DNA of 64,000 nt from Candidatus Scalinduaceae bacterium (GTDB taxonomy: Bacteria; Planctomycetota; Brocadiia; Brocadiales; Scalinduaceae): the NCBI GenBank assembly GCA_046759445.1, contig JBHICG010000005.1, positions 40,352 to 104,351 on the forward strand. The letters are read 5' to 3'. Below are positions 1-64,000 of the stretch, piece by piece (the first letter of the stretch is position 1; each line of letters starts with the position of its first letter). The notes beneath the pieces are model-generated. The model ran no database searches. It saw only the letters and a list, made by a program, of their open reading frames with translations, and was not told the DNA's origin. Position numbers and translations under genes: made by a program.

Positions 1-603
1 TTTTGGGATAGATAGTTCGTCTATTATTTCAAAAAACTCACCATTATTTGTTTCTACATATATTTCCCTCAAACAACCATTTTCAACAATTACCTGATGT
101 ACGGGAAGAGAGTCAATAAATTCGTTTGACAAAAAGCATCCATTGACAGGTTCGAACGTAAATCCATCTGACGAAAAAGACTCCCACTTAATTTTGTCTT
201 CAAATTCCTTTAAGATTCCAGATTGTTTTTTTACAAAATCCTTGCTTATCTCTACAATTTTATAATCTAACTTCTCAAAAAAATCGGGAAATTTATCCTT
301 AATAAAACTGATTATATCGTAACAAAGCCAGCCCTTACCTGCTCCCATCTCCACAACCGTAAAATTACCACTTTCTAAGAGCCTCCACATCTGTTCCAGT
401 TGTCTGGCAATAAGTTCTCCGAATACAGGATGAACGTCTGAACTCGTATAAAAGTCACCTCTTTTGCCTATCCTCTCATTTTTGTAGGTGTAGTATCCAT
501 GTTCCGGATGATAAAGCGCTAAGTCCATAAATTCTTCAAAAGTTATCTTTCCCTTCTTTTCTATTAAATCAATAATAACAGCCTTTAAGTCTGAGTAATT
601 CAT
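1..603 (-). CDS. SAM-dependent methyltransferase, MidA/NDUFAF7 family (partial, runs off window start)
   Basis: Manual translation from ATG at 603: MNYSDLKAVIIDLIEKKGKITFEEFMDLALYHPEHGYY...GDFYTSSDVHPVFG...VVEMGAGKG. These are typical NDUFAF7/MidA motifs. Not in the ORF track because it is truncated. Confidence 0.88.
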   Translation of the reverse strand, partial: MNYSDLKAVIIDLIEKKGKITFEEFMDLALYHPEHGYYTYKNERIGKRGDFYTSSDVHPVFGELIARQLEQMWRLLESGNFTVVEMGAGKGWLCYDIISFIKDKFPDFFEKLDYKIVEISKDFVKKQSGILKEFEDKIKWESFSSDGFTFEPVNGCFLSNEFIDSLPVHQVIVENGCLREIYVETNNGEFFEIIDELSIPK

Positions 604-793
604 AAAACGAATGTTATCAGAAACAGTATCCAGTTTCTAAGGTATAATCTAAAGATTTGGACTTTTTAATATGTGTTATATTGATGTTTAAGGTTCAATT
701 TTTTAAGGCAATAGAAGGATTTGTAAGTCTTTCTTGCAATAGATGTTATGCTTGCATAAATTCATATTAGAAATCTTTATTATTTAGACATAA

Positions 794-809
794 TTGGCAC
801 GACAATTGT
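794..809 (+). promoter_or_regulatory. Possible sigma54 -24/-12 promoter (TTGGCACGACAATTGT)
   Basis: TGGCAC-N5-TTGT, one mismatch at -12 (consensus TTGC), about 140 nt upstream of ORF 947. Confidence 0.3.
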
Positions 810-946
810 TCTAATAAACTTTAGAAGAAGAAAATCATTGCTTAATATCAAATGTTGAAAATTTTATTTCTTCAAATAAAACAGAAAAAGGCAATAAAAT
901 ATTTGATATTAGACAAATTATTAATAAATAATGCGAAAAGGAGGGT

Positions 947-1375
947 ATGAGAGTGTGTAGGATCACAAGATGCGCAATGCTAACCTTCTTTTTAGGGGCT
1001 TTTTTGTTTGGCTTCAATGCTTATGCTGGAAAATCAATTGATTGGCCTGGTTTCGCAGAAGGAGCTGCAAGTCTTGCTGTAATCGAGGGTAAGATAAAGA
1101 GTATCGATCTGGAAAAAATGAATTTAACATTGGAAGATTGTGAACTGTTAGGATCAGAGCCCTTAATGCTATATAAAGGCACCGTCTGCTATATAGGAGA
1201 TGAAAAGACTGACATAGTATCTATTAGAGACGGAACAAAGTTCCAGAAGAAAGACGAAATAAGCTTCGATCATCTTAAGGCTGGTGATTACGTCAAATGC
1301 AATTATTCAATAAAGGAAGGTAAGTTTAAGGCAGTAAGAATTGTCTTGACTACAACATATCTTAGAATGGAGTAA
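947..1375 (+). CDS. Exported hypothetical protein (OB-fold/DUF5666-like)
   Basis: Signal peptide ending AYA; strong RBS AGGAGG; 'EGKIKSID...LKAGDYVKCNY' pattern. Confidence 0.6.
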   Translation: MRVCRITRCAMLTFFLGAFLFGFNAYAGKSIDWPGFAEGAASLAVIEGKIKSIDLEKMNLTLEDCELLGSEPLMLYKGTVCYIGDEKTDIVSIRDGTKFQKKDEISFDHLKAGDYVKCNYSIKEGKFKAVRIVLTTTYLRME

Positions 1376-1402
1376 TTAGTAATAAAAGAATGGGGAGAGA
1401 AT

Positions 1403-1473
1403 AGTTTCTGTTGCCGGAAAATAAATATGTGCCGATATAAATACTCAAGAAATTGTTTCTCGCAACAGGAAGT
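1403..1473. mobile_element. Degenerate copy of AGTWTCTGTTGC-terminated miniature inverted-repeat element
   Basis: agtttctgttgccggaaa ... tttctcgcaacaggaagt; the same terminus occurs at 22085 and 47553. Confidence 0.45.
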
Positions 1474-1524
1474 CCTTATCTTTTATCGTAAGCAGAAAAT
1501 GCTTATTTTAAACAAAGCAATGAT

Positions 1525-1555
1525 AAAAAGGCCTGCATCTATGCGGGCTTTTTTT
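1525..1555 (+). terminator. Rho-independent terminator
   Basis: aaaaaggcctgcat-ct-atgcgggc followed by a T7 tract. Confidence 0.7.
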
Positions 1556-1592
1556 GTACACGCATTCAAAGTGTACGTATATAAAACTTAAA

Positions 1593-1744
1593 GGGGTATG
1601 CACTTGACTGACCTAAAATTTCCATAAGATATTGATCATGCATAACTTAATGGTAATAATTTGACAATCGGCCTAAAACACCTTAACTAATTATTTTTTC
1701 AAGTGCTTACGATTTAATTGGGTCAGTCAAGTGCATACCCCCGT
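1593..1744. mobile_element. MITE, about 150 bp, with perfect 21-bp TIRs and a 9-bp flanking direct repeat
   Basis: GGGGTATGCACTTGACTGACC (1593-1613) and its exact reverse complement (1721-1741); AAACTTAAA at 1584-1592 and 1745-1753; no coding capacity. Confidence 0.8.
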
Positions 1745-1913
1745 AAACTTAAACTACATTTATATACTAAAGTAGTTCCACTAATCTTCTTAAGTTTTGG
1801 ACCATTTATCCAGATAGTTATTCAAAACTGACTTGTAGGTCTCGATTTATATATTTGTACATGTCCGAAAAAATATAGTAATATATCACTCACGAAAAGA
1901 GCATAAATTTATT

Positions 1914-2666
1914 ATGAAACTTACTATTCTGGGTTCCGGTACAGGTATTGTTACTGCAAGGAGGGGCTCTTCCGGCTACCTTGTATGCATAAATGATAAG
2001 AGTCTGTTGATAGATAGTGGCTCAGGGACATTAAAAAAGCTTACAGAGGCTTCTTCAAGTTATAAAGAGATTGATTATGCAATTTATACACATTTTCATC
2101 CTGACCACGTCGTAGACCTGATTTCACTCCTGTTTGCATTGAGAATACCTAACAACGACGTTAATAAAAAGCTGACCATAATAGGACCGACTGGTATGAA
2201 TGATTTATATCAGAATCTATCCAGGGATTTCAATAATTTCATCGAGCCAAGGGGGTACGAACTGGATATTAAGGAATTATTGGAGGGTTATATCGATTTT
2301 GAAGATTTCAAGATTACTTCAAGCCTTGTTAAGCATCTTGATAACAGTGTTGCATATCGTGTCGAATCTGAGGATGGAAAAACATTGGTGTATTCAGGAG
2401 ACACAGATTACTGTGAAAGCATGGTCAACCTGGCAACAGATGTAGATGTGCTTTTGCTCGAATGCTCATATCCAAAACATATGAGGGTAGAAGGTCATCT
2501 AAACTCAACACTTGCAGGGAGGATTGCGAGGGAATCAAATTGCAAAAAGCTTGTGCTAACACATTTTTATCCAATTTGTGATGAATACGATATTTTGGGT
2601 CAATGTAAAGAGGAATTTAAAGGAAAGATAATCCTGGCTGAGGATTTAATGAGTATAGAGATATAG
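1914..2666 (+). CDS. MBL-fold metallo-hydrolase, RNase Z/BN-like
   Basis: LGSGTG, IDSGSG, THFHPDH, YSGDT, GH and LTHFYP motifs. Confidence 0.85.
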   Translation: MKLTILGSGTGIVTARRGSSGYLVCINDKSLLIDSGSGTLKKLTEASSSYKEIDYAIYTHFHPDHVVDLISLLFALRIPNNDVNKKLTIIGPTGMNDLYQNLSRDFNNFIEPRGYELDIKELLEGYIDFEDFKITSSLVKHLDNSVAYRVESEDGKTLVYSGDTDYCESMVNLATDVDVLLLECSYPKHMRVEGHLNSTLAGRIARESNCKKLVLTHFYPICDEYDILGQCKEEFKGKIILAEDLMSIEI

Positions 2667-2730
2667 GCATATACTGGATATCAAGCAAATTCATTTTCTT
2701 AAATAAGCATACCCACTTTAGGAGATAAAT

Positions 2731-2778
2731 AAAAAAAAGGCGCTCTTATGTATTACTTGCACAAGAACGCCTGTTTTT
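2731..2778. terminator. Probable bidirectional terminator
   Basis: A8-ggcgctctt...aagaacgcc-tgttttt between convergent genes. Confidence 0.5.
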
Positions 2779-2809
2779 ACACCTTTGTTTTGATAATGCA
2801 TTAAATTAC

Positions 2810-3157
2810 TTAGTAATAACCTTCACCACGTTGCTTTCTTTTCTTTTTTTTGGGTTTCTCTCGATAACTTTGTTTGGGTTTTTCAGATTCAGAATATTTA
2901 CCAGGTTCCTTTTTGTATGCATTTGCGCAACCCTCACAGCAAAAGGGGATGCTCTTTCCCTCGTGTTCTACCTCTACGCGTTTACCCTTACTATCCACGC
3001 CCTTTCCACAAACTATACATCCATTCTCAGGTTTTTCACCAGCAGAGACTTCTTTAATATCACAATAACTGTCTGCGAATACAATATTGTTTGAATAAGA
3101 TGTCATTAACGCATACGCAATAACAACAATACCTATAATATAACTAGCATGCTTCAT
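2810..3157 (-). CDS. Exported YHS/TRASH-domain metal-binding protein
   Basis: Signal peptide; CIVCG...EHEGKSIPFCCEGCANAYKKEPGKY; Lys-rich tail. Confidence 0.75.
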   Translation of the reverse strand: MKHASYIIGIVVIAYALMTSYSNNIVFADSYCDIKEVSAGEKPENGCIVCGKGVDSKGKRVEVEHEGKSIPFCCEGCANAYKKEPGKYSESEKPKQSYREKPKKKKRKQRGEGYY

Positions 3158-3734
3158 ACGTTCTCTCCTTTAAAATAAAAATGGTGTTTAAATATTTTTA
3201 TCCAACAAAAATCATTATAACGCATTTGGCGTAGCTTACGAAACAAAAAATATTCCTGATTAGTTCCATAATTTTAATACCCAAAATAAATTTACTGACG
3301 TCACTTAACTCTGATCAGCTTATAAAATTCATTTATTGTCTTTTTGCCCTTACATCCGCTACACTATTAAAAGGGCTGTGCCTAACAATTTATCATAATT
3401 AAGGTACGTTAAAAAAAAGGATTTCTGTCACTTATCGTTTACTGAGATGAGATAAAAAATGCGTTTGATTTATGCCATTTGTGCAATTATATTAACACAT
3501 GCTATTTCTGGTTTTGCTATTGGTTATCGAAAATTGGTCATCGCTTGATAAAGTGGAGACAATCTGTGTTAGACGCATATTCCTATTAGTAGAATAATCA
3601 CAAGTAGTTATCGATGTTACGTTACATCTATATCTTGCTATTATTACGTTTATGCAATACCAACGCAGTTTCGCACGTATTCAAATGCAAATCTACTAAT
3701 TCCGACCTGATTTAGTAAAATGAGAAAATAGTTT

Positions 3735-4961
3735 ATGGTTCTAGAATCTACAATTAATTATCAGAGACGCTCGGTCATGTGCTCATTCGTAGTGTGTATG
3801 GGATTGTTGTTAGTGATTGTGATGTCAATGCTTGGATGTGCCATGGTGACTCCTGTGGCAGGTTCACGGCATGTAACACTCATAGCTACTGTAGAGAGTA
3901 GTTGGGAGAGACAGACCCAACAATTAGCTCAGGAGGGAATAATCACTGCAAGTGCCAGGCAAAGCCTGGCATTGGCCGAATTTACCCCCAGATCTGATTT
4001 ATATTGGACACGCTTGGCCATGTGGTTAGAACACGGCAAATCTGAAGGTAAGGCTATCTGTGAGCTAGAGGAAACCTACCGAGTAAATGAAGATGGCGAG
4101 TATACAGTACGCCTGGATGGAGTGGCAGAAGCGGGACCCATACCAGTAGACACGATCGAATATGAGCTTGAAATATCTATTGAAGTTCGTTCTGGCGTAG
4201 ACAATCACGTAATTGGACAGATGTTCAGGACAATTCGCCCCAGGATTGCAACTTTAGAGAGTCAGAGCTGGTTATGGTTGAGTCCGTCGGAGAAACTGGA
4301 TCCACTGACAGTTGAAATGAAAGCAGATGATGAGTATCTTGTACATACTCGACTCGCCCTTTCCGCACGGAGGGGGCTTAGAACTAGTGATAAAACAATG
4401 TCAGTGGATGGAGGGTTTCGGCTGGTGGTTGAACCTATGAGTCAGGTACAGACTAGGGAAGAACTGGCCAGGTCTCTGGCTCAGGAATTGACTGCAATGT
4501 GGTCGAGAGAGGGTCTGGAAATAGCAGAAAATCCTCAACTACAGGATGCTGCACAATCCCTCTCCCGTTTGTTTCTTAATGAGGCTGTTTGGTACGTGGA
4601 TATACATATTCCTCGCGACAACAGATTTGCTTGTTATGAACACGCAAGAATTGTGCGCGAGTGGTACGAGTCTCGTATGCGGCTTGATTCCAACCTGGCT
4701 CGGTGGTTTCGCATGACCACGGTACGGAGGGATACCTTGTTAATCTGGCAGTCCTCTAACTTAATAACTCCAAATGTCAAAGAAGACCCAGAAGGGTGGC
4801 TGTATGACGGAACGGGTATAGTACTTGAACCCAAGATTGGGGCAGCCGGTGACTTTTATGGTCGTTACTTAACGGCAGAGGAGTTTCAAATGTGGGGGAA
4901 ATTGCCTAAACTCCAGCGGACGGCCCAATCGTTCTCACGGAGTGATGAATATATACCGTGA
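3735..4961 (+). CDS. Hypothetical protein, probable lipoprotein
   Basis: 408-aa ORF; hydrophobic stretch followed by a lipobox-like MLGC; no family recognised; looks GC-richer than its flanks. Confidence 0.6.
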   Translation: MVLESTINYQRRSVMCSFVVCMGLLLVIVMSMLGCAMVTPVAGSRHVTLIATVESSWERQTQQLAQEGIITASARQSLALAEFTPRSDLYWTRLAMWLEHGKSEGKAICELEETYRVNEDGEYTVRLDGVAEAGPIPVDTIEYELEISIEVRSGVDNHVIGQMFRTIRPRIATLESQSWLWLSPSEKLDPLTVEMKADDEYLVHTRLALSARRGLRTSDKTMSVDGGFRLVVEPMSQVQTREELARSLAQELTAMWSREGLEIAENPQLQDAAQSLSRLFLNEAVWYVDIHIPRDNRFACYEHARIVREWYESRMRLDSNLARWFRMTTVRRDTLLIWQSSNLITPNVKEDPEGWLYDGTGIVLEPKIGAAGDFYGRYLTAEEFQMWGKLPKLQRTAQSFSRSDEYIP

Positions 4962-5295
4962 ATGGGATACCACTAACCAAGAAATTCATGATACTAGAAA
5001 CGTATTGTACTAAATCAAATTAATTTTAATTGCCATTCTTGTTTATTATTGTTTCATAGCAAATAATTTATCTTACAAATATATTGAATGCTGGTAATGT
5101 TTTTTTGATCCGAAAATAAAATATGGAATCCTCCCAAAAGGTAGTCAATAAACCCACTTTTGCGGGAAACTCAATTTTATATGGATTTGCTAAGTTAAGG
5201 TTTTGTTTGCATTATTTTTTCATTTTTGTAAAATTACACTTTTTTATTTCTATTATTAGAAGAGTATCGCTAAACAGAAAGGTAATTTTAATTAA

Positions 5296-8007
5296 ATGGG
5301 AGTGGTTAAATTAACCATAAATGGAAAAACTTATGAAGTGGAACAGGAAAAGACTATACTTGAAGCGGCAAGAGAAAATGACATATGGATTCCAACCCTT
5401 TGTTATGATAAACGCCTCGACCCATACGGCGGGTGCAGGATATGCCTGGTTGAAGTTGAAGGTGCAAGACAATTACTAACTTCATGTACGACCAGAGTAG
5501 GTGAAGGCATGGTCGTAAATACAGAATCTAAGAATGTTATCAGTACAAGGAAGGGTGTGCTTGAATATATCTTATCAGATCATCCTCTTGATTGTATGAC
5601 TTGCGAGGCTACAGGTTGCTGTGAACTTCAAGACCTTGCTTATACGATAGGCGTCGATGGGCTTAATTATAGAGATGAGGACAAAAGAGGCGGAGTTATC
5701 CCTGATAGGAATGAGCTTATTTACAGAGAAACTCCTAAATGCATAAGATGCGGCCGTTGTGTAAGGATATGTGGTGAAGTCCAGCAAGACCATGCGATAG
5801 AGTTTGGAGGCAGGGGTTTTAAAATGTGGGTTTCGACTCCTTTTGGTGAGTCTTTGCTGGATGGTACGTGTGTTCTTTGTGGGCAATGCGTATCTACATG
5901 TCCAACTGGCGCTTTATTTGAGAAAAAGGCGATGGGCAAAGGCCGTTCTTTCCAGATAAAAAAGGTGAGGACTACATGTGGCTATTGCAGTATCGGATGC
6001 CAGATTGATATTCACACCAATCATAAAGGCATAATCAAAATAACCTCTGAAGTAGGAGTCGTGCCAAACAATGGGAATCTTTGCACAAAGGGCAGATTTG
6101 CATATGATTTCGTTAACCATCCAGATAGGCTTACCACTCCCATGGTTAGAAAGAATAATAATCTTGAAAAGGCTAGCTGGGATGATGCCTATGATGTTAT
6201 TACCAAAAAATTAAAAGATATAAAGTCAAAATATGGTAATGACTCTATATCATTTATAAGTTCAGGACGTTGTACAAATGAAGAAAATTATCTATTGCAA
6301 AAGTTAGCAAGGGCAGTCATTGGTACTAATAATATTGATCAATCAGAAACAGAATGTCATGCAGCAACTTTAGGTGGCCTTAAGACCTCTCTTGGCTACG
6401 GTGCCACTACAAACTCAATCGAAGAAATCACAAAATCAGACGCTATATTAGTCATTGGGGCCAACGTCACAGAAGCGCATCCCATAATAGGGCTTGAGGT
6501 AAAAAAAGCGGTACGAAACGGCACAAAACTAATTGTGGCCGATACACGCTTGATCTGGTTAACAGAGATTGCAAAGACTTACTTAAACCTTGTGCCCGGA
6601 ACTGATACGTTCCTCATCAACACTATAATAAACGTAATTATCAATGAAGGTCTCTACGACGAGAAATTTATAGAGGAAAGAACTGAAGATTTTAAGACGC
6701 TTAAGAATGCAGTAACAAAAAATGAACCAGGAAAGGCTGAAAGTATAACGGGTGTAGCAGAGGAAAAGATTAAAGAAGCCGCCCGAATCTATGCTAATGC
6801 GAAAAAGGCAACAATATTATACGGAAATGGCATAACCCAACACAGGTCAGGTATCGATAATGTAAAGAGCCTTGTGAATCTAGCCTTGCTGACGGGTAAT
6901 ATCGGTAAAGAAGGTACAGGTATAAATCCACTTATGGGTCAGAATAACGGCCAGGGAGCTTTCGATATGGGAGCTATTCCTGAATTCTATCCAGGCTATC
7001 AACCAGTTTCTGAGCGTACGACTCGTAAAAAATTCGAAGATATATATAAAGTATCTTTACCTAAAAATAAAGGCTTACATATCAGGGAGATGCTTGATAA
7101 GGCTTACAAAGGGAAGATCAAGGCAATGTATATTATGGGTGCAGATATCCTGATAAGTGAACCAGATACGACAAGAGTAAAGAAGGCACTTAATAATCTG
7201 GAATTGTTGATAGTACAGGATATATTTATGTCAAACACGGCTCAATATGCAGATGTACTGTTACCGGCAGCTTGTTTTGCGGAAAAGGATGGCACATTTA
7301 CGAATATAGAAAGGCGTGTACAAAGGACAAGAAAGACTGTTTCACCACCAGGTGAGGCAAAAGCAGATTGGAAGATAATTTCTGAAATTTCAAACCGCAT
7401 GGATTATCCCGTGAATTATAATTCACCCGAAGACGTCTGGGAAGAGATACGAACGGTTTCTCTGAACTATGCCGGGATTAATTATAAAAGAATTGAAAAT
7501 GGGGGAGTACAATGGCCTTGTCCTGATACTAATCATCCTGGTACAAAATTTTTATATGAAGAAACGTTTGTCAATGGGAAAGCAAAGTTCTCCACAACAG
7601 AAAGCAAATCACCTCTTGAAAAGGCTGATAAAAACTATCCGTTTATCCTTAGTACTGGACGAACTCTTTACCACTTTAATAGCGGCACCATGACGCACAG
7701 GACAAAAGGGAGTACACAAAAACAACCTTACGCATTTGTAGAAATTTCACATGAAGACGCCGAAGATGCTGGAATAAAAGATGGAGAAATAGTAAGGGTA
7801 ACTACAAGACGCGGGCAGATAACCATATCTGCTAACATCACAAACAGAGTAGTGCCAAAGCAAATCTGGATTCCATTTCATTTTGTAAGCGCACAAGCAA
7901 ATCTACTAACAATAGACCCTTGTAATGCTTCGCATGCGGACGGCAATTCAAGTTCTATGCCCGAGTACAAAATCTGTGCGGCAAAGATTGAAAAGGTACA
8001 ACAATAG
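5296..8007 (+). CDS. Formate dehydrogenase alpha-like molybdo/tungstoenzyme with N-terminal NuoG/HoxU-like Fe-S module; divergent active site
   Basis: 2Fe-2S motif (C..GGCRIC..C), HxxxCxxC motif, two CxxCxxC ferredoxin motifs, CGYCSIGC FS0 motif, EKDGTFTN, C-terminal MopB domain. Confidence 0.88.
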   Translation: MGVVKLTINGKTYEVEQEKTILEAARENDIWIPTLCYDKRLDPYGGCRICLVEVEGARQLLTSCTTRVGEGMVVNTESKNVISTRKGVLEYILSDHPLDCMTCEATGCCELQDLAYTIGVDGLNYRDEDKRGGVIPDRNELIYRETPKCIRCGRCVRICGEVQQDHAIEFGGRGFKMWVSTPFGESLLDGTCVLCGQCVSTCPTGALFEKKAMGKGRSFQIKKVRTTCGYCSIGCQIDIHTNHKGIIKITSEVGVVPNNGNLCTKGRFAYDFVNHPDRLTTPMVRKNNNLEKASWDDAYDVITKKLKDIKSKYGNDSISFISSGRCTNEENYLLQKLARAVIGTNNIDQSETECHAATLGGLKTSLGYGATTNSIEEITKSDAILVIGANVTEAHPIIGLEVKKAVRNGTKLIVADTRLIWLTEIAKTYLNLVPGTDTFLINTIINVIINEGLYDEKFIEERTEDFKTLKNAVTKNEPGKAESITGVAEEKIKEAARIYANAKKATILYGNGITQHRSGIDNVKSLVNLALLTGNIGKEGTGINPLMGQNNGQGAFDMGAIPEFYPGYQPVSERTTRKKFEDIYKVSLPKNKGLHIREMLDKAYKGKIKAMYIMGADILISEPDTTRVKKALNNLELLIVQDIFMSNTAQYADVLLPAACFAEKDGTFTNIERRVQRTRKTVSPPGEAKADWKIISEISNRMDYPVNYNSPEDVWEEIRTVSLNYAGINYKRIENGGVQWPCPDTNHPGTKFLYEETFVNGKAKFSTTESKSPLEKADKNYPFILSTGRTLYHFNSGTMTHRTKGSTQKQPYAFVEISHEDAEDAGIKDGEIVRVTTRRGQITISANITNRVVPKQIWIPFHFVSAQANLLTIDPCNASHADGNSSSMPEYKICAAKIEKVQQ

Positions 8008-8111
8008 AAAGTAAACCTAAAAATAATAATTTTCTAAATTTAATATAATAAGATACATATATATTATATTACCTGTCCTGTTATCCTGTCAAAAAAACAT
8101 TATCTATTATA

Positions 8112-9509
8112 ATGAAAACATATGACTTGTTAATTATTGGTGGTGGCCCTGGAGGTTATGTTGCTGCTATTAAGGGTGCACAATTAGGTTTAAGTGTGGG
8201 GCTTGTAGAAAGGGACAAGGTTGGAGGAAATTGTCTTCACAAGGGTTGTATACCTACAAAGGCCCTGATCCACTCAACACATTTATACGAAATGTGTAAA
8301 AGGGGCAAAGAGTACGGTATAATCATAGATGGCCTTAATGCGGACTTTAGTGAATTTCACAGACGGAAAGAAACTATCGTAAAAAGATTGTTTGGTGGTA
8401 TAGAACATTTACTCAAGAAAAACAATGTTGACGTATTAAGGGGCACGGGACAGATAGTTTCTCCAAAAAATGTTCTGATTAAGGAAGACGATAAGATTAA
8501 AGAAGAATTATCAGTTAAGAATATCATTATTGCAACTGGTTCTTCTCCTGTAGTTTTTGATGGTATACCGTTTGATAAAAAGAGCGTATTAACGAGTGAT
8601 GAGATACTGGAATTAGAAGAAATACCCTCTTCGCTTTTGATTATTGGGGGCGGCGCAATAGGGGTTGAGTTTGCCTATGTCTATAATGCCCTCGGAACTA
8701 GTGTTACTGTGATTGAAATGATGGATGAAATTCTTCCGATGGACGATAAAGATATAGGAAGTACATTGAGAAAGAGTCTTTCAAAAAAAGGCATTAAGTT
8801 CCTTACCCAAACTGCCTTTGACAGTATTGAAATAAAGGAAAATACAACTGAGACAACAGTTAAGAAAAAGGATGGTACAACAGAATTGCTCCAAAGTGAA
8901 AAAATCCTGCTGGCATTAGGGAGAAAACCTGAAACTAAAGATTTGGGCTTGGAAGGACTTGACCTCGAGTTTAAGGGAAAATTCATAGGCGTAAATGAAA
9001 ATATGGAGACAAACCAACCTGGTATATTTGCAATTGGAGACGTTAACGGTCCTCCTCTACTGGCCCACCTGGCATCTGCGCAGGGTTTGCTTGTTGTTAA
9101 TAAAATTGCAGGAAGGGATTTTGCGCCATTAAACAAAAACGCAATTCCAAGGGTAACCTATTCCAATCCTCAGGTCGCGGGTGTTGGTATGAGCCAGGAA
9201 GAAGCCGTAAAAGAAGGTTACGAGGTAAAGATTGGAAAATTCCCATTTATGGCTAACGGTAAGACTCAGATAATAGGAGAAGGGGAGGATGGGTTTATAA
9301 AGGTTATAACTGATGCAGCAAGTGGAGAAATATTGGGCGTGCACCTGATTGGTCATGAAGTAGGGGAGTTGATAGGAGGAATGTCACTTGCTATGAATCT
9401 GGAAGCAACGAATCTGGAAGTTAGCGCCAACATATTCCCGCATCCAACACTTTCCGAGGTTTTCAGTGAGGTCTTCCATGCAATCGAAGGCAAGGCAATA
9501 CATATCTGA
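8112..9509 (+). CDS. lpdA: Dihydrolipoamide dehydrogenase
   Basis: GGGPGG, redox CLHKGC, GGGAIG and HPTLSE motifs. Confidence 0.95.
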   Translation: MKTYDLLIIGGGPGGYVAAIKGAQLGLSVGLVERDKVGGNCLHKGCIPTKALIHSTHLYEMCKRGKEYGIIIDGLNADFSEFHRRKETIVKRLFGGIEHLLKKNNVDVLRGTGQIVSPKNVLIKEDDKIKEELSVKNIIIATGSSPVVFDGIPFDKKSVLTSDEILELEEIPSSLLIIGGGAIGVEFAYVYNALGTSVTVIEMMDEILPMDDKDIGSTLRKSLSKKGIKFLTQTAFDSIEIKENTTETTVKKKDGTTELLQSEKILLALGRKPETKDLGLEGLDLEFKGKFIGVNENMETNQPGIFAIGDVNGPPLLAHLASAQGLLVVNKIAGRDFAPLNKNAIPRVTYSNPQVAGVGMSQEEAVKEGYEVKIGKFPFMANGKTQIIGEGEDGFIKVITDAASGEILGVHLIGHEVGELIGGMSLAMNLEATNLEVSANIFPHPTLSEVFSEVFHAIEGKAIHI

Positions 9510-9562
9510 TAATAAATACCGGTTCGCCTCTTCCATCTCGTAGGTGGAATGGCTGCATTTAT

Positions 9563-10081
9563 TTAAGTAACTTTTTTTCTGCCTTTCATATATTTTTGAT
9601 AACGCTCTATACCGACGCACTGACTTCCTACGGGACACTTTTCAATACAGCTTTCGGGTAAATCACGCTGTATCATTTCCCCACAACTCTCACAGGTAAA
9701 TTCATTCTCGAAGCCAGCTACTGATGCTGTACCATTCTTATGACAGTGTGGACATGTTACGTCTACAATTTCTATCCTTTTTATCTTTTCAGCACCAGGA
9801 CATTGAAAGATACTGGGGTTTTTAAATTCCTCTGTAGAACGCTGAGAAACCTTTTTTACTTTTGAAATGGTTTGGGTGGCTAAAATACGAAGAGACATTC
9901 GCTGTTCTTTCCTTAAGAATTCTTGAAGAGTCTTCATGGCTTCGCTATTACCTTTTCCTATTCTACCAATTTCTTCAAGAGCCTGCTTCACCTTCTCGAC
10001 ATTCTCATTATACAAATTTTGCGAAAGCAATTTAATAACCGCAAAGTCCCCCTCTCCGTTCTCTGTGGTTAACTTTTTCAT
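9563..10081 (-). CDS. HEAT-repeat plus Cys-rich (Zn/Fe-S) domain protein
   Basis: N-terminal helical HEAT-like segment; C-terminal CPG..CPHC..CESC..CIEKCPVGSQC. Confidence 0.65.
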   Translation of the reverse strand: MKKLTTENGEGDFAVIKLLSQNLYNENVEKVKQALEEIGRIGKGNSEAMKTLQEFLRKEQRMSLRILATQTISKVKKVSQRSTEEFKNPSIFQCPGAEKIKRIEIVDVTCPHCHKNGTASVAGFENEFTCESCGEMIQRDLPESCIEKCPVGSQCVGIERYQKYMKGRKKVT

Positions 10082-10177
10082 TATGGAACCAACTTAACAA
10101 GCTCTATTAGAAATGTCAATAAAATCAATAACATATGAATTCTTGAGATGGACAACGCAAATATATGCTCTTGACAC

Positions 10178-10206
10178 TTGACAATTTTATATGCAATACA
10201 TATTAT
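10178..10206 (+). promoter_or_regulatory. sigma70 promoter for the peroxidase gene
   Basis: TTGACA-N17-TATTAT. Confidence 0.6.
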
Positions 10207-10333
10207 TGTTCTTAAGAAGTAAGTTGTGAGTAGTAGCGGGCAATTTTATTTTGTAAAATTGCTAAGATCAAGAATTTATAATTTGAAATATGGGATGTGT
10301 TCCTAATAGACCATTAGAAAAAAAGGAGAACAA

Positions 10334-11407
10334 ATGAATATAATTAAATTTACTGCAATTAGCTGTTTATTGGCCCTTGTCGTTATCAATGCTGTGTTGC
10401 CTACATTTACTACTGCAGGGGGTTTGATTGATATGGGTTATGGCAGAGGTGGAAGGATGGCGGGTGGAGTTAAATCACCAAGTTCAGAAGAACCTATTAA
10501 ACCAATTCCGATTAATTTTGATTACGACCGAGCAAAGGTGGAATTAGGAAAGAAATTGTTTTTTGAACCCAGATTGTCCAAATCCGGTTGGATTACTTGT
10601 AATTCCTGTCATAACCTCTCGACAGGTGGTGCAGACAATTTGCCAAGCTCTATCGGACATAAATGGCTATTTGGTCCGATAAACTCACCTACCGTCCTGA
10701 ATGCAAGATTCAATCTGGCACAATTCTGGGATGGCCGTGCGAAGGACTTGAAAGAGCAGGCAGGAGGCCCCATAGCCAATCCTAGTGAAATGGCCTCATC
10801 CCATGAGATTGCAGTGAGTGTATTGCAATCAATACCGGAATATGTGCAATGGTTTAGGGAAGTTTATGGAGATGGAAAAATTGACATTGATCAGGTCACT
10901 GATGCTATTGCAGCATTTGAAGAGACTTTAACCACACCAAACTCAAGATTTGATATGTGGTTAAAAGGCTATGATAAATACATTTCCAAATCGGAGAAGG
11001 AAGGATATGATCTATTTAAGGATAAAGGTTGTATAACCTGCCATAATGGTGTTGGTGTTGGAGGAAACTCTTATCAGAAATTTGGAATGGCAAAACCATA
11101 TGACAAAGACACACATACTCTTGGCAGATACAACGTAACAAAAGATGAGAAAGATAAATACGTATTCAAAGTTCCACTGCTAAGAAATATTGAACTAACA
11201 GCTCCCTATTTCCACGACGCAAGTACATGGAGTTTGAGTGAGGCAGTTAATATCATGGCCGAATATCAGTTAGGATTAAGTCTTACTGATAATGAAACGA
11301 ACAAAATTGTTGCATTTCTACGAACCTTGACTGGAGAGCAACCTGAAATCATTTTTCCAACTCTGCCACCCTCAACTGCAAACACTCCAGAACCAAATCG
11401 CAATTGA
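10334..11407 (+). CDS. Di-heme cytochrome c peroxidase (CcpA/MauG family)
   Basis: Signal peptide; CNSCH and CITCH heme motifs; QFWDGRA; FKVPLLRNIELTAPYFHD. Confidence 0.93.
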   Translation: MNIIKFTAISCLLALVVINAVLPTFTTAGGLIDMGYGRGGRMAGGVKSPSSEEPIKPIPINFDYDRAKVELGKKLFFEPRLSKSGWITCNSCHNLSTGGADNLPSSIGHKWLFGPINSPTVLNARFNLAQFWDGRAKDLKEQAGGPIANPSEMASSHEIAVSVLQSIPEYVQWFREVYGDGKIDIDQVTDAIAAFEETLTTPNSRFDMWLKGYDKYISKSEKEGYDLFKDKGCITCHNGVGVGGNSYQKFGMAKPYDKDTHTLGRYNVTKDEKDKYVFKVPLLRNIELTAPYFHDASTWSLSEAVNIMAEYQLGLSLTDNETNKIVAFLRTLTGEQPEIIFPTLPPSTANTPEPNRN

Positions 11408-11654
11408 TTTTATACTGTTGACATTCATTTTAGACAGGATTTGCAGTATAATTATTTTTTTTCGTTATTGAGTTCTTTGATTTTCCGTGTATTTCCGTGG
11501 TTAACTTTTTCAATTACTTCCCTGGAGATATGCGTTAAAGAAAGAAATTAGAGGCAGACTAAAAGTAGTCAGTAAGCTATAGATGGAAGAGTTGAAAAAG
11601 GGTCCCTTATGGAATATTCATAGGAACTGTTTGTTAGTTTTTATATTGTTATTA

Positions 11655-12179
11655 CTAGAGGCATGTGCTCAATTCTAAATACATTTTTAGCCCCTTTTTC
11701 ATAGACTCAAAGGCAAATTGATCATAATCAATTTTACCTCTATCGATCCATTTTATCGCTGCAACTTCATTACCTATTGTTATTTCAGGAATTTCCTTAA
11801 GCTTAATGACAAAAAACAAATCTAGCGAGTGATATTCTACACATTTGTACAGATACACATTTGGAAATGATCCTATATAAAACATTTTGGGTACCGGAAT
11901 ATTCAATTCTTCTAGAATCTCCCTTTTTAGGGCAGATTCGGCGGATTCGTTTATGTCAACAAAACCGCCAGGAAGACCTAACATTCCTTTACATGGATCG
12001 TATTTTCTGACGCAGGCAAGTATTTGATTGCGGCATTCAATTATGCCTGCAGCAGAAGCTGCTACATTTTGAAAATATGTGAATCCGCACGATTCGCAGA
12101 AAAATTGTTTCGAATTAATCTTCTTATACTGATCGGACCCACACTGCAGGCAATAATTAATTGTAACTTCTTCGGCCAT
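11655..12179 (-). CDS. Nudix hydrolase with N-terminal zinc ribbon
   Basis: CLQC..CESC; Nudix box GGFVDINESAESALKREILEELN; start re-assigned to ATG 12179 (the ORF track extends to 12326). Confidence 0.85.
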   Translation of the reverse strand: MAEEVTINYCLQCGSDQYKKINSKQFFCESCGFTYFQNVAASAAGIIECRNQILACVRKYDPCKGMLGLPGGFVDINESAESALKREILEELNIPVPKMFYIGSFPNVYLYKCVEYHSLDLFFVIKLKEIPEITIGNEVAAIKWIDRGKIDYDQFAFESMKKGLKMYLELSTCL

Positions 12180-12549
12180 TTTTAATGAATTATGAATCGG
12201 GATAGGATAGAGTATCGCGACTTTCATCCTTCCACATACAACGTTATCAGAAGTCTTTGCCGAAGCCTTCCATACAATCAAGGTAAAGCGATACACATTT
12301 GAAACAAAGACAAATAAATATGGCAAGTCAAATTTATAATAACGATCCTCACCACACGAGGATAATGCTGAATATTATTTACCACGCAAGAATGAATACA
12401 GCATTTTTTTATTGCTGTATATTCATATGAGTTACTCAAGATTTATCTTTTTTAATATTTAATCATAATATCAGATACTAATTGAAACAGTTAAACGATT
12501 TAATCAAATGATGTGAGCTGCGTGCTTTGTGTTGTGTGTCATTTTATGT

Positions 12550-13131
12550 TCATTTTAAAATAACTTTAGCTGCTCTAAACCAACTGATAATTAGACAAAT
12601 TATAAATATGACTCCTATTATTAACAAAGAAATCTCAATAGGAATTGGCAACTTAGCTATATTTCCAAAACGCATAAAAATATAAGCAATAATACAGCTT
12701 ATGGAAGGTAATATAAAATAGAGAAGGGGAAGTAACCATACTATAAATGACGGCTTTTTATTCACACTTTTTAATTCTTGTCGTATATTTTGAATATAAT
12801 GTGACCAACCTATTTTGTTTTGAGAGGTTGTTATTTGATTGATTTGACTTTCAATATTTTCCCTTATATATGTACCTAATAGAAATATGTGATGAGAATG
12901 ATCTGTCCATATGAATCCAAATATAGTCAAAATCCAGGGGATTATTATTAGTAACGGAGAATATATTGAAGGGTCTTTAGATATGAATGCTAATGTTGAA
13001 CCTAAGGAAATTATTGAACCAGTTATGCATATAAACTGCTCTTTTGATCTTCTTTCTATCTCTTTTCTTATTTCTTGATATTCCGTTATTAACCATTGAA
13101 TCATGTAATTTTTTTGGTTATCACTAATCAT
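12550..13131 (-). CDS. Hypothetical 4-TM membrane protein
   Basis: EYQEIRKEI helix followed by two pairs of hydrophobic helices; very AT-rich. Confidence 0.6.
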   Translation of the reverse strand: MISDNQKNYMIQWLITEYQEIRKEIERRSKEQFICITGSIISLGSTLAFISKDPSIYSPLLIIIPWILTIFGFIWTDHSHHIFLLGTYIRENIESQINQITTSQNKIGWSHYIQNIRQELKSVNKKPSFIVWLLPLLYFILPSISCIIAYIFMRFGNIAKLPIPIEISLLIIGVIFIICLIISWFRAAKVILK

Positions 13132-13661
13132 ATTTCTATGCTCTACCTTTCAAAAATAGTAGATATTTTACAATGACTATTGGTAATTTACATACTCACC
13201 AATTTTGGTTTAAAAATCAATAATTCTATACCGTAAAAGTAGCTTATTTAATTTGCTTATTCAAATAAAAAAATAAAAGAAAACGCTTTGTATAATTTAC
13301 ACTATGTATATCATTTATAAACTGATTATTTCCTAGAACAACCTCTTCTACTGGATCGTGAAAAGGTTTACTTCTGGTATTGCTGCGATTGAATATGTGA
13401 TGTAAAGATGAGCGGGTGGATGTTGTGCCTTATCGAGATAAGGCATGCAATATTTATAACATAATTTTTGAAGATGGTAATTATTTTTATTGATAGGGCT
13501 ATCAAATAGTAATAAGATTATTTACATTATTATTTCACTACTTTTTATATTGTAACTGTAAAATATCTTAAACAACGATAAATTTAAAAATAGTCAATGA
13601 TATTATCAAGACCCGTGTAACCTATTAACAAACGCTTTATCTTAGAATTACAATAATAAAG

Positions 13662-14978
13662 ATGAAAAGAAGGAAAGTCATAATAATGGGTGCTGCTGGA
13701 AGGGATTTCCATAATTTCAATGTCTTCTTTAAGGATAATGAGGATTACGAAGTCGTGGCATTCACGGCAACCCAAATCCCAAACATCTCAGATAGGAAAT
13801 ATCCATCCGAACTCGCAGGAAAGTTATACCCCAACGGTATTTCTATTTACAACGAAAATGAATTCACAGAATTTATCAAAGATCACAGTGTTGATGAAGT
13901 AGTTTTTTCCTACAGTGATGTTTCTCATGAATACGTAATGCATAAGGCAAGCGAGGTGCAGGCTGCGGGTGCTAGTTTTGTTATTATGGGCGCTAAGCAA
14001 ACAATGTTGAAGAGTAAAGTACCCGTTATTGCAGTCTGTGCCGTGAGAACTGGATGTGGGAAAAGTGCAACAACAAAGAAGATATGTCAGATATTAAAAG
14101 AAGCAAGGAAGAAGATTGTGGTAGTCCGTCATCCTATGCCTTATGGAGATTTGATAAATCAAAGGGTTCAACGCTTCGAAACCTACGAAGACCTGGTCAC
14201 GCACAACTGTACTATTGAAGAGATGGAGGAATATGAACCTCACATAGAACAGGGTACAGTCGTATACGCAGGCGTTGATTATGAGGCTATACTAAGAAAG
14301 GCAGAAGGTGAGGCCGAAATAGTCATTTGGGATGGAGGGAACAATGATTTGCCCTTTTTTGAACCAGACGTTCACATAACCCTTGTAGATCCCCATAGAC
14401 CGGGACATGAAGTAACGTTTTATCCCGGGGAATCCAACCTCATACTCGCTAACATCGTAATCATAAGCAAGGAAAAGACTGCTGACGTTGAAAACATCAA
14501 TATAGTTAAAGACAACATAAAAAAGGCAAATCCAAAGGCAACCGTAATTGACGCATCATTGAATATTATGGTTGAAGGTTCCGAAATCATAAAAGACCGC
14601 AAGGTTCTTGCCGTAGAAGACGGGCCGACAGTAACTCATGGTGGAATGGCTTATGGCGCTGCCGTAATAGCAGCACAGAAACATGGTTCTTCTACCCTTG
14701 TTGATCCAAGACCGTTTGCAGTCGGAAGTATAAGAGAAACATTCAAAAAGTATCCTGACATTGGTAATCTTTTACCGGCTATGGGTTATGATCAAAAACA
14801 AATCCTTGAACTTGAAGAAACTATTAATCAAACAGATTGTGATACCGTTATCATAGGTACCCCAATCGATTTAAGTAGAAGAATTAAGATAAACAAACCC
14901 GTTGTGAGGGCAAAATACGAACTTCAGGAGATAAGCAAACCAGGGTTGAAGGAAATAATAATAGAGCTTATTAAATAA
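13662..14978 (+). CDS. cDPG-synthetase-like P-loop protein, probable arginine synthetase (ArcE-like)
   Basis: MGAAGRDFHNFN, AVRTGCGKS, RHPMPYGDL, EEMEEYE, WDGGNND, EDGPT and LPAMGY motifs; immediately upstream of carbamate kinase. Confidence 0.75.
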   Translation: MKRRKVIIMGAAGRDFHNFNVFFKDNEDYEVVAFTATQIPNISDRKYPSELAGKLYPNGISIYNENEFTEFIKDHSVDEVVFSYSDVSHEYVMHKASEVQAAGASFVIMGAKQTMLKSKVPVIAVCAVRTGCGKSATTKKICQILKEARKKIVVVRHPMPYGDLINQRVQRFETYEDLVTHNCTIEEMEEYEPHIEQGTVVYAGVDYEAILRKAEGEAEIVIWDGGNNDLPFFEPDVHITLVDPHRPGHEVTFYPGESNLILANIVIISKEKTADVENINIVKDNIKKANPKATVIDASLNIMVEGSEIIKDRKVLAVEDGPTVTHGGMAYGAAVIAAQKHGSSTLVDPRPFAVGSIRETFKKYPDIGNLLPAMGYDQKQILELEETINQTDCDTVIIGTPIDLSRRIKINKPVVRAKYELQEISKPGLKEIIIELIK

Positions 14979-15020
14979 CATTTATGCATATTTAGTAAGT
15001 TATAGAGCCTCTGAGAAATT

Positions 15021-15974
15021 ATGTCAAAGAACAGAAAAAAGATTATCGTAGTAGCCTTAGGGGGTAATGCTCTTATTCAGGAGGGCGAGAGGGGGACTAT
15101 AAAAGAACAGTTTGCGAATACACAGAAAAGTATTGAGGGCATAATCCACTGCATACAAAAAGGATTCGATGTCGTAATCACACACGGCAATGGCCCCCAA
15201 GTAGGTAATATGTTGTTGATGGTCGAATTAAGTCATGACAAGGTTCCACAACTTCCATTAGGTGTATGTGTTGCAGATACTGAAGGTTCAATCGGTTATA
15301 TGATCCAGCAAACATTAGTCAATCGTTTGCAGAAAGAGCGTATAAAAAAAAGTGTCGTTACTATCTTGACTCAGGTAATAGTGGATAAAGATGATCATGC
15401 ATTTGAAAATCCAACCAAACCAATAGGCCCTTTCTTTTCTGAAGAAGAAGCAAACATGTTCAGCAGGGAAAGAGGTTGGAAGATGGTTGAAGATAGCCAT
15501 AGGGGGTATCGAAGGGTTGTGGCCTCCCCTGCACCTATCAAGATTGTAGAAGACGAGTCAGTCAAAAGACTCCTGGAGTCTGGAGAGATTGTAATTGCTG
15601 CGGGTGGTGGCGGGATACCCGTGATCTTAAAAGATGACGGGTCTTTAGAGGGTGCAGATGTAGTTATAGACAAGGATCTTGCTTCGTATGTGTTAGCGCT
15701 GGACATAAAGGCCGATTACTTGATAATGCTCACGGGTGTTGAAAATGTCTACCTGAATTATGGTGAGCCAGATCAAAGACCCCTTGATACAATTACGATT
15801 GAAGAGGCAGAAAGATATATGGCTGAAGGGCACTTCCCTCCGGGCAGTATGGGGCCAAAGATTCTGGCGGCAATCAATTTCTTAAAAGGTGGAGGAGAAT
15901 CCTCCTTTATCACTGCTATAGATAAAGTTAAGGAAACTATTGCAGGCGAAGCAGGCACAAGGATAGTTCCATAA
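15021..15974 (+). CDS. arcC: Carbamate kinase
   Basis: VALGGNAL, THGNGPQVG, PTKPIGPF, GYRRVVASP, GGGGIPV, VIDKD and GSMGPK motifs. Confidence 0.95.
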   Translation: MSKNRKKIIVVALGGNALIQEGERGTIKEQFANTQKSIEGIIHCIQKGFDVVITHGNGPQVGNMLLMVELSHDKVPQLPLGVCVADTEGSIGYMIQQTLVNRLQKERIKKSVVTILTQVIVDKDDHAFENPTKPIGPFFSEEEANMFSRERGWKMVEDSHRGYRRVVASPAPIKIVEDESVKRLLESGEIVIAAGGGGIPVILKDDGSLEGADVVIDKDLASYVLALDIKADYLIMLTGVENVYLNYGEPDQRPLDTITIEEAERYMAEGHFPPGSMGPKILAAINFLKGGGESSFITAIDKVKETIAGEAGTRIVP

Positions 15975-16101
15975 ATTAGGACACAGGTTTGCACTGATAC
16001 GTACAGATAACTACTCGTTCTTTATTTTGATATCCTGACAATCTGCGTTCATCTGCGTCTAAAGGAGAGATTATATATAGTTAAGATATGTAGCCGATTA
16101 T

Positions 16102-17004
16102 ATGACAGAGGAAGTATCCAAAAAATATAAGTCTGGATTTGTAACGATGTGGGGAAGGCCTAACGTAGGTAAGTCGACGTTGCTCAATACGCTTGTTGGT
16201 GAAAAGGTGGCAATCGTTACGCCAAGGCCTCAAACGACACGCAATAGAATCACAGGTATATGTGAGGTAGAAAATGGGCAGATTGTATTTCTGGACACAC
16301 CGGGAATCTTAAAGCCAAAACAAAAGCTTGATGAACATCTGGTAAGGTTAGCGCGTAATGGTCTCAGGGATGCTGACGTAGTTTTATTTGTTGTGGATAG
16401 TACTACACCTCCACATGGTGATGATAAACGTGCTGCAAAACTTATACGTTCCATCACAAAAGATATTTTACTTGTAGTTAATAAGATAGATATTGCTGAC
16501 ATCTCTCACCTTGAAGACCGTATCGATGAATATAAAAAGCTCGGAGACTTTAAAGGTGGCGTTGCTGTTTCAGCCATAACCCATATAAACCTTCATATGC
16601 TCGTCAATAAGATACTAGAATTATTGCCGGAAAGCCCTCCCTACTACCCTGAAGGTACTCTAACAGACCAGCAAGAAAAATTAACAATTGCAGAACTCAT
16701 TCGAGAACAGGTGCTGCTCTTTGCAAGGCAGGAGGTCCCTCATGGAGTGGCTGTAGTGATAAATGAGTTTGCTCCAAGAAGTGATGAACTCGTTTATATT
16801 GCTGCGACAATATATGTGGAAAAGCCAACACATAAGTTGATTATTGTCGGCGAGCGAGGACAAATGTTAAAGGAGATAGGAAGGAAATCACGAGAAGGCA
16901 TTCAAGAGCTATTAGAAAAGAAGGTTTACCTGGACCTCTGGGTCAAGGTAAGTAAAAACTGGCGAAAGGATGAGGCAACGTTAAGGCGTTTTGGGTATAA
17001 GTAA
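16102..17004 (+). CDS. era: GTPase Era
   Basis: GRPNVGKST, PQTTRN, DTPG and NKID motifs; C-terminal KH domain (VYLDLWVKV). Confidence 0.96.
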   Translation: MTEEVSKKYKSGFVTMWGRPNVGKSTLLNTLVGEKVAIVTPRPQTTRNRITGICEVENGQIVFLDTPGILKPKQKLDEHLVRLARNGLRDADVVLFVVDSTTPPHGDDKRAAKLIRSITKDILLVVNKIDIADISHLEDRIDEYKKLGDFKGGVAVSAITHINLHMLVNKILELLPESPPYYPEGTLTDQQEKLTIAELIREQVLLFARQEVPHGVAVVINEFAPRSDELVYIAATIYVEKPTHKLIIVGERGQMLKEIGRKSREGIQELLEKKVYLDLWVKVSKNWRKDEATLRRFGYK

Positions 17005-17071
17005 ATTAATACTTTAATAATTATTAAGCTGCGAATTAATATTGATCCTACTAGGTTGTAAATATCAAACA

Positions 17072-18103
17072 GGAGTTAAGGCTTTAGCCTTTTATGTGCA
17101 TGTATAGGAATTTCAAAAGAGCCCACGAAACACACGAAAAGACACAAAAAAATACTTTCGTGATTTTCGTGGGGAATAGTAGTTGCCGAAGGCTTAATTT
17201 AATGCATAGGAATTTCAATGTTGTTTGTAACGTGTTAAAATAAAACCCTAAAGGGTAAAATCCGAAACGGAGTTAAGGCTTTAGCCTTTTATGTGCATTG
17301 GGGGTTTCTCCCAATGCCTTAAACCCTAAAGGGTGAAGTCCGATAAACCACCTGAAAGCATAATTTCAAAAAAACAAAAATAATATTTTGACTTATGGCT
17401 AATACTCGAAAAGATGTACAAAAGAGACATCAGCCTTTTCATTTATATGTGGATAAACAAATATACTTTTTCTCTGTACATACCTATCAAAACGTTCCTA
17501 TTTTAAAGAGTGTAAAACGTAAAAGTGCATTTGAGCAAAAGTTAAAAGATAAAATGGTTGAAAAGCAGTGCAATATTATTGCCTGGGTGATTCTTGATAA
17601 TCATTACCATTTCATGATGAAGACTGATAAAGGAAAAGACATCCGGGATATTTTCAAAGCTATTCATGGTACAACATCATTTCAATGGAATAAAGAGGAT
17701 GGCAAGAAAGGCAGGAAGATATGGCAAAGTTATTGGGATTATTGTATCCGTAGTGAAAGCGATTATTGGACGCGTTTTAATTATATCCATCATAATCCTG
17801 TAAAGCATTGTTATGTTAAAAGGATGGAAGATTATGGATTTTCCAGCTTTAATTTCTATGTGAAGACAAAAGGATATGAATGGTTGATGTCTGTATTTGA
17901 AAAATATCCTGTTGTTGATTATATCATGGAAGGTGATGATAGATAGGAATTAAGGCTTCAGCCTTTTATCTATTTTGTGGATGAAATAAAAGTCTAAAGA
18001 CTAAATTCCATTTAAAGAGTTTTAAAAGTCTGAAGACTTAACTCCTTGAGAATAGAAAAATCTTACGTTTATAAAAACAGGAGTTAAGACTTTAGTCTTT
18101 TAT
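17072..18103. repeat. Eight 23-24-bp REPs (GGAGTTAAGGCTTTAGCCTTTTAT family) flanking RAYT
   Basis: Copies at 17072(+), 17240(-), 17269(+), 17319(-), 17946(+), 17986(-), 18022(-) and 18080(+). Confidence 0.85.
17395..17946 (+). CDS. REP-associated tyrosine transposase (RAYT, Y1 HUH superfamily)
   Basis: AWVILDNHYH (HUH), IWQ.SYWDYCIR, NYIHHNPVKH and YGFSS motifs; flanked by REPs. Confidence 0.9.
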   Translation: MANTRKDVQKRHQPFHLYVDKQIYFFSVHTYQNVPILKSVKRKSAFEQKLKDKMVEKQCNIIAWVILDNHYHFMMKTDKGKDIRDIFKAIHGTTSFQWNKEDGKKGRKIWQSYWDYCIRSESDYWTRFNYIHHNPVKHCYVKRMEDYGFSSFNFYVKTKGYEWLMSVFEKYPVVDYIMEGDDR

Positions 18104-18194
18104 CTTGTTTTAAACTGCTTTAAGAATTTAAGAGAGTAAATAATATAAAAAGCTATTTATAAAAGATAATTGAATGGAAGATAGCGTGAAAAGA

Positions 18195-20000
18195 TTACGT
18201 CGTTTCCTTTTTCAGATATACTTTATAAAGCTGGCTATATAATCCTTGTTTTCTCATCAATGCTTCATGATTTCCTTCCTCGACCTTTTCCCCCTTGTTT
18301 AATACCAGGATATGGTCGCAATTATTAATGGTAGATAACCTGTGAGATATTATAATAGAAGTCCTGTCTTCGGTTATCTTTTTAATGGCATCTTGAATTA
18401 AGACCTCAGAAACAGGGTCAATGTTAGACGTTGCTTCATCCAGGATTAGGATTTCAGGATTGTAGGCAAGAATCCGCGCGAATGATATAAATTGACGTTC
18501 ACCTGCAGAGAGGTTTGAGCCTCTTTCGGCCACTTCAGTATCCAATCCCTGTGGCATTCTACCAATGAAATGAGCAAGACCAAGCTCATCTATGATTCCT
18601 AAAATCCTTTTATCTGAAATAGAATTAAAAAGTGATATATTGTCCCTGATAGTTCCGGAGAAAAGGAAAATATCCTGGCTTATCATACCAATAATCTTTC
18701 TCAATTCTGTTTTATCAATATCCTGAATATTTCTATTGTCTAACAATATTTCGCCTTTATTGATTTCGTACAGTCTTGTTATTACGTTTGCAACTGATGT
18801 CTTTCCGCTACCAGTTACACCTACAAGGGCAAGTGATTGTCCTGGCTCGATCTTAAATGATAGTTCTTTAAGGACGTAATCCTTATCAAGGACGTAATCC
18901 TTGCTATTGTACGTAAACCAGACATCTTTGAATTCTACCTTCCCATTTAATTTATATAATACTGACCCTTCTCTGAGTGTTACTTTCTTATAATCATTCT
19001 CAGACGGTTCTTTCATCAAACCAAATACCCTCTCAGCCGAAGCTATTGCACTCCGAAATGTATTGTACTTTTCAACAATATCTCTTATTGGTTCAAATAT
19101 CCCCTGTATGTACGCAAGGAACGCCACAAGAATACCCAGCGTAAGGTCTAAATTGATGTATCTAAGTGCACCATACCAGAGAATCAGCGCAACTGAAAGG
19201 GCATGTATAATGTTGATCGCAGGTTGGAAAATAGCATAGTATCTAATGTAACTAACCTGTTCACCGAGATAATCTTTATTTACTGAATCAAAATCCTCGT
19301 AATTTCTCTTTTCTCTATTAAAAAGTTGAATAATCTTCATTCCTGTTATGTTCTCATTTAAATGTGAATTTACACGAGCTAATTTTCTCCTTATTTCTCT
19401 AAAGGATGCTTTTATCCTCTTGCTGAAAAATATGGCGACCATCATCATCACAGGGAAAACACTTAAAGCTATGATGGCAAGTTTAGGATTCAATAAAAAC
19501 ATTGTTACGATTACGCCTACGATGATAAAGACGTCTCCTATTACGACAATAATTCCTGCAGAAAATAGTTCTCCCAGTGCGGCAATGTCATTGGTTAAGC
19601 GTGTCATTAACCTGCCTACAGGATTCTTATCAAAGAAGGATACCGGAAGTGTTTGTATATGAGAGAAGAGCTCCATCCTTAGATCCATCATAACCTTTTG
19701 ACCGATGATCTGGATATTGTAGCTCTGTACTATTACGAGTAACACCCTGAATGTCTCAACTCCAAGTATGATTAATGCCATTGTAATAATTATTGATTTG
19801 TTTCCTTTGACAATTCCATGATCAATTGCGTATCCAAATAAATATGGACCCAAAAGAAATAAAAGCGTTGCGGCAAAGACCATCATAATTGAGAGTAATG
19901 TAGATAACCTGTATCTCATTATGTATGACATGAGCCTTCTCACTATGGTTCTGTCATACAACTTTTCAATTGTTTTGTCTTCGTTTATATACTCTTTCAT
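18195..20000 (-). CDS. Type IV ABC exporter, TMD-NBD half (canonical Walker B)
   Basis: 6-TM TMD; GVTGSGKT; LSAGERQ; LILDEATS. Confidence 0.92.
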   Translation of the reverse strand: MKEYINEDKTIEKLYDRTIVRRLMSYIMRYRLSTLLSIMMVFAATLLFLLGPYLFGYAIDHGIVKGNKSIIITMALIILGVETFRVLLVIVQSYNIQIIGQKVMMDLRMELFSHIQTLPVSFFDKNPVGRLMTRLTNDIAALGELFSAGIIVVIGDVFIIVGVIVTMFLLNPKLAIIALSVFPVMMMVAIFFSKRIKASFREIRRKLARVNSHLNENITGMKIIQLFNREKRNYEDFDSVNKDYLGEQVSYIRYYAIFQPAINIIHALSVALILWYGALRYINLDLTLGILVAFLAYIQGIFEPIRDIVEKYNTFRSAIASAERVFGLMKEPSENDYKKVTLREGSVLYKLNGKVEFKDVWFTYNSKDYVLDKDYVLKELSFKIEPGQSLALVGVTGSGKTSVANVITRLYEINKGEILLDNRNIQDIDKTELRKIIGMISQDIFLFSGTIRDNISLFNSISDKRILGIIDELGLAHFIGRMPQGLDTEVAERGSNLSAGERQFISFARILAYNPEILILDEATSNIDPVSEVLIQDAIKKITEDRTSIIISHRLSTINNCDHILVLNKGEKVEEGNHEALMRKQGLYSQLYKVYLKKETT

Positions 20001-20102
20001 AATAGTTCAATTATTAAAAAGAATTGGACAGGCTAAAGGCGTTCGGCATAGGACGCTTAGATAATATATAAATCTTGTTTATCCTGTCAAAATTTTGTCT
20101 GA

Positions 20103-21890
20103 TTAACTTTTTTCCAGACTTTCTTCTATAACTTCTTTATCATATAATGATTTATACAATCCTTCTCTCTTGGTTAATTGTTGATGTGTACCCTTTTCTA
20201 CAATTACGCCTTCCTGCATTACGACTATGAAGTCAAATTCCTTAATAGCGGGTATTCTATGCGTTACCACTATAAGCGTATTTTCTTTTACCACCTCAGA
20301 GATGTTTTTTATTAGTGCTTCTTCCGTCCTTGCATCTACAGCAGAAAGGCAATCATCAAAGATTAAGATTTTGGGATTTATGGCAAGGGCTCTTGCAATA
20401 GAGAGCCTTTGCTTTTGACCACCGGAAAGGTTTATGCCCCTTTCACCCAGGTAACTATCGTATCCCTCTGGTAAATCATCTATTTCTTTTGATATCATTG
20501 ATAAACGTGCTAGCTCTTGAACCTTACGTTCGTCAGATATTGCTGGATTGCCAAAGGCTATATTATTCCTAATCTTTTCAGAGAATAAAAAGGTATCCTG
20601 TGAGACAAAGCCAATGTGTTTCCTGAGTTCCTTAATGTCTATTTTATTAATATCAACGTCATCAAGAAATATCTTATTGTCTTTAGCAGAAAAAATCCTT
20701 GGTATCAGGCTAACAAGAGTAGACTTGCCGCAACTGACGGGTCCGATTATGGCAACTTTTTGACCTGAATCTATCTTTAGATTTACGTTTCGAAGAACAT
20801 CATCCTCATTCCCGTTGTATCTAAAACTTAAATCCGTGAATTCTATTTTGCCCGTAGGTTGAAAATCTTTTATTGCAGATTTATTGGTTACAATCTCGGG
20901 ATTTAAGTCCATAACCTCATCCACCCTTTTCATTGATGCCTTGCCGCGCTGAAATAGTGACAGACACCAACCTACAGCCGTCATGGGCCAGACCATCTTT
21001 GATATATACCTCTGGAAGGCTATTAGTGTGCCTAAAGTAACTGTACCTTCCAGTACCATATTTCCACCGACTAAGAGAAGGATTATAATCCCAAGATATG
21101 TGATATATTCGAAAGCCGGTCCTAGAAGAGATTGAGGAATAGCAAGCGAAAGATTTTTCTTCATAAAATCTCTGCATAATTTGCGGAACGTATTTTCTTC
21201 TTGTTTTGACATGTTAAATCCCTTTACCACACGGATTCCTGATATGTTTTCCTGAGCCTTTTCGCTTATATTGGAAAATTGCTCTTGGACTATCTTGAAT
21301 CTTCTATCAATTGTATTTTTTATCTTATATGCAAAGTATGGCATCAGAGGCAAAGGTAAGAATGTATAAAGGGCAAGTTTTGGAGATAAATAAATAACTA
21401 TTGGTGGTATAATGAAAAAATAAAATAAGGCATCAAGGCCTATGAGCATGCCGGGCCCGACAGCCATCCTCACAGCGGTCAGGTCATTAGTTGCACGAGA
21501 TAAAAGGTCTCCTGTTTTATATTTCTGGAAAAAGGACTGTGATAGCGTCTCAATGTGTTTAAAAAATGCCATTCTCAAATCATACTCACAACGAAAAGCG
21601 GTTCCGATAAAATTTATTCTCCAGTAATATCTTCCTATGCCCTGTACAAGGCTGACAAGGAGATAAATGCCGGAAATGTATGCAATTTTAGTGAGGCTTC
21701 CATCAGACGTGAGTATGTCTACGGCTTCTTTTATGAGGAGAGGTGGAACAATATTGATTATGTCTACCATTATGAGAGAGATTGTTCCAAGTATGAAGTA
21801 TTTCTTATATTTTTTTATAAAGACCTTATATGCTAGATTCTCTTTAAGAAATGATGAAAAAAACATAAGTTTATGATTTAATCTTAGCAT
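20103..21890 (-). CDS. Type IV ABC exporter, TMD-NBD half (degenerate Walker B); heterodimer partner
   Basis: GPVSCGKST; LSGGQKQR; LIFDDCLS (catalytic E replaced by D); tandem with the other half, as in TmrAB/TM287-288. Confidence 0.92.
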   Translation of the reverse strand: MLRLNHKLMFFSSFLKENLAYKVFIKKYKKYFILGTISLIMVDIINIVPPLLIKEAVDILTSDGSLTKIAYISGIYLLVSLVQGIGRYYWRINFIGTAFRCEYDLRMAFFKHIETLSQSFFQKYKTGDLLSRATNDLTAVRMAVGPGMLIGLDALFYFFIIPPIVIYLSPKLALYTFLPLPLMPYFAYKIKNTIDRRFKIVQEQFSNISEKAQENISGIRVVKGFNMSKQEENTFRKLCRDFMKKNLSLAIPQSLLGPAFEYITYLGIIILLLVGGNMVLEGTVTLGTLIAFQRYISKMVWPMTAVGWCLSLFQRGKASMKRVDEVMDLNPEIVTNKSAIKDFQPTGKIEFTDLSFRYNGNEDDVLRNVNLKIDSGQKVAIIGPVSCGKSTLVSLIPRIFSAKDNKIFLDDVDINKIDIKELRKHIGFVSQDTFLFSEKIRNNIAFGNPAISDERKVQELARLSMISKEIDDLPEGYDSYLGERGINLSGGQKQRLSIARALAINPKILIFDDCLSAVDARTEEALIKNISEVVKENTLIVVTHRIPAIKEFDFIVVMQEGVIVEKGTHQQLTKREGLYKSLYDKEVIEESLEKS

Positions 21891-22084
21891 TAAAATGCCA
21901 AGATTGGTTTTTTCAAAAGTTACATTATATTAAAAAAATACACTACTAAATCAGACCTTTCTCATTGCTCAGAGTGACATTATTACTATTATGTTGTCAA
22001 TCCTTCATTTCATTCAGGACATGTTTTCACAATTTATAGTGACATAAATGTTATGTAGGTTTAATATAATTGTATTTCCTAATT

Positions 22085-22233
22085 AGTATCTGTTGCGGAA
22101 AGCCCAAATATCCAAAGGTGTCATTCTGCCCCCATTCCTAGCTTACGCAAGGAAGCTATGGGGGTCAGAATCTATATGTATCAATCCTGAAACAAGTTCA
22201 GGATGACGAAACCGCGTTTCTGCAACAGATACT
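22085..22233. mobile_element. MITE with AGTATCTGTTGC termini and 4-bp AATT target duplication, carrying REP-like hairpins
   Basis: aatt|agtatctgttgcggaaa ... tttctgcaacagatact|aatt; internal gtcattctg..cagaatc and tcctgaaacaagttcagga hairpins. Confidence 0.7.
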
Positions 22234-22548
22234 AATTAACTAAAACCTTAAATATAACATGATTTTTTAATTTACTCAATAAATAACTAAAACACTGAGT
22301 CAGCAATTTTATTAATCATAAAAAATGTCATTACACCCCTAATATTTCTATGTTGCAAAACATACATACTCTTTTATAATGACTGTAAGTAAAACGTTAC
22401 TACAAACCACTTTTACCACATATAACAGGCTGTCAAAGAATTGATCATTACCGGGCATCGATCAGAAATCCGGTTATCCTGCTGTTAATCAAATGTTTTA
22501 AAACATCTCGTACATGAAGGGATTCTGTAATATTCTGCGCCGGATCAA

Positions 22549-23925
22549 ATGAAACCGTATAAGCGATATATCCTGATATCTTTGTTGGTTATGCTCATAC
22601 TTGTGATTGTCCTTCCGTGCTCGTTGGTCGTTCTTGTTCTTGAACGCAAACCAGTTGTCACAAGTGTTCAAACGATCAATACTGATGACGCAGTCAGAAC
22701 CCGCGCATTAGTAAAGAAGCTTATTCGTGATTTACAAAACAGCAAAGACCAACCTCTCACCATTTCAGCTACCGAAGATGATATTAACGGTGTATTCTCA
22801 TTCACTCACCGATCAGTACCAGGAATAACCGGCAATGTCCTGATTACGCCTGAACTATTCGAAATGTTAGTAGCCATAAAAATCCCCCATAACCCGGTTG
22901 GTGACTACATGAATGTCAGTTTCAACATTGAGCCGTCTGCCTCAGGGCTTCGAATAGTTAGGGCATCGCTAGGCAGAATTTCTATTCCAGGTTCAATCGC
23001 ACGATATCTTATTGCTTTTTTCCTTGATCTGACGTTTGGTTATAATCAAGGGGGATTCCTTCTGGCTTCTATAGATTCAGTCGTTCTCACAGATACCAGT
23101 ATAAGCGTTCATATGAAGCCGATTCCAGATTTGAAACAGCATGAACAAGAGATGAGGAAGCGTTTCAAATATGTCAGGGATGAAGTAGCCATCATGGGAA
23201 AACCAGAGACCGTCCGAGTCTATTACGCTAAACTAAAAGAACTCTCGGAAAAAGTGCCCACTAACGAACCTGTCTCACTGACCTGTTTTATTGGCCCGCT
23301 GTTTAAGTTTGCGCGGGACAGAGGGGGCGACCCGGCTGATGAAAATCGCGCAGCCATACTGGCACTTGGCATATACTTCGGCCACTGGCGAGTTGAGCAG
23401 ATGATTGGACACGTACGAATCGGTGAGATGAAAATGCACCGTCGTCAAACAAATAATGTAGTTCTTGCCGGTCGTGTTGATCTCAGGCTACATTTCATCT
23501 TATCTGCCGTACTTGAGATTGCATCCAAAAGGGGTATCACCCATGCCATTGGAGAATTTAAGGAACTTCTGGATGCTGGGCATGGGGGAAGTGGTTTCAG
23601 TTTCGTAGACCTTGCCGCAGACCGGGCTGGTGTTAGGTTTGCCGAAACGGCTACTAATTCCGGTACCGCCAGGAGAATGCAACGCTTGCTAGGAGAAAAT
23701 CTGAGGGAGGACCAGTTTTTTCCAAGTATAGAAGGCCTACCTGAGAGATTGTCGAAGGAGGTCTTTGAACATTATTTCGGTAATGTAAAAAGTGATATCT
23801 ACGTCTCCCTGATTCATGACATCGACACCTGTATTGGGCAACTTCCCGCTTATACAGATGTAAGACGTGAAACCGGTTTGAATGACTGCAACGTTGTATC
23901 CGTTATTCCAGAAGACCTCCTGTAA
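22549..23925 (+). CDS. Membrane-anchored hypothetical protein with YfiM/DUF2279-like C-terminal motif
   Basis: N-terminal TM helix; DLRLHFILSA...GEFKELLD...GSGFSFVDLAADRAG. Confidence 0.65.
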   Translation: MKPYKRYILISLLVMLILVIVLPCSLVVLVLERKPVVTSVQTINTDDAVRTRALVKKLIRDLQNSKDQPLTISATEDDINGVFSFTHRSVPGITGNVLITPELFEMLVAIKIPHNPVGDYMNVSFNIEPSASGLRIVRASLGRISIPGSIARYLIAFFLDLTFGYNQGGFLLASIDSVVLTDTSISVHMKPIPDLKQHEQEMRKRFKYVRDEVAIMGKPETVRVYYAKLKELSEKVPTNEPVSLTCFIGPLFKFARDRGGDPADENRAAILALGIYFGHWRVEQMIGHVRIGEMKMHRRQTNNVVLAGRVDLRLHFILSAVLEIASKRGITHAIGEFKELLDAGHGGSGFSFVDLAADRAGVRFAETATNSGTARRMQRLLGENLREDQFFPSIEGLPERLSKEVFEHYFGNVKSDIYVSLIHDIDTCIGQLPAYTDVRRETGLNDCNVVSVIPEDLL

Positions 23926-24129
23926 ATCGCTCAGATATAAGTTGCAGGCACATGCTTCTTTTTAATCTAATGTACAAACAAAACACAGTCAAAACAAGCG
24001 AAAGTTCAGGTGCATATCCCGGAAGTTGTCTGTCTGTTTGATACGTTTATCCCTTATTTCCCCCCACTTCTTGCTTTCACAAGAAAGCCGTGGGGGGACT
24101 AAAGGGATGTGTATTCTCTGTTTTACTTT

Positions 24130-24192
24130 AAATTCATCGATAAAACTATCAATTGGTTTTCGTCGATGAAAGTCATATCCCATCATTTTCAT
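24130..24192 (-). pseudogene. Fragment of a DUF559-type endonuclease gene
   Basis: MKMMGYDFHRRKPIDSFIDEF resembles the DUF559 core (GYDFHRQKPI..YIVDF); similarity ends there. Confidence 0.5.
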
Positions 24193-24193
24193 A

Positions 24194-24257
24194 TGCTGGT
24201 TCAGGCTTGTAGCCTGAACCAAAACGTTTAGGTTCAATCAACATGATTGAACCAGCA
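24194..24257. repeat. REP doublet (REPIN-like)
   Basis: tgctGGTTCAGGC-ttgta-GCCTGAACC and an inverted second unit GGTTCAATC-aacat-GATTGAACCagca; both read TGCTGGTTCA from the outer ends. Confidence 0.7.
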
Positions 24258-24387
24258 GAAATCTTTACAGGTTGTCCGAGAATTGTCATTAAAATCATAA
24301 GTTGCGTACACAGGATTATGAATACCATAAGGGCAAAAGAAAAATTTAAGTAGAAAAGGAGGCATTTTGTAATGATGAGTTTTAAAA

Positions 24388-25137
24388 TCAATGCATTACC
24401 TTACCACCATCTACTACCAAACAATTTCCTGTAACAAAGTCAGACCAGTTGGATGCGTAGAAAAGGACGGCTTTGGCTACATCTTTGGGTAATGTAAGAC
24501 GCCCTAATGGTGTTTGTTGAGCTATTGATTCCTGGATATGAGGGGGTGCATGAGGCGTTCTCTTTGATAGTGTAAAACCTGTATTTATTAGATTGACGGT
24601 TATCCCAAAAGCGCCTAAATCAACCGCAAGGCTCCTTGTAAAACCAATCAGTGCTGATTGAGCTGTTATATAACAACTGTATCCTTTTACGGGTTCATTA
24701 ACCATACTATCCAATATATTTATGATCCTTCCCCATTTCTTGTTTTTCATCTTTCCAATAACTGCCTGACAGCAATTGTATGCCCCTTTTATTGTGCCGT
24801 ATAAGTTTGTTTCGTATTCATCCCATTTAGTTTCATCGAAGGAATTTCGTCTTATGGTACCGTGTACGTTGTTCACAAGAATATCTACACTACCAAACTG
24901 TCTGACAGTTTCCTCGACCATACCATGCACATCTTCTTTTAAAGTCACATCAGCTTGCCATACTATTGCCTTTCCTCCATTGTTTAAGATCTTTTTCTGA
25001 ACTGATTCTGCCTCTTCATTCCTTTTAAGATAGTTTATGGTAACTGATGCACCTTCAGATGCCATTAGTTCAGAAATTGCTCTCCCTTTATCACTACTAC
25101 CACCTGTTACTATTGCAACTTTGCCTTTCAGTTTCAA
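24388..25137 (-). CDS. SDR family oxidoreductase (FabG-like), atypical catalytic motif
   Basis: GKVAIVTGG, DILVNN, GITVNLI and VTGNCLVVDGG motifs; YxxxK reads YITAQ; TTG start. Confidence 0.85.
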   Translation of the reverse strand: MKLKGKVAIVTGGSSDKGRAISELMASEGASVTINYLKRNEEAESVQKKILNNGGKAIVWQADVTLKEDVHGMVEETVRQFGSVDILVNNVHGTIRRNSFDETKWDEYETNLYGTIKGAYNCCQAVIGKMKNKKWGRIINILDSMVNEPVKGYSCYITAQSALIGFTRSLAVDLGAFGITVNLINTGFTLSKRTPHAPPHIQESIAQQTPLGRLTLPKDVAKAVLFYASNWSDFVTGNCLVVDGGKVMH

Positions 25138-25362
25138 AAAATCACCTCGCTTTTTTTATAAGATATCAGGATGAATAAAAAGCTTGTCCTGGTAAAAGCC
25201 TTGTGGTTTTATATTCCTCAAAAATATTTTACATGAACAACATTAATTCTGATTATTATAATGTTTAATAGTTTGTAATAGTTAATAAAAAATACATAAA
25301 TTTTGAAAAAACTTAAACAAATTGAAAGAGGAAAGTAAAGTATATGCAATTTGCTCGCAAAA

Positions 25363-25665
25363 CTATCCCTTTACTACTTCAAAGATAACTGTACCTCCAC
25401 CTGTATATTCACAAGGGTCAAGGCATTGGAGATATGCCCTTCTCCCTTTTCTGGCCAGTCCAAGCTCAGTGGGTGCAATGCCTCTTGAAAGTGCGACATA
25501 ATAAGGAAATATAGAACCAAGCGAGTGCATGCATATATTATCCGTCCCCTTCATATTTAGCTTATATCCTTCATCTATAACAATCTTTTCACCTGGTTTG
25601 TAAACAGGACAAATACCCCTTATCTCCTTAACCTTAATCGTTAACCTCTTAATATCTTTTTTCAT
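25363..25665 (-). CDS. TIGR04076-like small Cys-containing protein
   Basis: VKEIRGICP.YKPG...ICMHSL...QCLDP...GGTVIFEV. Confidence 0.7.
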   Translation of the reverse strand: MKKDIKRLTIKVKEIRGICPVYKPGEKIVIDEGYKLNMKGTDNICMHSLGSIFPYYVALSRGIAPTELGLARKGRRAYLQCLDPCEYTGGGTVIFEVVKG

Positions 25666-25959
25666 TTCTACTCTCCTACAAATGCTTCGGAATTTTTATA
25701 TATCTAAAAAACATACCTGCAATGAGGAAATGTGTTTCTCACTTAATAATCATACCATAAATTCCAAAAAACAGGTTTTGTCATCTTTTGTTGAAAGTTC
25801 GTATCTCTTTTGTCATTATTGCCTTATGAACAAACAAAAAGAAAGTGTTGTTTCTTGTAAACATGCTATGACATTAAAAGTGTAATTATTTATTTTACTC
25901 AATAGTCATAAGTGTTTTTTTGTTAATAAGTTATATCATTTTTATTAGAAGTTACATTT

Positions 25960-25975
25960 CTGGTTAAATTTTTGC
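25960..25975 (+). promoter_or_regulatory. Possible sigma54 promoter of the glycan locus (CTGGTTAAATTTTTGC)
   Basis: GG-N10-GC spacing with TTGC, upstream of 26208. Confidence 0.3.
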
Positions 25976-26207
25976 GCTTATAAACATCCTCATTTTAATA
26001 AAGTTAAGTTGTTTTTAGCAAAATTATAGTGAAATCAACTCCCTACGTTGCATCTTCAAATGTAACTGAGAGGGCGGAGCTGTGCCGACTTATTAGGAAT
26101 TAAAATATTAAATCCAAAACCATTTCCCTTTTCCATTATCAATAATGAATGAAGATTGGGTTTGTGCAGTAGGGTTTTTCTTTATTTAACAAATACAAAT
26201 TATTTCA

Positions 26208-27233
26208 ATGTCTAATCAACCTTTTGTCTCGGTTATTATTCCTATACATAATGGTGGCAAACATATCGAGAAGTTTCTGGATGCCTTAATTACTTCGTCT
26301 TATCCATCTTTTGAAATCATTATGGTAGATGACTGTTCAACGGATAACAGTGTAGAAATAGCTCGTCAAAAGGGGATAACCATACTCCAGCTTTCAAGAC
26401 AGTCAGGGCCAGCTTTTGCTAGGAATTTCGGTGCTAAACATGCTCGAGGAGAGATCCTCCTATTTATAGATTCCGATGTGGCTGTACGTAGAGAAACTAT
26501 TTCATCGGTTGTAGTCAACTTCCAGCACAATTCTGACATTGTAGCCGTATTCGGTTCTTATGATGATGATCCTGCAGAAGGAAATTTTATTTCCCAGTAT
26601 AAAAACCTCTTTCATCATTTTCATCATCAATATTCAAACACTGAGGCCTCTACTTTCTGGTCTGGATGTGGTGCTATACGGAAAAACGTCTTTGAGGAAA
26701 TAGGTGGATTTAATCAAAAACGGTACACAAAAGCCTCCATTGAAGATATCGAATTAGGTTATAGAATCCGTAAAAAAGGGCACCGAATCCTTCTAGACAA
26801 GAGTCTTCAGGTTAAACATCTTAAGCGATGGGAATTTTTACCTATTTTACGGACAGATATATTTCAAAGAGCAATTCCATGGTCACGTTTGATTCTGGAA
26901 ACAAAATTTATGCCAAAGGATCTCAATCTCCAAATATCGCATAGGATCAGTTCAATCTCTGTAGTTTTGATGATTTTAGTAATTCCAATCTTACTTTTTA
27001 ATCATACGAAATTTTATAGTATACCCACAGTCCTTATTGCAGGTCTTTTATCATTAATGTTTCTTATCCTTAATCGGAAATTATATGTTTTCTATATAAG
27101 GAGAAGAGGGTTCCGTTTTATGTTGCAAGTTATTCCTCTCCATCTTCTATATTACTTTTATAGTGGTACGGCATTTGTTATCTGTTGGATTACCTATAGA
27201 ATCCCCACCTTTATATCTTCTATTTTGTGGTAA
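26208..27233 (+). CDS. Glycosyltransferase family 2
   Basis: VSVIIP, VDDCSTD, GPAFARN, FIDSD and EDIELGYR motifs; C-terminal TM helices. Confidence 0.9.
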   Translation: MSNQPFVSVIIPIHNGGKHIEKFLDALITSSYPSFEIIMVDDCSTDNSVEIARQKGITILQLSRQSGPAFARNFGAKHARGEILLFIDSDVAVRRETISSVVVNFQHNSDIVAVFGSYDDDPAEGNFISQYKNLFHHFHHQYSNTEASTFWSGCGAIRKNVFEEIGGFNQKRYTKASIEDIELGYRIRKKGHRILLDKSLQVKHLKRWEFLPILRTDIFQRAIPWSRLILETKFMPKDLNLQISHRISSISVVLMILVIPILLFNHTKFYSIPTVLIAGLLSLMFLILNRKLYVFYIRRRGFRFMLQVIPLHLLYYFYSGTAFVICWITYRIPTFISSILW

Positions 27234-27242
27234 AAGATCAAA

Positions 27243-28760
27243 ATGCGAGAGATCATAGGAAAATTAGATAATAAAAAAGTAGTCATCATTGGTGGTGGAC
27301 CAGCAGGACTAACCACTGCCTATGAAATCTCCAAGATGGGTGGAGAGTCTATTATTCTTGAAAAAGACCAAATGGTCGGTGGGATCTCAAGGACTGTCAA
27401 TTACAAAAACTACTACTTTGATATAGGAGGCCATCGTTTTTTCACTAAGGTTAAAATAGTTGATGATATATGGAAGGAAGTGCTTGGAGATGATTTCCTA
27501 AAACGCAAACGACTTTCAAGGATCTATTTCAATAATAAGTTCTTTTACTACCCTCTTCGCCCTATTAATGCTCTATTAGGATTGGGGCTATGGAAAAGCG
27601 TTTTGATACTTGCCAGTTACCTTCATTCCCAAATACTCCCTTCAAAAAAAGAAGAAAGCTTAGAACAATGGGTCTCCAACCGCTTTGGGAAATTTTTATA
27701 TAGAACATTCTTCAAAACCTATACGGAAAAGGTATGGGGAATACCATGTTCTGAAATAAGGGCTGAATGGGCTGCACAACGAATTAAAGGCCTCTCCCTC
27801 TTAAGTACCCTAAAAAACGCACTAATAAAACCAAAGAACAGTGGAAATGGAAGCGTTATTAAAACACTTATTAATAGTTTTAACTATCCTAAATTAGGAC
27901 CTGGCATGATGTGGCAATCTATGGCAGAGATCATACGAGGAAAAGGATCTCGAATTTACCTGGGAGTAAAGGTTGAAAGAATTCTATGGAACAATAACAG
28001 GATCGAATATTTAGAAGTAAAGCAAAATGGAGAGAAGAAATTTATACATGGAACCCACTTTATCAATAGTATGCCTATAAGAGAACTCATACAAAAGTTT
28101 AAACCATCTGTACCAGAAAAAGTGCTAGAAGCCGCTAGCAGACTCACTTACAGAGACTTTATTACAGTAGCACTCATAGTTAATAAACGTGACGTATTCT
28201 CTGACAACTGGATATACATTCACGACCCCAATGTCAAACTAAGTAGAATTCAAAACTTTAAGAATTGGAGCCCTTATATGGTACCAGACCCAGATAAAAC
28301 GTGTCTGGGGCTGGAGTATTTTTGCTTCGAGGGAGATGAGTTGTGGACGATGTCGGATCAAGAATTGATTGAATTAGGAAAGAAAGAACTGGAGGTGTTA
28401 GGTTTAGTACGAATGTGTGATATTGAGGATGGTACGGTCGTACGGATGCCCAAGGCATACCCTGTTTATGATCAGACTTATCATAAAAATCTAATGACAG
28501 TACGCCGGTACCTGGAAAAATTCTCAAACCTTCAGACAATAGGTCGCAATGGACTTCACCGTTACAACAACCAGGACCATTCTATGATGACGGGAGTGTT
28601 TGCGGCTCGAAATGTAATAGGTGCAAATTGTGACGTCTGGTCGGTGAACACTGAGATGGAATATCATGAGGAAAGTTTCGTAGCAAAATCGAGGGATCGG
28701 GATAATTTAGTACCTACAAGCGATGCAACCCTGAAGGTTACTAATATATTATCTGACTAA
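27243..28760 (+). CDS. FAD-dependent oxidoreductase (UDP-galactopyranose mutase/protoporphyrinogen oxidase-like), glycan locus
   Basis: GGGPAG, DIGGHRFF, YTEKVWG and GRNGLHRYNNQDHSM motifs. Confidence 0.85.
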   Translation: MREIIGKLDNKKVVIIGGGPAGLTTAYEISKMGGESIILEKDQMVGGISRTVNYKNYYFDIGGHRFFTKVKIVDDIWKEVLGDDFLKRKRLSRIYFNNKFFYYPLRPINALLGLGLWKSVLILASYLHSQILPSKKEESLEQWVSNRFGKFLYRTFFKTYTEKVWGIPCSEIRAEWAAQRIKGLSLLSTLKNALIKPKNSGNGSVIKTLINSFNYPKLGPGMMWQSMAEIIRGKGSRIYLGVKVERILWNNNRIEYLEVKQNGEKKFIHGTHFINSMPIRELIQKFKPSVPEKVLEAASRLTYRDFITVALIVNKRDVFSDNWIYIHDPNVKLSRIQNFKNWSPYMVPDPDKTCLGLEYFCFEGDELWTMSDQELIELGKKELEVLGLVRMCDIEDGTVVRMPKAYPVYDQTYHKNLMTVRRYLEKFSNLQTIGRNGLHRYNNQDHSMMTGVFAARNVIGANCDVWSVNTEMEYHEESFVAKSRDRDNLVPTSDATLKVTNILSD

Positions 28761-28813
28761 ATGATTAAGATGGTATTTTACTTTGCTGGATTCAACTACT
28801 TTAGACTTTTTGT

Positions 28814-29713
28814 ATGTTTGGTAAATGGCTAATGAAAGAATATGATCCTGTAATTCTTGATGTAGTAGATAAGGAACCAAAATTACAAAGTCAAGAAATA
28901 GATTTAAAAACAGTGGAGCAAAGTAAATCCGTTTTTTCCACAAACCAGCTACGAGAACTCTGGCGTTATCGAGAGTTAATAGTAGGATTATTTTGGACTA
29001 CTCTGAAGTTACGCTATGCAGGTTCAGTTTTGGGAATCATATGGTCTATAGTCAACCCCATACTATACATCGCTACTTACTGGGTAGTATTTTCATATAT
29101 AATACGTATGGGGCTTTCAGACTACCCCCTCTTTTTGATACCGGGTTTCCTGGCATGGAATTTTACACTTGTATCTTTATTAAGTGCAAGTGAGTCTATC
29201 ATCAATGGCAAACACCTGATTACCAAAATTGCTTTTCCAATTGAGATCCTAACACTGGTCAGTGTAGCTGTTTATTTGTTTGATTTTTTAGTCGCTCTCT
29301 CGCTTTATCTGCTTGTGGTTGTAATCTTACCGCCTACATTACCTTTAACTGTAGTAGCGCTACCTCTGGTGATCATTATACAAATACTCTTCACTACAGG
29401 ATTGGCTATGTTAATAGCATGTGGTTCCGTATTTTTTAGGGATATTCCTAAACTTCTTCCAATCCTTGGTAATATCTTTTTTTTCTTAACACCAATTTTT
29501 TACCCATTGAACATTGTTCCCGAACCCTGGCGACTATTAATACAGCTTAATCCGATGACTCAGATCATCACATTCTATCATGAACTGCTCTACGTTAGGA
29601 TTTGGCCACAATCTCTTGACATTGGATTTGCATTTCTTGTAGCTATTTCACTATTAGTATTAGGTTTATCGGTATTTAATTTATTAAAACATAGATTTGC
29701 CGAATTATCTTAA
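28814..29713 (+). CDS. wzm: Polysaccharide ABC exporter permease
   Basis: LRYAGSVLGIIWSIVNP, FFRDI, FFLTPIFYP and LNPM motifs. Confidence 0.9.
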   Translation: MFGKWLMKEYDPVILDVVDKEPKLQSQEIDLKTVEQSKSVFSTNQLRELWRYRELIVGLFWTTLKLRYAGSVLGIIWSIVNPILYIATYWVVFSYIIRMGLSDYPLFLIPGFLAWNFTLVSLLSASESIINGKHLITKIAFPIEILTLVSVAVYLFDFLVALSLYLLVVVILPPTLPLTVVALPLVIIIQILFTTGLAMLIACGSVFFRDIPKLLPILGNIFFFLTPIFYPLNIVPEPWRLLIQLNPMTQIITFYHELLYVRIWPQSLDIGFAFLVAISLLVLGLSVFNLLKHRFAELS

Positions 29714-29729
29714 TTACTAATCTTATCGT

Positions 29730-30497
29730 ATGGTTGATTTAATAATTGAATGTAAACAGTTGAGCAAGAAATTTCGATGGTATCATCGCCATGACTCTTT
29801 GAAAAGTACATTTGCGAATTTACGGTACAGGCATAAAGAAGTTTTAGAATGGTATGTCTTCGAAAACATAAACCTGAAAATCCACAAAGGAGAACGCATC
29901 GGTATCGTTGGTAGAAATGGTTGTGGTAAAACAACTTTATTGAAATTAATTACTGGTATTTACAAACCAACTACCGGTAGTATTAAAATTTGCAGTAATC
30001 GAATGTTAGCTCTCATCGAGTTAGGAGCTGGGTTTTACCCAGACTTAACTGGAAGAGAAAACATCAAACTAAATTGGGTATTCAACGGACTTCCTAAAAA
30101 AGAGCTTACTCCCTGCTTCGATAGTATCGTTGATTTTGCGGGAATCGAAGATTTTCTCGATACACCTCTAAAATTTTACTCATCAGGTATGGCTGCCCGT
30201 CTGGGTTTTGCGATTGCCATTCATGCACGTCCGGACTTGCTGATTGTCGACGAAATTCTTACAGTTGGTGACGCTGAATTTCAACAGCGATGCTCTACAA
30301 AAATTGATGAGATCTGCCGAAATGGTGTTACTCTAATTCTGGTATCACATAATGCCAGCGATATTAAACGAGTTTGTAAACGTGCTATATGGTTAGATGG
30401 GGGTGCTGTACGTTATGATGGTGAAGTCAAACAAACCATAAATGCTTATAATAGCGCTGATAGCTTAACAAACAAGAGTATCATGGGTATAAAGTAA
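29730..30497 (+). CDS. wzt: Polysaccharide ABC exporter ATPase (no C-terminal carbohydrate-binding domain)
   Basis: GRNGCGKTT, LTGREN, YSSGM and VDEIL motifs; only 255 aa. Confidence 0.9.
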   Translation: MVDLIIECKQLSKKFRWYHRHDSLKSTFANLRYRHKEVLEWYVFENINLKIHKGERIGIVGRNGCGKTTLLKLITGIYKPTTGSIKICSNRMLALIELGAGFYPDLTGRENIKLNWVFNGLPKKELTPCFDSIVDFAGIEDFLDTPLKFYSSGMAARLGFAIAIHARPDLLIVDEILTVGDAEFQQRCSTKIDEICRNGVTLILVSHNASDIKRVCKRAIWLDGGAVRYDGEVKQTINAYNSADSLTNKSIMGIK

Positions 30498-31792
30498 TGA
30501 TCAAGAATTCTCATAATCTAAGGACACGAGTTGCAGTTCGCGAAGTACATATTGAGCAACTAGAAAGCGGTCTTGTAAACCTTGAGGGGTACCAGCGTGC
30601 GCTAGTCGTATTCCGGTGGCGAGGTGCTGTAGTAGGACAGGCCTGGCTGTCTGTAATGGGTGGACATATCCATTCTGAGAGGCTCCGTGCATGCCTTCCA
30701 TCAGTTGCCTGGCCTGTTTGGCAACAACTATTCCTTCAAGAGAGGGATTCCGCAAAATCATTGCCTACTGCTTCGATAGTGGTTTGTACCCGTGATCGCA
30801 CAGAAGAACTTGCGCAGTGTTTGCCAGGACTACACAAATTAGCGGAACAAGGTCATGAAGTGATTGTTGTAGATAGCTGTCCCAGTGACGATAGTACTGC
30901 ACGGTTGCTAGCCAACTATCAGAAGTTCCGCTACGTACTTGAACCACGACCTGGGCTCAATATTGCCCGTAACCGTGGATTGCAGAATTCTACGAGCGAG
31001 ATTGTAGCATTTACCGATGATGATGCACAAGTTGACTCTGGTTGGCTACCAGCTTTGTTGCAAAATTTTGATGACCCAATAGTGGCAATTGTAACTGGAA
31101 TTACAATGCCATTAGAGTTGGAAACCGAAGCGCAGCAATGGTTTGAGTGGACTAATGGTTTTGGGTGTGGTTTTATACGTAAACAGTTTGACACTACAAA
31201 TTCGAGTGTTTTTGCGGCTGGGGGTGTAGGTGCGGGGGTTAACATGGCTATCCGCCGCAGTGCCATTGAACATATTGGTTTGTTCGATAATTCTCTTGAT
31301 TGCGGTACGCTCTCCCGAACCGGTGGTGACCAAGAGTACTTTTATCGTACCTTGTCACGTGGTTATCGCATAGTTTACGAGCCTGCTGCTTTAGTATGGC
31401 ATCGACATCGCAGAGAATGGAGTGCTTTGCGAAATTGCATTTATGGCTATGGAGTTGGTTTATTTGCATGGTGGACACGTTGCCTGTTAGTGGAAAAAGA
31501 ATTCACACTGTTGAAGGTAGCACCAAGTTGGTTTTGGCAGCATCACGTTCGAAACCTTGTGAGAGCATTGCTGAAGCGTCCTGGACACTTACCGCTAGAC
31601 CTTGCATTGTCCGATTTTTTTGGGGCGCTGACAGGCCCAATCAACTATATACGATCTAGACGTAAGATGAGAAGTCTAGAATATACCGAAGAGATGAGCC
31701 AGAAAACTACCTTGGGGTTCAACAAAATATCCATTCCTGCAACAAGCCAGGTACGTATAAAACCTTTAGTGCAAAACATTAAAGTACAATGA
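30497..31792 (+). CDS. Glycosyltransferase family 2 with N-terminal accessory domain
   Basis: SIVVCTRDR, GLNIARNRG, FTDDD and GVNMAIRR motifs. Confidence 0.9.
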   Translation: MIKNSHNLRTRVAVREVHIEQLESGLVNLEGYQRALVVFRWRGAVVGQAWLSVMGGHIHSERLRACLPSVAWPVWQQLFLQERDSAKSLPTASIVVCTRDRTEELAQCLPGLHKLAEQGHEVIVVDSCPSDDSTARLLANYQKFRYVLEPRPGLNIARNRGLQNSTSEIVAFTDDDAQVDSGWLPALLQNFDDPIVAIVTGITMPLELETEAQQWFEWTNGFGCGFIRKQFDTTNSSVFAAGGVGAGVNMAIRRSAIEHIGLFDNSLDCGTLSRTGGDQEYFYRTLSRGYRIVYEPAALVWHRHRREWSALRNCIYGYGVGLFAWWTRCLLVEKEFTLLKVAPSWFWQHHVRNLVRALLKRPGHLPLDLALSDFFGALTGPINYIRSRRKMRSLEYTEEMSQKTTLGFNKISIPATSQVRIKPLVQNIKVQ

Positions 31793-33051
31793 ATCAGTTA
31801 CCAATTCTTAGTATTGTTGTTCCTACTCACAACCGTAGTACTTTGCTGTTAAAAAACCTAAAGGCTTTGAGTCAACAGCCATGGCCAGTTAATAAGTTTG
31901 AGGTAGTGGTGGTAGCCGACACATGTTATGACGACACGGCTGAGAAGGTAGTTGCTTATTCAAAACAAGCACCTTATCAGTTACGTCTGCTGAGTCATAA
32001 CCTCAGAAGTGCTGCCGCTACCAGAAATCTTGGCGCAGCCAATGCCCATGGTAATGTGCTTCTTTTTCTAGACGACGATGTTATCGCAAGGCCAGAATTG
32101 GTAAGTGCACATATGGATGCGCAACACCAGGATGGGATTGTGTTAGGTTATTCTAAACCGATACTTCCTGATGAGCCAAGTTGGTGGCAATATGATGCAC
32201 GTCGTTGGTGGGAAGATACTTTTAGAGAAGTAGGACGACCTGGTCATAGATTTTATTATCGTGATTTCTTTAGTGGAAACGTATCAATGTCTGTAGAACT
32301 ATTCAACAAAGTAGGTGGTTTTGATACTAGGATTACCGGAAGACTCGAAGATTATGAGCTTGGTTTCCGATTAATAAAGTCTGGAGCTACTTTCCATTTT
32401 GAGAAAAATGCAATTGGTTTCCATTATGACAACACAGATCTCCAACATTGGTTGAGACGCATTAAGGAGGAAGGAGCAGCTGATGTGTTAATGGGTCAAC
32501 GCCATCCTGAACTACGAAATATTTTATTTGGTAATTTCGACAACCCCTCGGATCTACGACTACGCTTCATACGGAAATTAGTTTTTTTATCCATATTACG
32601 TGATAATCGGTTTGTTAGACTTCTATTATATCTTGCATCAATATCTGAACGATTGCGACTGCGAGGCCTTTGGCGAAATATTGTAGGGACGCTAAGGGAA
32701 TATAATTATTGGAGTGGAGTAACAGCAGCTATTGGTGGTAAACACTCATTAGCTGCTTGGCTTCAGGAAGCACCAATGCCACCAGCTATTGAAAGCAATG
32801 CACCTATTATAGATTTAGGTAAGCCGTATCGTAAGGGTGTTTTACAAGGATTGCTGAAACGAGCTACCAGTTTGGGATTACGCTTAGACTTGGAAGGGAT
32901 AGAGGTTCTGACTATACCACCACAGCCCGGTATGGAGCCTCTTAAGAAGGAACATATCGATAGCGCATTACAGGAATTATCAAAACAACAATTTGTTCCA
33001 GCACTGGCGCTGCACCTGATTCGTTCGACCATGGGAGGGGTCTTACTATGA
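31789..33051 (+). CDS. Glycosyltransferase family 2 with C-terminal accessory domain
   Basis: SIVVPTHNR, FLDDD and EDYELGFRL motifs. Confidence 0.9.
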   Translation: MNQLPILSIVVPTHNRSTLLLKNLKALSQQPWPVNKFEVVVVADTCYDDTAEKVVAYSKQAPYQLRLLSHNLRSAAATRNLGAANAHGNVLLFLDDDVIARPELVSAHMDAQHQDGIVLGYSKPILPDEPSWWQYDARRWWEDTFREVGRPGHRFYYRDFFSGNVSMSVELFNKVGGFDTRITGRLEDYELGFRLIKSGATFHFEKNAIGFHYDNTDLQHWLRRIKEEGAADVLMGQRHPELRNILFGNFDNPSDLRLRFIRKLVFLSILRDNRFVRLLLYLASISERLRLRGLWRNIVGTLREYNYWSGVTAAIGGKHSLAAWLQEAPMPPAIESNAPIIDLGKPYRKGVLQGLLKRATSLGLRLDLEGIEVLTIPPQPGMEPLKKEHIDSALQELSKQQFVPALALHLIRSTMGGVLL

Positions 33052-34259
33052 AAATAAAATTTACAGAGATAGATCTTAAGAAGCCATTGCAACCAATTTA
33101 TGTTGATACGAGGTATAGTCGTCTCTTTGTACTTGTGTGTTGGGGCTATTTACCAATTGGAATGTTTCAGTTGGCATGCCAACCCAACTTACGCACTTTT
33201 AGTGTTGAGCAATTGCAGAATGAAATTCTTAAATTCGTTGGCTGGCAACTATGGGAACAAGCCGTTGCAGGTACTCTGAATGATTTAAAAGGAGGTACAG
33301 CTCAATCATTTCCACCAATCAGTGTAGTGGTTTGTACACGTGATCGTGCCCTATCATTAGAGCGCTGTCTTCAGGCGCTGGCAGATCTAGATTATCCTAA
33401 TTACGAGGTTGTGGTTGTCGACAACTGTTCTCAAGATAAAGAGGTGAGAGAGGTTGTAAATCGAAGAGGTTTTCACTATGTTCGCGAAGACAAATCTGGA
33501 CTTAATTGGGCGCGAAATAGAGGCATCAAAGAAGTAAAATTTAATATTATTGCTTACATTGACGATGATGCGCTAGCCGCTCGTGGCTGGTTACGTGGTA
33601 TAGCAAAGGGGTTCGAGGACCCGGATGTTATGGTTGTGACCGGCATGGTCCTTTCTAGTGAGTTTGAAGCATTAGCCCAAATTGCTTTTGAAAGCTATGG
33701 TGGAATGAGCAAAGGTTTTATAGGACATAAGATTAAGCGAGATGAACTTAGTAAACGAGATTTATTCTGGGCTAGCAACTGGGGAGTTGGGGCAAATATG
33801 GCTTTCAGACGTACCTTGTTTGAAGCTATCGGCAATTTTGATGTTGCATTAGACGTCGGGACACCCACCAATGGTGGTGGTGATGTTGAATTTTTCTACC
33901 GAGCCGTTGCAGTGGGATATACTCTCTGTTATGAGCCGATTGCAATGGTTCAACACGTTCATCGGAGAGATAATGCAGCACTCATGCGGCAAGTTTACAA
34001 TAACGGCCGCTCTTTTGCTACTTACTTGCTAACTATAGTTCGTAATGAGCCGTATAGGTGCTTCGAAATATTGTGGTTTGCGCTACGCTGGTGGATATGG
34101 GATTGGCAGCTTCGAAGACTATTCATCGGTATTATTAAGCGTGACAGAGAGACACTGCGATTGGCTCTTACAGAATTAAAAGGATGCTCATCGGCACCAT
34201 GGGCATATTGGAAATCTCGGAAGATAGCATTGCTGTTAATGAAGGACAATCATTTATAG
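33048..34259 (+). CDS. Glycosyltransferase family 2 with N-terminal accessory domain
   Basis: SVVVCTRDR, GLNWARNRG, YIDDD and GANMAFRR motifs. Confidence 0.9.
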   Translation: MKIKFTEIDLKKPLQPIYVDTRYSRLFVLVCWGYLPIGMFQLACQPNLRTFSVEQLQNEILKFVGWQLWEQAVAGTLNDLKGGTAQSFPPISVVVCTRDRALSLERCLQALADLDYPNYEVVVVDNCSQDKEVREVVNRRGFHYVREDKSGLNWARNRGIKEVKFNIIAYIDDDALAARGWLRGIAKGFEDPDVMVVTGMVLSSEFEALAQIAFESYGGMSKGFIGHKIKRDELSKRDLFWASNWGVGANMAFRRTLFEAIGNFDVALDVGTPTNGGGDVEFFYRAVAVGYTLCYEPIAMVQHVHRRDNAALMRQVYNNGRSFATYLLTIVRNEPYRCFEILWFALRWWIWDWQLRRLFIGIIKRDRETLRLALTELKGCSSAPWAYWKSRKIALLLMKDNHL

Positions 34260-34451
34260 ATGATTAATAGCTCACATCTAAAACATGCAAACTAATATAG
34301 ATAAGATGCGGTCTACATATAATCAGAAGACGTTTGTGAAATTTGTTTTCAGTTCTAAAATAACGAAATTACCATAAAAACTCTGATACACAATAAAACA
34401 ATAAATTATCACTTTTGAAATAAGTTATTCCTGAAAGAGATTAACGGAGAA

Positions 34452-35297
34452 ATGAAAATGCATGAAATACAACTGGGATGGCCACCAGGCCACTTTTATT
34501 CACCAATTCCATCCATAGAAGAAGTAAAAATTAAAGAAAAAAAAATTTTCAACAATATTCCAAACAAAATTTCAGGAGTTAACTTAAACGAAGAAGGGCA
34601 ACTTAATTTATTACGTCAGCTTAAGAAATATTATGGCAATCAACCATTCGAAGCTTACAAAAAAGAAAAATTAAGATATTTCTTTGAAAACCCTAATTAC
34701 TCTTACGGAGAGGCTGTTATTTTACATTGTATGATTAGATACACACAACCAAAAAAAATTGTAGAGATTGGCTCAGGCTATTCCTCATGTGCAATTTTGG
34801 ATACAAATGAATTTTTTTTTGACAATGCTATTTCCTGCACCTTCATTGATCCTTATCCACAATTAATACAGTCCCTAATCAAGGATAGCGATATAGGTAA
34901 GATCGAAATTATTCAAAAGAATATTCAAGATGTCGAGATAGATAGGTTCTCGAAATTATCTGCAGGAGATATTCTTTTTATAGATTCTTCCCATGTTTCC
35001 AAGGTAAACAGTGACGTAAATCATATTTTTTTTGAAATCTTACCTTATATCAAGCGTGGTGTATATGTTCACTTCCATGATGTTGGATATCCTTTTGAAT
35101 ATCCGAAAGAATGGATATATGAAGGTAGAGCGTGGAATGAAGCCTATTTGTTGAGAGCATTTTTACAATATAACAACATATTTAAGATACAATTCTACAA
35201 TTCATTTTTAGCATGCATTTATAAAGACATCGTTAACGATAATATGCCTATATTTATGAAAAATCCAGGTACAAGTATCTGGATTCAAAAAATCTAA
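34452..35297 (+). CDS. Class I SAM-dependent methyltransferase (Methyltransf_24-like)
   Basis: PPGHFYSP, IVEIGSGYSS, LFIDSSH, VHFHD and WNEAYLL motifs. Confidence 0.85.
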   Translation: MKMHEIQLGWPPGHFYSPIPSIEEVKIKEKKIFNNIPNKISGVNLNEEGQLNLLRQLKKYYGNQPFEAYKKEKLRYFFENPNYSYGEAVILHCMIRYTQPKKIVEIGSGYSSCAILDTNEFFFDNAISCTFIDPYPQLIQSLIKDSDIGKIEIIQKNIQDVEIDRFSKLSAGDILFIDSSHVSKVNSDVNHIFFEILPYIKRGVYVHFHDVGYPFEYPKEWIYEGRAWNEAYLLRAFLQYNNIFKIQFYNSFLACIYKDIVNDNMPIFMKNPGTSIWIQKI

Positions 35298-35530
35298 ATC
35301 TAGTAAATATTCTGCCTGCAAAAGTGAGCAAACAATTTTGTGGAATCTCTAAATTGGACAATCCATCGGAGACACAGAAGGGATATGGTGGAGTATCTAA
35401 CGAGGAAGAGGAAATGGCAGCTAAACACTATCAATGTTCAAGGTAAAAATCTCTCTTTTTAGAAAGGTTTCTGGTAAATCCTAAGCTATTAGAGTTGGAA
35501 AAGTTATTACAGATTTTAAGGGGTTAATTA

Positions 35531-36322
35531 ATGAATGACGTAAAAATTGCTTATGAACCCGATCTTATACCACCGCTTAATCTGATGCGTGAGGAAGGCA
35601 TAGACGTTCTTGAAGATTGGTTTCGATGGGGTGAAGAGTGGAGTATGCTCCTGCGTGTTTACGGTGGAATAGCCATGAACAGCAAAATCCTTGAAATAGG
35701 CTGTGGGCTTGGACGAACCGCATTTCCTCTACGCTATATCCTGTCAACCGATGGCTCGTACGACGGATTTGAGATATGCCATAACAAGATTGAATTTCTG
35801 GAAAAACATTTTCATAAGGCATATCCAAACTTCCACTTTATTTGGTCTAATATTCACAATACTTACTACAATCCTCAAGGACAGATATGTGCTGCTGATT
35901 ATCGCTTCCCTTATTCGAATAACTCGTTTGATATTGTCTATGCAGCTTCAGTTTTTACACACATGTTACCCGAAGCAGCCGCAAATTATTTCCGGCAGAC
36001 GGCTCGGGTACTTAAGCCAAATGGTTGCTGTATCTTTTCCTTTTTCTTACTCGACAATTATCAACCTCGACAGTCACGTCCATTCAGATTTGCACATTCC
36101 AGATTTAATTTTGATTATTATTATGGTAACTACGGTGAAGATTTCGCTATCGCAGAACCAGAGAACCCTGAGCAGATGACGGCTTATAGCCTTCATTTAA
36201 TCGAACGCATTGCAACTCAGGCAGGCTTAAAACTGATAAGGACTTCTATGCCAGGTTGCTGGTCTGGTACTACATCAGCCTGGATCAGTGCACAGGACCT
36301 GGTAATCCTCAGAAAATACTGA
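35531..36322 (+). CDS. Class I SAM-dependent methyltransferase
   Basis: ILEIGCGLGR, FPY..NSFD, SVFTHM and RVLKPNG motifs. Confidence 0.88.
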   Translation: MNDVKIAYEPDLIPPLNLMREEGIDVLEDWFRWGEEWSMLLRVYGGIAMNSKILEIGCGLGRTAFPLRYILSTDGSYDGFEICHNKIEFLEKHFHKAYPNFHFIWSNIHNTYYNPQGQICAADYRFPYSNNSFDIVYAASVFTHMLPEAAANYFRQTARVLKPNGCCIFSFFLLDNYQPRQSRPFRFAHSRFNFDYYYGNYGEDFAIAEPENPEQMTAYSLHLIERIATQAGLKLIRTSMPGCWSGTTSAWISAQDLVILRKY

Positions 36323-36409
36323 TTGAAAACGAATGAAGCAAGCTTAAAGCGGAAGTCAATCTGTGGATATTTTTTGTAAATCTCATAAAAACAAATTACT
36401 GATATAATC

Positions 36410-37957
36410 ATGTTAATATCCTCAAAATGGTTTAAGAAGCAAATACTGATCTTTATGGTGATTTGTGGGGTACTAAGTTCTATTTATTACTTTAGCTGGT
36501 GGTTCGAACCAAATCGTCTTAAAAGTCCAGTATTTTTGGTATTTTTGGTTGTAGCGGTTATTTATTATCTTGTTCGAGTTTTCTCCGTTTGGTATATCTA
36601 CCTGCATGCTAAGCTTCCAGAGACCGTTGAGCCACCATCTGACCTTACGGTGGATGTATTCATCCCTACATACAACGAACCCCTCAGGCTAGTCGAACGT
36701 ACTCTGAAGGCTGCTATAGCTATACGTTATCCTCACCACACTTATCTCATTGACGATGGACACAAGACCGAATATCACCAACTAGCCAAAAGTTTAGGAG
36801 CACATTATCTATCTCGTCCTACAAATGAAGACAATAAAGCGGGAAACATTAACAATGCTCTGGCGCATTCAACTAGTGAATTTATTGCTATCTTTGATGT
36901 GGACCATATCCCGGCACCGGATTTTCTTGATCGCTCCCTGGGGCCTTTTAGTGATCCAAAAATCGGCTTCGTTCAGGTTATGCTCAGTCATTACAACCAG
37001 GGTGAGAGTTTCGTAGCCGATGGGGCCGCCGAGAGGAATGACAGCTTCTTTGGTGCACCGATGTTGGGGCTACATGGCTGTGATAACGCACACGCCTTCG
37101 GTAGTAACTGCATCTTGCGTCGCAAAGCTCTGGTATCTATCGGTGGATACAAACCAGGCTTATCTGAGGATTTAAATACATCTATTCATCTTCATGCAAA
37201 CGGTTGGCGTTCACATTACGTACCAGAGGTTTTAGCACAAGGACTTGAACCAGATGATCTAGAGTCCTTCTTCAAACAGCAATTCAAGTGGTCGAGTGGG
37301 GTTTTCACTGTTCTGAGGGATATCTATCCACGTCTGGCAAATCGCCTTAGTATGAAAATGAATATCTGCTACCTATGGCGGTTATCCTGTTACCTGGCTG
37401 GTCCAATGGTGGGCATACATTTACTGTTTACCATCCTAGTTCTATTCCAGGGTTCAGAGATTGCAACTTCTTATTTTGTAGATTATCTGATACATGGGTC
37501 ACCATTTGTCATCATGTCCACCATCATCACATATTTTGTGAACAAAAACTACCGCACAGCTCCATTATCTCACGCTAAAATACCATTGTGTGGCTTGTTC
37601 CTGGCCTATGGTACCTGGCCGGTTTATACATTGTCTTTCATCTATTCACTTTTCGGTATTAAAGTTCCCTTTATTGCTACGCCCAAAGAAGCCAAAGGTG
37701 GCAACTTCCTGAAACTCATCCATCCACAAATCATCACCGTGATATTACTAATCGCAGCTATCATCTGGAGATTATATCAGGGCATTGATTATTCCTGTAT
37801 GTTTATCATCTCTTTCGCCTTGTTACAAGTTTTCATGCATGGTGGAATCTTCTATGCCGTGTATGAGGGGTGGCACAAGTGTTTTCAAGTTAAAACAGTC
37901 AGATTGCACACTCGGCTACCCGTCAAAGTTGAGCATCCCTACACCATTGTTAATTAA
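36410..37957 (+). CDS. Membrane-embedded processive GT2 (cellulose-synthase-like)
   Basis: VDVFIPTYNE, DDG, KAGNIN, FDVD, SED and QQFKW (QxxRW variant) motifs; multiple TM helices. Confidence 0.87.
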   Translation: MLISSKWFKKQILIFMVICGVLSSIYYFSWWFEPNRLKSPVFLVFLVVAVIYYLVRVFSVWYIYLHAKLPETVEPPSDLTVDVFIPTYNEPLRLVERTLKAAIAIRYPHHTYLIDDGHKTEYHQLAKSLGAHYLSRPTNEDNKAGNINNALAHSTSEFIAIFDVDHIPAPDFLDRSLGPFSDPKIGFVQVMLSHYNQGESFVADGAAERNDSFFGAPMLGLHGCDNAHAFGSNCILRRKALVSIGGYKPGLSEDLNTSIHLHANGWRSHYVPEVLAQGLEPDDLESFFKQQFKWSSGVFTVLRDIYPRLANRLSMKMNICYLWRLSCYLAGPMVGIHLLFTILVLFQGSEIATSYFVDYLIHGSPFVIMSTIITYFVNKNYRTAPLSHAKIPLCGLFLAYGTWPVYTLSFIYSLFGIKVPFIATPKEAKGGNFLKLIHPQIITVILLIAAIIWRLYQGIDYSCMFIISFALLQVFMHGGIFYAVYEGWHKCFQVKTVRLHTRLPVKVEHPYTIVN

Positions 37958-38237
37958 TTCGAGTCTCCGTTCTATTCACATAGTCACAATATAATATTAC
38001 ACTGTAAAATCTCTTTTATTTACAAGTTTAGTTGTATTCGTATTAGCGGAAACAATGGAAAGTCTCCATTGGAGATTGCTAGTGTAAATACAAAAGGTGT
38101 AAATTGGGTCAAATTTTATCAAAAACAGTAACACTAAACGGACACGGTACTCATAATTTGTATATCCTGGGACGAAATGCCGAGTTCAAATACGAGAGGA
38201 TTGATGATATCTTCCTTTCAGCAGAAAATATCATCAA

Positions 38238-39902
38238 ATGTATTCAACAGTTATAAAATTTAAGATGAATAAAACCCAGAAGTTTCTGCTAAAGAATGAA
38301 AAACTATTTAAGCATTCTTTAATTGCTATTGGAGTCTCTTTGATTTTAATTGGGATCTTTGTTGATTTCTCCTGGTTGAAGGCAATTGCTGATTCTTATG
38401 CGGCAGATGGTATTTGCGAGCCTTGTAATATACTTAATCCGTCTTTTATGATTCTTCCTATTGGTGGAAGTGCCATAATCATATTTGCAATCAAATACCT
38501 TAATGACTTATTAAATAGAACAAACGACCTAAAGAAGATTCTTGGCTTGGCTATTTTTTTTGCACTTGTACTGTACTTAATGTCATCTCAGATTAGATAT
38601 TTCGATGATGATGAACATGAACATTTACACAAAGCATGGCTTTTACAAGAAAAAATAATTCCTTTCATCAGCGTAAACTCAATGCATACTCCCTTACTCG
38701 AGTGGCTTATTGTCTTATTTATGCAAATTACTGGAGAGTCAATAACCATTGTACAAACAATGAGGGTATTTATTTTTTTTGTTTCATGCTCTTCGTTGTG
38801 CCTAACATACATAATCATAAAAGAATTATTTCAATCCAAAATCAATGCATTGCTTGGAGTATTGCTAATAATAAGCAATCTAGTGTGGATCCATAAGTCT
38901 CCTGAAATCAGACCTGATAACATCATGCTTTTCTTTGTATTGCTTTCATTTTGGATTCTGATTAAATATTACAAAAATCCAAAAACCAAATACTTGTTTA
39001 TGTTTGGCTTGTGTGCTTTTTTATCTATGCTTGGAAAGCAAAATGCAGCTATTTTCTATTTTGCTTTAGGAGTAGTCTTTGGTTATGATGCTATTTTCAA
39101 GAGGAAATTATTGAATAAAAAAACAATTATTTTTGGAATAATCAGTGTGGTAATTTTATTTCAGATAGATGTTATACGGGAATTCTTCATGGTAAATATT
39201 ATGAGACACATAATACCAAATGAAAGTAAATTTTTACCGGACAAACTCTTAGCAAAAGTTTGGTTGTTTAATCCAGCAATATTTTTACTGTTCATTTTTC
39301 AGTTATTTTCTCCAATAAAGTTCGACAAGAAATACGATCTTTTTAAAAAATATTTGATTGGTGTTTCTTTTACATGTTTCGCATTTTTATTCTTTATGAA
39401 CTTTCCTTGGTTACAAGAAATGCTGGTAATGGTCGTATTTATGGGGATACTTGCCTCAAACATGCTTGCGGAAATAATACACAAATTAAACTGGAAATTG
39501 GGTTATATCCTTGTCGGCGCAATAATAATGCCTACTTTAATACTTACAACACACACTGTGTTGTTTAGGACATTTACCGATGATATAGAGACAACAAAAA
39601 CAATTCTGGAAATATCTAAAGGAGATGAACTTGTTTTTGATGCATACGGTAAAGCAATATTCAGGCATCATCCGTTAGACCCAAAACATCTTAAATATTC
39701 CTCAAAAAAATTTAACAGTTTATGTGAACTCAAGAAGAGTAATGTGAAATTTATAATAAAAGATTCTCGTGTTTACCCAAAACTACCGAAAGAAACATTG
39801 AACTGGTTTCAAGAAAATTTTATACAAACAAATGAAAATCCAAATATTTTTGTTCGAATCAATTATGCCTACAAAAAAAGCGAGCTGGTACGACCCCATT
39901 GA
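38238..39902 (+). CDS. GT-C fold glycosyltransferase (ArnT/PMT family)
   Basis: About 13 TM helices; DDDEHEH loop; EIRPD and GKQ motifs. Confidence 0.75.
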   Translation: MYSTVIKFKMNKTQKFLLKNEKLFKHSLIAIGVSLILIGIFVDFSWLKAIADSYAADGICEPCNILNPSFMILPIGGSAIIIFAIKYLNDLLNRTNDLKKILGLAIFFALVLYLMSSQIRYFDDDEHEHLHKAWLLQEKIIPFISVNSMHTPLLEWLIVLFMQITGESITIVQTMRVFIFFVSCSSLCLTYIIIKELFQSKINALLGVLLIISNLVWIHKSPEIRPDNIMLFFVLLSFWILIKYYKNPKTKYLFMFGLCAFLSMLGKQNAAIFYFALGVVFGYDAIFKRKLLNKKTIIFGIISVVILFQIDVIREFFMVNIMRHIIPNESKFLPDKLLAKVWLFNPAIFLLFIFQLFSPIKFDKKYDLFKKYLIGVSFTCFAFLFFMNFPWLQEMLVMVVFMGILASNMLAEIIHKLNWKLGYILVGAIIMPTLILTTHTVLFRTFTDDIETTKTILEISKGDELVFDAYGKAIFRHHPLDPKHLKYSSKKFNSLCELKKSNVKFIIKDSRVYPKLPKETLNWFQENFIQTNENPNIFVRINYAYKKSELVRPH

Positions 39903-39961
39903 CTGGAAATTAATTCTTCAAATAGCTCTATGTCTTTCTGGAATGACTTCACAGTCTTGAG

Positions 39962-40282
39962 GTAAGAAATGTGGTCATACCCAATACTGTTCTGCTCAGA
40001 CATTAATAATTTCTGCTTCTTTTTCTTCCTTCCATAAATACTCCTTCTAAGGTCATCTATCTGTGTTTTAGCTTCGTTGTTCTCAGCTTTTAATCTTGAA
40101 TTCTCTCTCTCAAGTACATTAACATAACTGCACATCCTTCTCTTATCACAATTTATACCCATTCCCTTGTTTTTCTTCATACTTGAATCTCTATAAGTTT
40201 GTCTCTGAATACTCTACATAACAGATAAACATACACCTTTTCCATCTTCCCATGGTAGATGTTATGAACTGCATTTCTTAAC
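39962..40282 (-). mobile_element. Internally deleted IS remnant, IS66-like
   Basis: Imperfect inverted ends gtaagaaatg / catttcttaac; encloses a coiled-coil fragment ...QIDDLRRSIYGRKK resembling the IS66 TnpC N-terminus. Confidence 0.4.
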
Positions 40283-40395
40283 ACTTCCTTACTTTTTAGC
40301 AATATGCTTTTTTAACTAATGTCCTTATATTATTATAGTATTTTTGTTGGTATAATATGTGAGTTGATAAAAATAAACCTCATAAGGAGGAAAAT

Positions 40396-42648
40396 ATGAC
40401 GGTTGAGATATGTAAAGAACTGTACAAAAATCTAGAAAAAAAGCATCAAAAAGCAAGAAACGTACTTGGAAGATGTTTGACTCTTACGGAAAAAATCCTT
40501 TATTCCCATATGAAGCTGGAGGACATAAAGCTATATGTACGTAAGGAATCTGATGTAGAACTTTACCCTGATAGAGTGGCAATGCAGGATGCAACTGCTC
40601 AGATGGCAATTTTACAATTCATGTCTTCGGGTATTTCAAGAGTGCAAGCGCCGACAACCGTTCACTGTGATCACCTGATAATGGCATATAAGGGCGTAAA
40701 TGATGATTTGCCAGTTGCAAAGGTGATAAACAAGGAGGTTTATGACTTTTTATCATCTGCTGCAAAAAAGTATGGTATGGGCTTCTGGGAGCCGGGTGCA
40801 GGGATTATCCATCAGGTAGTCCTGGAGAATTATGCATTTCCAGGCGGTCTGCTCATTGGTACCGACTCACACACTCCCAATGGAGGCGGCCTGAGTATGC
40901 TGGCAATTGGTGTGGGAGGAGCCGATGCAGTAGACGTTATGGTTGGATTACCGTTTGGTATAAAATGGCCAGGTATAATAGGAATAAAATTGACTGGTAA
41001 ATTATCCGGTTGGACGTCTCCCAAAGATGTTATCTTAAGGGTAATGAAAGAGCTTACGGTCAAGGGTGGGACAGGCTCTGTAGTAGAATACTTTGGTGGG
41101 GGTGTTAGTTCCATTTCATGCACGGGTAAAGCAACTATATGTAATATGGGGGCTGAGCATGGCGCCACGACCTCCACATTTCCTTTCGATGCACGGATGT
41201 CTGACTATCTAAATGCAACTGACAGGTCTGATATCGCTACAATGGCAGAGGAACATGCAGGGTATCTCAGGGCCGATGATGAGGTATATGCAGTTCCTCA
41301 CAAATATTATGATAAGATTATAGAAATTGATTTATCAGAACTCGAGCCATTGGTCTGTGGTCCCCATACGCCTGATCTGGTTCGTCCAGTATCAGAATTC
41401 AAGGATGAAATAACACAAGAAGGTTATCCTGATAATATTAAATACGCACTCATCGGTTCCTGCACAAACTCTTCTTATGAGGACATGGGTCGTGCAGCCG
41501 CTGTGGCAAAAGATGCAACAGCAAAGGGGTTAGAGCTGGCAATTCCATTACTTGTAACTCCAGGATCAAACTTGATTGAAGATACCATCAGGCGTGATGG
41601 TCAGATGAAGACCTTAACTGATGCAGGGGCAACCGTACTGGCCAATGCATGCGGGCCGTGTATAGGACAATGGAAACGGACTGATATCAAGAAGGGTGAG
41701 AGAAATACCATTATTACTTCTTATAACAGAAACTTCCGTGCTCGTAACGATGGTAACGTAGAGACACTTTCATTCATTGCATCTCCTGAAATAGTCACGG
41801 CCTTTGCCTTCTCTGGTTCTCTTTCCTTTAATCCGTTAAAGGATAAATTAAAAACACTAACTGGACAGGATGTGACGTTAGCAGAACCATACGCGGAAGA
41901 ACTGCCATCTGCTGGATTTGCTGGCCGTAGCAAGGGCTACGTGCCTCCTGTGGAAGATAGTTCCAGAGTAAAGGTTGTCATCAACCCCGAATCAGAACGC
42001 CTTCAGGCATTAACTCCGTTCGCTCCATGGAATGGCGAGGATTATGTAGACGTTCCTTTGTTATTAAAGGCTTCTGGAAAATGTACAACCGATCATATTT
42101 CGCCGGCTGGTCCATGGCTCAAGTTTCGAGGACACCTGGATCGAATATCAGATAACATGTTTTCTGGCGCCGTGAATGCCTTTGATGGTTCAACCGGTAC
42201 TGGTAAAAACACATTTACGGGCGAAAGTGGTATAAAGTATTCAGAGATTGCCCGTGATTATAAGGCGCGTGGGGTATCATGGGTTGTTGTAGGTGATGAG
42301 AACTATGGGGAGGGGTCTTCACGTGAACATGCCGCCATGTCTCCAAGATACCTTGGAGCTGTGGCCGTTATTACCCGTTCCTTTGCCCGAATCCATGAGA
42401 CCAATTTGAAAAAACAGGGAATCATTCCGCTGACATTCATCAATCCATCTGACTATGAAAAGTTCCGTGAAGATGATAGAATCTCAATCATTGGATTAGA
42501 TAAATTAGCACCGGGTAAAGATGTCTCAGTAAAGATAAAGCATGATGATGACACAGAAGAAGATATTGAAACCAGACATACGATGTCTGAGCAACAAATA
42601 GAATGGTTTCGTGCCGGTTCCGCCTTAAATAAAATCGCCAGGGATTAA
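40396..42648 (+). CDS. Aconitate hydratase (mitochondrial-like clade)
   Basis: DRVAMQDATAQMA, HCDH, GTDSHT, IGSCTNSSYED, ANACGPCIG, TTDHISPAG and NYGEGSSREHAA motifs. Confidence 0.95.
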   Translation: MTVEICKELYKNLEKKHQKARNVLGRCLTLTEKILYSHMKLEDIKLYVRKESDVELYPDRVAMQDATAQMAILQFMSSGISRVQAPTTVHCDHLIMAYKGVNDDLPVAKVINKEVYDFLSSAAKKYGMGFWEPGAGIIHQVVLENYAFPGGLLIGTDSHTPNGGGLSMLAIGVGGADAVDVMVGLPFGIKWPGIIGIKLTGKLSGWTSPKDVILRVMKELTVKGGTGSVVEYFGGGVSSISCTGKATICNMGAEHGATTSTFPFDARMSDYLNATDRSDIATMAEEHAGYLRADDEVYAVPHKYYDKIIEIDLSELEPLVCGPHTPDLVRPVSEFKDEITQEGYPDNIKYALIGSCTNSSYEDMGRAAAVAKDATAKGLELAIPLLVTPGSNLIEDTIRRDGQMKTLTDAGATVLANACGPCIGQWKRTDIKKGERNTIITSYNRNFRARNDGNVETLSFIASPEIVTAFAFSGSLSFNPLKDKLKTLTGQDVTLAEPYAEELPSAGFAGRSKGYVPPVEDSSRVKVVINPESERLQALTPFAPWNGEDYVDVPLLLKASGKCTTDHISPAGPWLKFRGHLDRISDNMFSGAVNAFDGSTGTGKNTFTGESGIKYSEIARDYKARGVSWVVVGDENYGEGSSREHAAMSPRYLGAVAVITRSFARIHETNLKKQGIIPLTFINPSDYEKFREDDRISIIGLDKLAPGKDVSVKIKHDDDTEEDIETRHTMSEQQIEWFRAGSALNKIARD

Positions 42649-42786
42649 GTGTGTAGCAGTAGCTGATCTAGAGAGGATAAACAGAATTTAAGAGATTTAA
42701 TCCAGTAAACACTGATATTTTCATCCCTATAACATTACACTATTCAAAATCGCTTGAACCTGGAAGTCATGATTTGAGTGTTAAAT

Positions 42787-42826
42787 GGAAAAGAGGCACG
42801 CAAAGTATTAAGCGTACCTCTTTTCC
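42787..42826. terminator. Bidirectional terminator
   Basis: ggaaaagaggcacgc...gcgtacctcttttcc between convergent genes. Confidence 0.65.
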
Positions 42827-42837
42827 CTATTGACTGG

Positions 42838-44937
42838 TTAGAGCTGACTCAAAAGCTGAATTGCTTCCAGTACAAGAGGATAGATGAGAGCTTGTGTGGG
42901 ACAATCCTTAATCCAATCGTTCTTATCAGGGCTTCCTGTTAAGGCGCAACCATCCATCTTTTTCAGTATGTCATTTTCAAGCTTATTCAATGCATCCTGA
43001 TATTCACCATTGTCCAGCTTGTCAATCACCGTATTAAGCTTACTCGTTAATGCCTTTTGGTTGTTTGGATTTTTAAATACTCCTGAGTTTGGATCCAACA
43101 AGTTGATTTCATCAATAGATTCCTGAACCTTTGTTATCGTGGCTGTTGACTGTGTGACAGCAGTGATAGTTACCATGCTTGGATCACTGTTTACAGAGCC
43201 ATCATTCACTATCAGGCTTATGATATATGTACCAGCAGCATCAGCCGTAAATGAAGGATTAGGCGTATCAGGGTTAGCCAGAGTTGCCGAACTGGTAGCG
43301 GGTATAGACGTAAATGACCAACTGTACGTCAATGGATTATTATCAGGGTCGGAGCTTCCGCTTCCATCCAGGACTACTATGTCACCTACAAAGACTGAAT
43401 CGTCATTACCAGCATCCGCCACGGGGGCTACATTGATTGTGCTTATGCTTACTGTATCAGGAGCGCTATCTACTGAGCTATCATTAACCACCAGGCTAAC
43501 TACGTAAGTACCTGCAACATCAACCGTAAATGTGGGGTTTACTGAAGTAGGATTAAGCAGATTTGCAGTACTACCAGCAGGTCTTTGCGTAAATGCCCAA
43601 CTATATGTCAAACCATCTCCATCAACATCCCAGCTATTACCTCCATTCAGGACTACTGTATCTCCCACAAATACAGACTGATCACCTCCAGCATCTGCTA
43701 TGGGGGCAGAATTAAGTGTGCTTATCTTTACCTCATCAGGTGTACTGTCTACGGTGCTGTCATTGACTGTCAAACTTACTACATAGTCCCCCGATTTATC
43801 GACCGTAAATGTAGGATGCGCTGGATCGGATGGATTCACAACCAACGTTGCAGTGCTGTCAACGGGCTTTGATGTAAATGACCAATTAAATGTTAAAGAA
43901 TCACCATCTACGTCAGAGCTTCCACTTCCATCCAGCGTTACCAGATCATTAACGAATACCGATTGATCAGGACCTGCATTTGCGACAGGGGCTGAATTGA
44001 GCGTGCTTATGGTTACAGTATCAGGATCACTATCTATAATACCATCGTTAACCGTCAAACTTACTACATAGTCCCCCGCTTTATCAACCGTAAATGCAGG
44101 ATGCGCCGGATCAAGTGGATCTATGACCAAACTTGCCGTACTACCGGCAGGTTGTGATGTAAAAGACCAATTAAATGACAGTTGATCACCATTGGCATCC
44201 CAGCTTCCACTTCCATCCAGCGTTACCGGGTCACCCACAAATACTGACTGGTCTGGCCCGGCATCTGCCACTGGGGTAGCATTACCACCGGAACAGTTGA
44301 CAAACAGCCAATTCGTATTATTGCCACTATCTATGGAATTACATGCATAGATTACGTCTCCATCAATCTCCTGTGAATGGCTAACGTTCAGATAATCAAC
44401 AATAGTCGTTGGCGTGTTCAGATACCAGTTAGTCAAGGGTGTCAAAGGAGCAAGCGTTATATAATTGCCTGATGAACCGTTCACGTTAAATGTAGAAGAT
44501 ATTGTATGGAAACCACCAGTTTCAAAGGACAATTTCTTGACACCTGTTGTAGCGTTTAGGGTGTCACAGTAAAGTTCATCAGTAAATGCAACACCTGATG
44601 AATGTGAATTCAGAACGTCAAGTACGTAAAATGCCGAGCTTGATCCACCTGTTAATACAGACTGTTGATTAGTGGTAGAGTTGAGAATTACCGTACCTGT
44701 GCCGGAAATAAAACTGCCTAAATTATTTGTCCAGTCACCATCCAGGCTAATCTCTCCTGTATTTAATTGAAGCGTTCCAGCATTATCAACGTCTCCTCTC
44801 ACATCCATAGCGCTGGTGTTTACGTTGAAAGTATGGCCAAATGGTATCGTAACCCCCGCAGCGTGAACTGAGCTGGTGCTTATTATGCCGATTAAGGCCG
44901 TTAATAATAATATGAATCTAAATCTAAACCTGAACAT
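42838..44937 (-). CDS. Secreted protein with 4 PKD/Ig-like repeats and a C-terminal helical (FIMAH-like) domain
   Basis: Signal peptide ending VHA; four ~95-aa repeats 'PxAxAGxDxSVF...LDGSGS.D...W...FT.D.AG.Y..SL.VND'. Confidence 0.85.
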   Translation of the reverse strand: MFRFRFRFILLLTALIGIISTSSVHAAGVTIPFGHTFNVNTSAMDVRGDVDNAGTLQLNTGEISLDGDWTNNLGSFISGTGTVILNSTTNQQSVLTGGSSSAFYVLDVLNSHSSGVAFTDELYCDTLNATTGVKKLSFETGGFHTISSTFNVNGSSGNYITLAPLTPLTNWYLNTPTTIVDYLNVSHSQEIDGDVIYACNSIDSGNNTNWLFVNCSGGNATPVADAGPDQSVFVGDPVTLDGSGSWDANGDQLSFNWSFTSQPAGSTASLVIDPLDPAHPAFTVDKAGDYVVSLTVNDGIIDSDPDTVTISTLNSAPVANAGPDQSVFVNDLVTLDGSGSSDVDGDSLTFNWSFTSKPVDSTATLVVNPSDPAHPTFTVDKSGDYVVSLTVNDSTVDSTPDEVKISTLNSAPIADAGGDQSVFVGDTVVLNGGNSWDVDGDGLTYSWAFTQRPAGSTANLLNPTSVNPTFTVDVAGTYVVSLVVNDSSVDSAPDTVSISTINVAPVADAGNDDSVFVGDIVVLDGSGSSDPDNNPLTYSWSFTSIPATSSATLANPDTPNPSFTADAAGTYIISLIVNDGSVNSDPSMVTITAVTQSTATITKVQESIDEINLLDPNSGVFKNPNNQKALTSKLNTVIDKLDNGEYQDALNKLENDILKKMDGCALTGSPDKNDWIKDCPTQALIYPLVLEAIQLLSQL

Positions 44938-45001
44938 AATAACCTTCCTTTCTTTTATTTATGTAGTATTTTTGGCTATTTTCAAAGATACTCTTAACCA
45001 T

Positions 45002-46126
45002 TTAAATCTTATCCTCAAGGTCCCTTACCTTTGCAGAAAGTTCGGATATAATCTTTTGCTGCTCCTGAACAACCTTGGTCAATACTGCTGCTATATCCAT
45101 AGGAGATAAACCTTTACGATCTTGAGTGGCTACAAGTTCCGGTACGTCTTCAGCAATAAATCCAAGGTGTTCTTCTCCAGACCCTTCAGTTTTATATTCA
45201 AACCTTACCGGATTGAGATCATTTAATGCGTCCATTGCCTCCTTTGTTGATATATATGATATATTCTTTTTAAATTCTCTGGATGAGCCTTGGCTTAATG
45301 TCCCTGTTATAGTTAGATTACCTGAAGAACGATCTAATCTCATTGCAGTAGTAAAATTAATATCGGCGTCAGCGGTACCGTTGGGTGCAGTTAAAAAGAG
45401 AAAGTCTCCATTAGTAACTTGCAACACGGCAGCCTCAGCATTTGATGCAATGTATTTAAAGAGCCCATTAGAACCTGTGTAAGTGTTCAGATTTAAACTA
45501 ACAGTACCGCCATCTCCCCAATCAACAAATGCTCCCAGTGGACCTAATTGTACAGCTTTATAGTTAGGATGCCAGGTCTTAAGACTACTGTTGCCTATGC
45601 CGACGTTGCCGCTTGTATCAATAACCATATCTACACTAGAAGAAGAACCATTTGTAAAAAATTTAATACCATTACCAGCTTCTGCCCCCAAAGTCAAATC
45701 TATATCCGAACCTTTGCCACTCATTGAAGCAAATGTGCCTATTCCCCATCTCCATGCCCCATTTATGGATCCAATTACAGATGGTCCTTTTGCATCAGCT
45801 GTATCAACCTGTATAGTTCCGAAAGTAGTTGCACTCTTTACATGTAAAGGTTTTGTTGGAACCGGCGTGCCAATGCCGACATTGCCTTCTACAATCAAGC
45901 CATAGACCGGAGAGCCAGGAGAGCTATGGCCAGCAAAAACCGGCCCAATACCGACGTTGCTATCTCCCCTTGCTCTCATAACTGTATCACCACTTGAATT
46001 CTTAACAGTAAACCCACTGTTTATGTCACTACTATCAAGTGTTACTTCAGTATCAGCAGCATAAGTAACTGAACCTACTCCTAAAAAGAATACACATAAA
46101 CCGACTAAGATATTTCTCCTTATCAT
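45002..46126 (-). CDS. Secreted phage-tail-fibre-like protein with C-terminal peptidase S74 chaperone
   Basis: Signal peptide; GNVGIG repeats; SSREFKKNI...L.PVRF.YK...GFIAEDVPE...coiled coil. Confidence 0.85.
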   Translation of the reverse strand: MIRRNILVGLCVFFLGVGSVTYAADTEVTLDSSDINSGFTVKNSSGDTVMRARGDSNVGIGPVFAGHSSPGSPVYGLIVEGNVGIGTPVPTKPLHVKSATTFGTIQVDTADAKGPSVIGSINGAWRWGIGTFASMSGKGSDIDLTLGAEAGNGIKFFTNGSSSSVDMVIDTSGNVGIGNSSLKTWHPNYKAVQLGPLGAFVDWGDGGTVSLNLNTYTGSNGLFKYIASNAEAAVLQVTNGDFLFLTAPNGTADADINFTTAMRLDRSSGNLTITGTLSQGSSREFKKNISYISTKEAMDALNDLNPVRFEYKTEGSGEEHLGFIAEDVPELVATQDRKGLSPMDIAAVLTKVVQEQQKIISELSAKVRDLEDKI

Positions 46127-46159
46127 CTTCTATCTCCTTTAAAAAAAAATTGAAATTAT

Positions 46160-47227
46160 TTAAATTCTATCCTCTATTACCTTTAATTTCGCAGATAAAG
46201 TAGATATTGTTTCTTGCTGTTCTTTAATTGCCTCGATTAACAATGGCACTAGTTTGGAATATTCAACACCCTTATATCCATCCTTATTGGTATGAACCAC
46301 TTCCGGAACCAATTTCTCAACATCCTGTGCGATAATTCCTATATTATGGTCTTTAGAAAAATTCCTCTCCTTATATTCATCACTACGCCATCTGAAACTT
46401 ACCCCCTGTAAGTTACTCACCTTTTCAAGAGCACCTTTGAGTGGTTTTATATCTTTTTTAAAGCGAACATCACTCGTTAGCACTGTACCGTTAGAACAAA
46501 CCGAACCTGTTACATCCAATTTGCAACCGGGGTTTGTTTTACCGATGCCGACGTTGCCATTTCCTAAAATGATCATTCTGTCGCTTGAGCTTCCAGCGCC
46601 AAATCTCATTGCTCCACCATTTGCCCAGTCGAAACTATAGAATATTTCACCGCCAACGTTACTATCTGGAGAACCAAAGGCAAGCCTGGCATCGTTGTTA
46701 GCACCCGAAGTTAAAATTGATATTCCTGCATGAGCACTACCTTCCACGACAAGGTCATCTGCATTAGAATATGGAGAAATACCCGCATTCCCTTGTTTAA
46801 TGTGTAGTTTACCAGACGGACTCGTTGTACCAACGCCGACATTGCCGTTCTCTGCTATACCAAATCTCCAGACTGGAGCACCATCATCTATAAAAAAAAG
46901 TCCTTCGCTAAGAGCCTGCATTCGCCAGGTTTTTGTTCCTATTCCTGACGTCATCCGTATCATTGGTTGATCGGTTCCAGTAATACTCAAAGCATCGTTA
47001 CTTGCTCCAGTTTCAATATGCAATTTCGCCCCAGGGCTCGTCATACCTATCCCGACGTTGCCATCGCCCCCGGCACGTATTATTGTTTCACCATTAGCTT
47101 TTTTCACTGAAAAGCCACTATTTGCATCATTACTATCAAGTGTTACTTCCGTATCAGCTGCATAAGTAACAGAACCTACTCCTAAAAAGAATACACATAA
47201 ACCTACCAAAATATTTCTCTTAAACAT
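46160..47227 (-). CDS. Secreted phage-tail-fibre-like protein with C-terminal peptidase S74 chaperone
   Basis: Signal peptide; three GNVG(I/V)G repeats; SDVRFKKDI...GIIAQDVE...V.Y..LVPLLIEAIKEQQ. Confidence 0.88.
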   Translation of the reverse strand: MFKRNILVGLCVFFLGVGSVTYAADTEVTLDSNDANSGFSVKKANGETIIRAGGDGNVGIGMTSPGAKLHIETGASNDALSITGTDQPMIRMTSGIGTKTWRMQALSEGLFFIDDGAPVWRFGIAENGNVGVGTTSPSGKLHIKQGNAGISPYSNADDLVVEGSAHAGISILTSGANNDARLAFGSPDSNVGGEIFYSFDWANGGAMRFGAGSSSDRMIILGNGNVGIGKTNPGCKLDVTGSVCSNGTVLTSDVRFKKDIKPLKGALEKVSNLQGVSFRWRSDEYKERNFSKDHNIGIIAQDVEKLVPEVVHTNKDGYKGVEYSKLVPLLIEAIKEQQETISTLSAKLKVIEDRI

Positions 47228-47430
47228 TCTTTGCCTCCTTAAAATAATAAATATTTCAATATAAAATGCAAAATTACGGCAATTACTTTAATGCAAAATT
47301 GCTAAGCAATTCAGTAATAACTGAATTGCCTTAATCCCAAATCCAACTTTCATAGCTCATTGATTATGTAGCGGCCAATATATAACTCCTCACAATCCTT
47401 TCCCTACCTGTAAAAGACAGATACATTCAT

Positions 47431-47508
47431 AAAACAAAAAAAGCCTTACTGCAAAGATATTAATGAAATCGATGTGAATTCACATAAGCCATCCCTGGCA
47501 GTAAGGCT
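47431..47508 (-). terminator. Intrinsic terminator / riboswitch expression platform
   Basis: Perfect 11-bp stem AGCCTTACTGC/GCAGTAAGGCT (47498-47508 with 47442-47452), then a U-tract; the 5' arm overlaps the aptamer 3' end. Confidence 0.75.
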
Positions 47509-47727
47509 GTCTTTTAAAACTATTTCCTTAAAAGTCTTACGAACCTTTACTTAGTTTCTGTTGCGGTGAGCCATCAAACATATGTATGACCTATCGCAGC
47601 AAAAACTACTTGTAGCCCTGTACGATTAAAGACCCTTTAGCTTTGCGCTCCAACTGAAGCTGACCCATTGTGCTGCTTAAGAGAACAATGACAGCCTCGC
47701 TCAAGGATTTGCCTTTATTCGGATACG
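47490..47727 (-). ncRNA. c-di-GMP-I (GEMM) riboswitch-like aptamer with expanded P2 and P3
   Basis: Minus strand reads AATAAAGGCAAATCC...GGAGCGCAAAGCTAAAGGGTCTT...AAGACAGCCTTACTGCC; it lies in the 5' leader of the fibre operon. Confidence 0.7.
47553..47607. mobile_element. 55-bp MITE (AGTTTCTGTTGC terminus, ACTT 4-bp duplication) inside the riboswitch P3 loop
   Basis: actt|agtttctgttgcggt...atcgcagcaaaaact|actt. Confidence 0.6.
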
Positions 47728-48038
47728 GTCTATTATCAAATAACGTTCCCTGTCTATGTCTGCCGAGAAGCAGGAACAGGCATAAACGTTATGATTCCCT
47801 ATAAGCTCGTACAAAAGCAAGATTAAAAGTCAGGAAATTCGATTGATTTATTTGAAGTGTTTCGTGAACCTTGAAACGCAATGTAATTATGTATGATCTG
47901 CTGTTTCTAAAGAACGCAGATATAGGTGAGAATAAATGCGTTACCATAATGGTAAAAGTGGCTTTTCCCATTACTAATACTCCTATTAGTACAAATGTGG
48001 GTAATCACGTCAATATACAAGGTATTATAAGACGCAAT

Positions 48039-48066
48039 ATGATAAAATAATATTACTAATTGTCAA
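48039..48066 (-). promoter_or_regulatory. Candidate sigma70 promoter for the riboswitch/fibre operon
   Basis: TTGACA-N16-TATCAT on the minus strand. Confidence 0.35.
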
Positions 48067-48213
48067 GCATAAACAGGCAATGACAGGAAATATTTTTCTA
48101 TGTCATGGAGTGTCTAAGACTGTCTAAGACAGATTATACGACTAAAGACTAGAGAGAATGTTCACTGTTGTAATGTACACTTTGAATCTATTGTAAAGTT
48201 TTTCTTTTTTGAG

Positions 48214-48846
48214 TTATCGGGTATACCTTTCGCCGTATCTTTCATTGTAAGTTAACTTATCGATGCTTAGTCTTGGCCTTGGTTCAGGGTTTTCGTCAGG
48301 AACGCCAACGGGTAAAAGGGCTATTACCTCAACAAATTTAGGAATGCCAAGAATCTCTTTTACTTTATTGTCTTCATACCATCTTACCCAACAGGTTCCG
48401 AGACCAATTTCAACCGCTTGCAGGACAATGTGTTCTACAGCTATTGATACATTTGCCGTTGCAGCCAGGATAAGGCCCTCTTTGGTAACAGAACTCATGC
48501 CCTTTTTAAGGTACGGAATAAAGATGTCCCTTGTCCTTTCAGGGAGTGCACCTGATTCTATTAGTTCATCCACCCTTTTTGGAAATTCCTTAAATGCCCT
48601 CAAATCTGCACAACAAGCAATTATTACGGGCGCTCGTCTAATATGCCTTTGATTGTGTGCTGCTTCTTGTAGTTTCTTTTTAGTATCGTCATCTTTAACT
48701 ATGATAAATCTCCATGGTTGTGTATTTGTCCCTGATGGCGCCAGCCTGGCGCTTTCAAGCAAAAGCTTGATCTTTTTTTCTGGAATAGGGTCTGGTTTGA
48801 ACTTTCTTATACTCCTGCGCTTTTTTATGGCTTCACAAACATCCAT
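48214..48846 (-). CDS. Nitroreductase family protein
   Basis: RRSIRKF, APSGTNTQPWRF and GLGTCW motifs. Confidence 0.92.
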   Translation of the reverse strand: MDVCEAIKKRRSIRKFKPDPIPEKKIKLLLESARLAPSGTNTQPWRFIIVKDDDTKKKLQEAAHNQRHIRRAPVIIACCADLRAFKEFPKRVDELIESGALPERTRDIFIPYLKKGMSSVTKEGLILAATANVSIAVEHIVLQAVEIGLGTCWVRWYEDNKVKEILGIPKFVEVIALLPVGVPDENPEPRPRLSIDKLTYNERYGERYTR

Positions 48847-48885
48847 CGTAATCCTCCTGATATTAGATTAAGGGTAGACATAAGA

Positions 48886-48913
48886 TTGACTATTTTAATA
48901 CTTACAATATAAT
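48886..48913 (+). promoter_or_regulatory. Candidate sigma70 promoter for the aro genes
   Basis: TTGACT-N16-TATAAT. Confidence 0.45.
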
Positions 48914-49059
48914 AATCAAATAATTCTTGATACAATCATTAAACTCAGTTTGCACCGCTCATAGTATCAGATATTCCGTGTATACGGTAGTAGGTCAAAA
49001 CCTTCTTCGGAATACAGTGATACTAGCATGGAAACATTTTATAGGATGTCCAAAATATC

Positions 49060-50532
49060 ATGATATGTGTACCTGTTACGGCCAGAAATATTGAAGATGC
49101 TGTCTTTGAAATGTCATCGGCATCTAAACATGCTGACATAGACATAATAGAACTGCGTCTTGATTACATTCCTGAAGTAAAAAATGCTGAAATATGTCTG
49201 GAAAAGTTGTTAAAAGGAAAGACCAAACCAGTCATTGTCACGAATAGACCCAGAAGAGAAGGTGGTAATTTTGAGGGTAGCGAAAAAGATAGATTGTGTT
49301 TGTTACAAAAAGCCATAGAACTAGGTGCTGATTATGTTGATGTTGAATATGATTCGGCTAGTCATATTTCCAGGCGAGATGGTAGCAAAATAATCGTCTC
49401 TTATCACAATTTCAAAGAAACACCTCATAATATAAACAAAATATATGAAGACATTTCTCAATGTAAACCTGACATAGTAAAGATAGTTACCTACGCAAAC
49501 GATATTACTGATAACGTCAGGATATTTGAACTTCTAAAGATTGTAAACATACCTACTATATCCTTCTGTATGGGAGAATTTGGGTGCATAAGCAGGATTC
49601 TTACAAGAAAGTATGGAGGAGTTCTAACCTTTGCTTCACTCGAAAGGGGTAAGGAGTCGGCGCCCGGGCAGTTGACGGTTGATGAATTATCCAACATATA
49701 TCACTTTAAAAGTATAAACGTTGATACAGGGATTTATGGTATAGTTGGGAATCCCATTTCTCACAGTATAAGTCCCATCATCCATAACTCCTCGTTCTCA
49801 GAAAAAGGACTAAATAATGTTTATGTCCCCATGAAGGTCTTAGATATTGGCTCCTTTATTAAGGAATTCAGGAAAATGGATTTGCGGGGTCTTAGCGTTA
49901 CCATTCCGCATAAAGAAAGTATTATTCCTTTTCTGGATGATATTGAGAATACTGCCAGAAAGATTGGCGCTGTCAACACCGTCGTAAACCAAAGAGGCAA
50001 ATTAATAGGCTATAACACCGATTGCATGGCAGCCATAAAGGGTTTAGTGAGCAGTATGAGTGGAGAAGAGATTGCTTTAAAAGGCAAAAAAGTTGCCATT
50101 ATAGGGGCAGGGGGTGCGGCGCGGGCAATTGCATTTGGTTTAAAAGGAAAAGGTTGTGATATTACCATACATAATCGCACCCTCGAACGTGCACATAAAC
50201 TGTCTGTTGATGTTGGATGCGGATTTAAAGGATTTGACGAAATTAAGGAACTCAACACTGACATTCTCATAAACTGTACATCTATCGGTATGTTTCCAAA
50301 GGTTGAAGAATCGCCTGTTCCAAAAGATGTACTAAAGGAAGGTATGATAGTTTTTGACGCCGTTTATAATCCAATTGAAACAAGGCTTCTCCATGATGCA
50401 AAGGAAAGAGGATGCTATACGGTTAACGGACTGACCATGTTCATTAATCAAGCGGCTGAACAATTCAGGCTCTGGACAAATATAGAACCCCCGGTAGAAT
50501 TAATGAAAAATGTTGCAGAGGATGTACTATGA
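49060..50532 (+). CDS. aroE: Bifunctional type I 3-dehydroquinate dehydratase / shikimate dehydrogenase (AroD-AroE fusion)
   Basis: IELRLD, SYHNF and SAPGQ (AroD); HSISP, SVTIPHK, GAVNT, NTD and GAGGAARA (AroE). Confidence 0.92.
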   Translation: MICVPVTARNIEDAVFEMSSASKHADIDIIELRLDYIPEVKNAEICLEKLLKGKTKPVIVTNRPRREGGNFEGSEKDRLCLLQKAIELGADYVDVEYDSASHISRRDGSKIIVSYHNFKETPHNINKIYEDISQCKPDIVKIVTYANDITDNVRIFELLKIVNIPTISFCMGEFGCISRILTRKYGGVLTFASLERGKESAPGQLTVDELSNIYHFKSINVDTGIYGIVGNPISHSISPIIHNSSFSEKGLNNVYVPMKVLDIGSFIKEFRKMDLRGLSVTIPHKESIIPFLDDIENTARKIGAVNTVVNQRGKLIGYNTDCMAAIKGLVSSMSGEEIALKGKKVAIIGAGGAARAIAFGLKGKGCDITIHNRTLERAHKLSVDVGCGFKGFDEIKELNTDILINCTSIGMFPKVEESPVPKDVLKEGMIVFDAVYNPIETRLLHDAKERGCYTVNGLTMFINQAAEQFRLWTNIEPPVELMKNVAEDVL

Positions 50533-51056
50533 ATATAGTCTTAATTGGATTCAGGGGTACGGGGAAGAGTACCGTTGGCAAACTTTTGGCAGATCGTTTG
50601 AAGAGGGATTATGTTGATACAGACGAGTATATCGAGGGTGTCACGGGAAAAACTATTAAGTATATCTTCAAAGAAGAGGGGGAAGAAGGGTTTCGCAAGA
50701 CTGAGGCAGATGCTGTTGCAAAATTAAGCAAGATGGATGATAAGATAATTGCGGCAGGGGGAGGGGTTGTTCTTAGAAATGATAATGTAAAAAAATTGAA
50801 GAATAATGGATTCCTTATACTCCTGGAAGCTACTCCAGAGATCATCCATAATCGCATAAAACAAGATGTAAAAACAACCAACCAGAGACCTTCTCTAACG
50901 AGTAAAAAGCCATTTGATGAAATCAAACACTTAATAGAACAACGCCAGCAGCTTTACGAGAACGCAGCCGACTATACAATAAACACATCCTATATATCAT
51001 GTGAAGATGTTGCTGAAGAGATAGTCACGTTCTTAAAAGACCAAAAAAACAGGTAA
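50529..51056 (+). CDS. aroK: Shikimate kinase
   Basis: GFRGTGKST, GEEGFRK.E, GGGVV and RP motifs. Confidence 0.92.
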   Translation: MNIVLIGFRGTGKSTVGKLLADRLKRDYVDTDEYIEGVTGKTIKYIFKEEGEEGFRKTEADAVAKLSKMDDKIIAAGGGVVLRNDNVKKLKNNGFLILLEATPEIIHNRIKQDVKTTNQRPSLTSKKPFDEIKHLIEQRQQLYENAADYTINTSYISCEDVAEEIVTFLKDQKNR

Positions 51057-51134
51057 AATTACTTAAACTGAAGAGTCTAAATATTATGTTGCACGAAATA
51101 CGTTATCGTAATTATGGATTAGAACACTTTACCA

Positions 51135-53096
51135 TTACAACTTTTCAATTTCAACATAGGTGGAATTATAAGTGGCGTTACCTCCGAAGTCCTGAACCAC
51201 ATCCGGGATCAGGGTGTTTACGCCTTTACCTCCACAAAGCTTTGGCCACAAGCCACCGTAGGCCAATACAACTCCCTGTTTTATTTCACTTGTGAGATGC
51301 GCCTTCATGGTTAATGTATCCTGGGCATTTTTTAATCTTACCAAATCTCCCTCCCTTATATCCTTTTTTTTAGCATCTTCTTCGTTAAGTAGCACAATCG
51401 GTTCTATTTCCTTTTGCCAGATGTTATGAAACTGTGAACGGGTGATACGTTTGTGATTGGTAGTTAATAATTGAAAAGGATATCCATTCCTGTCCTCTTC
51501 ATAATAACCAGGTAGTGGAGGAAGATTCGCCTTTTCGGCCAGTTGAGAATACATTTCAATCTTACCGGAAGGGGTGTCATAGACGTCCTGCGGTCTGACC
51601 TCCATCTTGCAAAAACCTTTTCGTTCAAGGTCTGACAGTGTAAAATTTACTGCCTTACTCCTGCTGAGGAACTCTTCAACCACTTCCCGCTCAGGAGGAA
51701 ACAGTTCTTTGGTTTTCAGACCCAGCGTTGCGGTAAGTTCCTTGAAGACCTGATAGTTAGGTTTTGCCTCGCCGAGGGGCTCAATTGCCTTCTGGTTTAT
51801 TGACATATAATTGTGATAATAACATACATGGACGTCGAAAGATTCCAAGAAGCTGGTAGCGGGCAGGATGATATCGGCGTAGCTGCAGGTGTCATTTAAA
51901 AACAGGTCATGCACTACCACAAAAACGTCTTCACTCTCCAAACTTTTTCTCACCAATCTTTGATTGGGGAGATTAACCAGGGGGTTAGTGTTGAAAACAA
52001 AAAGTAGTTTTACTTCTCCCGTCTCCAGTACTCGCCCGAGTTGTGCCATGTTGTATGTCTTTTGCTTTCCTGTAGGGTCTTGTTTGGCAAGATGCTTACC
52101 CTGAAGGAAACCGAGGTCTATTTCTCTGTCGGTATTACTGTAATGTACCCTGAATCCACTCACAAGAGGTGCCAGGAGGGCAATGGTTCTAACCGCTTCG
52201 CCTCCATAAAGATGCTTCTGGATGCCAAAACCAAGATGTATAAAGCTGGGTCTTAGCCGATACATATCTTCGGCTAATTCCACTATATCATCCTTAGAAA
52301 GGTCTGTGATTCTTGATACTCTTTCAAGGTCAAATTCCTTAACAACCTCTTTGAATTGCTCAAACCCATAAGTATATTTATCTACATGATTGCGATCATA
52401 AAGTTTGTTTGATATCAGGTAATTTGCAATGCCCATGGCAAGTGCGCCGTCGGTGTTTGGCTTAATAGGGAGGTGCTTTCCGAGTTTGCATGTCTTCATG
52501 GGATCTATGAGATAAAATTTTGCCCCTTCACGCACTGCCTTCTTTGCGAGGTTGTAACCGTGCAGGTTGCTCCAGGGCCCATTAAGTCCCCAGAATATGA
52601 TAAGTTTAGAGGACATAATCTCCTCTGGGTTAATTCCCCAGTAGCCTCCGTAAACATACTGCAAGGCAGTTCGTCCGGCATTGGAACATATAGTGGGTGA
52701 ACATTTGCTGGTTCCTAGGGCGTTGAAGAATCGCTGGGAAAGCTGCTTGTTAAGAAGTCCCATATGGCCAAAATAGTCGAATGGTAAGATTGCTCCTGCC
52801 CCATGTCTGGTCTGTACTGTCTCTATGCGGCGGGCGATTTCCCCATATGCCTCCTCCCACGTAATCTTCTGGAAATTGTTAACTCCTTTCTTTCCGACTC
52901 TTTTGAGAGGGGACTGTAGTCGTTGGGGTGAATAGACGAACTTTAATGAATTCTGTATCTTCCAGCAGAGGAAGCCCTGCGTTACAGGATGTGCGGGGTT
53001 GCCCTGGAGTTTGATTGCTCTTCCATCCTCCACCGTTGTAAGGATGGAACAGGTATCGTAACAATCTCTGGGACAGGTGTTGAAAAACTTTTCCAT
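51135..53096 (-). CDS. Molybdopterin-dependent oxidoreductase (uncharacterised YoaE-like DMSO reductase family), cytoplasmic
   Basis: CPRDCYDTC..C Fe-S motif; TICSNAG ligand region; ADIILPATS; TPSGKIE; no Tat signal. Confidence 0.85.
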   Translation of the reverse strand: MEKFFNTCPRDCYDTCSILTTVEDGRAIKLQGNPAHPVTQGFLCWKIQNSLKFVYSPQRLQSPLKRVGKKGVNNFQKITWEEAYGEIARRIETVQTRHGAGAILPFDYFGHMGLLNKQLSQRFFNALGTSKCSPTICSNAGRTALQYVYGGYWGINPEEIMSSKLIIFWGLNGPWSNLHGYNLAKKAVREGAKFYLIDPMKTCKLGKHLPIKPNTDGALAMGIANYLISNKLYDRNHVDKYTYGFEQFKEVVKEFDLERVSRITDLSKDDIVELAEDMYRLRPSFIHLGFGIQKHLYGGEAVRTIALLAPLVSGFRVHYSNTDREIDLGFLQGKHLAKQDPTGKQKTYNMAQLGRVLETGEVKLLFVFNTNPLVNLPNQRLVRKSLESEDVFVVVHDLFLNDTCSYADIILPATSFLESFDVHVCYYHNYMSINQKAIEPLGEAKPNYQVFKELTATLGLKTKELFPPEREVVEEFLSRSKAVNFTLSDLERKGFCKMEVRPQDVYDTPSGKIEMYSQLAEKANLPPLPGYYEEDRNGYPFQLLTTNHKRITRSQFHNIWQKEIEPIVLLNEEDAKKKDIREGDLVRLKNAQDTLTMKAHLTSEIKQGVVLAYGGLWPKLCGGKGVNTLIPDVVQDFGGNATYNSTYVEIEKL

Positions 53097-53244
53097 GGGT
53101 ATTATTATTTTTAAGCACTGATAATAAAATAGGATATGAAAAGTTTAACATAAAGTGCGAAGAATTGCCAATTTTATGGGATGAATCATTTGTCAATAAG
53201 TGCTTATGCTTATTTTATAAATGAGTATGGTGTTTCCAGATTAT

Positions 53245-53475
53245 TTAATCCTTTTTGCAAATTTTATAAACGGGGTTGCCACTTCCGATCTCCGTTTTAC
53301 TAACAATCCCTTTTTTGATTAAACTTTGTAAGGCACTTGATACCTCATCTACAGATGCTTCTATGTTTTCACAACACAGCCACCATTCAGCAATACCTTC
53401 TAAAGTATCCCCAGCATCGGGATTCCTGCGAAGATAGTTCAAAATCTTTTTGGAAACTTCCTCTTGTTTTTCCAT
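53245..53475 (-). CDS. Small winged-helix protein
   Basis: ILNYLRRNPDAGDTLEGIAEWW...VSSALQSLIKKG; RBS AAGGAG. Confidence 0.7.
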   Translation of the reverse strand: MEKQEEVSKKILNYLRRNPDAGDTLEGIAEWWLCCENIEASVDEVSSALQSLIKKGIVSKTEIGSGNPVYKICKKD

Positions 53476-53598
53476 TTACTCCTTCTTCTCTTTTTAGCAA
53501 GTATTGATTTATATTGTGAGATGCGATCTACTCTATTAGACATGATACTTATCATGGATGACCTTGTTTTCGGACCCTGTTTTACCCTATTCTATTGA

Positions 53599-56223
53599 CT
53601 ATTGATCTCTATTGTTTTCTTTCCCTATATTCTGTTTTTGAATGGTAACCTCATTAGTTTCATAAGGAGTTTTTATAAACAATCTTATTGCTTCTTTTTC
53701 CTCAGACGATAACGATTTATCATTTTGAAATTTATCAGCCAACTCTTTGAATTTACCAACAACATAAGCTTTACACAATGTATTCATATCAAATATAATA
53801 TTACCTTCACGCATTGGTTCCCGCAGGCGCATAAGGAATTTTGCAAATTTCTTAGAATTATTCTTAACAAGTGATAATATATAATTATTGACAATATCCT
53901 TGTATCTACCTGTGGAACTCATCCAATCTGATGACCATTGATATAATACGAATCCCCATTCATTCTCTTTTAACTCCTCAAATATATCTCTCTTTGCGTC
54001 AATAAAATGTATCTTTAATCTACCAGCAACAATATCTTGAATTTTATCACTTATTTTTAGACCATAAATATTATTCACTTCTCCTTTTACCTCTTTTATA
54101 CATTGCAAAACAAAATAAACAGCAAAATGAAGATCAGGTGTTTTTTCAGCAACTTCTTCCAATATTATTTGTATGTTATCCTTATCAGTTTTCTTAATAA
54201 TCAGGTTCAATAAAAGGGAGAGGGCTTTTTCGTATTCAGATTGCTCAAGAAATCCTGAGTCTCCTTTAGAGAAATATTCTGCTTTTTTATAAATAACTCT
54301 TATTATCGCAGTAGCTGTTTCGTGGCTTAGTTCGTCTTTAAATAAAATAATCTTATTTAAAAATTCTTTAAGTCGATCTTTCTTCTGATTTTCAAAAACT
54401 GTTTCTTCAATAATGTATTCTTTCTTATCTTTTTCTTTTGAGTTCCATGTTTCTAAAGTTATTTTGATATACTCATCAGAGACTTCTGATGATGGCACTT
54501 TCAACATAAAATATTTTTTAAATGAATCAGGATGCGTAATCCTTCTTTCTGCTCTATAATCATTTATACAAGATTGATCATAAACTGATCTTTGCTTATT
54601 CAATGATCCTTTGACTTCAACAAAAAATATCTCTTCCAATAATTTTTTTAAAACTATGCCTTCTTTCTGATTTTCACATATTTCTTTAATATGTTCTTCA
54701 ATCTGCTCATATTTTGCATCTTCATTAGTTGAAAGATGAAAGGGAGATGAAAAAAGGCCCATATCACGACTCCATTTTATAGGAATATAATACCAAGGAT
54801 TATTCCATATATCGTCATAAACCTTTGGATAGAAAATTCTTATTATTTCTAGAATACAGAAGTCATATAGACAAACTTCAGCCTTAATTGGAGGAAGTGT
54901 AGAACGTAGGCCGTTTATATACCTTTTAGCATGGCGCAAGGTTTTAAAGAGTCTTCTTATTTGTGTCTGGTACATATAATGAAAAGATAACTCTTTTTCG
55001 AACTTTAGTCTCTCGTCTTTAGCAATATTTATTTCATCAAAAAGTTTATCTAGGCATGAACCTATAAATTCATCAATTTTATTTTGTTCAATAGCCGGCA
55101 ATGGAACAGGTTTCTGCACTATTTTTTCTAAGAATGCAGGGTCAGTCATAGCATTTCCTTCGAGAACTTTTTGAACCGCAATTTGATCAAAACTTAAAAG
55201 AAAAATTGTGTTCTTAAATTTGGTATTAAGACGTACAAGCTTAAAAACAAGAAGTATTTCTTCAGCTTGCAATCTATCAATATCATCAACAATAATTAAA
55301 AGTTTTATCCCTATCTGCTCTATATAAGATTCTATCCTTTGTTTGACTTCCTCAATAGATTCTTCACCGAAAGTAAGGTTATTCATGATCCCTGTTTGCA
55401 ATAATCCTGACGATACTATTTTCAGATATTTATTGAATGCCTTTTTAAGATTAGGGAATATGAACCTTTTGTTTATAGTCCTTTCTATTTCTCCGTAAAA
55501 GGCGGATATAATCGCCTTTTCATCATTGAAGTACCAAGGATCAAAATTAACAACAATAAAGTTTTTGTTATCTTTAAACCTCTCTAGCAATAAATAGATA
55601 GTTGAAGTTTTCCCTTCTCCCCATTTTCCGTGAATACCAAAAACAAATGAATCATTGAAAGGTAAACAAGAAATCTCTTTATACAGATCTTCTATAAATT
55701 TGTTTCTTCCTAATTTGTCATATTTAGCAAGTTTAATTGGTTCATCCGAAAGCGAAATAATATCACTAGTTACAGATGCATTTTCTTTTTTTTTATATTT
55801 CGCAAAACAGATAAATAAAACCCCAACTAATAAAAATATATTAAAAGCGAGAAAACTCCAAAATTCAAAAGATGTCTTAAGAACAAGGTCTTGTTGAAAT
55901 AATAAAATCAGAAGGCATGAGAGGAAAAGGAATATAAATATGTAATCAGGATAGACAAGAGGTGGTTCTGATAATTTGTAAGTATTTCTATACCGTTGAC
56001 AGAATCTTTTTGCTTTGTCACAGAATAGTATTATAAAAATTAATATTGCACTTATAATACCTATAATAGTTTCAAATGTTACTTCAAATAGATATTTCTT
56101 TGGGAAGTTTATCTTTAATAAAAATGGAAGAATACAAAACACAAATAATATTGATGCCAAAATAGTAACAAGAATATTTCTCATATATTTCTTAAATATA
56201 TTTTTTGTTATATTCTTTGGCAT
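53599..56223 (-). CDS. KAP-family P-loop NTPase with N-terminal TM helices
   Basis: DKLGR, GKWGEGKTS (Walker A), FDPW, IIVDDIDRL (Walker B), FLEKIVQ..V.LP and TLR..KR motifs; 3-4 N-terminal TM helices; AT-rich. Confidence 0.88.
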   Translation of the reverse strand: MPKNITKNIFKKYMRNILVTILASILFVFCILPFLLKINFPKKYLFEVTFETIIGIISAILIFIILFCDKAKRFCQRYRNTYKLSEPPLVYPDYIFIFLFLSCLLILLFQQDLVLKTSFEFWSFLAFNIFLLVGVLFICFAKYKKKENASVTSDIISLSDEPIKLAKYDKLGRNKFIEDLYKEISCLPFNDSFVFGIHGKWGEGKTSTIYLLLERFKDNKNFIVVNFDPWYFNDEKAIISAFYGEIERTINKRFIFPNLKKAFNKYLKIVSSGLLQTGIMNNLTFGEESIEEVKQRIESYIEQIGIKLLIIVDDIDRLQAEEILLVFKLVRLNTKFKNTIFLLSFDQIAVQKVLEGNAMTDPAFLEKIVQKPVPLPAIEQNKIDEFIGSCLDKLFDEINIAKDERLKFEKELSFHYMYQTQIRRLFKTLRHAKRYINGLRSTLPPIKAEVCLYDFCILEIIRIFYPKVYDDIWNNPWYYIPIKWSRDMGLFSSPFHLSTNEDAKYEQIEEHIKEICENQKEGIVLKKLLEEIFFVEVKGSLNKQRSVYDQSCINDYRAERRITHPDSFKKYFMLKVPSSEVSDEYIKITLETWNSKEKDKKEYIIEETVFENQKKDRLKEFLNKIILFKDELSHETATAIIRVIYKKAEYFSKGDSGFLEQSEYEKALSLLLNLIIKKTDKDNIQIILEEVAEKTPDLHFAVYFVLQCIKEVKGEVNNIYGLKISDKIQDIVAGRLKIHFIDAKRDIFEELKENEWGFVLYQWSSDWMSSTGRYKDIVNNYILSLVKNNSKKFAKFLMRLREPMREGNIIFDMNTLCKAYVVGKFKELADKFQNDKSLSSEEKEAIRLFIKTPYETNEVTIQKQNIGKENNRDQ

Positions 56224-56591
56224 AGATATTAAGTACTAATGGAAAGATGGGGATACCTAATCTATCGACAAAAGAAAAGGATCAGGTTTGCCCTCGGCAA
56301 TATTTTCTTCGTCCACCAATTGATGGGTTATATGTCTATGTGATATGGTAATGAATCTTGCTTATTAAAAGCAAGACTTAAGAAGATTGTGGAAAATCTG
56401 AGGTTTATGATAGTGATGCTGTTTACTAAAATCAACAGGTTTTTGGGGTTACATCTTCTGTGCGAATCTGTATTAATTCCTGATCGTCCTGTAATCCCGT
56501 CCGAAATATTCTTTCCTCTGCGTTCTTTGCGTCTGCGGTGAGCTAATGTTTTGGCAACCAAGTACACCTAGCAGGTGTATTCTGGTAAAGG

Positions 56592-57056
56592 CTAGGCGGC
56601 ACTTTTTAAATAGATTTCAAACTCAAGTTTTAAAAGAGAGGCAACTTTATAGAGCTGTGTAAGATTCTTGTTAAGGATGTTGGGGTTGAGAAGCCTTTGA
56701 ATTTGATTATCTGAGGTAGCAAGCTGTTGGGCTAAATATTTCTTAGAAATATTCTTCTTTTCAAGAACTTCCTTAATTTGCGCAATAATATGTTCTATAT
56801 GATTTTGGAGCATGTACTCCGGATCTTTGACAATGGCCAACGGTTGGTCATATGGCATATAGTCAATAGTGCCATCAGCAAACAAAATACCTATACTTTT
56901 TCCCCTGGTTTCCTTGTCAATCCATACTTCCCTGATATTCTGCTTAATTCCCAGTGACCCGTAATGAACGCACACTTTTTTTCCTGAAGTGTAAACAGCT
57001 TCAATCTGCTTTTTCTTATTAGAGAATTTAGCAGATTTAAAACTAGAGGTTCTCAT
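56592..57056 (-). CDS. Putative antitoxin with C-terminal XRE-type HTH
   Basis: ISKKYLAQQLATSDNQIQRLLNP HTH; ATGA-coupled to the upstream toxin-like gene. Confidence 0.75.
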   Translation of the reverse strand: MRTSSFKSAKFSNKKKQIEAVYTSGKKVCVHYGSLGIKQNIREVWIDKETRGKSIGILFADGTIDYMPYDQPLAIVKDPEYMLQNHIEHIIAQIKEVLEKKNISKKYLAQQLATSDNQIQRLLNPNILNKNLTQLYKVASLLKLEFEIYLKSAA

Positions 57057-57247
57057 ACCTTTCCCTCCTTGATAAGTTCCATTAATATTTTCTTGAGTTT
57101 TGCACTCATTTTACCCTTTAATACTGTAAATCCGGGCAGTTCGATTTTTACCACTTCTTTTCCGCCTTTGTAAACGTGTATATGCTTGGGTAGATGGTCT
57201 CCTATCCATCACTCAATAATATACCTACCTCTTTTCACTCGTCCCAT
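57053..57247 (-). pseudogene. DUF4160-like toxin gene with in-frame TGA at codon 13
   Basis: MGRVKRGRYIIE*WIGDHLPKHIHVYKGGKEVVKIELPGFTVLKGKMSAKLKKILMELIKEGKV; DHxPxHxHV motif; TGA at 57209-57211. Confidence 0.75.
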
Positions 57248-57253
57248 TTTTCA

Positions 57254-57283
57254 TATACTACTATTATTAGTAGTATAAATCAA
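57254..57283 (-). promoter_or_regulatory. TA promoter with overlapping palindromic operator
   Basis: TTGATT-N17-TAGTAT; perfect inverted repeat TATACTACTA-N4-TAGTAGTATA (57254-57277). Confidence 0.7.
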
Positions 57284-57523
57284 TAGTTGTTTTAATTTGT
57301 TTTGGAAGATACGCTTTCTATTGATTGGTAATTTGGCAGACTGAAGTTTACGGCTACAACATTCCCACGCGGGGTTGCCCCCGTCCGTACCGGTACGGGC
57401 GGGCGACGATCAGTGTGGGTAGGGGCATGGAAACTAGATAAAAGGCGTAAGGTAGGGTTAGGTGAAAACTTGAAGTCGTTTAAGGTGGTCGCAAATTGCG
57501 ATTACCTATGCTTTTCCACTTTC

Positions 57524-58651
57524 CTATACATCATCATTAGGCAGTTCTAACATTTTAATCGTAGGCAATGAAGTGCCTGCAATCTCTTGAAGGTCACCGT
57601 GCATGCCTGCGGCATTAGAGATTACTCTTTCTATTTGTTTTTCCCGTTTGGACCATATTTTCTGCATTGCACGTCTTTCGGCTTCCAGATCCTCTTTCAT
57701 TGCAGTAAAGGATTCTACAATTGCCTCCACTCTATTTCTAAATTCCTGTCCGGTCAAATAATTGTATGCAATTTCCATTTTTTCTTTTTTGCCGACCTGG
57801 ATTTCCCGCTCTCTGGCAACCTGAATCAATACCACCCTCAAAGCCAGTGCAAGGCTCACGACTGAGAGTATATCGGTTACCCATACACTGGATATTTGCC
57901 GAAAATGATGAAAGCCCTTCGGCAAAGATTCGGATGCCAGGATAGCTAAATCGGCTTTTGCCTCACGCTGGTCATCTTTGAGTTTTTGAATCCAGGAATC
58001 ACTCCAATTTTTTGTTCGTTTTGTTTCCCATAAGATTTTTCCACAAATGCGTCCGGATTGTGTTTTTACCGTTTGTATAATATCACCACCTTTTACTCCC
58101 TTGGCAACCGGTTCGATATCATCAAAGGGGAATTCTTCCTTCAATGATTCCTCCAGCTCCAGCTCCAGCACTTCACCCTGCATTTGCTGAGAACCCTGTT
58201 CGGCCTTTCTCTTGAGTTCATCTATCTGCTTTTTCATATCGTCAAGTTGTTTATCTTTTTCAGCATCCTTCAATCGATGCGTCTCTTCGAATTCTTTAGA
58301 GGCTTTTTCAATTATTTTCTGACGTTCAGCATCAATTTTACGACTAAGTTCCAATTCTAATTTCTCTTCCTTTTCCTCAAGTTCCCGCTGTCTCTTGCGA
58401 AGCTCAAGCTCCTGCTTTTGAGCTTCTTTTAGGTTCTTGGTTTTTTCTTCCAATTGTTCCTTTAAATCAGAGATCTTGAGATTTATTAACTCCTGGGCAT
58501 CTTTTTTTGCTTTTTCTTCAATAGACTTCTTAAGCTTTCCGATCTCATTTTCGTATTTTTCTTTCAGCCTTATTTCAATATCATGTGAGATGGCTTCTGA
58601 TAATTCAATTACTGCACCACAATTTGGGCACTTAATAGTTTCTTTAGTCAC
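57524..58651 (-). CDS. DUF2130 domain coiled-coil protein
   Basis: IKCPNCG; long coiled coil; GSQQMQGEVLE; GGDIIQ; ILWETKRTKNWS..WI.KLKDDQR (PD-(D/E)xK-like); GTG start. Confidence 0.85.
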   Translation of the reverse strand: MTKETIKCPNCGAVIELSEAISHDIEIRLKEKYENEIGKLKKSIEEKAKKDAQELINLKISDLKEQLEEKTKNLKEAQKQELELRKRQRELEEKEEKLELELSRKIDAERQKIIEKASKEFEETHRLKDAEKDKQLDDMKKQIDELKRKAEQGSQQMQGEVLELELEESLKEEFPFDDIEPVAKGVKGGDIIQTVKTQSGRICGKILWETKRTKNWSDSWIQKLKDDQREAKADLAILASESLPKGFHHFRQISSVWVTDILSVVSLALALRVVLIQVAREREIQVGKKEKMEIAYNYLTGQEFRNRVEAIVESFTAMKEDLEAERRAMQKIWSKREKQIERVISNAAGMHGDLQEIAGTSLPTIKMLELPNDDV

Positions 58652-58730
58652 AAAAAGTCCTCTTTTGTAATAGTTACATTAACTTTTGGTAATGATGTAG
58701 TTTATACGTTATTCTGGTTTCTTCACTGTC

Positions 58731-58869
58731 TGTCGTTCTGAGCAAAGAGAAAGACCTTGACTTTGAAGTATTAGAGACTCTTCGGTCCCTTCCTGTCGTC
58801 AGGACAGGCGTATCCTCCCTCAGAATGCCAAGGGATGGAGCATTGTGTCATTCCTCATATGGATGACAG
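58731..58869. repeat. Degenerate palindromic element (TGTC.TTCTGAG...CTCAGAATG type)
   Basis: tgtcgttctgag...ctcagaatgcca and tgtcattc..ggatgaca; related fragments near 21960-22020 and 22120-22207. Confidence 0.45.
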
Positions 58870-58986
58870 TCTGTCAAGGTTAAAGAGGCCAAAAAAACAT
58901 TTATTGTAAACTACTTTATGATTTCAGTAGTATGTGTATACATTATCAACTTATACACACAGCGGAAACAAGTTTTATAGAAGCCG

Positions 58987-60501
58987 TTATTTTATTCCGT
59001 TTTTATTTAAAATTTTCTTTAAGGCAAGCATTTCTTGCATTTCATGCAGATTTTCTATTAATTGGAACCAGCCATTCTTAAAGGCGATATAGTCATAGCC
59101 TCCCATAGCAGATCCAAATCTTATTGAGTTGGCGTTGAAAAACCATTGCTTTAACCATCTGCGCTCAATCATTTCATCAAAAGGATTTGATTGGTCTTCC
59201 AGTCCTTCATTCCAGGCTTGTAAGAGTAGTTGTGTAGCGGCCAAAGTCATCTTGTCTGTTTCTGCTATGGTTGAGTCCATTTTCGTAAAGTGCTGGTTTA
59301 TCAAATCTATATTATGGCAGCATCGACATATCTTTTTCATTACATTTTGACGCTGCATTTGCTCATCTTTGTCAATCAGATATTCGGCACTCAATTCACC
59401 ATCGAAAGCGGTAGGAAGTGGTAAACCATCCTTGTTTTTGATTAAATACGTCTTACCTGTCTTTGGTTGAGGATGGGAGTAAGGTAGCCCAAATAATCTT
59501 ACCCATAATCTCGACCCAAAATTATGTGTCCTTGATTCGATGACTTTATTATCTTCGGTAACTATCAGGCTGTTGTGACATACAGTACAAGTGGGAGCTG
59601 TAAAATCCTTACCAACTCTCCAGGGAACATTATCCCAGTTCCATTCATGTTGCTTTGAGCTGAAAATATTTCCATGTTTACTATCTTTATAAACCTCAAA
59701 TCCGGGTACATCTGGTTCAAGATGGCACTGGGAACAGGTGTAAGGCTTTCTGGCTATTTCTATGGAAAAACTGTGTCTCGGATGGCATGGAGTGCATGCT
59801 CCACGGCTTCCATCAGGATTAATCCTCCCTACGCCTTGATTTGGCCAGTTTATGAGGTTTGGGACATCAATATCTCCAGAGCCGGTAGATATCTTCCTTG
59901 TTCCGTCTACGCTAACCATACTACCGTGACAAGAATAGCATGCCTCGAGTTTTGTGTTTTCGGATGACTCAAGATCAATTATCTCGTTACCTTCAATTTT
60001 TTTGGTGCTTGTAAGTGTCTCAACAAGGGTATGATAAAGAGGATTTTTCTGGAGGTTGTCCAATGCATAGGCTTTTTTACTGATAGAATACTGATCTACC
60101 TCAACAGAATGACAGGTCTTACAATCATTTGGTGAGACAATTACGTTAATTTTAAAGCTAAAGTGGTCAAAATTGTCTTTGTGAATGGAGGGGTTCTGAC
60201 TATGGCATTCATAACAGCCAACTGCAACAGCCATTAAAGCTTCCGGGATTGAATCACTTGAAATCCTTCTTTCAAGGGCAGGTTTTTTTATTGCCATCTC
60301 GGGAGTCATTTTTGAATGTCTGCTTGTCTTCCAGTCCTCCACTATCCCAGGAGTAATTTTCATATGGCACAGAATGCATACTTGTGTTTGCTCGCTTAAA
60401 TTAGGTGTTACATACAAGGATGATTCATGTTCTGCATCCGCTTTAATGACATTCGAAAACAAGATCAATATACAAAATAATGCAACAGTCATTTGCTTCA
60501 T
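58987..60501 (-). CDS. Octaheme hydroxylamine oxidoreductase-like cytochrome c
   Basis: Signal peptide; 8 CxxCH motifs (CILCH, CYECH, CKTCH, CYSCH, CTPCH, CSQCH, CTVCH, CRCCH); WPNQGVGRINPDGSRGAC; HxRHxFS. Confidence 0.9.
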   Translation of the reverse strand: MKQMTVALFCILILFSNVIKADAEHESSLYVTPNLSEQTQVCILCHMKITPGIVEDWKTSRHSKMTPEMAIKKPALERRISSDSIPEALMAVAVGCYECHSQNPSIHKDNFDHFSFKINVIVSPNDCKTCHSVEVDQYSISKKAYALDNLQKNPLYHTLVETLTSTKKIEGNEIIDLESSENTKLEACYSCHGSMVSVDGTRKISTGSGDIDVPNLINWPNQGVGRINPDGSRGACTPCHPRHSFSIEIARKPYTCSQCHLEPDVPGFEVYKDSKHGNIFSSKQHEWNWDNVPWRVGKDFTAPTCTVCHNSLIVTEDNKVIESRTHNFGSRLWVRLFGLPYSHPQPKTGKTYLIKNKDGLPLPTAFDGELSAEYLIDKDEQMQRQNVMKKICRCCHNIDLINQHFTKMDSTIAETDKMTLAATQLLLQAWNEGLEDQSNPFDEMIERRWLKQWFFNANSIRFGSAMGGYDYIAFKNGWFQLIENLHEMQEMLALKKILNKNGIK

Positions 60502-60557
60502 CTGAGTTAATTTACCTATTAATTATTGATGTGGTTTATAAAAGGTTATAAATTATA

Positions 60558-62105
60558 TTAATATATCAAATTTTTACTGGTCATTTCTACAGGTTTTTCT
60601 ATTCCTAACAGATATAAGATTGTGGGTGCGATGTCAGAGAGAACACCATTTTCTCTTAATCTTACATTTTTATAATCTTCGGCAACATAAATAAAGTCTA
60701 CGGGATTTTTCGTGTGTGATGTCTTTGGCAGGTGTGTTTTGTAGTCTATCATTTCTTCTGCGTTTCCGTGGTCGGCCGTTATCAAGGCAATTTTGCTCCT
60801 TGATTTTATTTCATTAACCAGGAGACCGACACATTCATCTACAACCTCTACAGCCCTTTTTGCTGCCTCATAGTTGCCGGTGTGGCCAACCATGTCGCAA
60901 TTTGCCAGGTTTATGACCATAAGACTAGATTCGTTTGAGCTGATTCTTTTGATGGCCTCATTTGTAACATCACAGGCATTCATTTCAGGATGGTCAGCGA
61001 ATGTGGCAGGGTCGTAGCTACCGTTGATCTCTATCTGCTCTTCATTCGGGAATGGCTCTATGCGTTTACCATTAAAAAAAGATGTTACGTGTCTAAATTT
61101 CTGGGTCTCGGATAGACGAATTTGTTTTAGACCATTTTTACTCAGGACTTGTCCTAACAGGTGGTCCATCCCTCCTCGGTCATCCATTGCCTCTAACATG
61201 TTATAAGGAAACGTATCATAATATCTGGTAAGGCCACAATAAACTATGTCAAACTTCCTCCATCTTTTCCCGGGATAGTTGTCTTCAACAAATGCCATTG
61301 TTAATTGAATGGCCCTATCCTGTCTGTAATTGAAGTGGATAACAGAATCCCTGTCTTTTATTCCCTCATAATTTCCAATAATCAGGGGTGGAATATATTC
61401 ATCAAACATTTCCTTATCGTTTGGAGTTCTGGTTTTGTATGCATCTTGTATCGCATCTTTTATATTATGTATTCTCGTACCTTGTGCCCTTGTTATGGCA
61501 TTATATGCAGTTGTCGTAAGCTGCCATTTTTTGGCTCGATCCATCGCATAGTATCTCCCCATAACGGTAGCAATTTCACCAATTCTGTATTCTTTTATTT
61601 TTTCTTCTACGGCACCAATATAGCCTAATGCACTTCTAGGTGCCGTGTCTCGTCCGTCAGCGAAAAAATGGATGTATAGCGTCTTAACACCCTGCTCCTT
61701 TGCATATTTCATAATTGCAAACAAATGATCCTGATGCGCATGAACGCCTTCATCCTGTACCAGACCCATTACGTGGAGTGATGAATTATTGTTCAAGACG
61801 TTCTTTATAGCCTTCTGGAAGATGGGACTATTAAAGAAAGAACCATCCTGAATGTCGTGCATTATCCTGGTCATCTCCTGCTCTACAATCCTTCCCGCAC
61901 CCATGTTAAGGTGTCCAACCTCTGAAGAACCCTGATAACCTTCTGGTAAGCCAACGGATTTACCGGATGCTTCTAGTTTTGTATTAGGATATTCTTTCAG
62001 GAGTGAATCTGTGTTTGGAGTATGGGCGTTTAAGACGGCATTATGGTCTGTATTTGGGTTTATGCCCCAGCCGTCTCTGATTATGAGTACCACAGACTCT
62101 TGCAT
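60558..62105 (-). CDS. gpmI: 2,3-bisphosphoglycerate-independent phosphoglycerate mutase
   Basis: IRDGWG, SEVGH, DGRD, GRYYAMDR, NCDMVGHTG and TADHGNAE motifs; start taken at ATG 62105. Confidence 0.95.
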   Translation of the reverse strand: MQESVVLIIRDGWGINPNTDHNAVLNAHTPNTDSLLKEYPNTKLEASGKSVGLPEGYQGSSEVGHLNMGAGRIVEQEMTRIMHDIQDGSFFNSPIFQKAIKNVLNNNSSLHVMGLVQDEGVHAHQDHLFAIMKYAKEQGVKTLYIHFFADGRDTAPRSALGYIGAVEEKIKEYRIGEIATVMGRYYAMDRAKKWQLTTTAYNAITRAQGTRIHNIKDAIQDAYKTRTPNDKEMFDEYIPPLIIGNYEGIKDRDSVIHFNYRQDRAIQLTMAFVEDNYPGKRWRKFDIVYCGLTRYYDTFPYNMLEAMDDRGGMDHLLGQVLSKNGLKQIRLSETQKFRHVTSFFNGKRIEPFPNEEQIEINGSYDPATFADHPEMNACDVTNEAIKRISSNESSLMVINLANCDMVGHTGNYEAAKRAVEVVDECVGLLVNEIKSRSKIALITADHGNAEEMIDYKTHLPKTSHTKNPVDFIYVAEDYKNVRLRENGVLSDIAPTILYLLGIEKPVEMTSKNLIY

Positions 62106-62156
62106 ATCAGTATTAATTTGCCACAGCAACCGAATAACGATTATTATTATCGTTTC

Positions 62157-63155
62157 TCAATCACGATAGGTATAGCCAAATTTTACTGCGCGGGTATTTT
62201 CCTCCAGGAATTTTGAGCGAAATTCTGTTTCAAAATCCACCTTTTCGATCTTAATACCAATTATGTTGAGCAATCTTCCCAGCGCTATCATGTTTACAAA
62301 TACAGGACTATGGAATTCATCCATAGCAATTTTGGCAAAAGGCATTGTATCCGGTATAGGATATAAGAGGTCACTATCATATGCGGTTTCTTCTATGATT
62401 AATTCTTTGGCATTAATATGCCCCTTCTTACTTTTTGATAAGCAAACACCCAGGTCAGCTTTATCAAAAAATGGGGTATCTATCTTCTCGTCAGAATATA
62501 CCAACTCAGCGGTTATTTCACCACCGCGTACTGCTGCGCCGTAAATAAGGTTCAATGATACCTCTTTTCCCATTTTAGCCAGTATGTTACCAAGAGTATG
62601 CGCCATAAGTTTTATACCCTGCCCTGCTTCCCCCGTAAGTACTATTTTTTTTGCTATTTTTTTGGCGGGTACCGGCGCTAATGTTTTTTCCATTAAAATT
62701 ATGCTGATTCCAAAGAACTGTTCATCAATGAATGATTTTTCTTCAAAATCAAAACTTTTGAACAGTTTGTATGCAGCTTTTGCTTCTGGATAAGCGAATA
62801 CTCTTGCTTCGTGGCATGACTTTCTTATAAATTGTTTAATCGTTTTATCCGTAAGCATTTTTGCATATCCTTTTTTCCTGTATTCTGGTTTGACTCCCAG
62901 CCAATGGATATTGCCAATGCCATCAGAGACCAGGGCAAACATAAAGCTGATAATTTCTTTTCCTAATTTTCCAACTAGATAGACACTATCTTTATCATTT
63001 AATTGTTCCTTAACTTTCTTAACAGGGTGAGTTTCTTTATAGTGTGAACGTTCAACGTCAGAGCTATCTGCGTGCAATTCGTCAACTATTGTCCTAAAAA
63101 GTTCAACAGTCTCCTTGACTTCGCGCTCTTCAAGTTTCTTTATTTCGTATTTCAT
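62157..63155 (-). CDS. GNAT acetyltransferase fused to 2-oxoacid:ferredoxin oxidoreductase gamma subunit
   Basis: N-terminal VKPEYRKKGYA (GNAT motif A); C-terminal GEAGQGI, YGAAVRGG and NMIALG (OFOR gamma). Confidence 0.85.
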   Translation of the reverse strand: MKYEIKKLEEREVKETVELFRTIVDELHADSSDVERSHYKETHPVKKVKEQLNDKDSVYLVGKLGKEIISFMFALVSDGIGNIHWLGVKPEYRKKGYAKMLTDKTIKQFIRKSCHEARVFAYPEAKAAYKLFKSFDFEEKSFIDEQFFGISIILMEKTLAPVPAKKIAKKIVLTGEAGQGIKLMAHTLGNILAKMGKEVSLNLIYGAAVRGGEITAELVYSDEKIDTPFFDKADLGVCLSKSKKGHINAKELIIEETAYDSDLLYPIPDTMPFAKIAMDEFHSPVFVNMIALGRLLNIIGIKIEKVDFETEFRSKFLEENTRAVKFGYTYRD

Positions 63156-63889
63156 CTAATAATCCCAATTTCATTATGCTTTAATTCGTTTGAATTATTA
63201 TTAATTTTGTAGTTATCCTTGTAGTACATTAACATTTCATAAGCATTTTTAAAACCACGCCTGCGACCATCATTTGTGATGCATTGACTCTTTACCTCCA
63301 CAAAGGACAGCCCTTTGTGTTGTAATGCTTCGACCATACACTTCAATACATGATTTAAATGGTATGTAGTAGAACGGGCATAAAGGCAGTTGTGTGACGT
63401 AATTAATGCCTGAACGTTAACAGGCGTATCTACGTTTCCACGTGGGGTGGTTAGTGTTTTTGAACTTATTTCAGTAGTAGGAGAGCATTGACCACCCGTC
63501 ATACCGTATATGGCATTTGAGATGCATATTATAGTGATGTCTGTGTTTCTTCTGGAGGCATGTAAGAGATGATTTCCTCCTATTCCAAACAGGTCACCAT
63601 CACCGCTAATGACGATTACGTTTAGTTTTTCATTGGCCAGCTTAATTCCCTCGGCTACGGGAAGTGGCCTTCCATGAGCCGTATGCACTGAATCAAGGTT
63701 AAAAAATCCGGCACTTCTTCCGGAACAACCAATACCGGATACTACAACTGTACCTTTTTTCAAGAAATTTAGTTTCTCCATAGCCTGACAGGCAAGTTTA
63801 AGAATGATTCCGTTGCCACATCCGGGACACCACTCTGTGGGTAACCTATCTTGTTTCAGGTAATTAAGATAAGTAAGTTCTTTGGTCAT
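63152..63889 (-). CDS. 2-oxoacid:ferredoxin oxidoreductase beta subunit (TPP-binding)
   Basis: WCPGCG, SGIGCS, HGR, GDGD and YGMTGGQ.SPT motifs. Confidence 0.93.
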   Translation of the reverse strand: MTKELTYLNYLKQDRLPTEWCPGCGNGIILKLACQAMEKLNFLKKGTVVVSGIGCSGRSAGFFNLDSVHTAHGRPLPVAEGIKLANEKLNVIVISGDGDLFGIGGNHLLHASRRNTDITIICISNAIYGMTGGQCSPTTEISSKTLTTPRGNVDTPVNVQALITSHNCLYARSTTYHLNHVLKCMVEALQHKGLSFVEVKSQCITNDGRRRGFKNAYEMLMYYKDNYKINNNSNELKHNEIGIIR

Positions 63890-64000
63890 TTTTTCTTCTT
63901 TATTCTCCTTAGTTTTGACCAGATATCATTTAAATCTATTTTACCTCCTATGATGGATATAAGCTTAACCTCACGATGTAGCAATCTTTCAACCTCATTT
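63886..64000 (-). CDS. C-terminus of probable 2-oxoacid:ferredoxin oxidoreductase alpha subunit (partial)
   Basis: Open frame NEVERLLHREVKLISIIGGKIDLNDIWSKLRRIKKKK*; its stop overlaps the beta-subunit ATG. Confidence 0.7.
   Translation of the reverse strand, partial: NEVERLLHREVKLISIIGGKIDLNDIWSKLRRIKKKK

Follow-up and report, generated by a model that had tools for sequence, protein, structure and literature searches.

Among the closest described counterparts of the proteins studied here is the S74 subgroup of the MAT (mosaic adhesive trimer) fibres of Bdellovibrio bacteriovorus, which includes Bd3182; as portrayed in PMC10769870, these fibres are chromosomally encoded and carry signal peptides. 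Bd3182 has an SDxxxK motif and is cleaved at its catalytic Ser, and in all 21 Bdellovibrio MATs the signal peptide is followed directly by a conserved β-rich domain of about 130 aa (PMC10769870). For the leader of the locus, the relevant comparison is GEMM-I, the c-di-GMP-I aptamer (RF01051, variant RF03167). According to PMC1950547, the first GEMM-I hairpin comprises a 2-bp stem, a conserved 3-nt internal loop, a 6-bp stem and a GNRA tetraloop, and an AAA linker joins the hairpins in 320 of 322 cases; the terminator overlaps P2 in the cases described there, and GEMM is said to be common in some orders of the 'Plantomycetes' (PMC1950547).

We analyzed a 64-kb stretch of DNA (hereafter the window), which is part of the housekeeping chromosome of a Candidatus Scalindua, its Era GTPase being 88% identical to that of Ca. 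Scalindua sediminis. The reading that we favour, with moderate confidence, is that the locus is a chromosomal three-gene operon of this marine anammox planctomycete, that its products are exported proteins of the surface or matrix descended from phage fibres, and that it is probably regulated through a structured leader. An earlier sequence-only reading had arrived at a similar layout and had added c-di-GMP control. Its three-gene, signal-peptide, S74/PKD and no-phage elements are borne out, as is the notion of phage-type chromosomal fibres outside a recognisable prophage, whereas the c-di-GMP-I-like aptamer and the control attributed to it are not.

Organization of the locus

The genes, their main domains and the downstream hairpin are as follows.

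46160..47227, minus strand: g1, predicted 355-aa exported short fibre, ribosome-binding site AAGGAGG
46163-46474, minus strand: S74 chaperone/protease domain of g1, starting at Ser252 (SDVRFK)
45002..46126, minus strand: g2, 374-aa paralogue of g1, predicted exported fibre, ribosome-binding site AGGAG
45005-45286, minus strand: S74 domain of g2, starting at Ser281 (SSREFK)
42838..44937, minus strand: g3, predicted 699-aa exported protein, ribosome-binding site GGAAGG
roughly 43162-44265, minus strand: four PKD domains of g3 (Pfam), about residues 222-595
42787..42826, minus strand: 15-bp hairpin, starting 12 nt past the g3 stop codon

The three ORFs are co-oriented, as had been claimed, each is preceded by the Shine-Dalgarno-like site listed, and the intergenic gaps measure 33 and 64 nt, a spacing that suggests co-transcription as one operon. 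The hairpin beyond g3 (-26.8 kcal/mol, z -6.80, equalled in stability by 0 of 200 shuffles) has a weak U-tract (AUUUAA) and likely marks the operon end. By inspection, all three N-termini show the Sec-type signal peptide previously ascribed to them, with a K/R n-region, a hydrophobic core of 12-15 residues and a small-x-small site (TYA↓A, VHA↓A). The signal peptide would comprise residues 1-23 in g1 (47159-47227), where residues 2-21 form a helix in the AF2 model, and residues 1-26 in g3.

Fibre proteins g1 and g2

Both g1 and g2 combine a β-rich shaft bearing GNVGIGxxxPxxKL repeats with a C-terminal S74 domain, in agreement with what had been proposed for two proteins of ~360 aa. The repeats (GNVGIG/GNVGVG) start at residues 56, 128 and 224 of g1, and g2 has GNVGIG at 81 and 173 and SNVGIG at about 56. 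Peptidase_S74 (PF13884, Pfam cut-off 22 bits) matches g1 with 62.4 bits (E 4.7e-17) and g2 with 42.8 bits (E 6.6e-11). The SDxxxK motif reads SDVRFK at residues 252-257 of g1 and SSREFK at 281-286 of g2, with Ser replacing Asp in the latter; S252 and K257 are invariant across 66 aligned homologues, g2 among them, and the Ser/Lys pair of g1 agrees with the motif and cleavage Ser given for Bd3182 in PMC10769870. The AF2 monomer model of g1 has a pLDDT of 81.1, mostly >90 over residues 260-355 of the S74 part.

The established chemistry of the family suggests how such proteins may mature. After export, the S74 domains would gather three chains and the shaft would fold as a trimer, whereupon each chain would cut itself just before Ser252 (g1) or Ser281 (g2), freeing a chaperone of about 100 residues and uncovering the fibre tip.

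Although the two proteins are only 33% identical overall, 35 of their first 40 residues and 103 of the first 120 nucleotides of their genes are the same. The signal peptide and first mature residues are thus nearly identical while shaft and tip differ, and we read g1 and g2 as two alternative tips on a common base. Their common N-terminal part amounts to about 37 mature residues, and the part they share with the closest relatives, P0002-P0006, which have the same architecture, is much shorter than about 130 aa. Against the published description of the roughly 130-residue N-domain of the MATs (PMC10769870), this common base appears to be the shorter one.

Relationship to known fibres

The resemblance to the Bdellovibrio fibres extends over several features: the capping-loop repeats of the GNVGIG..P..KL type align in sequence to those of Bd2133, the C terminus is an S74 domain with an SDxxxK motif, and Foldseek matches of the g1 model include Bd2133 (1.1e-6), Bd3182 (6.4e-5), Bd1334 and Bd2439. 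The view of g1 and g2 as chromosomal, signal-peptide-bearing, S74-chaperoned fibres of phage type that resemble those of Bdellovibrio is supported. Unlike the MATs, which reach about 1000 aa, g1 and g2 are about a third as long (about 355-374 aa), they occur as a tandem pair together with a PKD protein gene, and their host is a non-predatory anammox bacterium; for g1 and g2, trimer formation and cleavage are predictions from the chemistry of the family.

Phage proteins show similarity as well. Sequence matches of g1 in the PDB are Bd2133 (3.4e-7), a phage long tail fibre (3.8e-7) and MyRF (0.0022), and the ICA fold seen in the model is shared with the T5 L-shaped fibre (4UW8, 1.1e-4) and the K1F endosialidase tailspike (3GW6, 1.6e-2). 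These proteins, as well as the distal subunits of S16/T4-type long tail fibres, have the S74/ICA fold and the Ser-Lys motif in common with g1 and g2. The best structural match, the ICA domain of MyRF (7DC3, 7.8e-7, TM 0.73 on the target), belongs to a eukaryotic membrane-bound transcription factor that has only this domain and the adjoining loop motif in common with g1. In BFVD, Foldseek matched the g1 model to 500 or more viral entries at E<=0.001, the best of them at 6.3e-21, and 44 PHROGs families match g1, nearly all of them tail fibre; one of these, phrog_1980, spans residues 33-352, and homology to phage tail fibres therefore reaches into the shaft. In contrast to tail fibres, g1 and g2 have Sec signal peptides and lie within a housekeeping chromosome with no virion genes nearby.

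By sequence, g1 and g2 belong to the huge family of 'tail fiber domain-containing proteins', which includes the MAT fibres and is represented by 146,276 cluster representatives at E<=1e-3; a crude rule finds a signal-peptide-like N-terminus in 68 of the 120 top homologues. The family is already known, very common in bacteria and little studied. Given its enormous size and its presence among cellular genes in all ten homologous loci sampled, g1 and g2 fall in a kind already known. By analogy, their most likely function is adhesion or aggregation, through binding of polymers at the cell surface or in the matrix, including cell-cell recognition.

The PKD protein g3

The third gene had been credited with four PKD repeats, and four K319L-like PKD stretches are indeed found (E 1.3e-43). 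They are preceded by an all-β N-domain (about residues 27-220) and followed by a helical tail at about 586-699 that resembles FIMAH, with an E of 0.011 that does not reach the cut-off. Our own predicted model of the N-domain has a pLDDT of 42.9; the Atlas's own model provides a lead only towards a β-helix-like fold, and the nearest structures in the Atlas, likewise a lead only, are unnamed Uroviricota clusters. The alignment to relatives of the N-domain runs through the signal peptide. In none of 80 other loci does a fibre gene have a g3 relative beside it. We suggest that g3 probably binds glycans or surfaces and is exported as a partner of the fibres; the role of scaffold or anchor put forward in the earlier reading is conjectural.

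Genomic context

No phage structural families were detected by Pfam among the 41 window ORFs of at least 120 aa, and a re-scan of ten ORFs against PHROGs (six without a Pfam match, three with one, and one of 103 aa outside the Pfam set) matched 0 of 10, consistent with the earlier statement that the window lacks such genes. The ten homologous fibre loci sampled all have cellular neighbours without phage hallmark genes, and homologues are thus not confined to prophages or eCIS loci.

It is highly improbable, in our view, that g1-g3 are the remnant of a decaying prophage or tailocin tail-fibre module without a present cellular function. The strong, whole-length similarity to phage tail fibres and, as a lead only, the structural proximity of the g3 N-domain to the Uroviricota clusters would fit such an origin, but the three ORFs are intact, each with a ribosome-binding site, and all encode signal peptides, for which a virion protein would have no use. 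Moreover, the catalytic Ser and Lys are conserved, the closest relatives P0002-P0006 have kept the architecture unchanged, no phage gene was found in the 64 kb, and the GC content of the genes is 41.7%, that of the window 38.0% and that of the adjacent aconitase gene 44%. An operon of exported cellular proteins remains the preferred reading.

The leader and its GEMM-like element

Expression of the operon is probably governed by a structured leader of roughly 1 kb. It includes a terminator of the hairpin-plus-U7 type, 200 nt ahead of g1, with alternative pairings further upstream. Its elements are listed from 5' to 3'.

48039..48066, minus strand: sigma-70-like promoter match, TTGACA-16-TATCAT, 11/12, the best of the region
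47789..47971, minus strand: putative 60-codon ORF, AGGAG site 8 nt before the ATG
47588..47730, minus strand: candidate GEMM-I-like element, helix GACCGUAUC/GAUAGGUC around boxes AAAGGCAAAUC and GGAGCGCAAAGC
47552..47608, minus strand: hairpin 2, from the comparison of unconstrained and P1-forced folds
47430..47508, minus strand: terminator-like element, long composite hairpin 47508-47442 followed by U7GU4 (inverted repeat I2)
47265..47329, no strand assigned: operator-like repeats just upstream of g1

The terminator reported earlier in the leader holds up as a structure: the region 47425-47590 has a z of -3.51, and 1 of 200 shuffles folds as well. It does not adjoin g1, whose start is about 200 nt further downstream.

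The assignment of a c-di-GMP-I-like aptamer fares less well. At the gathering score, Rfam gave 0 matches in the whole window, and no c-di-GMP family appeared at E<=10 in the 1.2-kb leader. When 156 nt were searched alone, the only match at E<=10 among 4227 Rfam families was to the c-di-GMP-I clan, namely RF03167 (c-di-GMP-I-GGC), which scored 12.2 bits (E 1.5) where the cut-off is 59; RF01051 scored lower still on this stretch. The RF03167 alignment requires a 54-nt insertion and non-canonical P1 pairs.

The element shares with GEMM-I the junction boxes, the AAA linker (GCGC-AAA-GCU), the 2-bp stem of the first hairpin with the AAA side of the 3-nt internal loop, and a closing helix, here of 8 bp and adjoined by the GCUGC box. 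Its position is likewise that of GEMM-I, 5' of genes encoding extracellular proteins and followed by a terminator. It differs in falling 47 bits short of the gathering score and in the other side of the internal loop, which is AGC versus the consensus GAC. Only three pairs stand in place of the 6-bp stem, and where GEMM-I has its GNRA loop there is an irregular hairpin of 54 nt that keeps the boxes AAAGGCAAAUC and GGAGCGCAAAGC (47713-47640) apart. P2 is a weak, AU/GU-rich stem with mismatches in the Rfam alignment and is absent from the predicted fold even with the first hairpin forced, and the terminator does not overlap it. The element is at best a strongly diverged relative of the c-di-GMP-I aptamer.

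That a GEMM-I element at 47730-47588 binds c-di-GMP and controls the 47508-47430 terminator, turning the fibre operon on at high c-di-GMP, seems to us rather unlikely. The setting is typical of GEMM, which PMC1950547 reports as common in some 'Plantomycetes' orders, the clan match and the conserved junction parts point the same way, and hairpin 2 competes with the closing helix: the two are mutually exclusive, because the 5' arm of the hairpin overlaps with that helix's 3' strand. The two-box pattern is rare (a single occurrence in the 1.19 Mb examined; 5 of 300 simulated 64-kb windows contain it), although it was defined only after the sequence had been seen. Against this, the GEMM pairings lie 10.3 kcal/mol above the MFE with a pair probability of at most 0.001, and the fold of the domain does not stand out from that of shuffled sequences (z -1.08; 28 of 200 are as good). 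The terminator lies about 80 nt downstream and forms regardless. A riboswitch at the Rfam gathering score occurs in 0 of 19 related loci and the two-box pattern in 0 of 80, and a search of the window and the 80 loci turned up no homologous leader from which covariation could be read. With the score deficit, two GEMM hallmarks absent and the unremarkable z, the descriptions 'riboswitch-controlled' and 'switched on by c-di-GMP' are not upheld. We likewise doubt that 47730-47588 is a true, strongly remodelled GEMM-I descendant with a 54-nt arm for the GNRA hairpin and its junction nucleotides kept, sensing a cyclic dinucleotide and gating the terminator. If true, it would link second-messenger signalling to phage-derived adhesive fibres in an aggregate-growing anammox bacterium.

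Other elements of the leader

Another possible, still tentative view is that the leader structure is no ligand sensor at all and that the hairpin-U7 simply ends an upstream transcript, either that of the small ORF or an sRNA started at the promoter-like site at 48066, or one that reads through from the nitroreductase gene. A separate promoter within the 200 nt next to g1 would then drive the fibre operon, under the control of a DNA-binding protein at the repeats. The distance from terminator to g1 agrees with this, and so does the appearance of the terminator in both the P1-forced and the unforced fold that took in its 3' arm. The 60-codon ORF with its AGGAG site sits between the strong promoter-like site and the terminator, but it has no match in PHROGs or NCBIfam. 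Promoter-like sites number 18 in the region versus 17.3 in shuffles, in a sigma-70-like scan whose scope does not cover planctomycete promoters, and the 48039..48066 site is therefore a lead only. The repeats just upstream of g1 and a further promoter-like site at 47272-47244 (9/12) also fit this view; that site would, however, place the transcription start about 10 nt ahead of the ATG, level with the Shine-Dalgarno site or within it. The operator-like repeats comprise an exact direct repeat, AATGCAAAATT, present twice (47265-47275 and 47290-47300; D5), and a perfect 10-nt inverted repeat (47306-47315/47320-47329; I4).

Operon organization and genomic setting

The operon consists of three minus-strand genes, each preceded by a Shine-Dalgarno-like sequence.

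Genes of the operon
46160-47227, minus strand: g1, S74 fibre protein of 355 aa; Shine-Dalgarno-like AAGGAGG
45002-46126, minus strand: g2, S74 fibre protein of 374 aa; Shine-Dalgarno-like AGGAG
42838-44937, minus strand: g3, PKD protein of 699 aa; Shine-Dalgarno-like GGAAGG

The gaps between the genes are 33 nt (g1/g2) and 64 nt (g2/g3), and the GC content of the operon (41.7%) is in line with that of the neighbouring genes. A 15-bp hairpin begins 12 nt past the g3 stop (-26.8 kcal/mol, z -6.80, with 0 of 200 shuffles equally stable), and beyond it lies the aconitase gene, convergent with the operon. On the other side, a gap of 986 nt upstream of g1 extends to the stop of a nitroreductase gene at 48214. 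The N-termini of all three proteins combine a basic n-region, a hydrophobic core and a small-x-small site (MFKRNILVGLCVFFLGVGSVTYA before AD, MFRFRFRFILLLTALIGIISTSSVHA before AG), and signal peptides were called by inspection of these N-termini. The genes as described in the sequence-only reading (ORFs, S74 and PKD domains, signal peptides by inspection) stand, while the riboswitch that it placed in front of them is wrong or at least unproven.

By Pfam, the 41 ORFs of 120 aa or more in the window represent ordinary chromosome, including aconitase, aroD-aroE, aroK, formate-dehydrogenase-like enzymes, multihaem cytochromes and a glycosyltransferase cluster; the only mobile-element family is an IS200-like (Y1_Tnp) transposase at 17395-17946 on the plus strand. 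The claim that the fibre genes lie outside a phage context is borne out by the housekeeping character of these ORFs and by a re-scan of 10 ORFs, most of them without a Pfam family, none of which had a PHROGs match. The Era GTPase is 88% identical to that of Ca. Scalindua sediminis and 78% identical to that of Ca. S. japonica.

The fibre proteins

Both g1 and g2 end in a Peptidase_S74 domain, above the Pfam cut-off of 22 bits (E 4.7e-17, 62.4 bits for g1; E 6.6e-11, 42.8 bits for g2), and carry repeats, GNVGIG/GNVGVG at residues 56, 128 and 224 of g1, and GNVGIG at 81 and 173 with SNVGIG near 56 in g2. The first 40 residues of the two proteins are nearly identical (35/40 residues; 103/120 of the first nucleotides) and overall identity is 33%; g1 and g2 therefore have a common export signal and fibre base, and a different shaft and tip. 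The shared N-terminus matched no Pfam family, even at E<=10.

The S74 domain is an intramolecular chaperone auto-processing (ICA) domain with a Ser...Lys pair, and Ser252 and Lys257 of g1 are invariant in an alignment of 66 sequences that includes g2. The motif reads SDVRFK in g1 and SSREFK in g2, and SDxxxK is described as the catalytic motif of S74 in the mosaic adhesive trimer (MAT) fibres of Bdellovibrio (PMC10769870). Because the MAT fibre Bd3182 is described in the same paper as cleaving itself at the catalytic Ser, with cleavage blocked by a Ser-to-Ala substitution, g1 would be expected to be cut between Thr251 and Ser252, the same site as proposed in the sequence-only reading.

Sequence and structure comparisons pointed to the same relatives. 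Five PDB sequences matched g1 at E<=0.01. These are the Bdellovibrio fibre Bd2133 (3.4e-7, via GNVGIG..P..KL loops), two phage fibres, one of them a long tail fibre distal subunit (3.8e-7), MyRF, and a Bdellovibrio protein named 'cell wall surface anchor'. The AF2 monomer model of g1, built from 66 sequences (pLDDT 81.1), is all-beta to about residue 240, followed by a helical/beta domain. Searched with Foldseek, this model had 10 matches in the PDB at E<=0.001, including the MyRF ICA, Bd2133, Bd3182, Bd1334 and the T5 L-shaped fibre together with its chaperone. At the same threshold there were at least 500 matches in BFVD (best 6.3e-21), and the named ones among the matches listed were mostly phage 'Peptidase S74' or 'intramolecular chaperone auto-processing' proteins. 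PHROGs returned 44 families for g1 and 8 for g2, nearly all of them tail fibre, with phrog_1980 spanning residues 33-352 of g1. The operon is a compact case of a known and very common kind, namely cell-encoded S74 fibres of the MAT/phage type.

Family size and settings of the homologues

A word-indexed search found 2964 relatives at E<=1e-3 among 7999 scored candidates, and an exhaustive search of cluster representatives found 146,276 at E<=1e-3, 54,177 at 1e-10 and 3,405 at 1e-30. Many relatives in the exhaustive search are giant proteins, the longest having 7,725 aa, and contain as many as 46 matched stretches. The best-scoring relatives (P0248-P0392) have lengths of 1,200-7,725 aa, and with up to 46 separate matches to the 355-aa fibre in a single protein, these giants look like very long fibres of the g1-type repeat. 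Within this huge repeat-fibre family, g1 and g2 thus rank as minimal members.

Of 612 pattern matches in a genome scan, 499 were relatives, and the 80 best loci were retained. These come from Bacteroidota, Planctomycetota, the candidate phyla radiation, Elusimicrobia, Nitrospirota and others, and hold no close relative of the query: the best are 42-50% identical, in the C-terminal part, and the g1 N-terminus occurs in none. The window's own contig seems to be absent from the set, and true orthologous loci lie outside the sample. Two or three co-oriented S74 domains were present in 10 of the 80 loci (merged count).

Neighbours were scanned in 10 loci (102 ORFs; two further loci were left out for size). 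No terminase, portal, capsid, sheath or baseplate gene lay beside the fibre gene in any of the 10, and the direct neighbours are cellular, among them adenylate kinase, Obg, MgtE, a sigma-54 activator and glycoside hydrolases. In three of the 10 loci (L002, L004, L025) the fibre has a repeat protein of the Ig, fn3 or PKD type as a neighbour. The sequence-only reading had taken these fibres to be domesticated, and the homologues are not confined to prophages or eCIS loci, with cellular neighbours in 10/10 scanned loci. By a crude hydrophobicity rule, 68 of the 120 top homologues have a signal-peptide-like N-terminus, as do all five of the closest relatives (P0002-P0006), which also share the g1 N-terminal motif.

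The leader and the proposed c-di-GMP aptamer

The region upstream of g1 contains several candidate regulatory features.

Features of the leader, 5' to 3'
48066-48039, minus strand: best promoter-like site, 11/12; such sites are not enriched in the region
47971-47789, minus strand: 60-codon ORF with an AGGAG site, 3' of the best promoter-like site and 5' of the GEMM-like element
47730-47588, minus strand: GEMM-like element, 3' of the 60-codon ORF
47608-47552, minus strand: hairpin 2, 3' of the GEMM-like element, then a smaller hairpin
47508-47442 (hairpin), minus strand: terminator, a long composite hairpin then U7GU4
47265-47329 region, between terminator and g1: exact direct repeat AATGCAAAATT, two copies 25 nt apart, operator-like
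47265-47329 region, just before g1: perfect 10-nt palindrome, operator-like

The sequence-only reading proposed that the operon is switched on by c-di-GMP through a c-di-GMP-I (GEMM-I) aptamer in the GEMM-like element. The two boxes of the element are AAAGGCAAA and CGCAAAGC; it contains AAAGGCAAAUC, GGAGCGCAAAGC and an AAA linker, and its GCUGC adjoins an 8-bp closing helix (GACCGUAUC/GAUAGGUC). The two-box pattern occurs once in the 1.19 Mb examined and in 5 of 300 simulated windows. The leader position also fits the settings described in PMC1950547, where GEMM is typically found 5' of genes for extracellular and membrane functions, often with a terminator, and is common in some orders of 'Plantomycetes'. 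The c-di-GMP-I-GGC riboswitch is the only Rfam family that matches a 156-nt stretch at E<=10; however, the match reaches 12.2 bits where the gathering score is 59, its E is 1.5 even on 156 nt, and Rfam returned nothing at E<=10 on 1.2 kb and nothing at gathering score across the window.

The first GEMM hairpin, as described in PMC1950547, has stems of 2 and 6 bp separated by a 3-nt loop and is capped by a GNRA loop, but the element here has only three pairs after the internal loop and a 54-nt irregular hairpin in place of the tetraloop, and its P2 alignment is AU/GU-rich and mismatched. The GEMM pairings have an ensemble probability of <=0.001, and forcing them costs 10.3 kcal/mol (-31.3 versus -41.6); the fold of the domain is no better than shuffles (z -1.08, 28/200). 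In GEMM cases described in PMC1950547 the terminator overlaps P2 (78/322), whereas here it follows about 80 nt later, and it forms in both folds containing its 3' arm, irrespective of the closing helix. Neither the window nor the 80 loci hold a homologous leader for covariation (blastn at word size 7 gave chance-level matches only), a riboswitch at gathering score was found in 0 of 19 related loci, and the box pattern in 0 of 80. No GGDEF, EAL or PilZ domain was found by Pfam among the 41 ORFs of the window. With the low score, the GEMM hairpin not kept and a fold no better than shuffles, control by a c-di-GMP riboswitch is not upheld, and the element is not classed as a c-di-GMP-I riboswitch; that it is a diverged functional relative of one we consider unlikely.

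The terminator half of the leader is clearly structured (z -3.51, 1/200 shuffles equally stable), and 200 nt separate the terminator from g1. Hairpin 2 competes with the closing helix of the GEMM-like element, which is alternative pairing of the kind that an expression platform needs, and a working switch could not be derived from this competition in the leader folds. Within the element, GAGGCUGUC is complementary over 9 bp to the 5' arm of the terminator, which is within chance expectation. The 60-codon ORF matched nothing in PHROGs or NCBIfam. That a structured leader and its terminator regulate the operon is plausible. The palindromic CTGTCTAAGACAG at 48120-48134, 5' of the promoter-like site, is operator-like as well; 47408-47422 holds a related copy.

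The PKD protein

The third protein, g3, has four K319L-like PKD stretches (Pfam E 1.3e-43). Its public copy, P0121, has 656 aa and starts at an internal Met, thereby losing the signal peptide; the ribosome-binding site belongs to the upstream ATG of the longer form, and alignments with the relatives P0122-P0124 run through the signal peptide. The N-domain (about residues 27-220) matched no Pfam family, even at E<=10, and has six relatives besides itself, one of them in Ca. S. japonica. Its model, built from seven sequences, reached a pLDDT of 42.9 and was therefore left out of the fold search. An Atlas model of this domain has unnamed Uroviricota clusters as its closest structures (TM 0.77-0.83), followed by right-handed beta-helix families (TM 0.5-0.62); the modelled likeness to either may serve as a lead only. 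The C-terminal 114 residues are FIMAH-like (Atlas score 0.81; Pfam E 0.011, 16.8 bits, under the cut-off of 24.8). Full-length g3, its N-domain, its C-domain and the g1 N-terminus had no tblastn match in the 80 loci outside the window. A function of g3 as scaffold or anchor of the fibres, put forward in the sequence-only reading, is hypothetical.

Relation to known systems

Cell-encoded S74 fibres are extremely widespread, as the 146,276 cluster representatives attest, and in the literature searched the experimental work on them comes from Bdellovibrio only; among S74/intramolecular-chaperone papers since 2022, cellular fibres appeared only in the MAT paper. We found no paper linking Scalindua to tail-fibre-like proteins or c-di-GMP riboswitches to tail fibres, and nothing relevant, by title or abstract, on anammox, c-di-GMP and riboswitches together. 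The host is new for such fibres in the literature searched, being an anammox planctomycete, and in anammox biology, binding between cells or between cell and matrix is a candidate role for the operon. A riboswitch link would be its interesting part, and is not supported at present. With 355 aa and a signal peptide, g1 is about as small as natural S74 fibres get and would be convenient as a model for folding, self-cleavage and surface export in a non-predatory bacterium.

Other features of the window

At 49060-51056 on the plus strand, the gene for a fused type I dehydroquinase/shikimate dehydrogenase (490 aa) shares 4 nt with a shikimate kinase gene. The minus-strand stretch 53599-58651, perhaps a defence-type island, encodes a KAP-family P-loop NTPase (874 aa), with a DUF2130 protein and a small unannotated ORF close by; PHROGs gave no match for any of these. 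A long plus-strand cluster at 26208-39902, immediately upstream of the aconitase gene, encodes five GT2 glycosyltransferases, an ABC-2 transporter pair, an amine-oxidase-like flavoprotein, two methyltransferases and a PMT_2 mannosyltransferase-like protein, and could serve surface glycan synthesis or surface-protein glycosylation. A PMT_2 gene also lies directly 3' of the S74 fibre gene in one of the sampled homologous loci (L041).

Follow-up and report, generated by a model that had tools for sequence, protein, structure and literature searches.

A c-di-GMP-I-derived leader with an expanded P2 domain and a MITE-type insertion in P3 in a Candidatus Scalinduaceae genome

The c-di-GMP-I family and the core of the locus

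The closest described systems are the c-di-GMP-I (GEMM-I) riboswitches, represented by RF01051 and by Vc2 of Vibrio cholerae. Passages of a 2007 survey of 322 GEMMs (Weinberg 2007, PMC1950547) describe the loop of the first hairpin as 'almost always' GNRA, report a receptor in about half of GEMMs and state that GYRA loops are almost never paired with one. The same passages (PMC1950547) note that the second hairpin varies in length and that a terminator often competes with its 3′ part, and they list the planctomycete phylum as rich in GEMMs. The roles of G20 or A20, of C44-G83 and of A25-G42 in the ligand pocket are described in sections of two later papers (PMC6140456, PMC11705072). According to the former, the 3′,3′-cGAMP riboswitches (GEMM-Ib), which belong to the same fold family, carry an A at the G20 position (PMC6140456).

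A leader derived from a c-di-GMP-I riboswitch lies on the minus strand of the window, by which we mean the whole 64,000-nt stretch of Candidatus Scalinduaceae DNA analysed here. Homology and anatomy show that 47723-47436 comprises a sensor of this origin together with its expression platform. The element shares with RF01051 the AAAGGCAAA core, the GC clamp, the CGCAAAG junction, the equivalents of G20, A47 and C92, and a P3 with an AG bulge and a GCC tail. It is likewise located in a 5′ leader ahead of genes for extracellular proteins, and its terminator competes for the 3′ strand of the second hairpin, an arrangement described for GEMMs in passages of PMC1950547. In contrast to members of that family, it scores under the Rfam cut-off, lacks the 11-nt receptor and has a P2 of 60 nt without a GNRA loop instead of a 6-bp stem with a tetraloop. 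Further differences are a 115-nt P3 loop that holds a mobile-element hairpin, a weakened P1, an altered internal loop and a bulged C in P3. The main parts of the core are the following:

47491..47723, minus strand: aptamer domain, c-di-GMP-I derivative, matched over its full length by model R1 (see below)
47708..47716, minus strand: 5′ core AAAGGCAAA, placed by alignments, with the G20 equivalent at 47713
47641..47647, minus strand: CGCAAAG junction, with the A47 equivalent at 47644 and the C44 equivalent at 47647

Between 47723 and 47491 the core motifs follow one another in the order expected of c-di-GMP-I. Read on the minus strand, AAAGGCAAA is followed by 60 nt (47707-47648), CGCAAAG, AAGGGTCTTT, 115 nt, AAAAGACAGCCTTACTGCC (to 47497) and the terminator hairpin. 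The initial annotation had read a c-di-GMP-I riboswitch from motifs that include AAAGGCAAATCC (47716-47705) and GGAGCGCAAAGC (47651-47640), and these motifs, their order and their coordinates are all correct on a minus-strand reading. The P3 pairings that it had named, GTCTT (47633-47629) with AAGAC (47513-47509) and AAGG (47637-47634) with CCTT (47506-47503), are likewise present. The composite pattern AAAGGCAAA-N45-75-CGCAAAG-N3-8-GGGTCTT occurs once in the 64-kb window and in 0 of 100 shuffles.

The map of Vc2 numbering onto the aptamer was derived in this analysis. In alignments to R1 and to Rfam-positive relatives, G47713, A47644 and C47498 are the equivalents of G20, A47 and C92, and all three are intact. 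Also intact are the AAA linker, the AAA side of the internal loop (GGCAAA ... CGCAAAG), the C44 equivalent, the AG bulge and the 2-bp clamp, which the alignments place between G47712 and C47711 on one side and G47646 and C47645 on the other. Position 47713, proposed earlier as the G20 equivalent, aligns to the first G of GGC and is a G, where the 3′,3′-cGAMP riboswitches have A. Thus, nothing points to cGAMP as the ligand.

Covariance searches and the lineage subfamily

At gathering thresholds (35 bits for RF01051 and 59 bits for RF03167), no Rfam family matches anywhere in the 64-kb window. A permissive search of 47200-48000 with RF01051 gives no match at E<=10, and the only related permissive match in Rfam is to RF03167 (c-di-GMP-I-GGC) at 47591-47722, with 12.2 bits, an E-value of 7.8 and the wrong P3 partner. 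RF03167 is thus the sole Rfam family that aligns here, far under its cut-off, while another copy in the same genome (C71) passes it at 62.2 bits. The 'GGC' in the name of this family refers to altered pocket residues.

A model built from the lineage itself behaves differently. Model R1 was made from 10 Rfam-positive relatives, aligned without the window copy, with an Rfam-type structure written onto the alignment. Run on the window with filters off, it matches 47491-47723 on the minus strand over positions 1-108 of its 108, with 36.4 bits and an E-value of 4.5e-7 (genome-wide 2.5e-5); a shortened calibration makes R1 E-values rough. In its alignment, a 54-nt local end replaces P2 and a long insert stands in P3. 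Among the 24 R1 matches in the window at E<=10, the runner-up reaches 17.1 bits; it lies at 27640-27758 on the plus strand, inside an ORF of 505 aa, and was taken as chance. The expectation that a standard covariance search could miss this element is therefore borne out, as Rfam finds no RF01051 match in the native sequence and R1 scores it at 36.4 bits. Genome-wide, R1 adds four matches at E<=1e-3 beyond the RF01051 loci, namely the window copy, C55, C21 and C23. In practical terms, elements that lie under Rfam cut-offs are recovered by lineage-specific models.

Nucleotide similarity leads to the same relatives. The stretch 47539-47427, which holds the 3′ strand of P3 and the terminator, is 83-85% identical by BLAST to sites in the same genome and in related ones. 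The best match of the P3 3′ half and terminator (85%, E 1.1e-32) is to an element in a genome of the same genus that scores 53.7 bits with RF01051. Four relatives found by BLAST score 39.3-56.5 bits with RF01051; in these, P2 is canonical and the P3 loop carries insertions of 43-66 nt, and their core is almost letter-for-letter that of the window. When 25 matches are aligned by fitting to R1, 90.9% of the cells form pairs and compensatory changes occur at 15 of 24 pairs, values that 0 of 500 shuffles reach, although both counts lean towards R1 because the alignment was fitted to it.

These results support descent from c-di-GMP-I riboswitches, as judged from alignment and similarity. The lack of a significant Rfam match could in principle reflect a chance resemblance, or an assembly artefact, without any riboswitch ancestry. 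Against this stand the R1 E-value, the BLAST match at E 1e-32 to an Rfam-positive relative and the failure of 100 shuffles to produce the composite pattern. In addition, contigs of two DNA runs, both possibly source samples, cover the stretch with 0 differences (9253 nt in X1; 311 nt over 47438-47748 in X2). We consider such an origin to be so improbable as to be practically negligible.

Relatives of this kind are numerous. RF01051 has matches in 29 of the 41 genomes searched, with up to 44 in one genome. Many of these matches are 100-139 nt long, and a long P3 loop is therefore nothing unusual in this lineage. R1 matches span 90-189 nt, and one member with an intact core has a P3 loop of ~120 nt. 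Elsewhere in the genome of the window, RF01051 gives four matches (69.4, 68.9, 60 and 33.9 bits), two of which, C47 and C71, represent a single element whose ends lie on different contigs. Among 15 aligned relatives, 13 carry a GYRA cap (nine GUAA, two GCGA, two GUGA) on a 6-bp P2 and two are without a GNRA loop, one of which passes the RF01051 cut-off at 39.3 bits. No 11-nt receptor was found in any of these 15.

By its alignment, the element is a member of a subfamily specific to this lineage, in which P2 has a GYRA cap, the 11-nt receptor is missing, P3 is long and variable, and the terminator is conserved. With the long-P3 members recognized by R1 (for instance, L026, L027, L183 and L065) it shares a near-identical core, the P3 strands, a two-tier terminator and the classes of genes that follow, which are those for secreted and surface proteins and Flp pili. 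Unlike the window copy, these members have an 18-nt P2 capped by GUAA, GUGA or GCGA (13 of 15) and P3 extensions of 30-120 nt without a MITE. R1 gives 54-110 bits to 18 GYRA-type matches and 36.4 bits to the window copy; C26 and C67, which are GAAA-type, and L186 and L189 score 30.7-40.2 bits.

The same genome also contains five family copies that fail Rfam even at E<=5 and yet keep P3 and the terminator. In three of them (C55, C66 and C19) the 5′ core is absent, and in two (C21 and C23) it is heavily mutated. A genome of the same genus has one similar relic (L180). In this lineage, it is thus common for the sensor to decay while the terminator is kept.

Remodelled P2 and P3

The initial annotation had described a riboswitch with two large insertions, and this picture needs to be modified for both helices. 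The parts concerned are as follows:

47648..47707, minus strand: expanded P2 domain of 60 nt, an irregular hairpin with an apical region of the 13-nt class and no GNRA loop
47628..47640, minus strand: P3 5′ strand, with C47640 bulged and TA pairs at the base, then AGG and GTCTTT
47498..47513, minus strand: P3 3′ strand, AAGAC-AG-CCTTACT then GC, with the C92 equivalent at 47498; the most conserved stretch of the subfamily
47551..47611, minus strand: MITE-type palindromic insertion of ~61 nt, where paralogs have ~11 nt (the 5′ strand of a hairpin named P3c)

Between GGCAAA and CGCAAAG there are 60 nt here and 18 nt in the relatives. The 6-bp first hairpin with a GNRA tetraloop that is typical of RF01051 is absent. 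The earlier estimate of a P2 of ~59 nt with two stems and no GNRA loop agrees with this measurement, and both stems, GAGGCTG/CAGCTTC and CATTGT/ACAATG, are recovered in the minimum free energy (MFE) fold of the domain (-20.8 kcal/mol, z -1.75). The extra length in P2 is not a clean insertion into the tetraloop; it is a replacement that alters the conserved internal loop, whose 3′ side reads AGC or GC here and GAC or GGC in relatives (G to A). By contrast, the description as an insertion holds for P3, where ~61 nt were inserted. A docking of the P2 tetraloop on P3 had also been cited as normal for these switches; this is correct for the half of the family with a GAAA loop and receptor, but not for the GYRA lineage found here, which is as a rule without a receptor according to passages of PMC1950547.

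A pattern search for a P2 of 36-66 nt in 92 genomes of the order gave 10 matches in nine genomes, judged by reading of the pattern, and none is a second riboswitch with an expanded P2, as only the window's own reads as a riboswitch. The window accounts for two of these matches, in different registers, and a single sequence conserved in genus g19 for another three; G089 is a canonical riboswitch in which a second CGCAAAG occurs by chance, and the remainder did not read as riboswitches. The 3′ half of the P2 insert, together with the junction, is 78% like an unrelated intergenic stretch of the same genome (C18:17478-17535, E about 4e-5). This look-alike was rejected as a riboswitch, since it matches no Rfam family, nor R1.

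Within the insert, the segment GAGGCTGTC is complementary to GACAGCCTT of the P3 3′ strand over 9 nt with one G-U (47697-47689 against 47511-47503). In the MFE fold of the aptamer by itself, this pairing displaces P3. In that of the full-length leader, the insert folds on itself and the terminator forms.

The P3 helix retains its AG bulge and GCC tail, the AGG/CCT and GTCTTT/AAAGAC pairs, and a conserved base that has either one bulged C or two mismatches. Its loop (47628-47514) measures 115 nt, as previously estimated, and does hold a MITE-type insertion; nevertheless, the loop as a whole is not an insertion, as the remaining ~54 nt are an extension common to relatives of the subfamily. An alignment with nine paralogs places 48 insertion-only columns in this extension. 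As an independent and widely conserved sensor, the long extension was rejected, its 85 nt matching one of 92 genomes by BLAST at E<=0.01. In hairpin P3c, sequence changes that keep the pairs are seen in several copies, in an alignment (MAFFT) whose register is off, so that they were left uncounted.

The mobile-element character of the insertion is visible at its ends. A 13-mer from it, CCGCAACAGAAAC, occurs 11 times in the genome, and 16 nt at its right end are identical to both terminal repeats of a 157-nt element at C4:57395-57551, which has 19-nt terminal repeats and 108 BLAST matches in the genome. The left arm matches only as an imperfect inverted copy. The interior has no homology to the 157-nt element and is single-copy in the genome, and no clear target-site duplication was seen at the insertion. 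It is predicted to fold alone at about -21.5 kcal/mol (centroid). Contigs from an unrelated marine run accumulate on 47524-47631, which a repeat would be expected to cause.

Hairpin-forming MITEs that are transcribed within bacterial leaders include the Correia, ERIC and BOX-type elements. With these the insertion has in common a short palindrome with terminal inverted repeats, a place in a transcribed untranslated region and a predicted stable hairpin; it differs from them in that it lies inside the helix of a riboswitch aptamer. A literature search found no report of a MITE in such a helix.

Smaller changes accompany these two. Of 32 columns with a conservation of at least 90% in 23 relatives, the aptamer keeps 27, and the five that differ are the most among the 24 sequences (0-4 in the others). 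Three of the five lie in the replaced P2, one lies in P1 and one is the internal-loop G changed to A. An additional A stands at 47718, and P1 is weakened; the R1 alignment shows two non-standard P1 pairs and places C47640 as an insert, that is, a bulge in the base of P3. The weakened P1 with its extra A, the G-to-A change in the internal loop between P2 and clamp and the bulged C at the P3 base are all deviations beyond those of the first reading.

The age of the P2 replacement may be judged from X2, which holds, in addition to the window's own version, two contigs with a different P2 region. An 838-nt contig (depth 10.9) is identical to 47719-47900 and continues with 18 letters of canonical core, without the extra A. 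In a 186-nt contig (depth 2.25), 31 letters of the flank are followed by 35 letters in place of 47640-47718 and then by 47639-47558; the 35 letters read as a canonical core with a 6-bp, GUAA-capped P2. Over 47558-47639, which includes part of the MITE, this contig has nine differences in 82 positions. BLAST found no second copy of the upstream flank in the genome's own assembly. At the level of contigs and at low depth, these data are a lead to a second version of this locus that has a canonical P2 and co-occurs with that of the window. As the 186-nt contig covers part of the MITE, this canonical-P2 relative may carry the same insertion, and the jump in divergence from 0 to 11% suggests recombination. 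Because the same flank is joined to a canonical GUAA-capped P2, the remodelling of P2 looks recent. Consequently, the intact core would be weak evidence of selection and says little either way about function.

Expression platform and the fate of the switch

Downstream of the aptamer there is an intrinsic terminator, followed by an operon whose ORFs are intact:

47436..47508, minus strand: intrinsic terminator, with a stem of AGCCTTACTGC.AGGGATG and its complement, an inner hairpin in the loop and seven T
46160..47240, minus strand: RBS AAGGAGG (47240-47234) and first gene of 355 aa, with a signal-like segment at the N terminus and a Peptidase_S74 (intramolecular chaperone) domain
45002-46126, minus strand: gene for a second S74-domain protein with a signal-like N terminus
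42838-44937, minus strand: gene for a 699-aa protein with PKD repeats

The element thus has the 5′ cis-regulatory position and the expression platform that are features of RF01051, with the RBS and ATG ~200 nt downstream. The terminator, whose hairpin spans 47508-47442 ahead of the T run, folds at -28.8 kcal/mol (z -5.77), a stability that 0 of 200 shuffles reach and that compares with -20.1 to -32.3 kcal/mol in relatives. Aligned with nine paralogs, it is a two-tier terminator with the same inner hairpin as in the subfamily; a simple terminator scanner missed 47436-47508 because of the large loop. Its 5′ arm coincides in sequence with the 3′ strands of P3 and P1, an overlap from which ON logic would follow. 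Bound c-di-GMP would hold the P3/P1 3′ strand in the aptamer, the terminator would then be blocked and transcription would read through into the operon of secreted S74 and PKD proteins. From this anatomy we infer an ON switch.

The operon has few close counterparts. In the same-genus genomes neither of two has a match to the S74 gene, and overall 8 of 31 genomes do. No close S74 relative was found, the best match being 66% over the C-terminal domain only among genome contigs and 52%, partial, among metagenome contigs. In addition, no orthologous leader could be aligned, and paralogs and one analogous operon were compared instead. This operon, in a genome of the same family, is a homologous tandem S74 operon; ~180 nt upstream of it lies a riboswitch of 147 nt whose P2 has a GUGA cap (64.4 bits with R1). 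The S74 gene family is thus a regular target of the switch.

Whether the leader still responds to c-di-GMP depends on how the remodelling is read. In the account that we put at about an even chance, the aptamer is weakened or dead. Most of P2 and part of its internal loop would recently have been replaced by the 60-nt hairpin, the distal part of P3 would have received the 61-nt MITE-type hairpin, and the small defects in P1 and at the base of P3 would add to the effect. The leader would now be mainly a terminator-based attenuator with little or no response to c-di-GMP. This inferred loss of function is suggested by the five deviations in a single copy, the loss of a nearly universal P2 cap, a change in the loop adjacent to the pocket and the ability of the insert to pair with the P3 3′ strand. 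Relics are, moreover, frequent in the genome, and the expanded P2 is without a second example in 92 genomes. Nevertheless, C21 and C23, which are clear relics, have many core substitutions, while the contact positions of the window copy are intact. The loss of the loop may also cost less here than it would in Vc2, since GYRA-type GEMMs are usually without the receptor.

The same facts can be read in favour of an expanded variant that functions, which we hold to be somewhat short of evenly balanced. Here the three-helix junction would form and bind c-di-GMP, P2 and the MITE would project from the tips of their helices and the element would be an ON switch, possibly with lower affinity or slower folding. 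The contact positions and 27 of the 32 conserved columns are kept, and both additions are distal and self-folding and need not disturb the junction. P3 length is highly variable in intact relatives, 2 of the 15 relatives do without a GNRA loop and, in the passages of PMC1950547 referred to above, GYRA-type GEMMs usually have no receptor. Terminator and operon are retained intact, and the homologous operon of the related genome is under a riboswitch. This favourable picture is countered by a copy that deviates most among the 24 sequences, with a changed internal loop next to the pocket, a weakened P1 and a bulged P3 base. Pairing of the insert with the P3 3′ strand is, again, possible, relics are common in the genome and the pattern search of 92 genomes found no second P2 of this kind, so the domain has no support from covariation. 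A more specific claim, namely a working natural aptamer with a 60-nt P2 replacement and a transposon-derived P3 hairpin beside a canonical-P2 allele at the same locus, is more doubtful still.

A further account holds that the leader was re-purposed independently of c-di-GMP, with the new P2 sensing another input (a ligand, protein or RNA) or serving as a built-in antiterminator through GAGGCTGTC. The 9-nt complementarity, which is used in the MFE fold of the aptamer by itself, and the 78% likeness of the insert's 3′ half and junction to the C18 stretch would fit this proposal. It is, however, improbable. The full-length MFE structure has the insert self-folded and the terminator formed, and the complementarity is marginal against chance (by a rough estimate, a few percent). 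Besides, the C18 stretch matches neither Rfam nor R1, and the pattern search of 92 genomes found no relatives with the P2 domain.

The main value of the locus is as a natural test of how far the scaffold tolerates change and as an example of what curated cut-offs miss. If the switch is still responsive, the GEMM-I fold would tolerate both the loss of its most conserved hairpin cap and the insertion of a mobile element, with a bearing on riboswitch engineering and on the count of real switches overlooked by curated models. A working aptamer would mean that such models systematically miss functional riboswitches that bear insertions; together with a canonical allele, it would be a natural experiment on how much of the GEMM-I scaffold a switch can do without. 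If the switch is dead, it offers a dated snapshot of riboswitch decay, and, as five other copies keep their terminators, raises the question of what happens to genes behind orphaned terminators.

Two features lie upstream of the aptamer:

48039..48066, minus strand: promoter-like site, TTGACA, a 16-nt spacer and TATCAT, with 11 of 12 consensus letters; the best of seven sites, by consensus match only
47724..48030, minus strand: 5′ leader module, repeated before other leaders of the riboswitch family

The putative promoter at 48066-48039 would give a leader of ~310 nt ahead of the aptamer. Contigs of an RNA run (X3) match only the family-conserved part of the terminator and the upstream repeat, at 85-99%, with none on 47536-47703, and have no bearing on transcription of the locus. 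Within the leader module lie a doubtful ORF of 60 codons (47971-47789) and, at about 47770-47727, a long imperfect hairpin. The module has seven other BLAST matches in the genome at 69-81% identity (C21, C64, C5:37734, C19, C47, C66 and C28), and it stands ahead of the C19 and C21 paralogs.

The P2 insert and its look-alike

Contig C18 of the same genome has an intergenic stretch (17478-17535) that resembles the P2 insert in its 3′ half, together with the CGCAAAG junction; identity is 78% across some 59 nt (E of about 4e-5). This stretch is preceded by a TTGACA-type promoter-like sequence, followed by a small hairpin, and matches neither Rfam nor R1, the lineage covariance model built from 10 relatives without the window. 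The P2 insert may have come from this stretch, or the two may be sister sequences.

In the P2 insert, the 5′ strand (GAGGCTGTC, 47697-47689) is complementary to GACAGCCTT (47511-47503), both on the minus strand. The latter is the most conserved strand of the aptamer and is also the 5′ arm of the terminator. In predicted folds, the pairing between them is present in the minimum free energy structure of the aptamer alone, but absent from that of the full-length sequence.

Insertions and long P3 loops

The genome contains a high-copy MITE family whose elements, about 157 nt long, have internal palindromes and carry terminal inverted repeats of 19 nt (TAATTAGTTTCTGTTGCGG). A member lies at the window position given below, and the family is also found at about 100 other genome sites; with one element as the query, BLAST returns 108 matches in the genome (E<=1e-3).

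Window 22080-22238 (contig C5, 62431-62589): MITE-family member

Very long P3 loops arise without a recognised mobile element, as seen in a 189-nt family member whose core is intact and whose P3 loop measures about 120 nt (L193, on contig C13 of the same-family genome G011). The c-di-GMP-I repertoires are very large in G030, G036 and G011, all of the same order (44, 35 and 32 RF01051 matches, respectively), and many of these matches have P3 insertions of 20-50 nt. G011 also carries a canonical long-P3 c-di-GMP-I riboswitch (L065, 1907-2053, minus strand; 64.4 bits with R1), and about 180 nt downstream of it are two tandem S74-domain genes homologous to the window operon.

Family copies without an intact core

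Five copies in the window's own genome, and L180 from the same-genus genome G001, retain the P3 hairpin in full along with the conserved terminator. The c-di-GMP core has been lost from L180 and three of the five, and is heavily mutated in the other two.

C55, 21474-21640: core-less copy
C66, 7340-7545: core-less copy
C19, 48540-48700: core-less copy
C21, 45332-45506: copy with heavily mutated core
C23, 45600-45787: copy with heavily mutated core

Intact genes lie downstream of such copies, among them a Flp-pilus operon and a gene for a protein of >1100 aa. A weak R1 match at window 27640-27758 (plus strand; 17.1 bits, E 0.04) falls within a 505-aa ORF and was taken as a chance match.

The upstream putative promoter and leader module

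The putative promoter and leader module located 5′ of the aptamer (window 47724-48070, minus strand) is repeated at seven other genome loci with 69-81% identity. A 60-codon ORF inside it is conserved in the C19 and C21 copies at the DNA level only. In each of the four metagenome runs, contig depth across the whole stretch is greatest at 47824-47871, inside this module.
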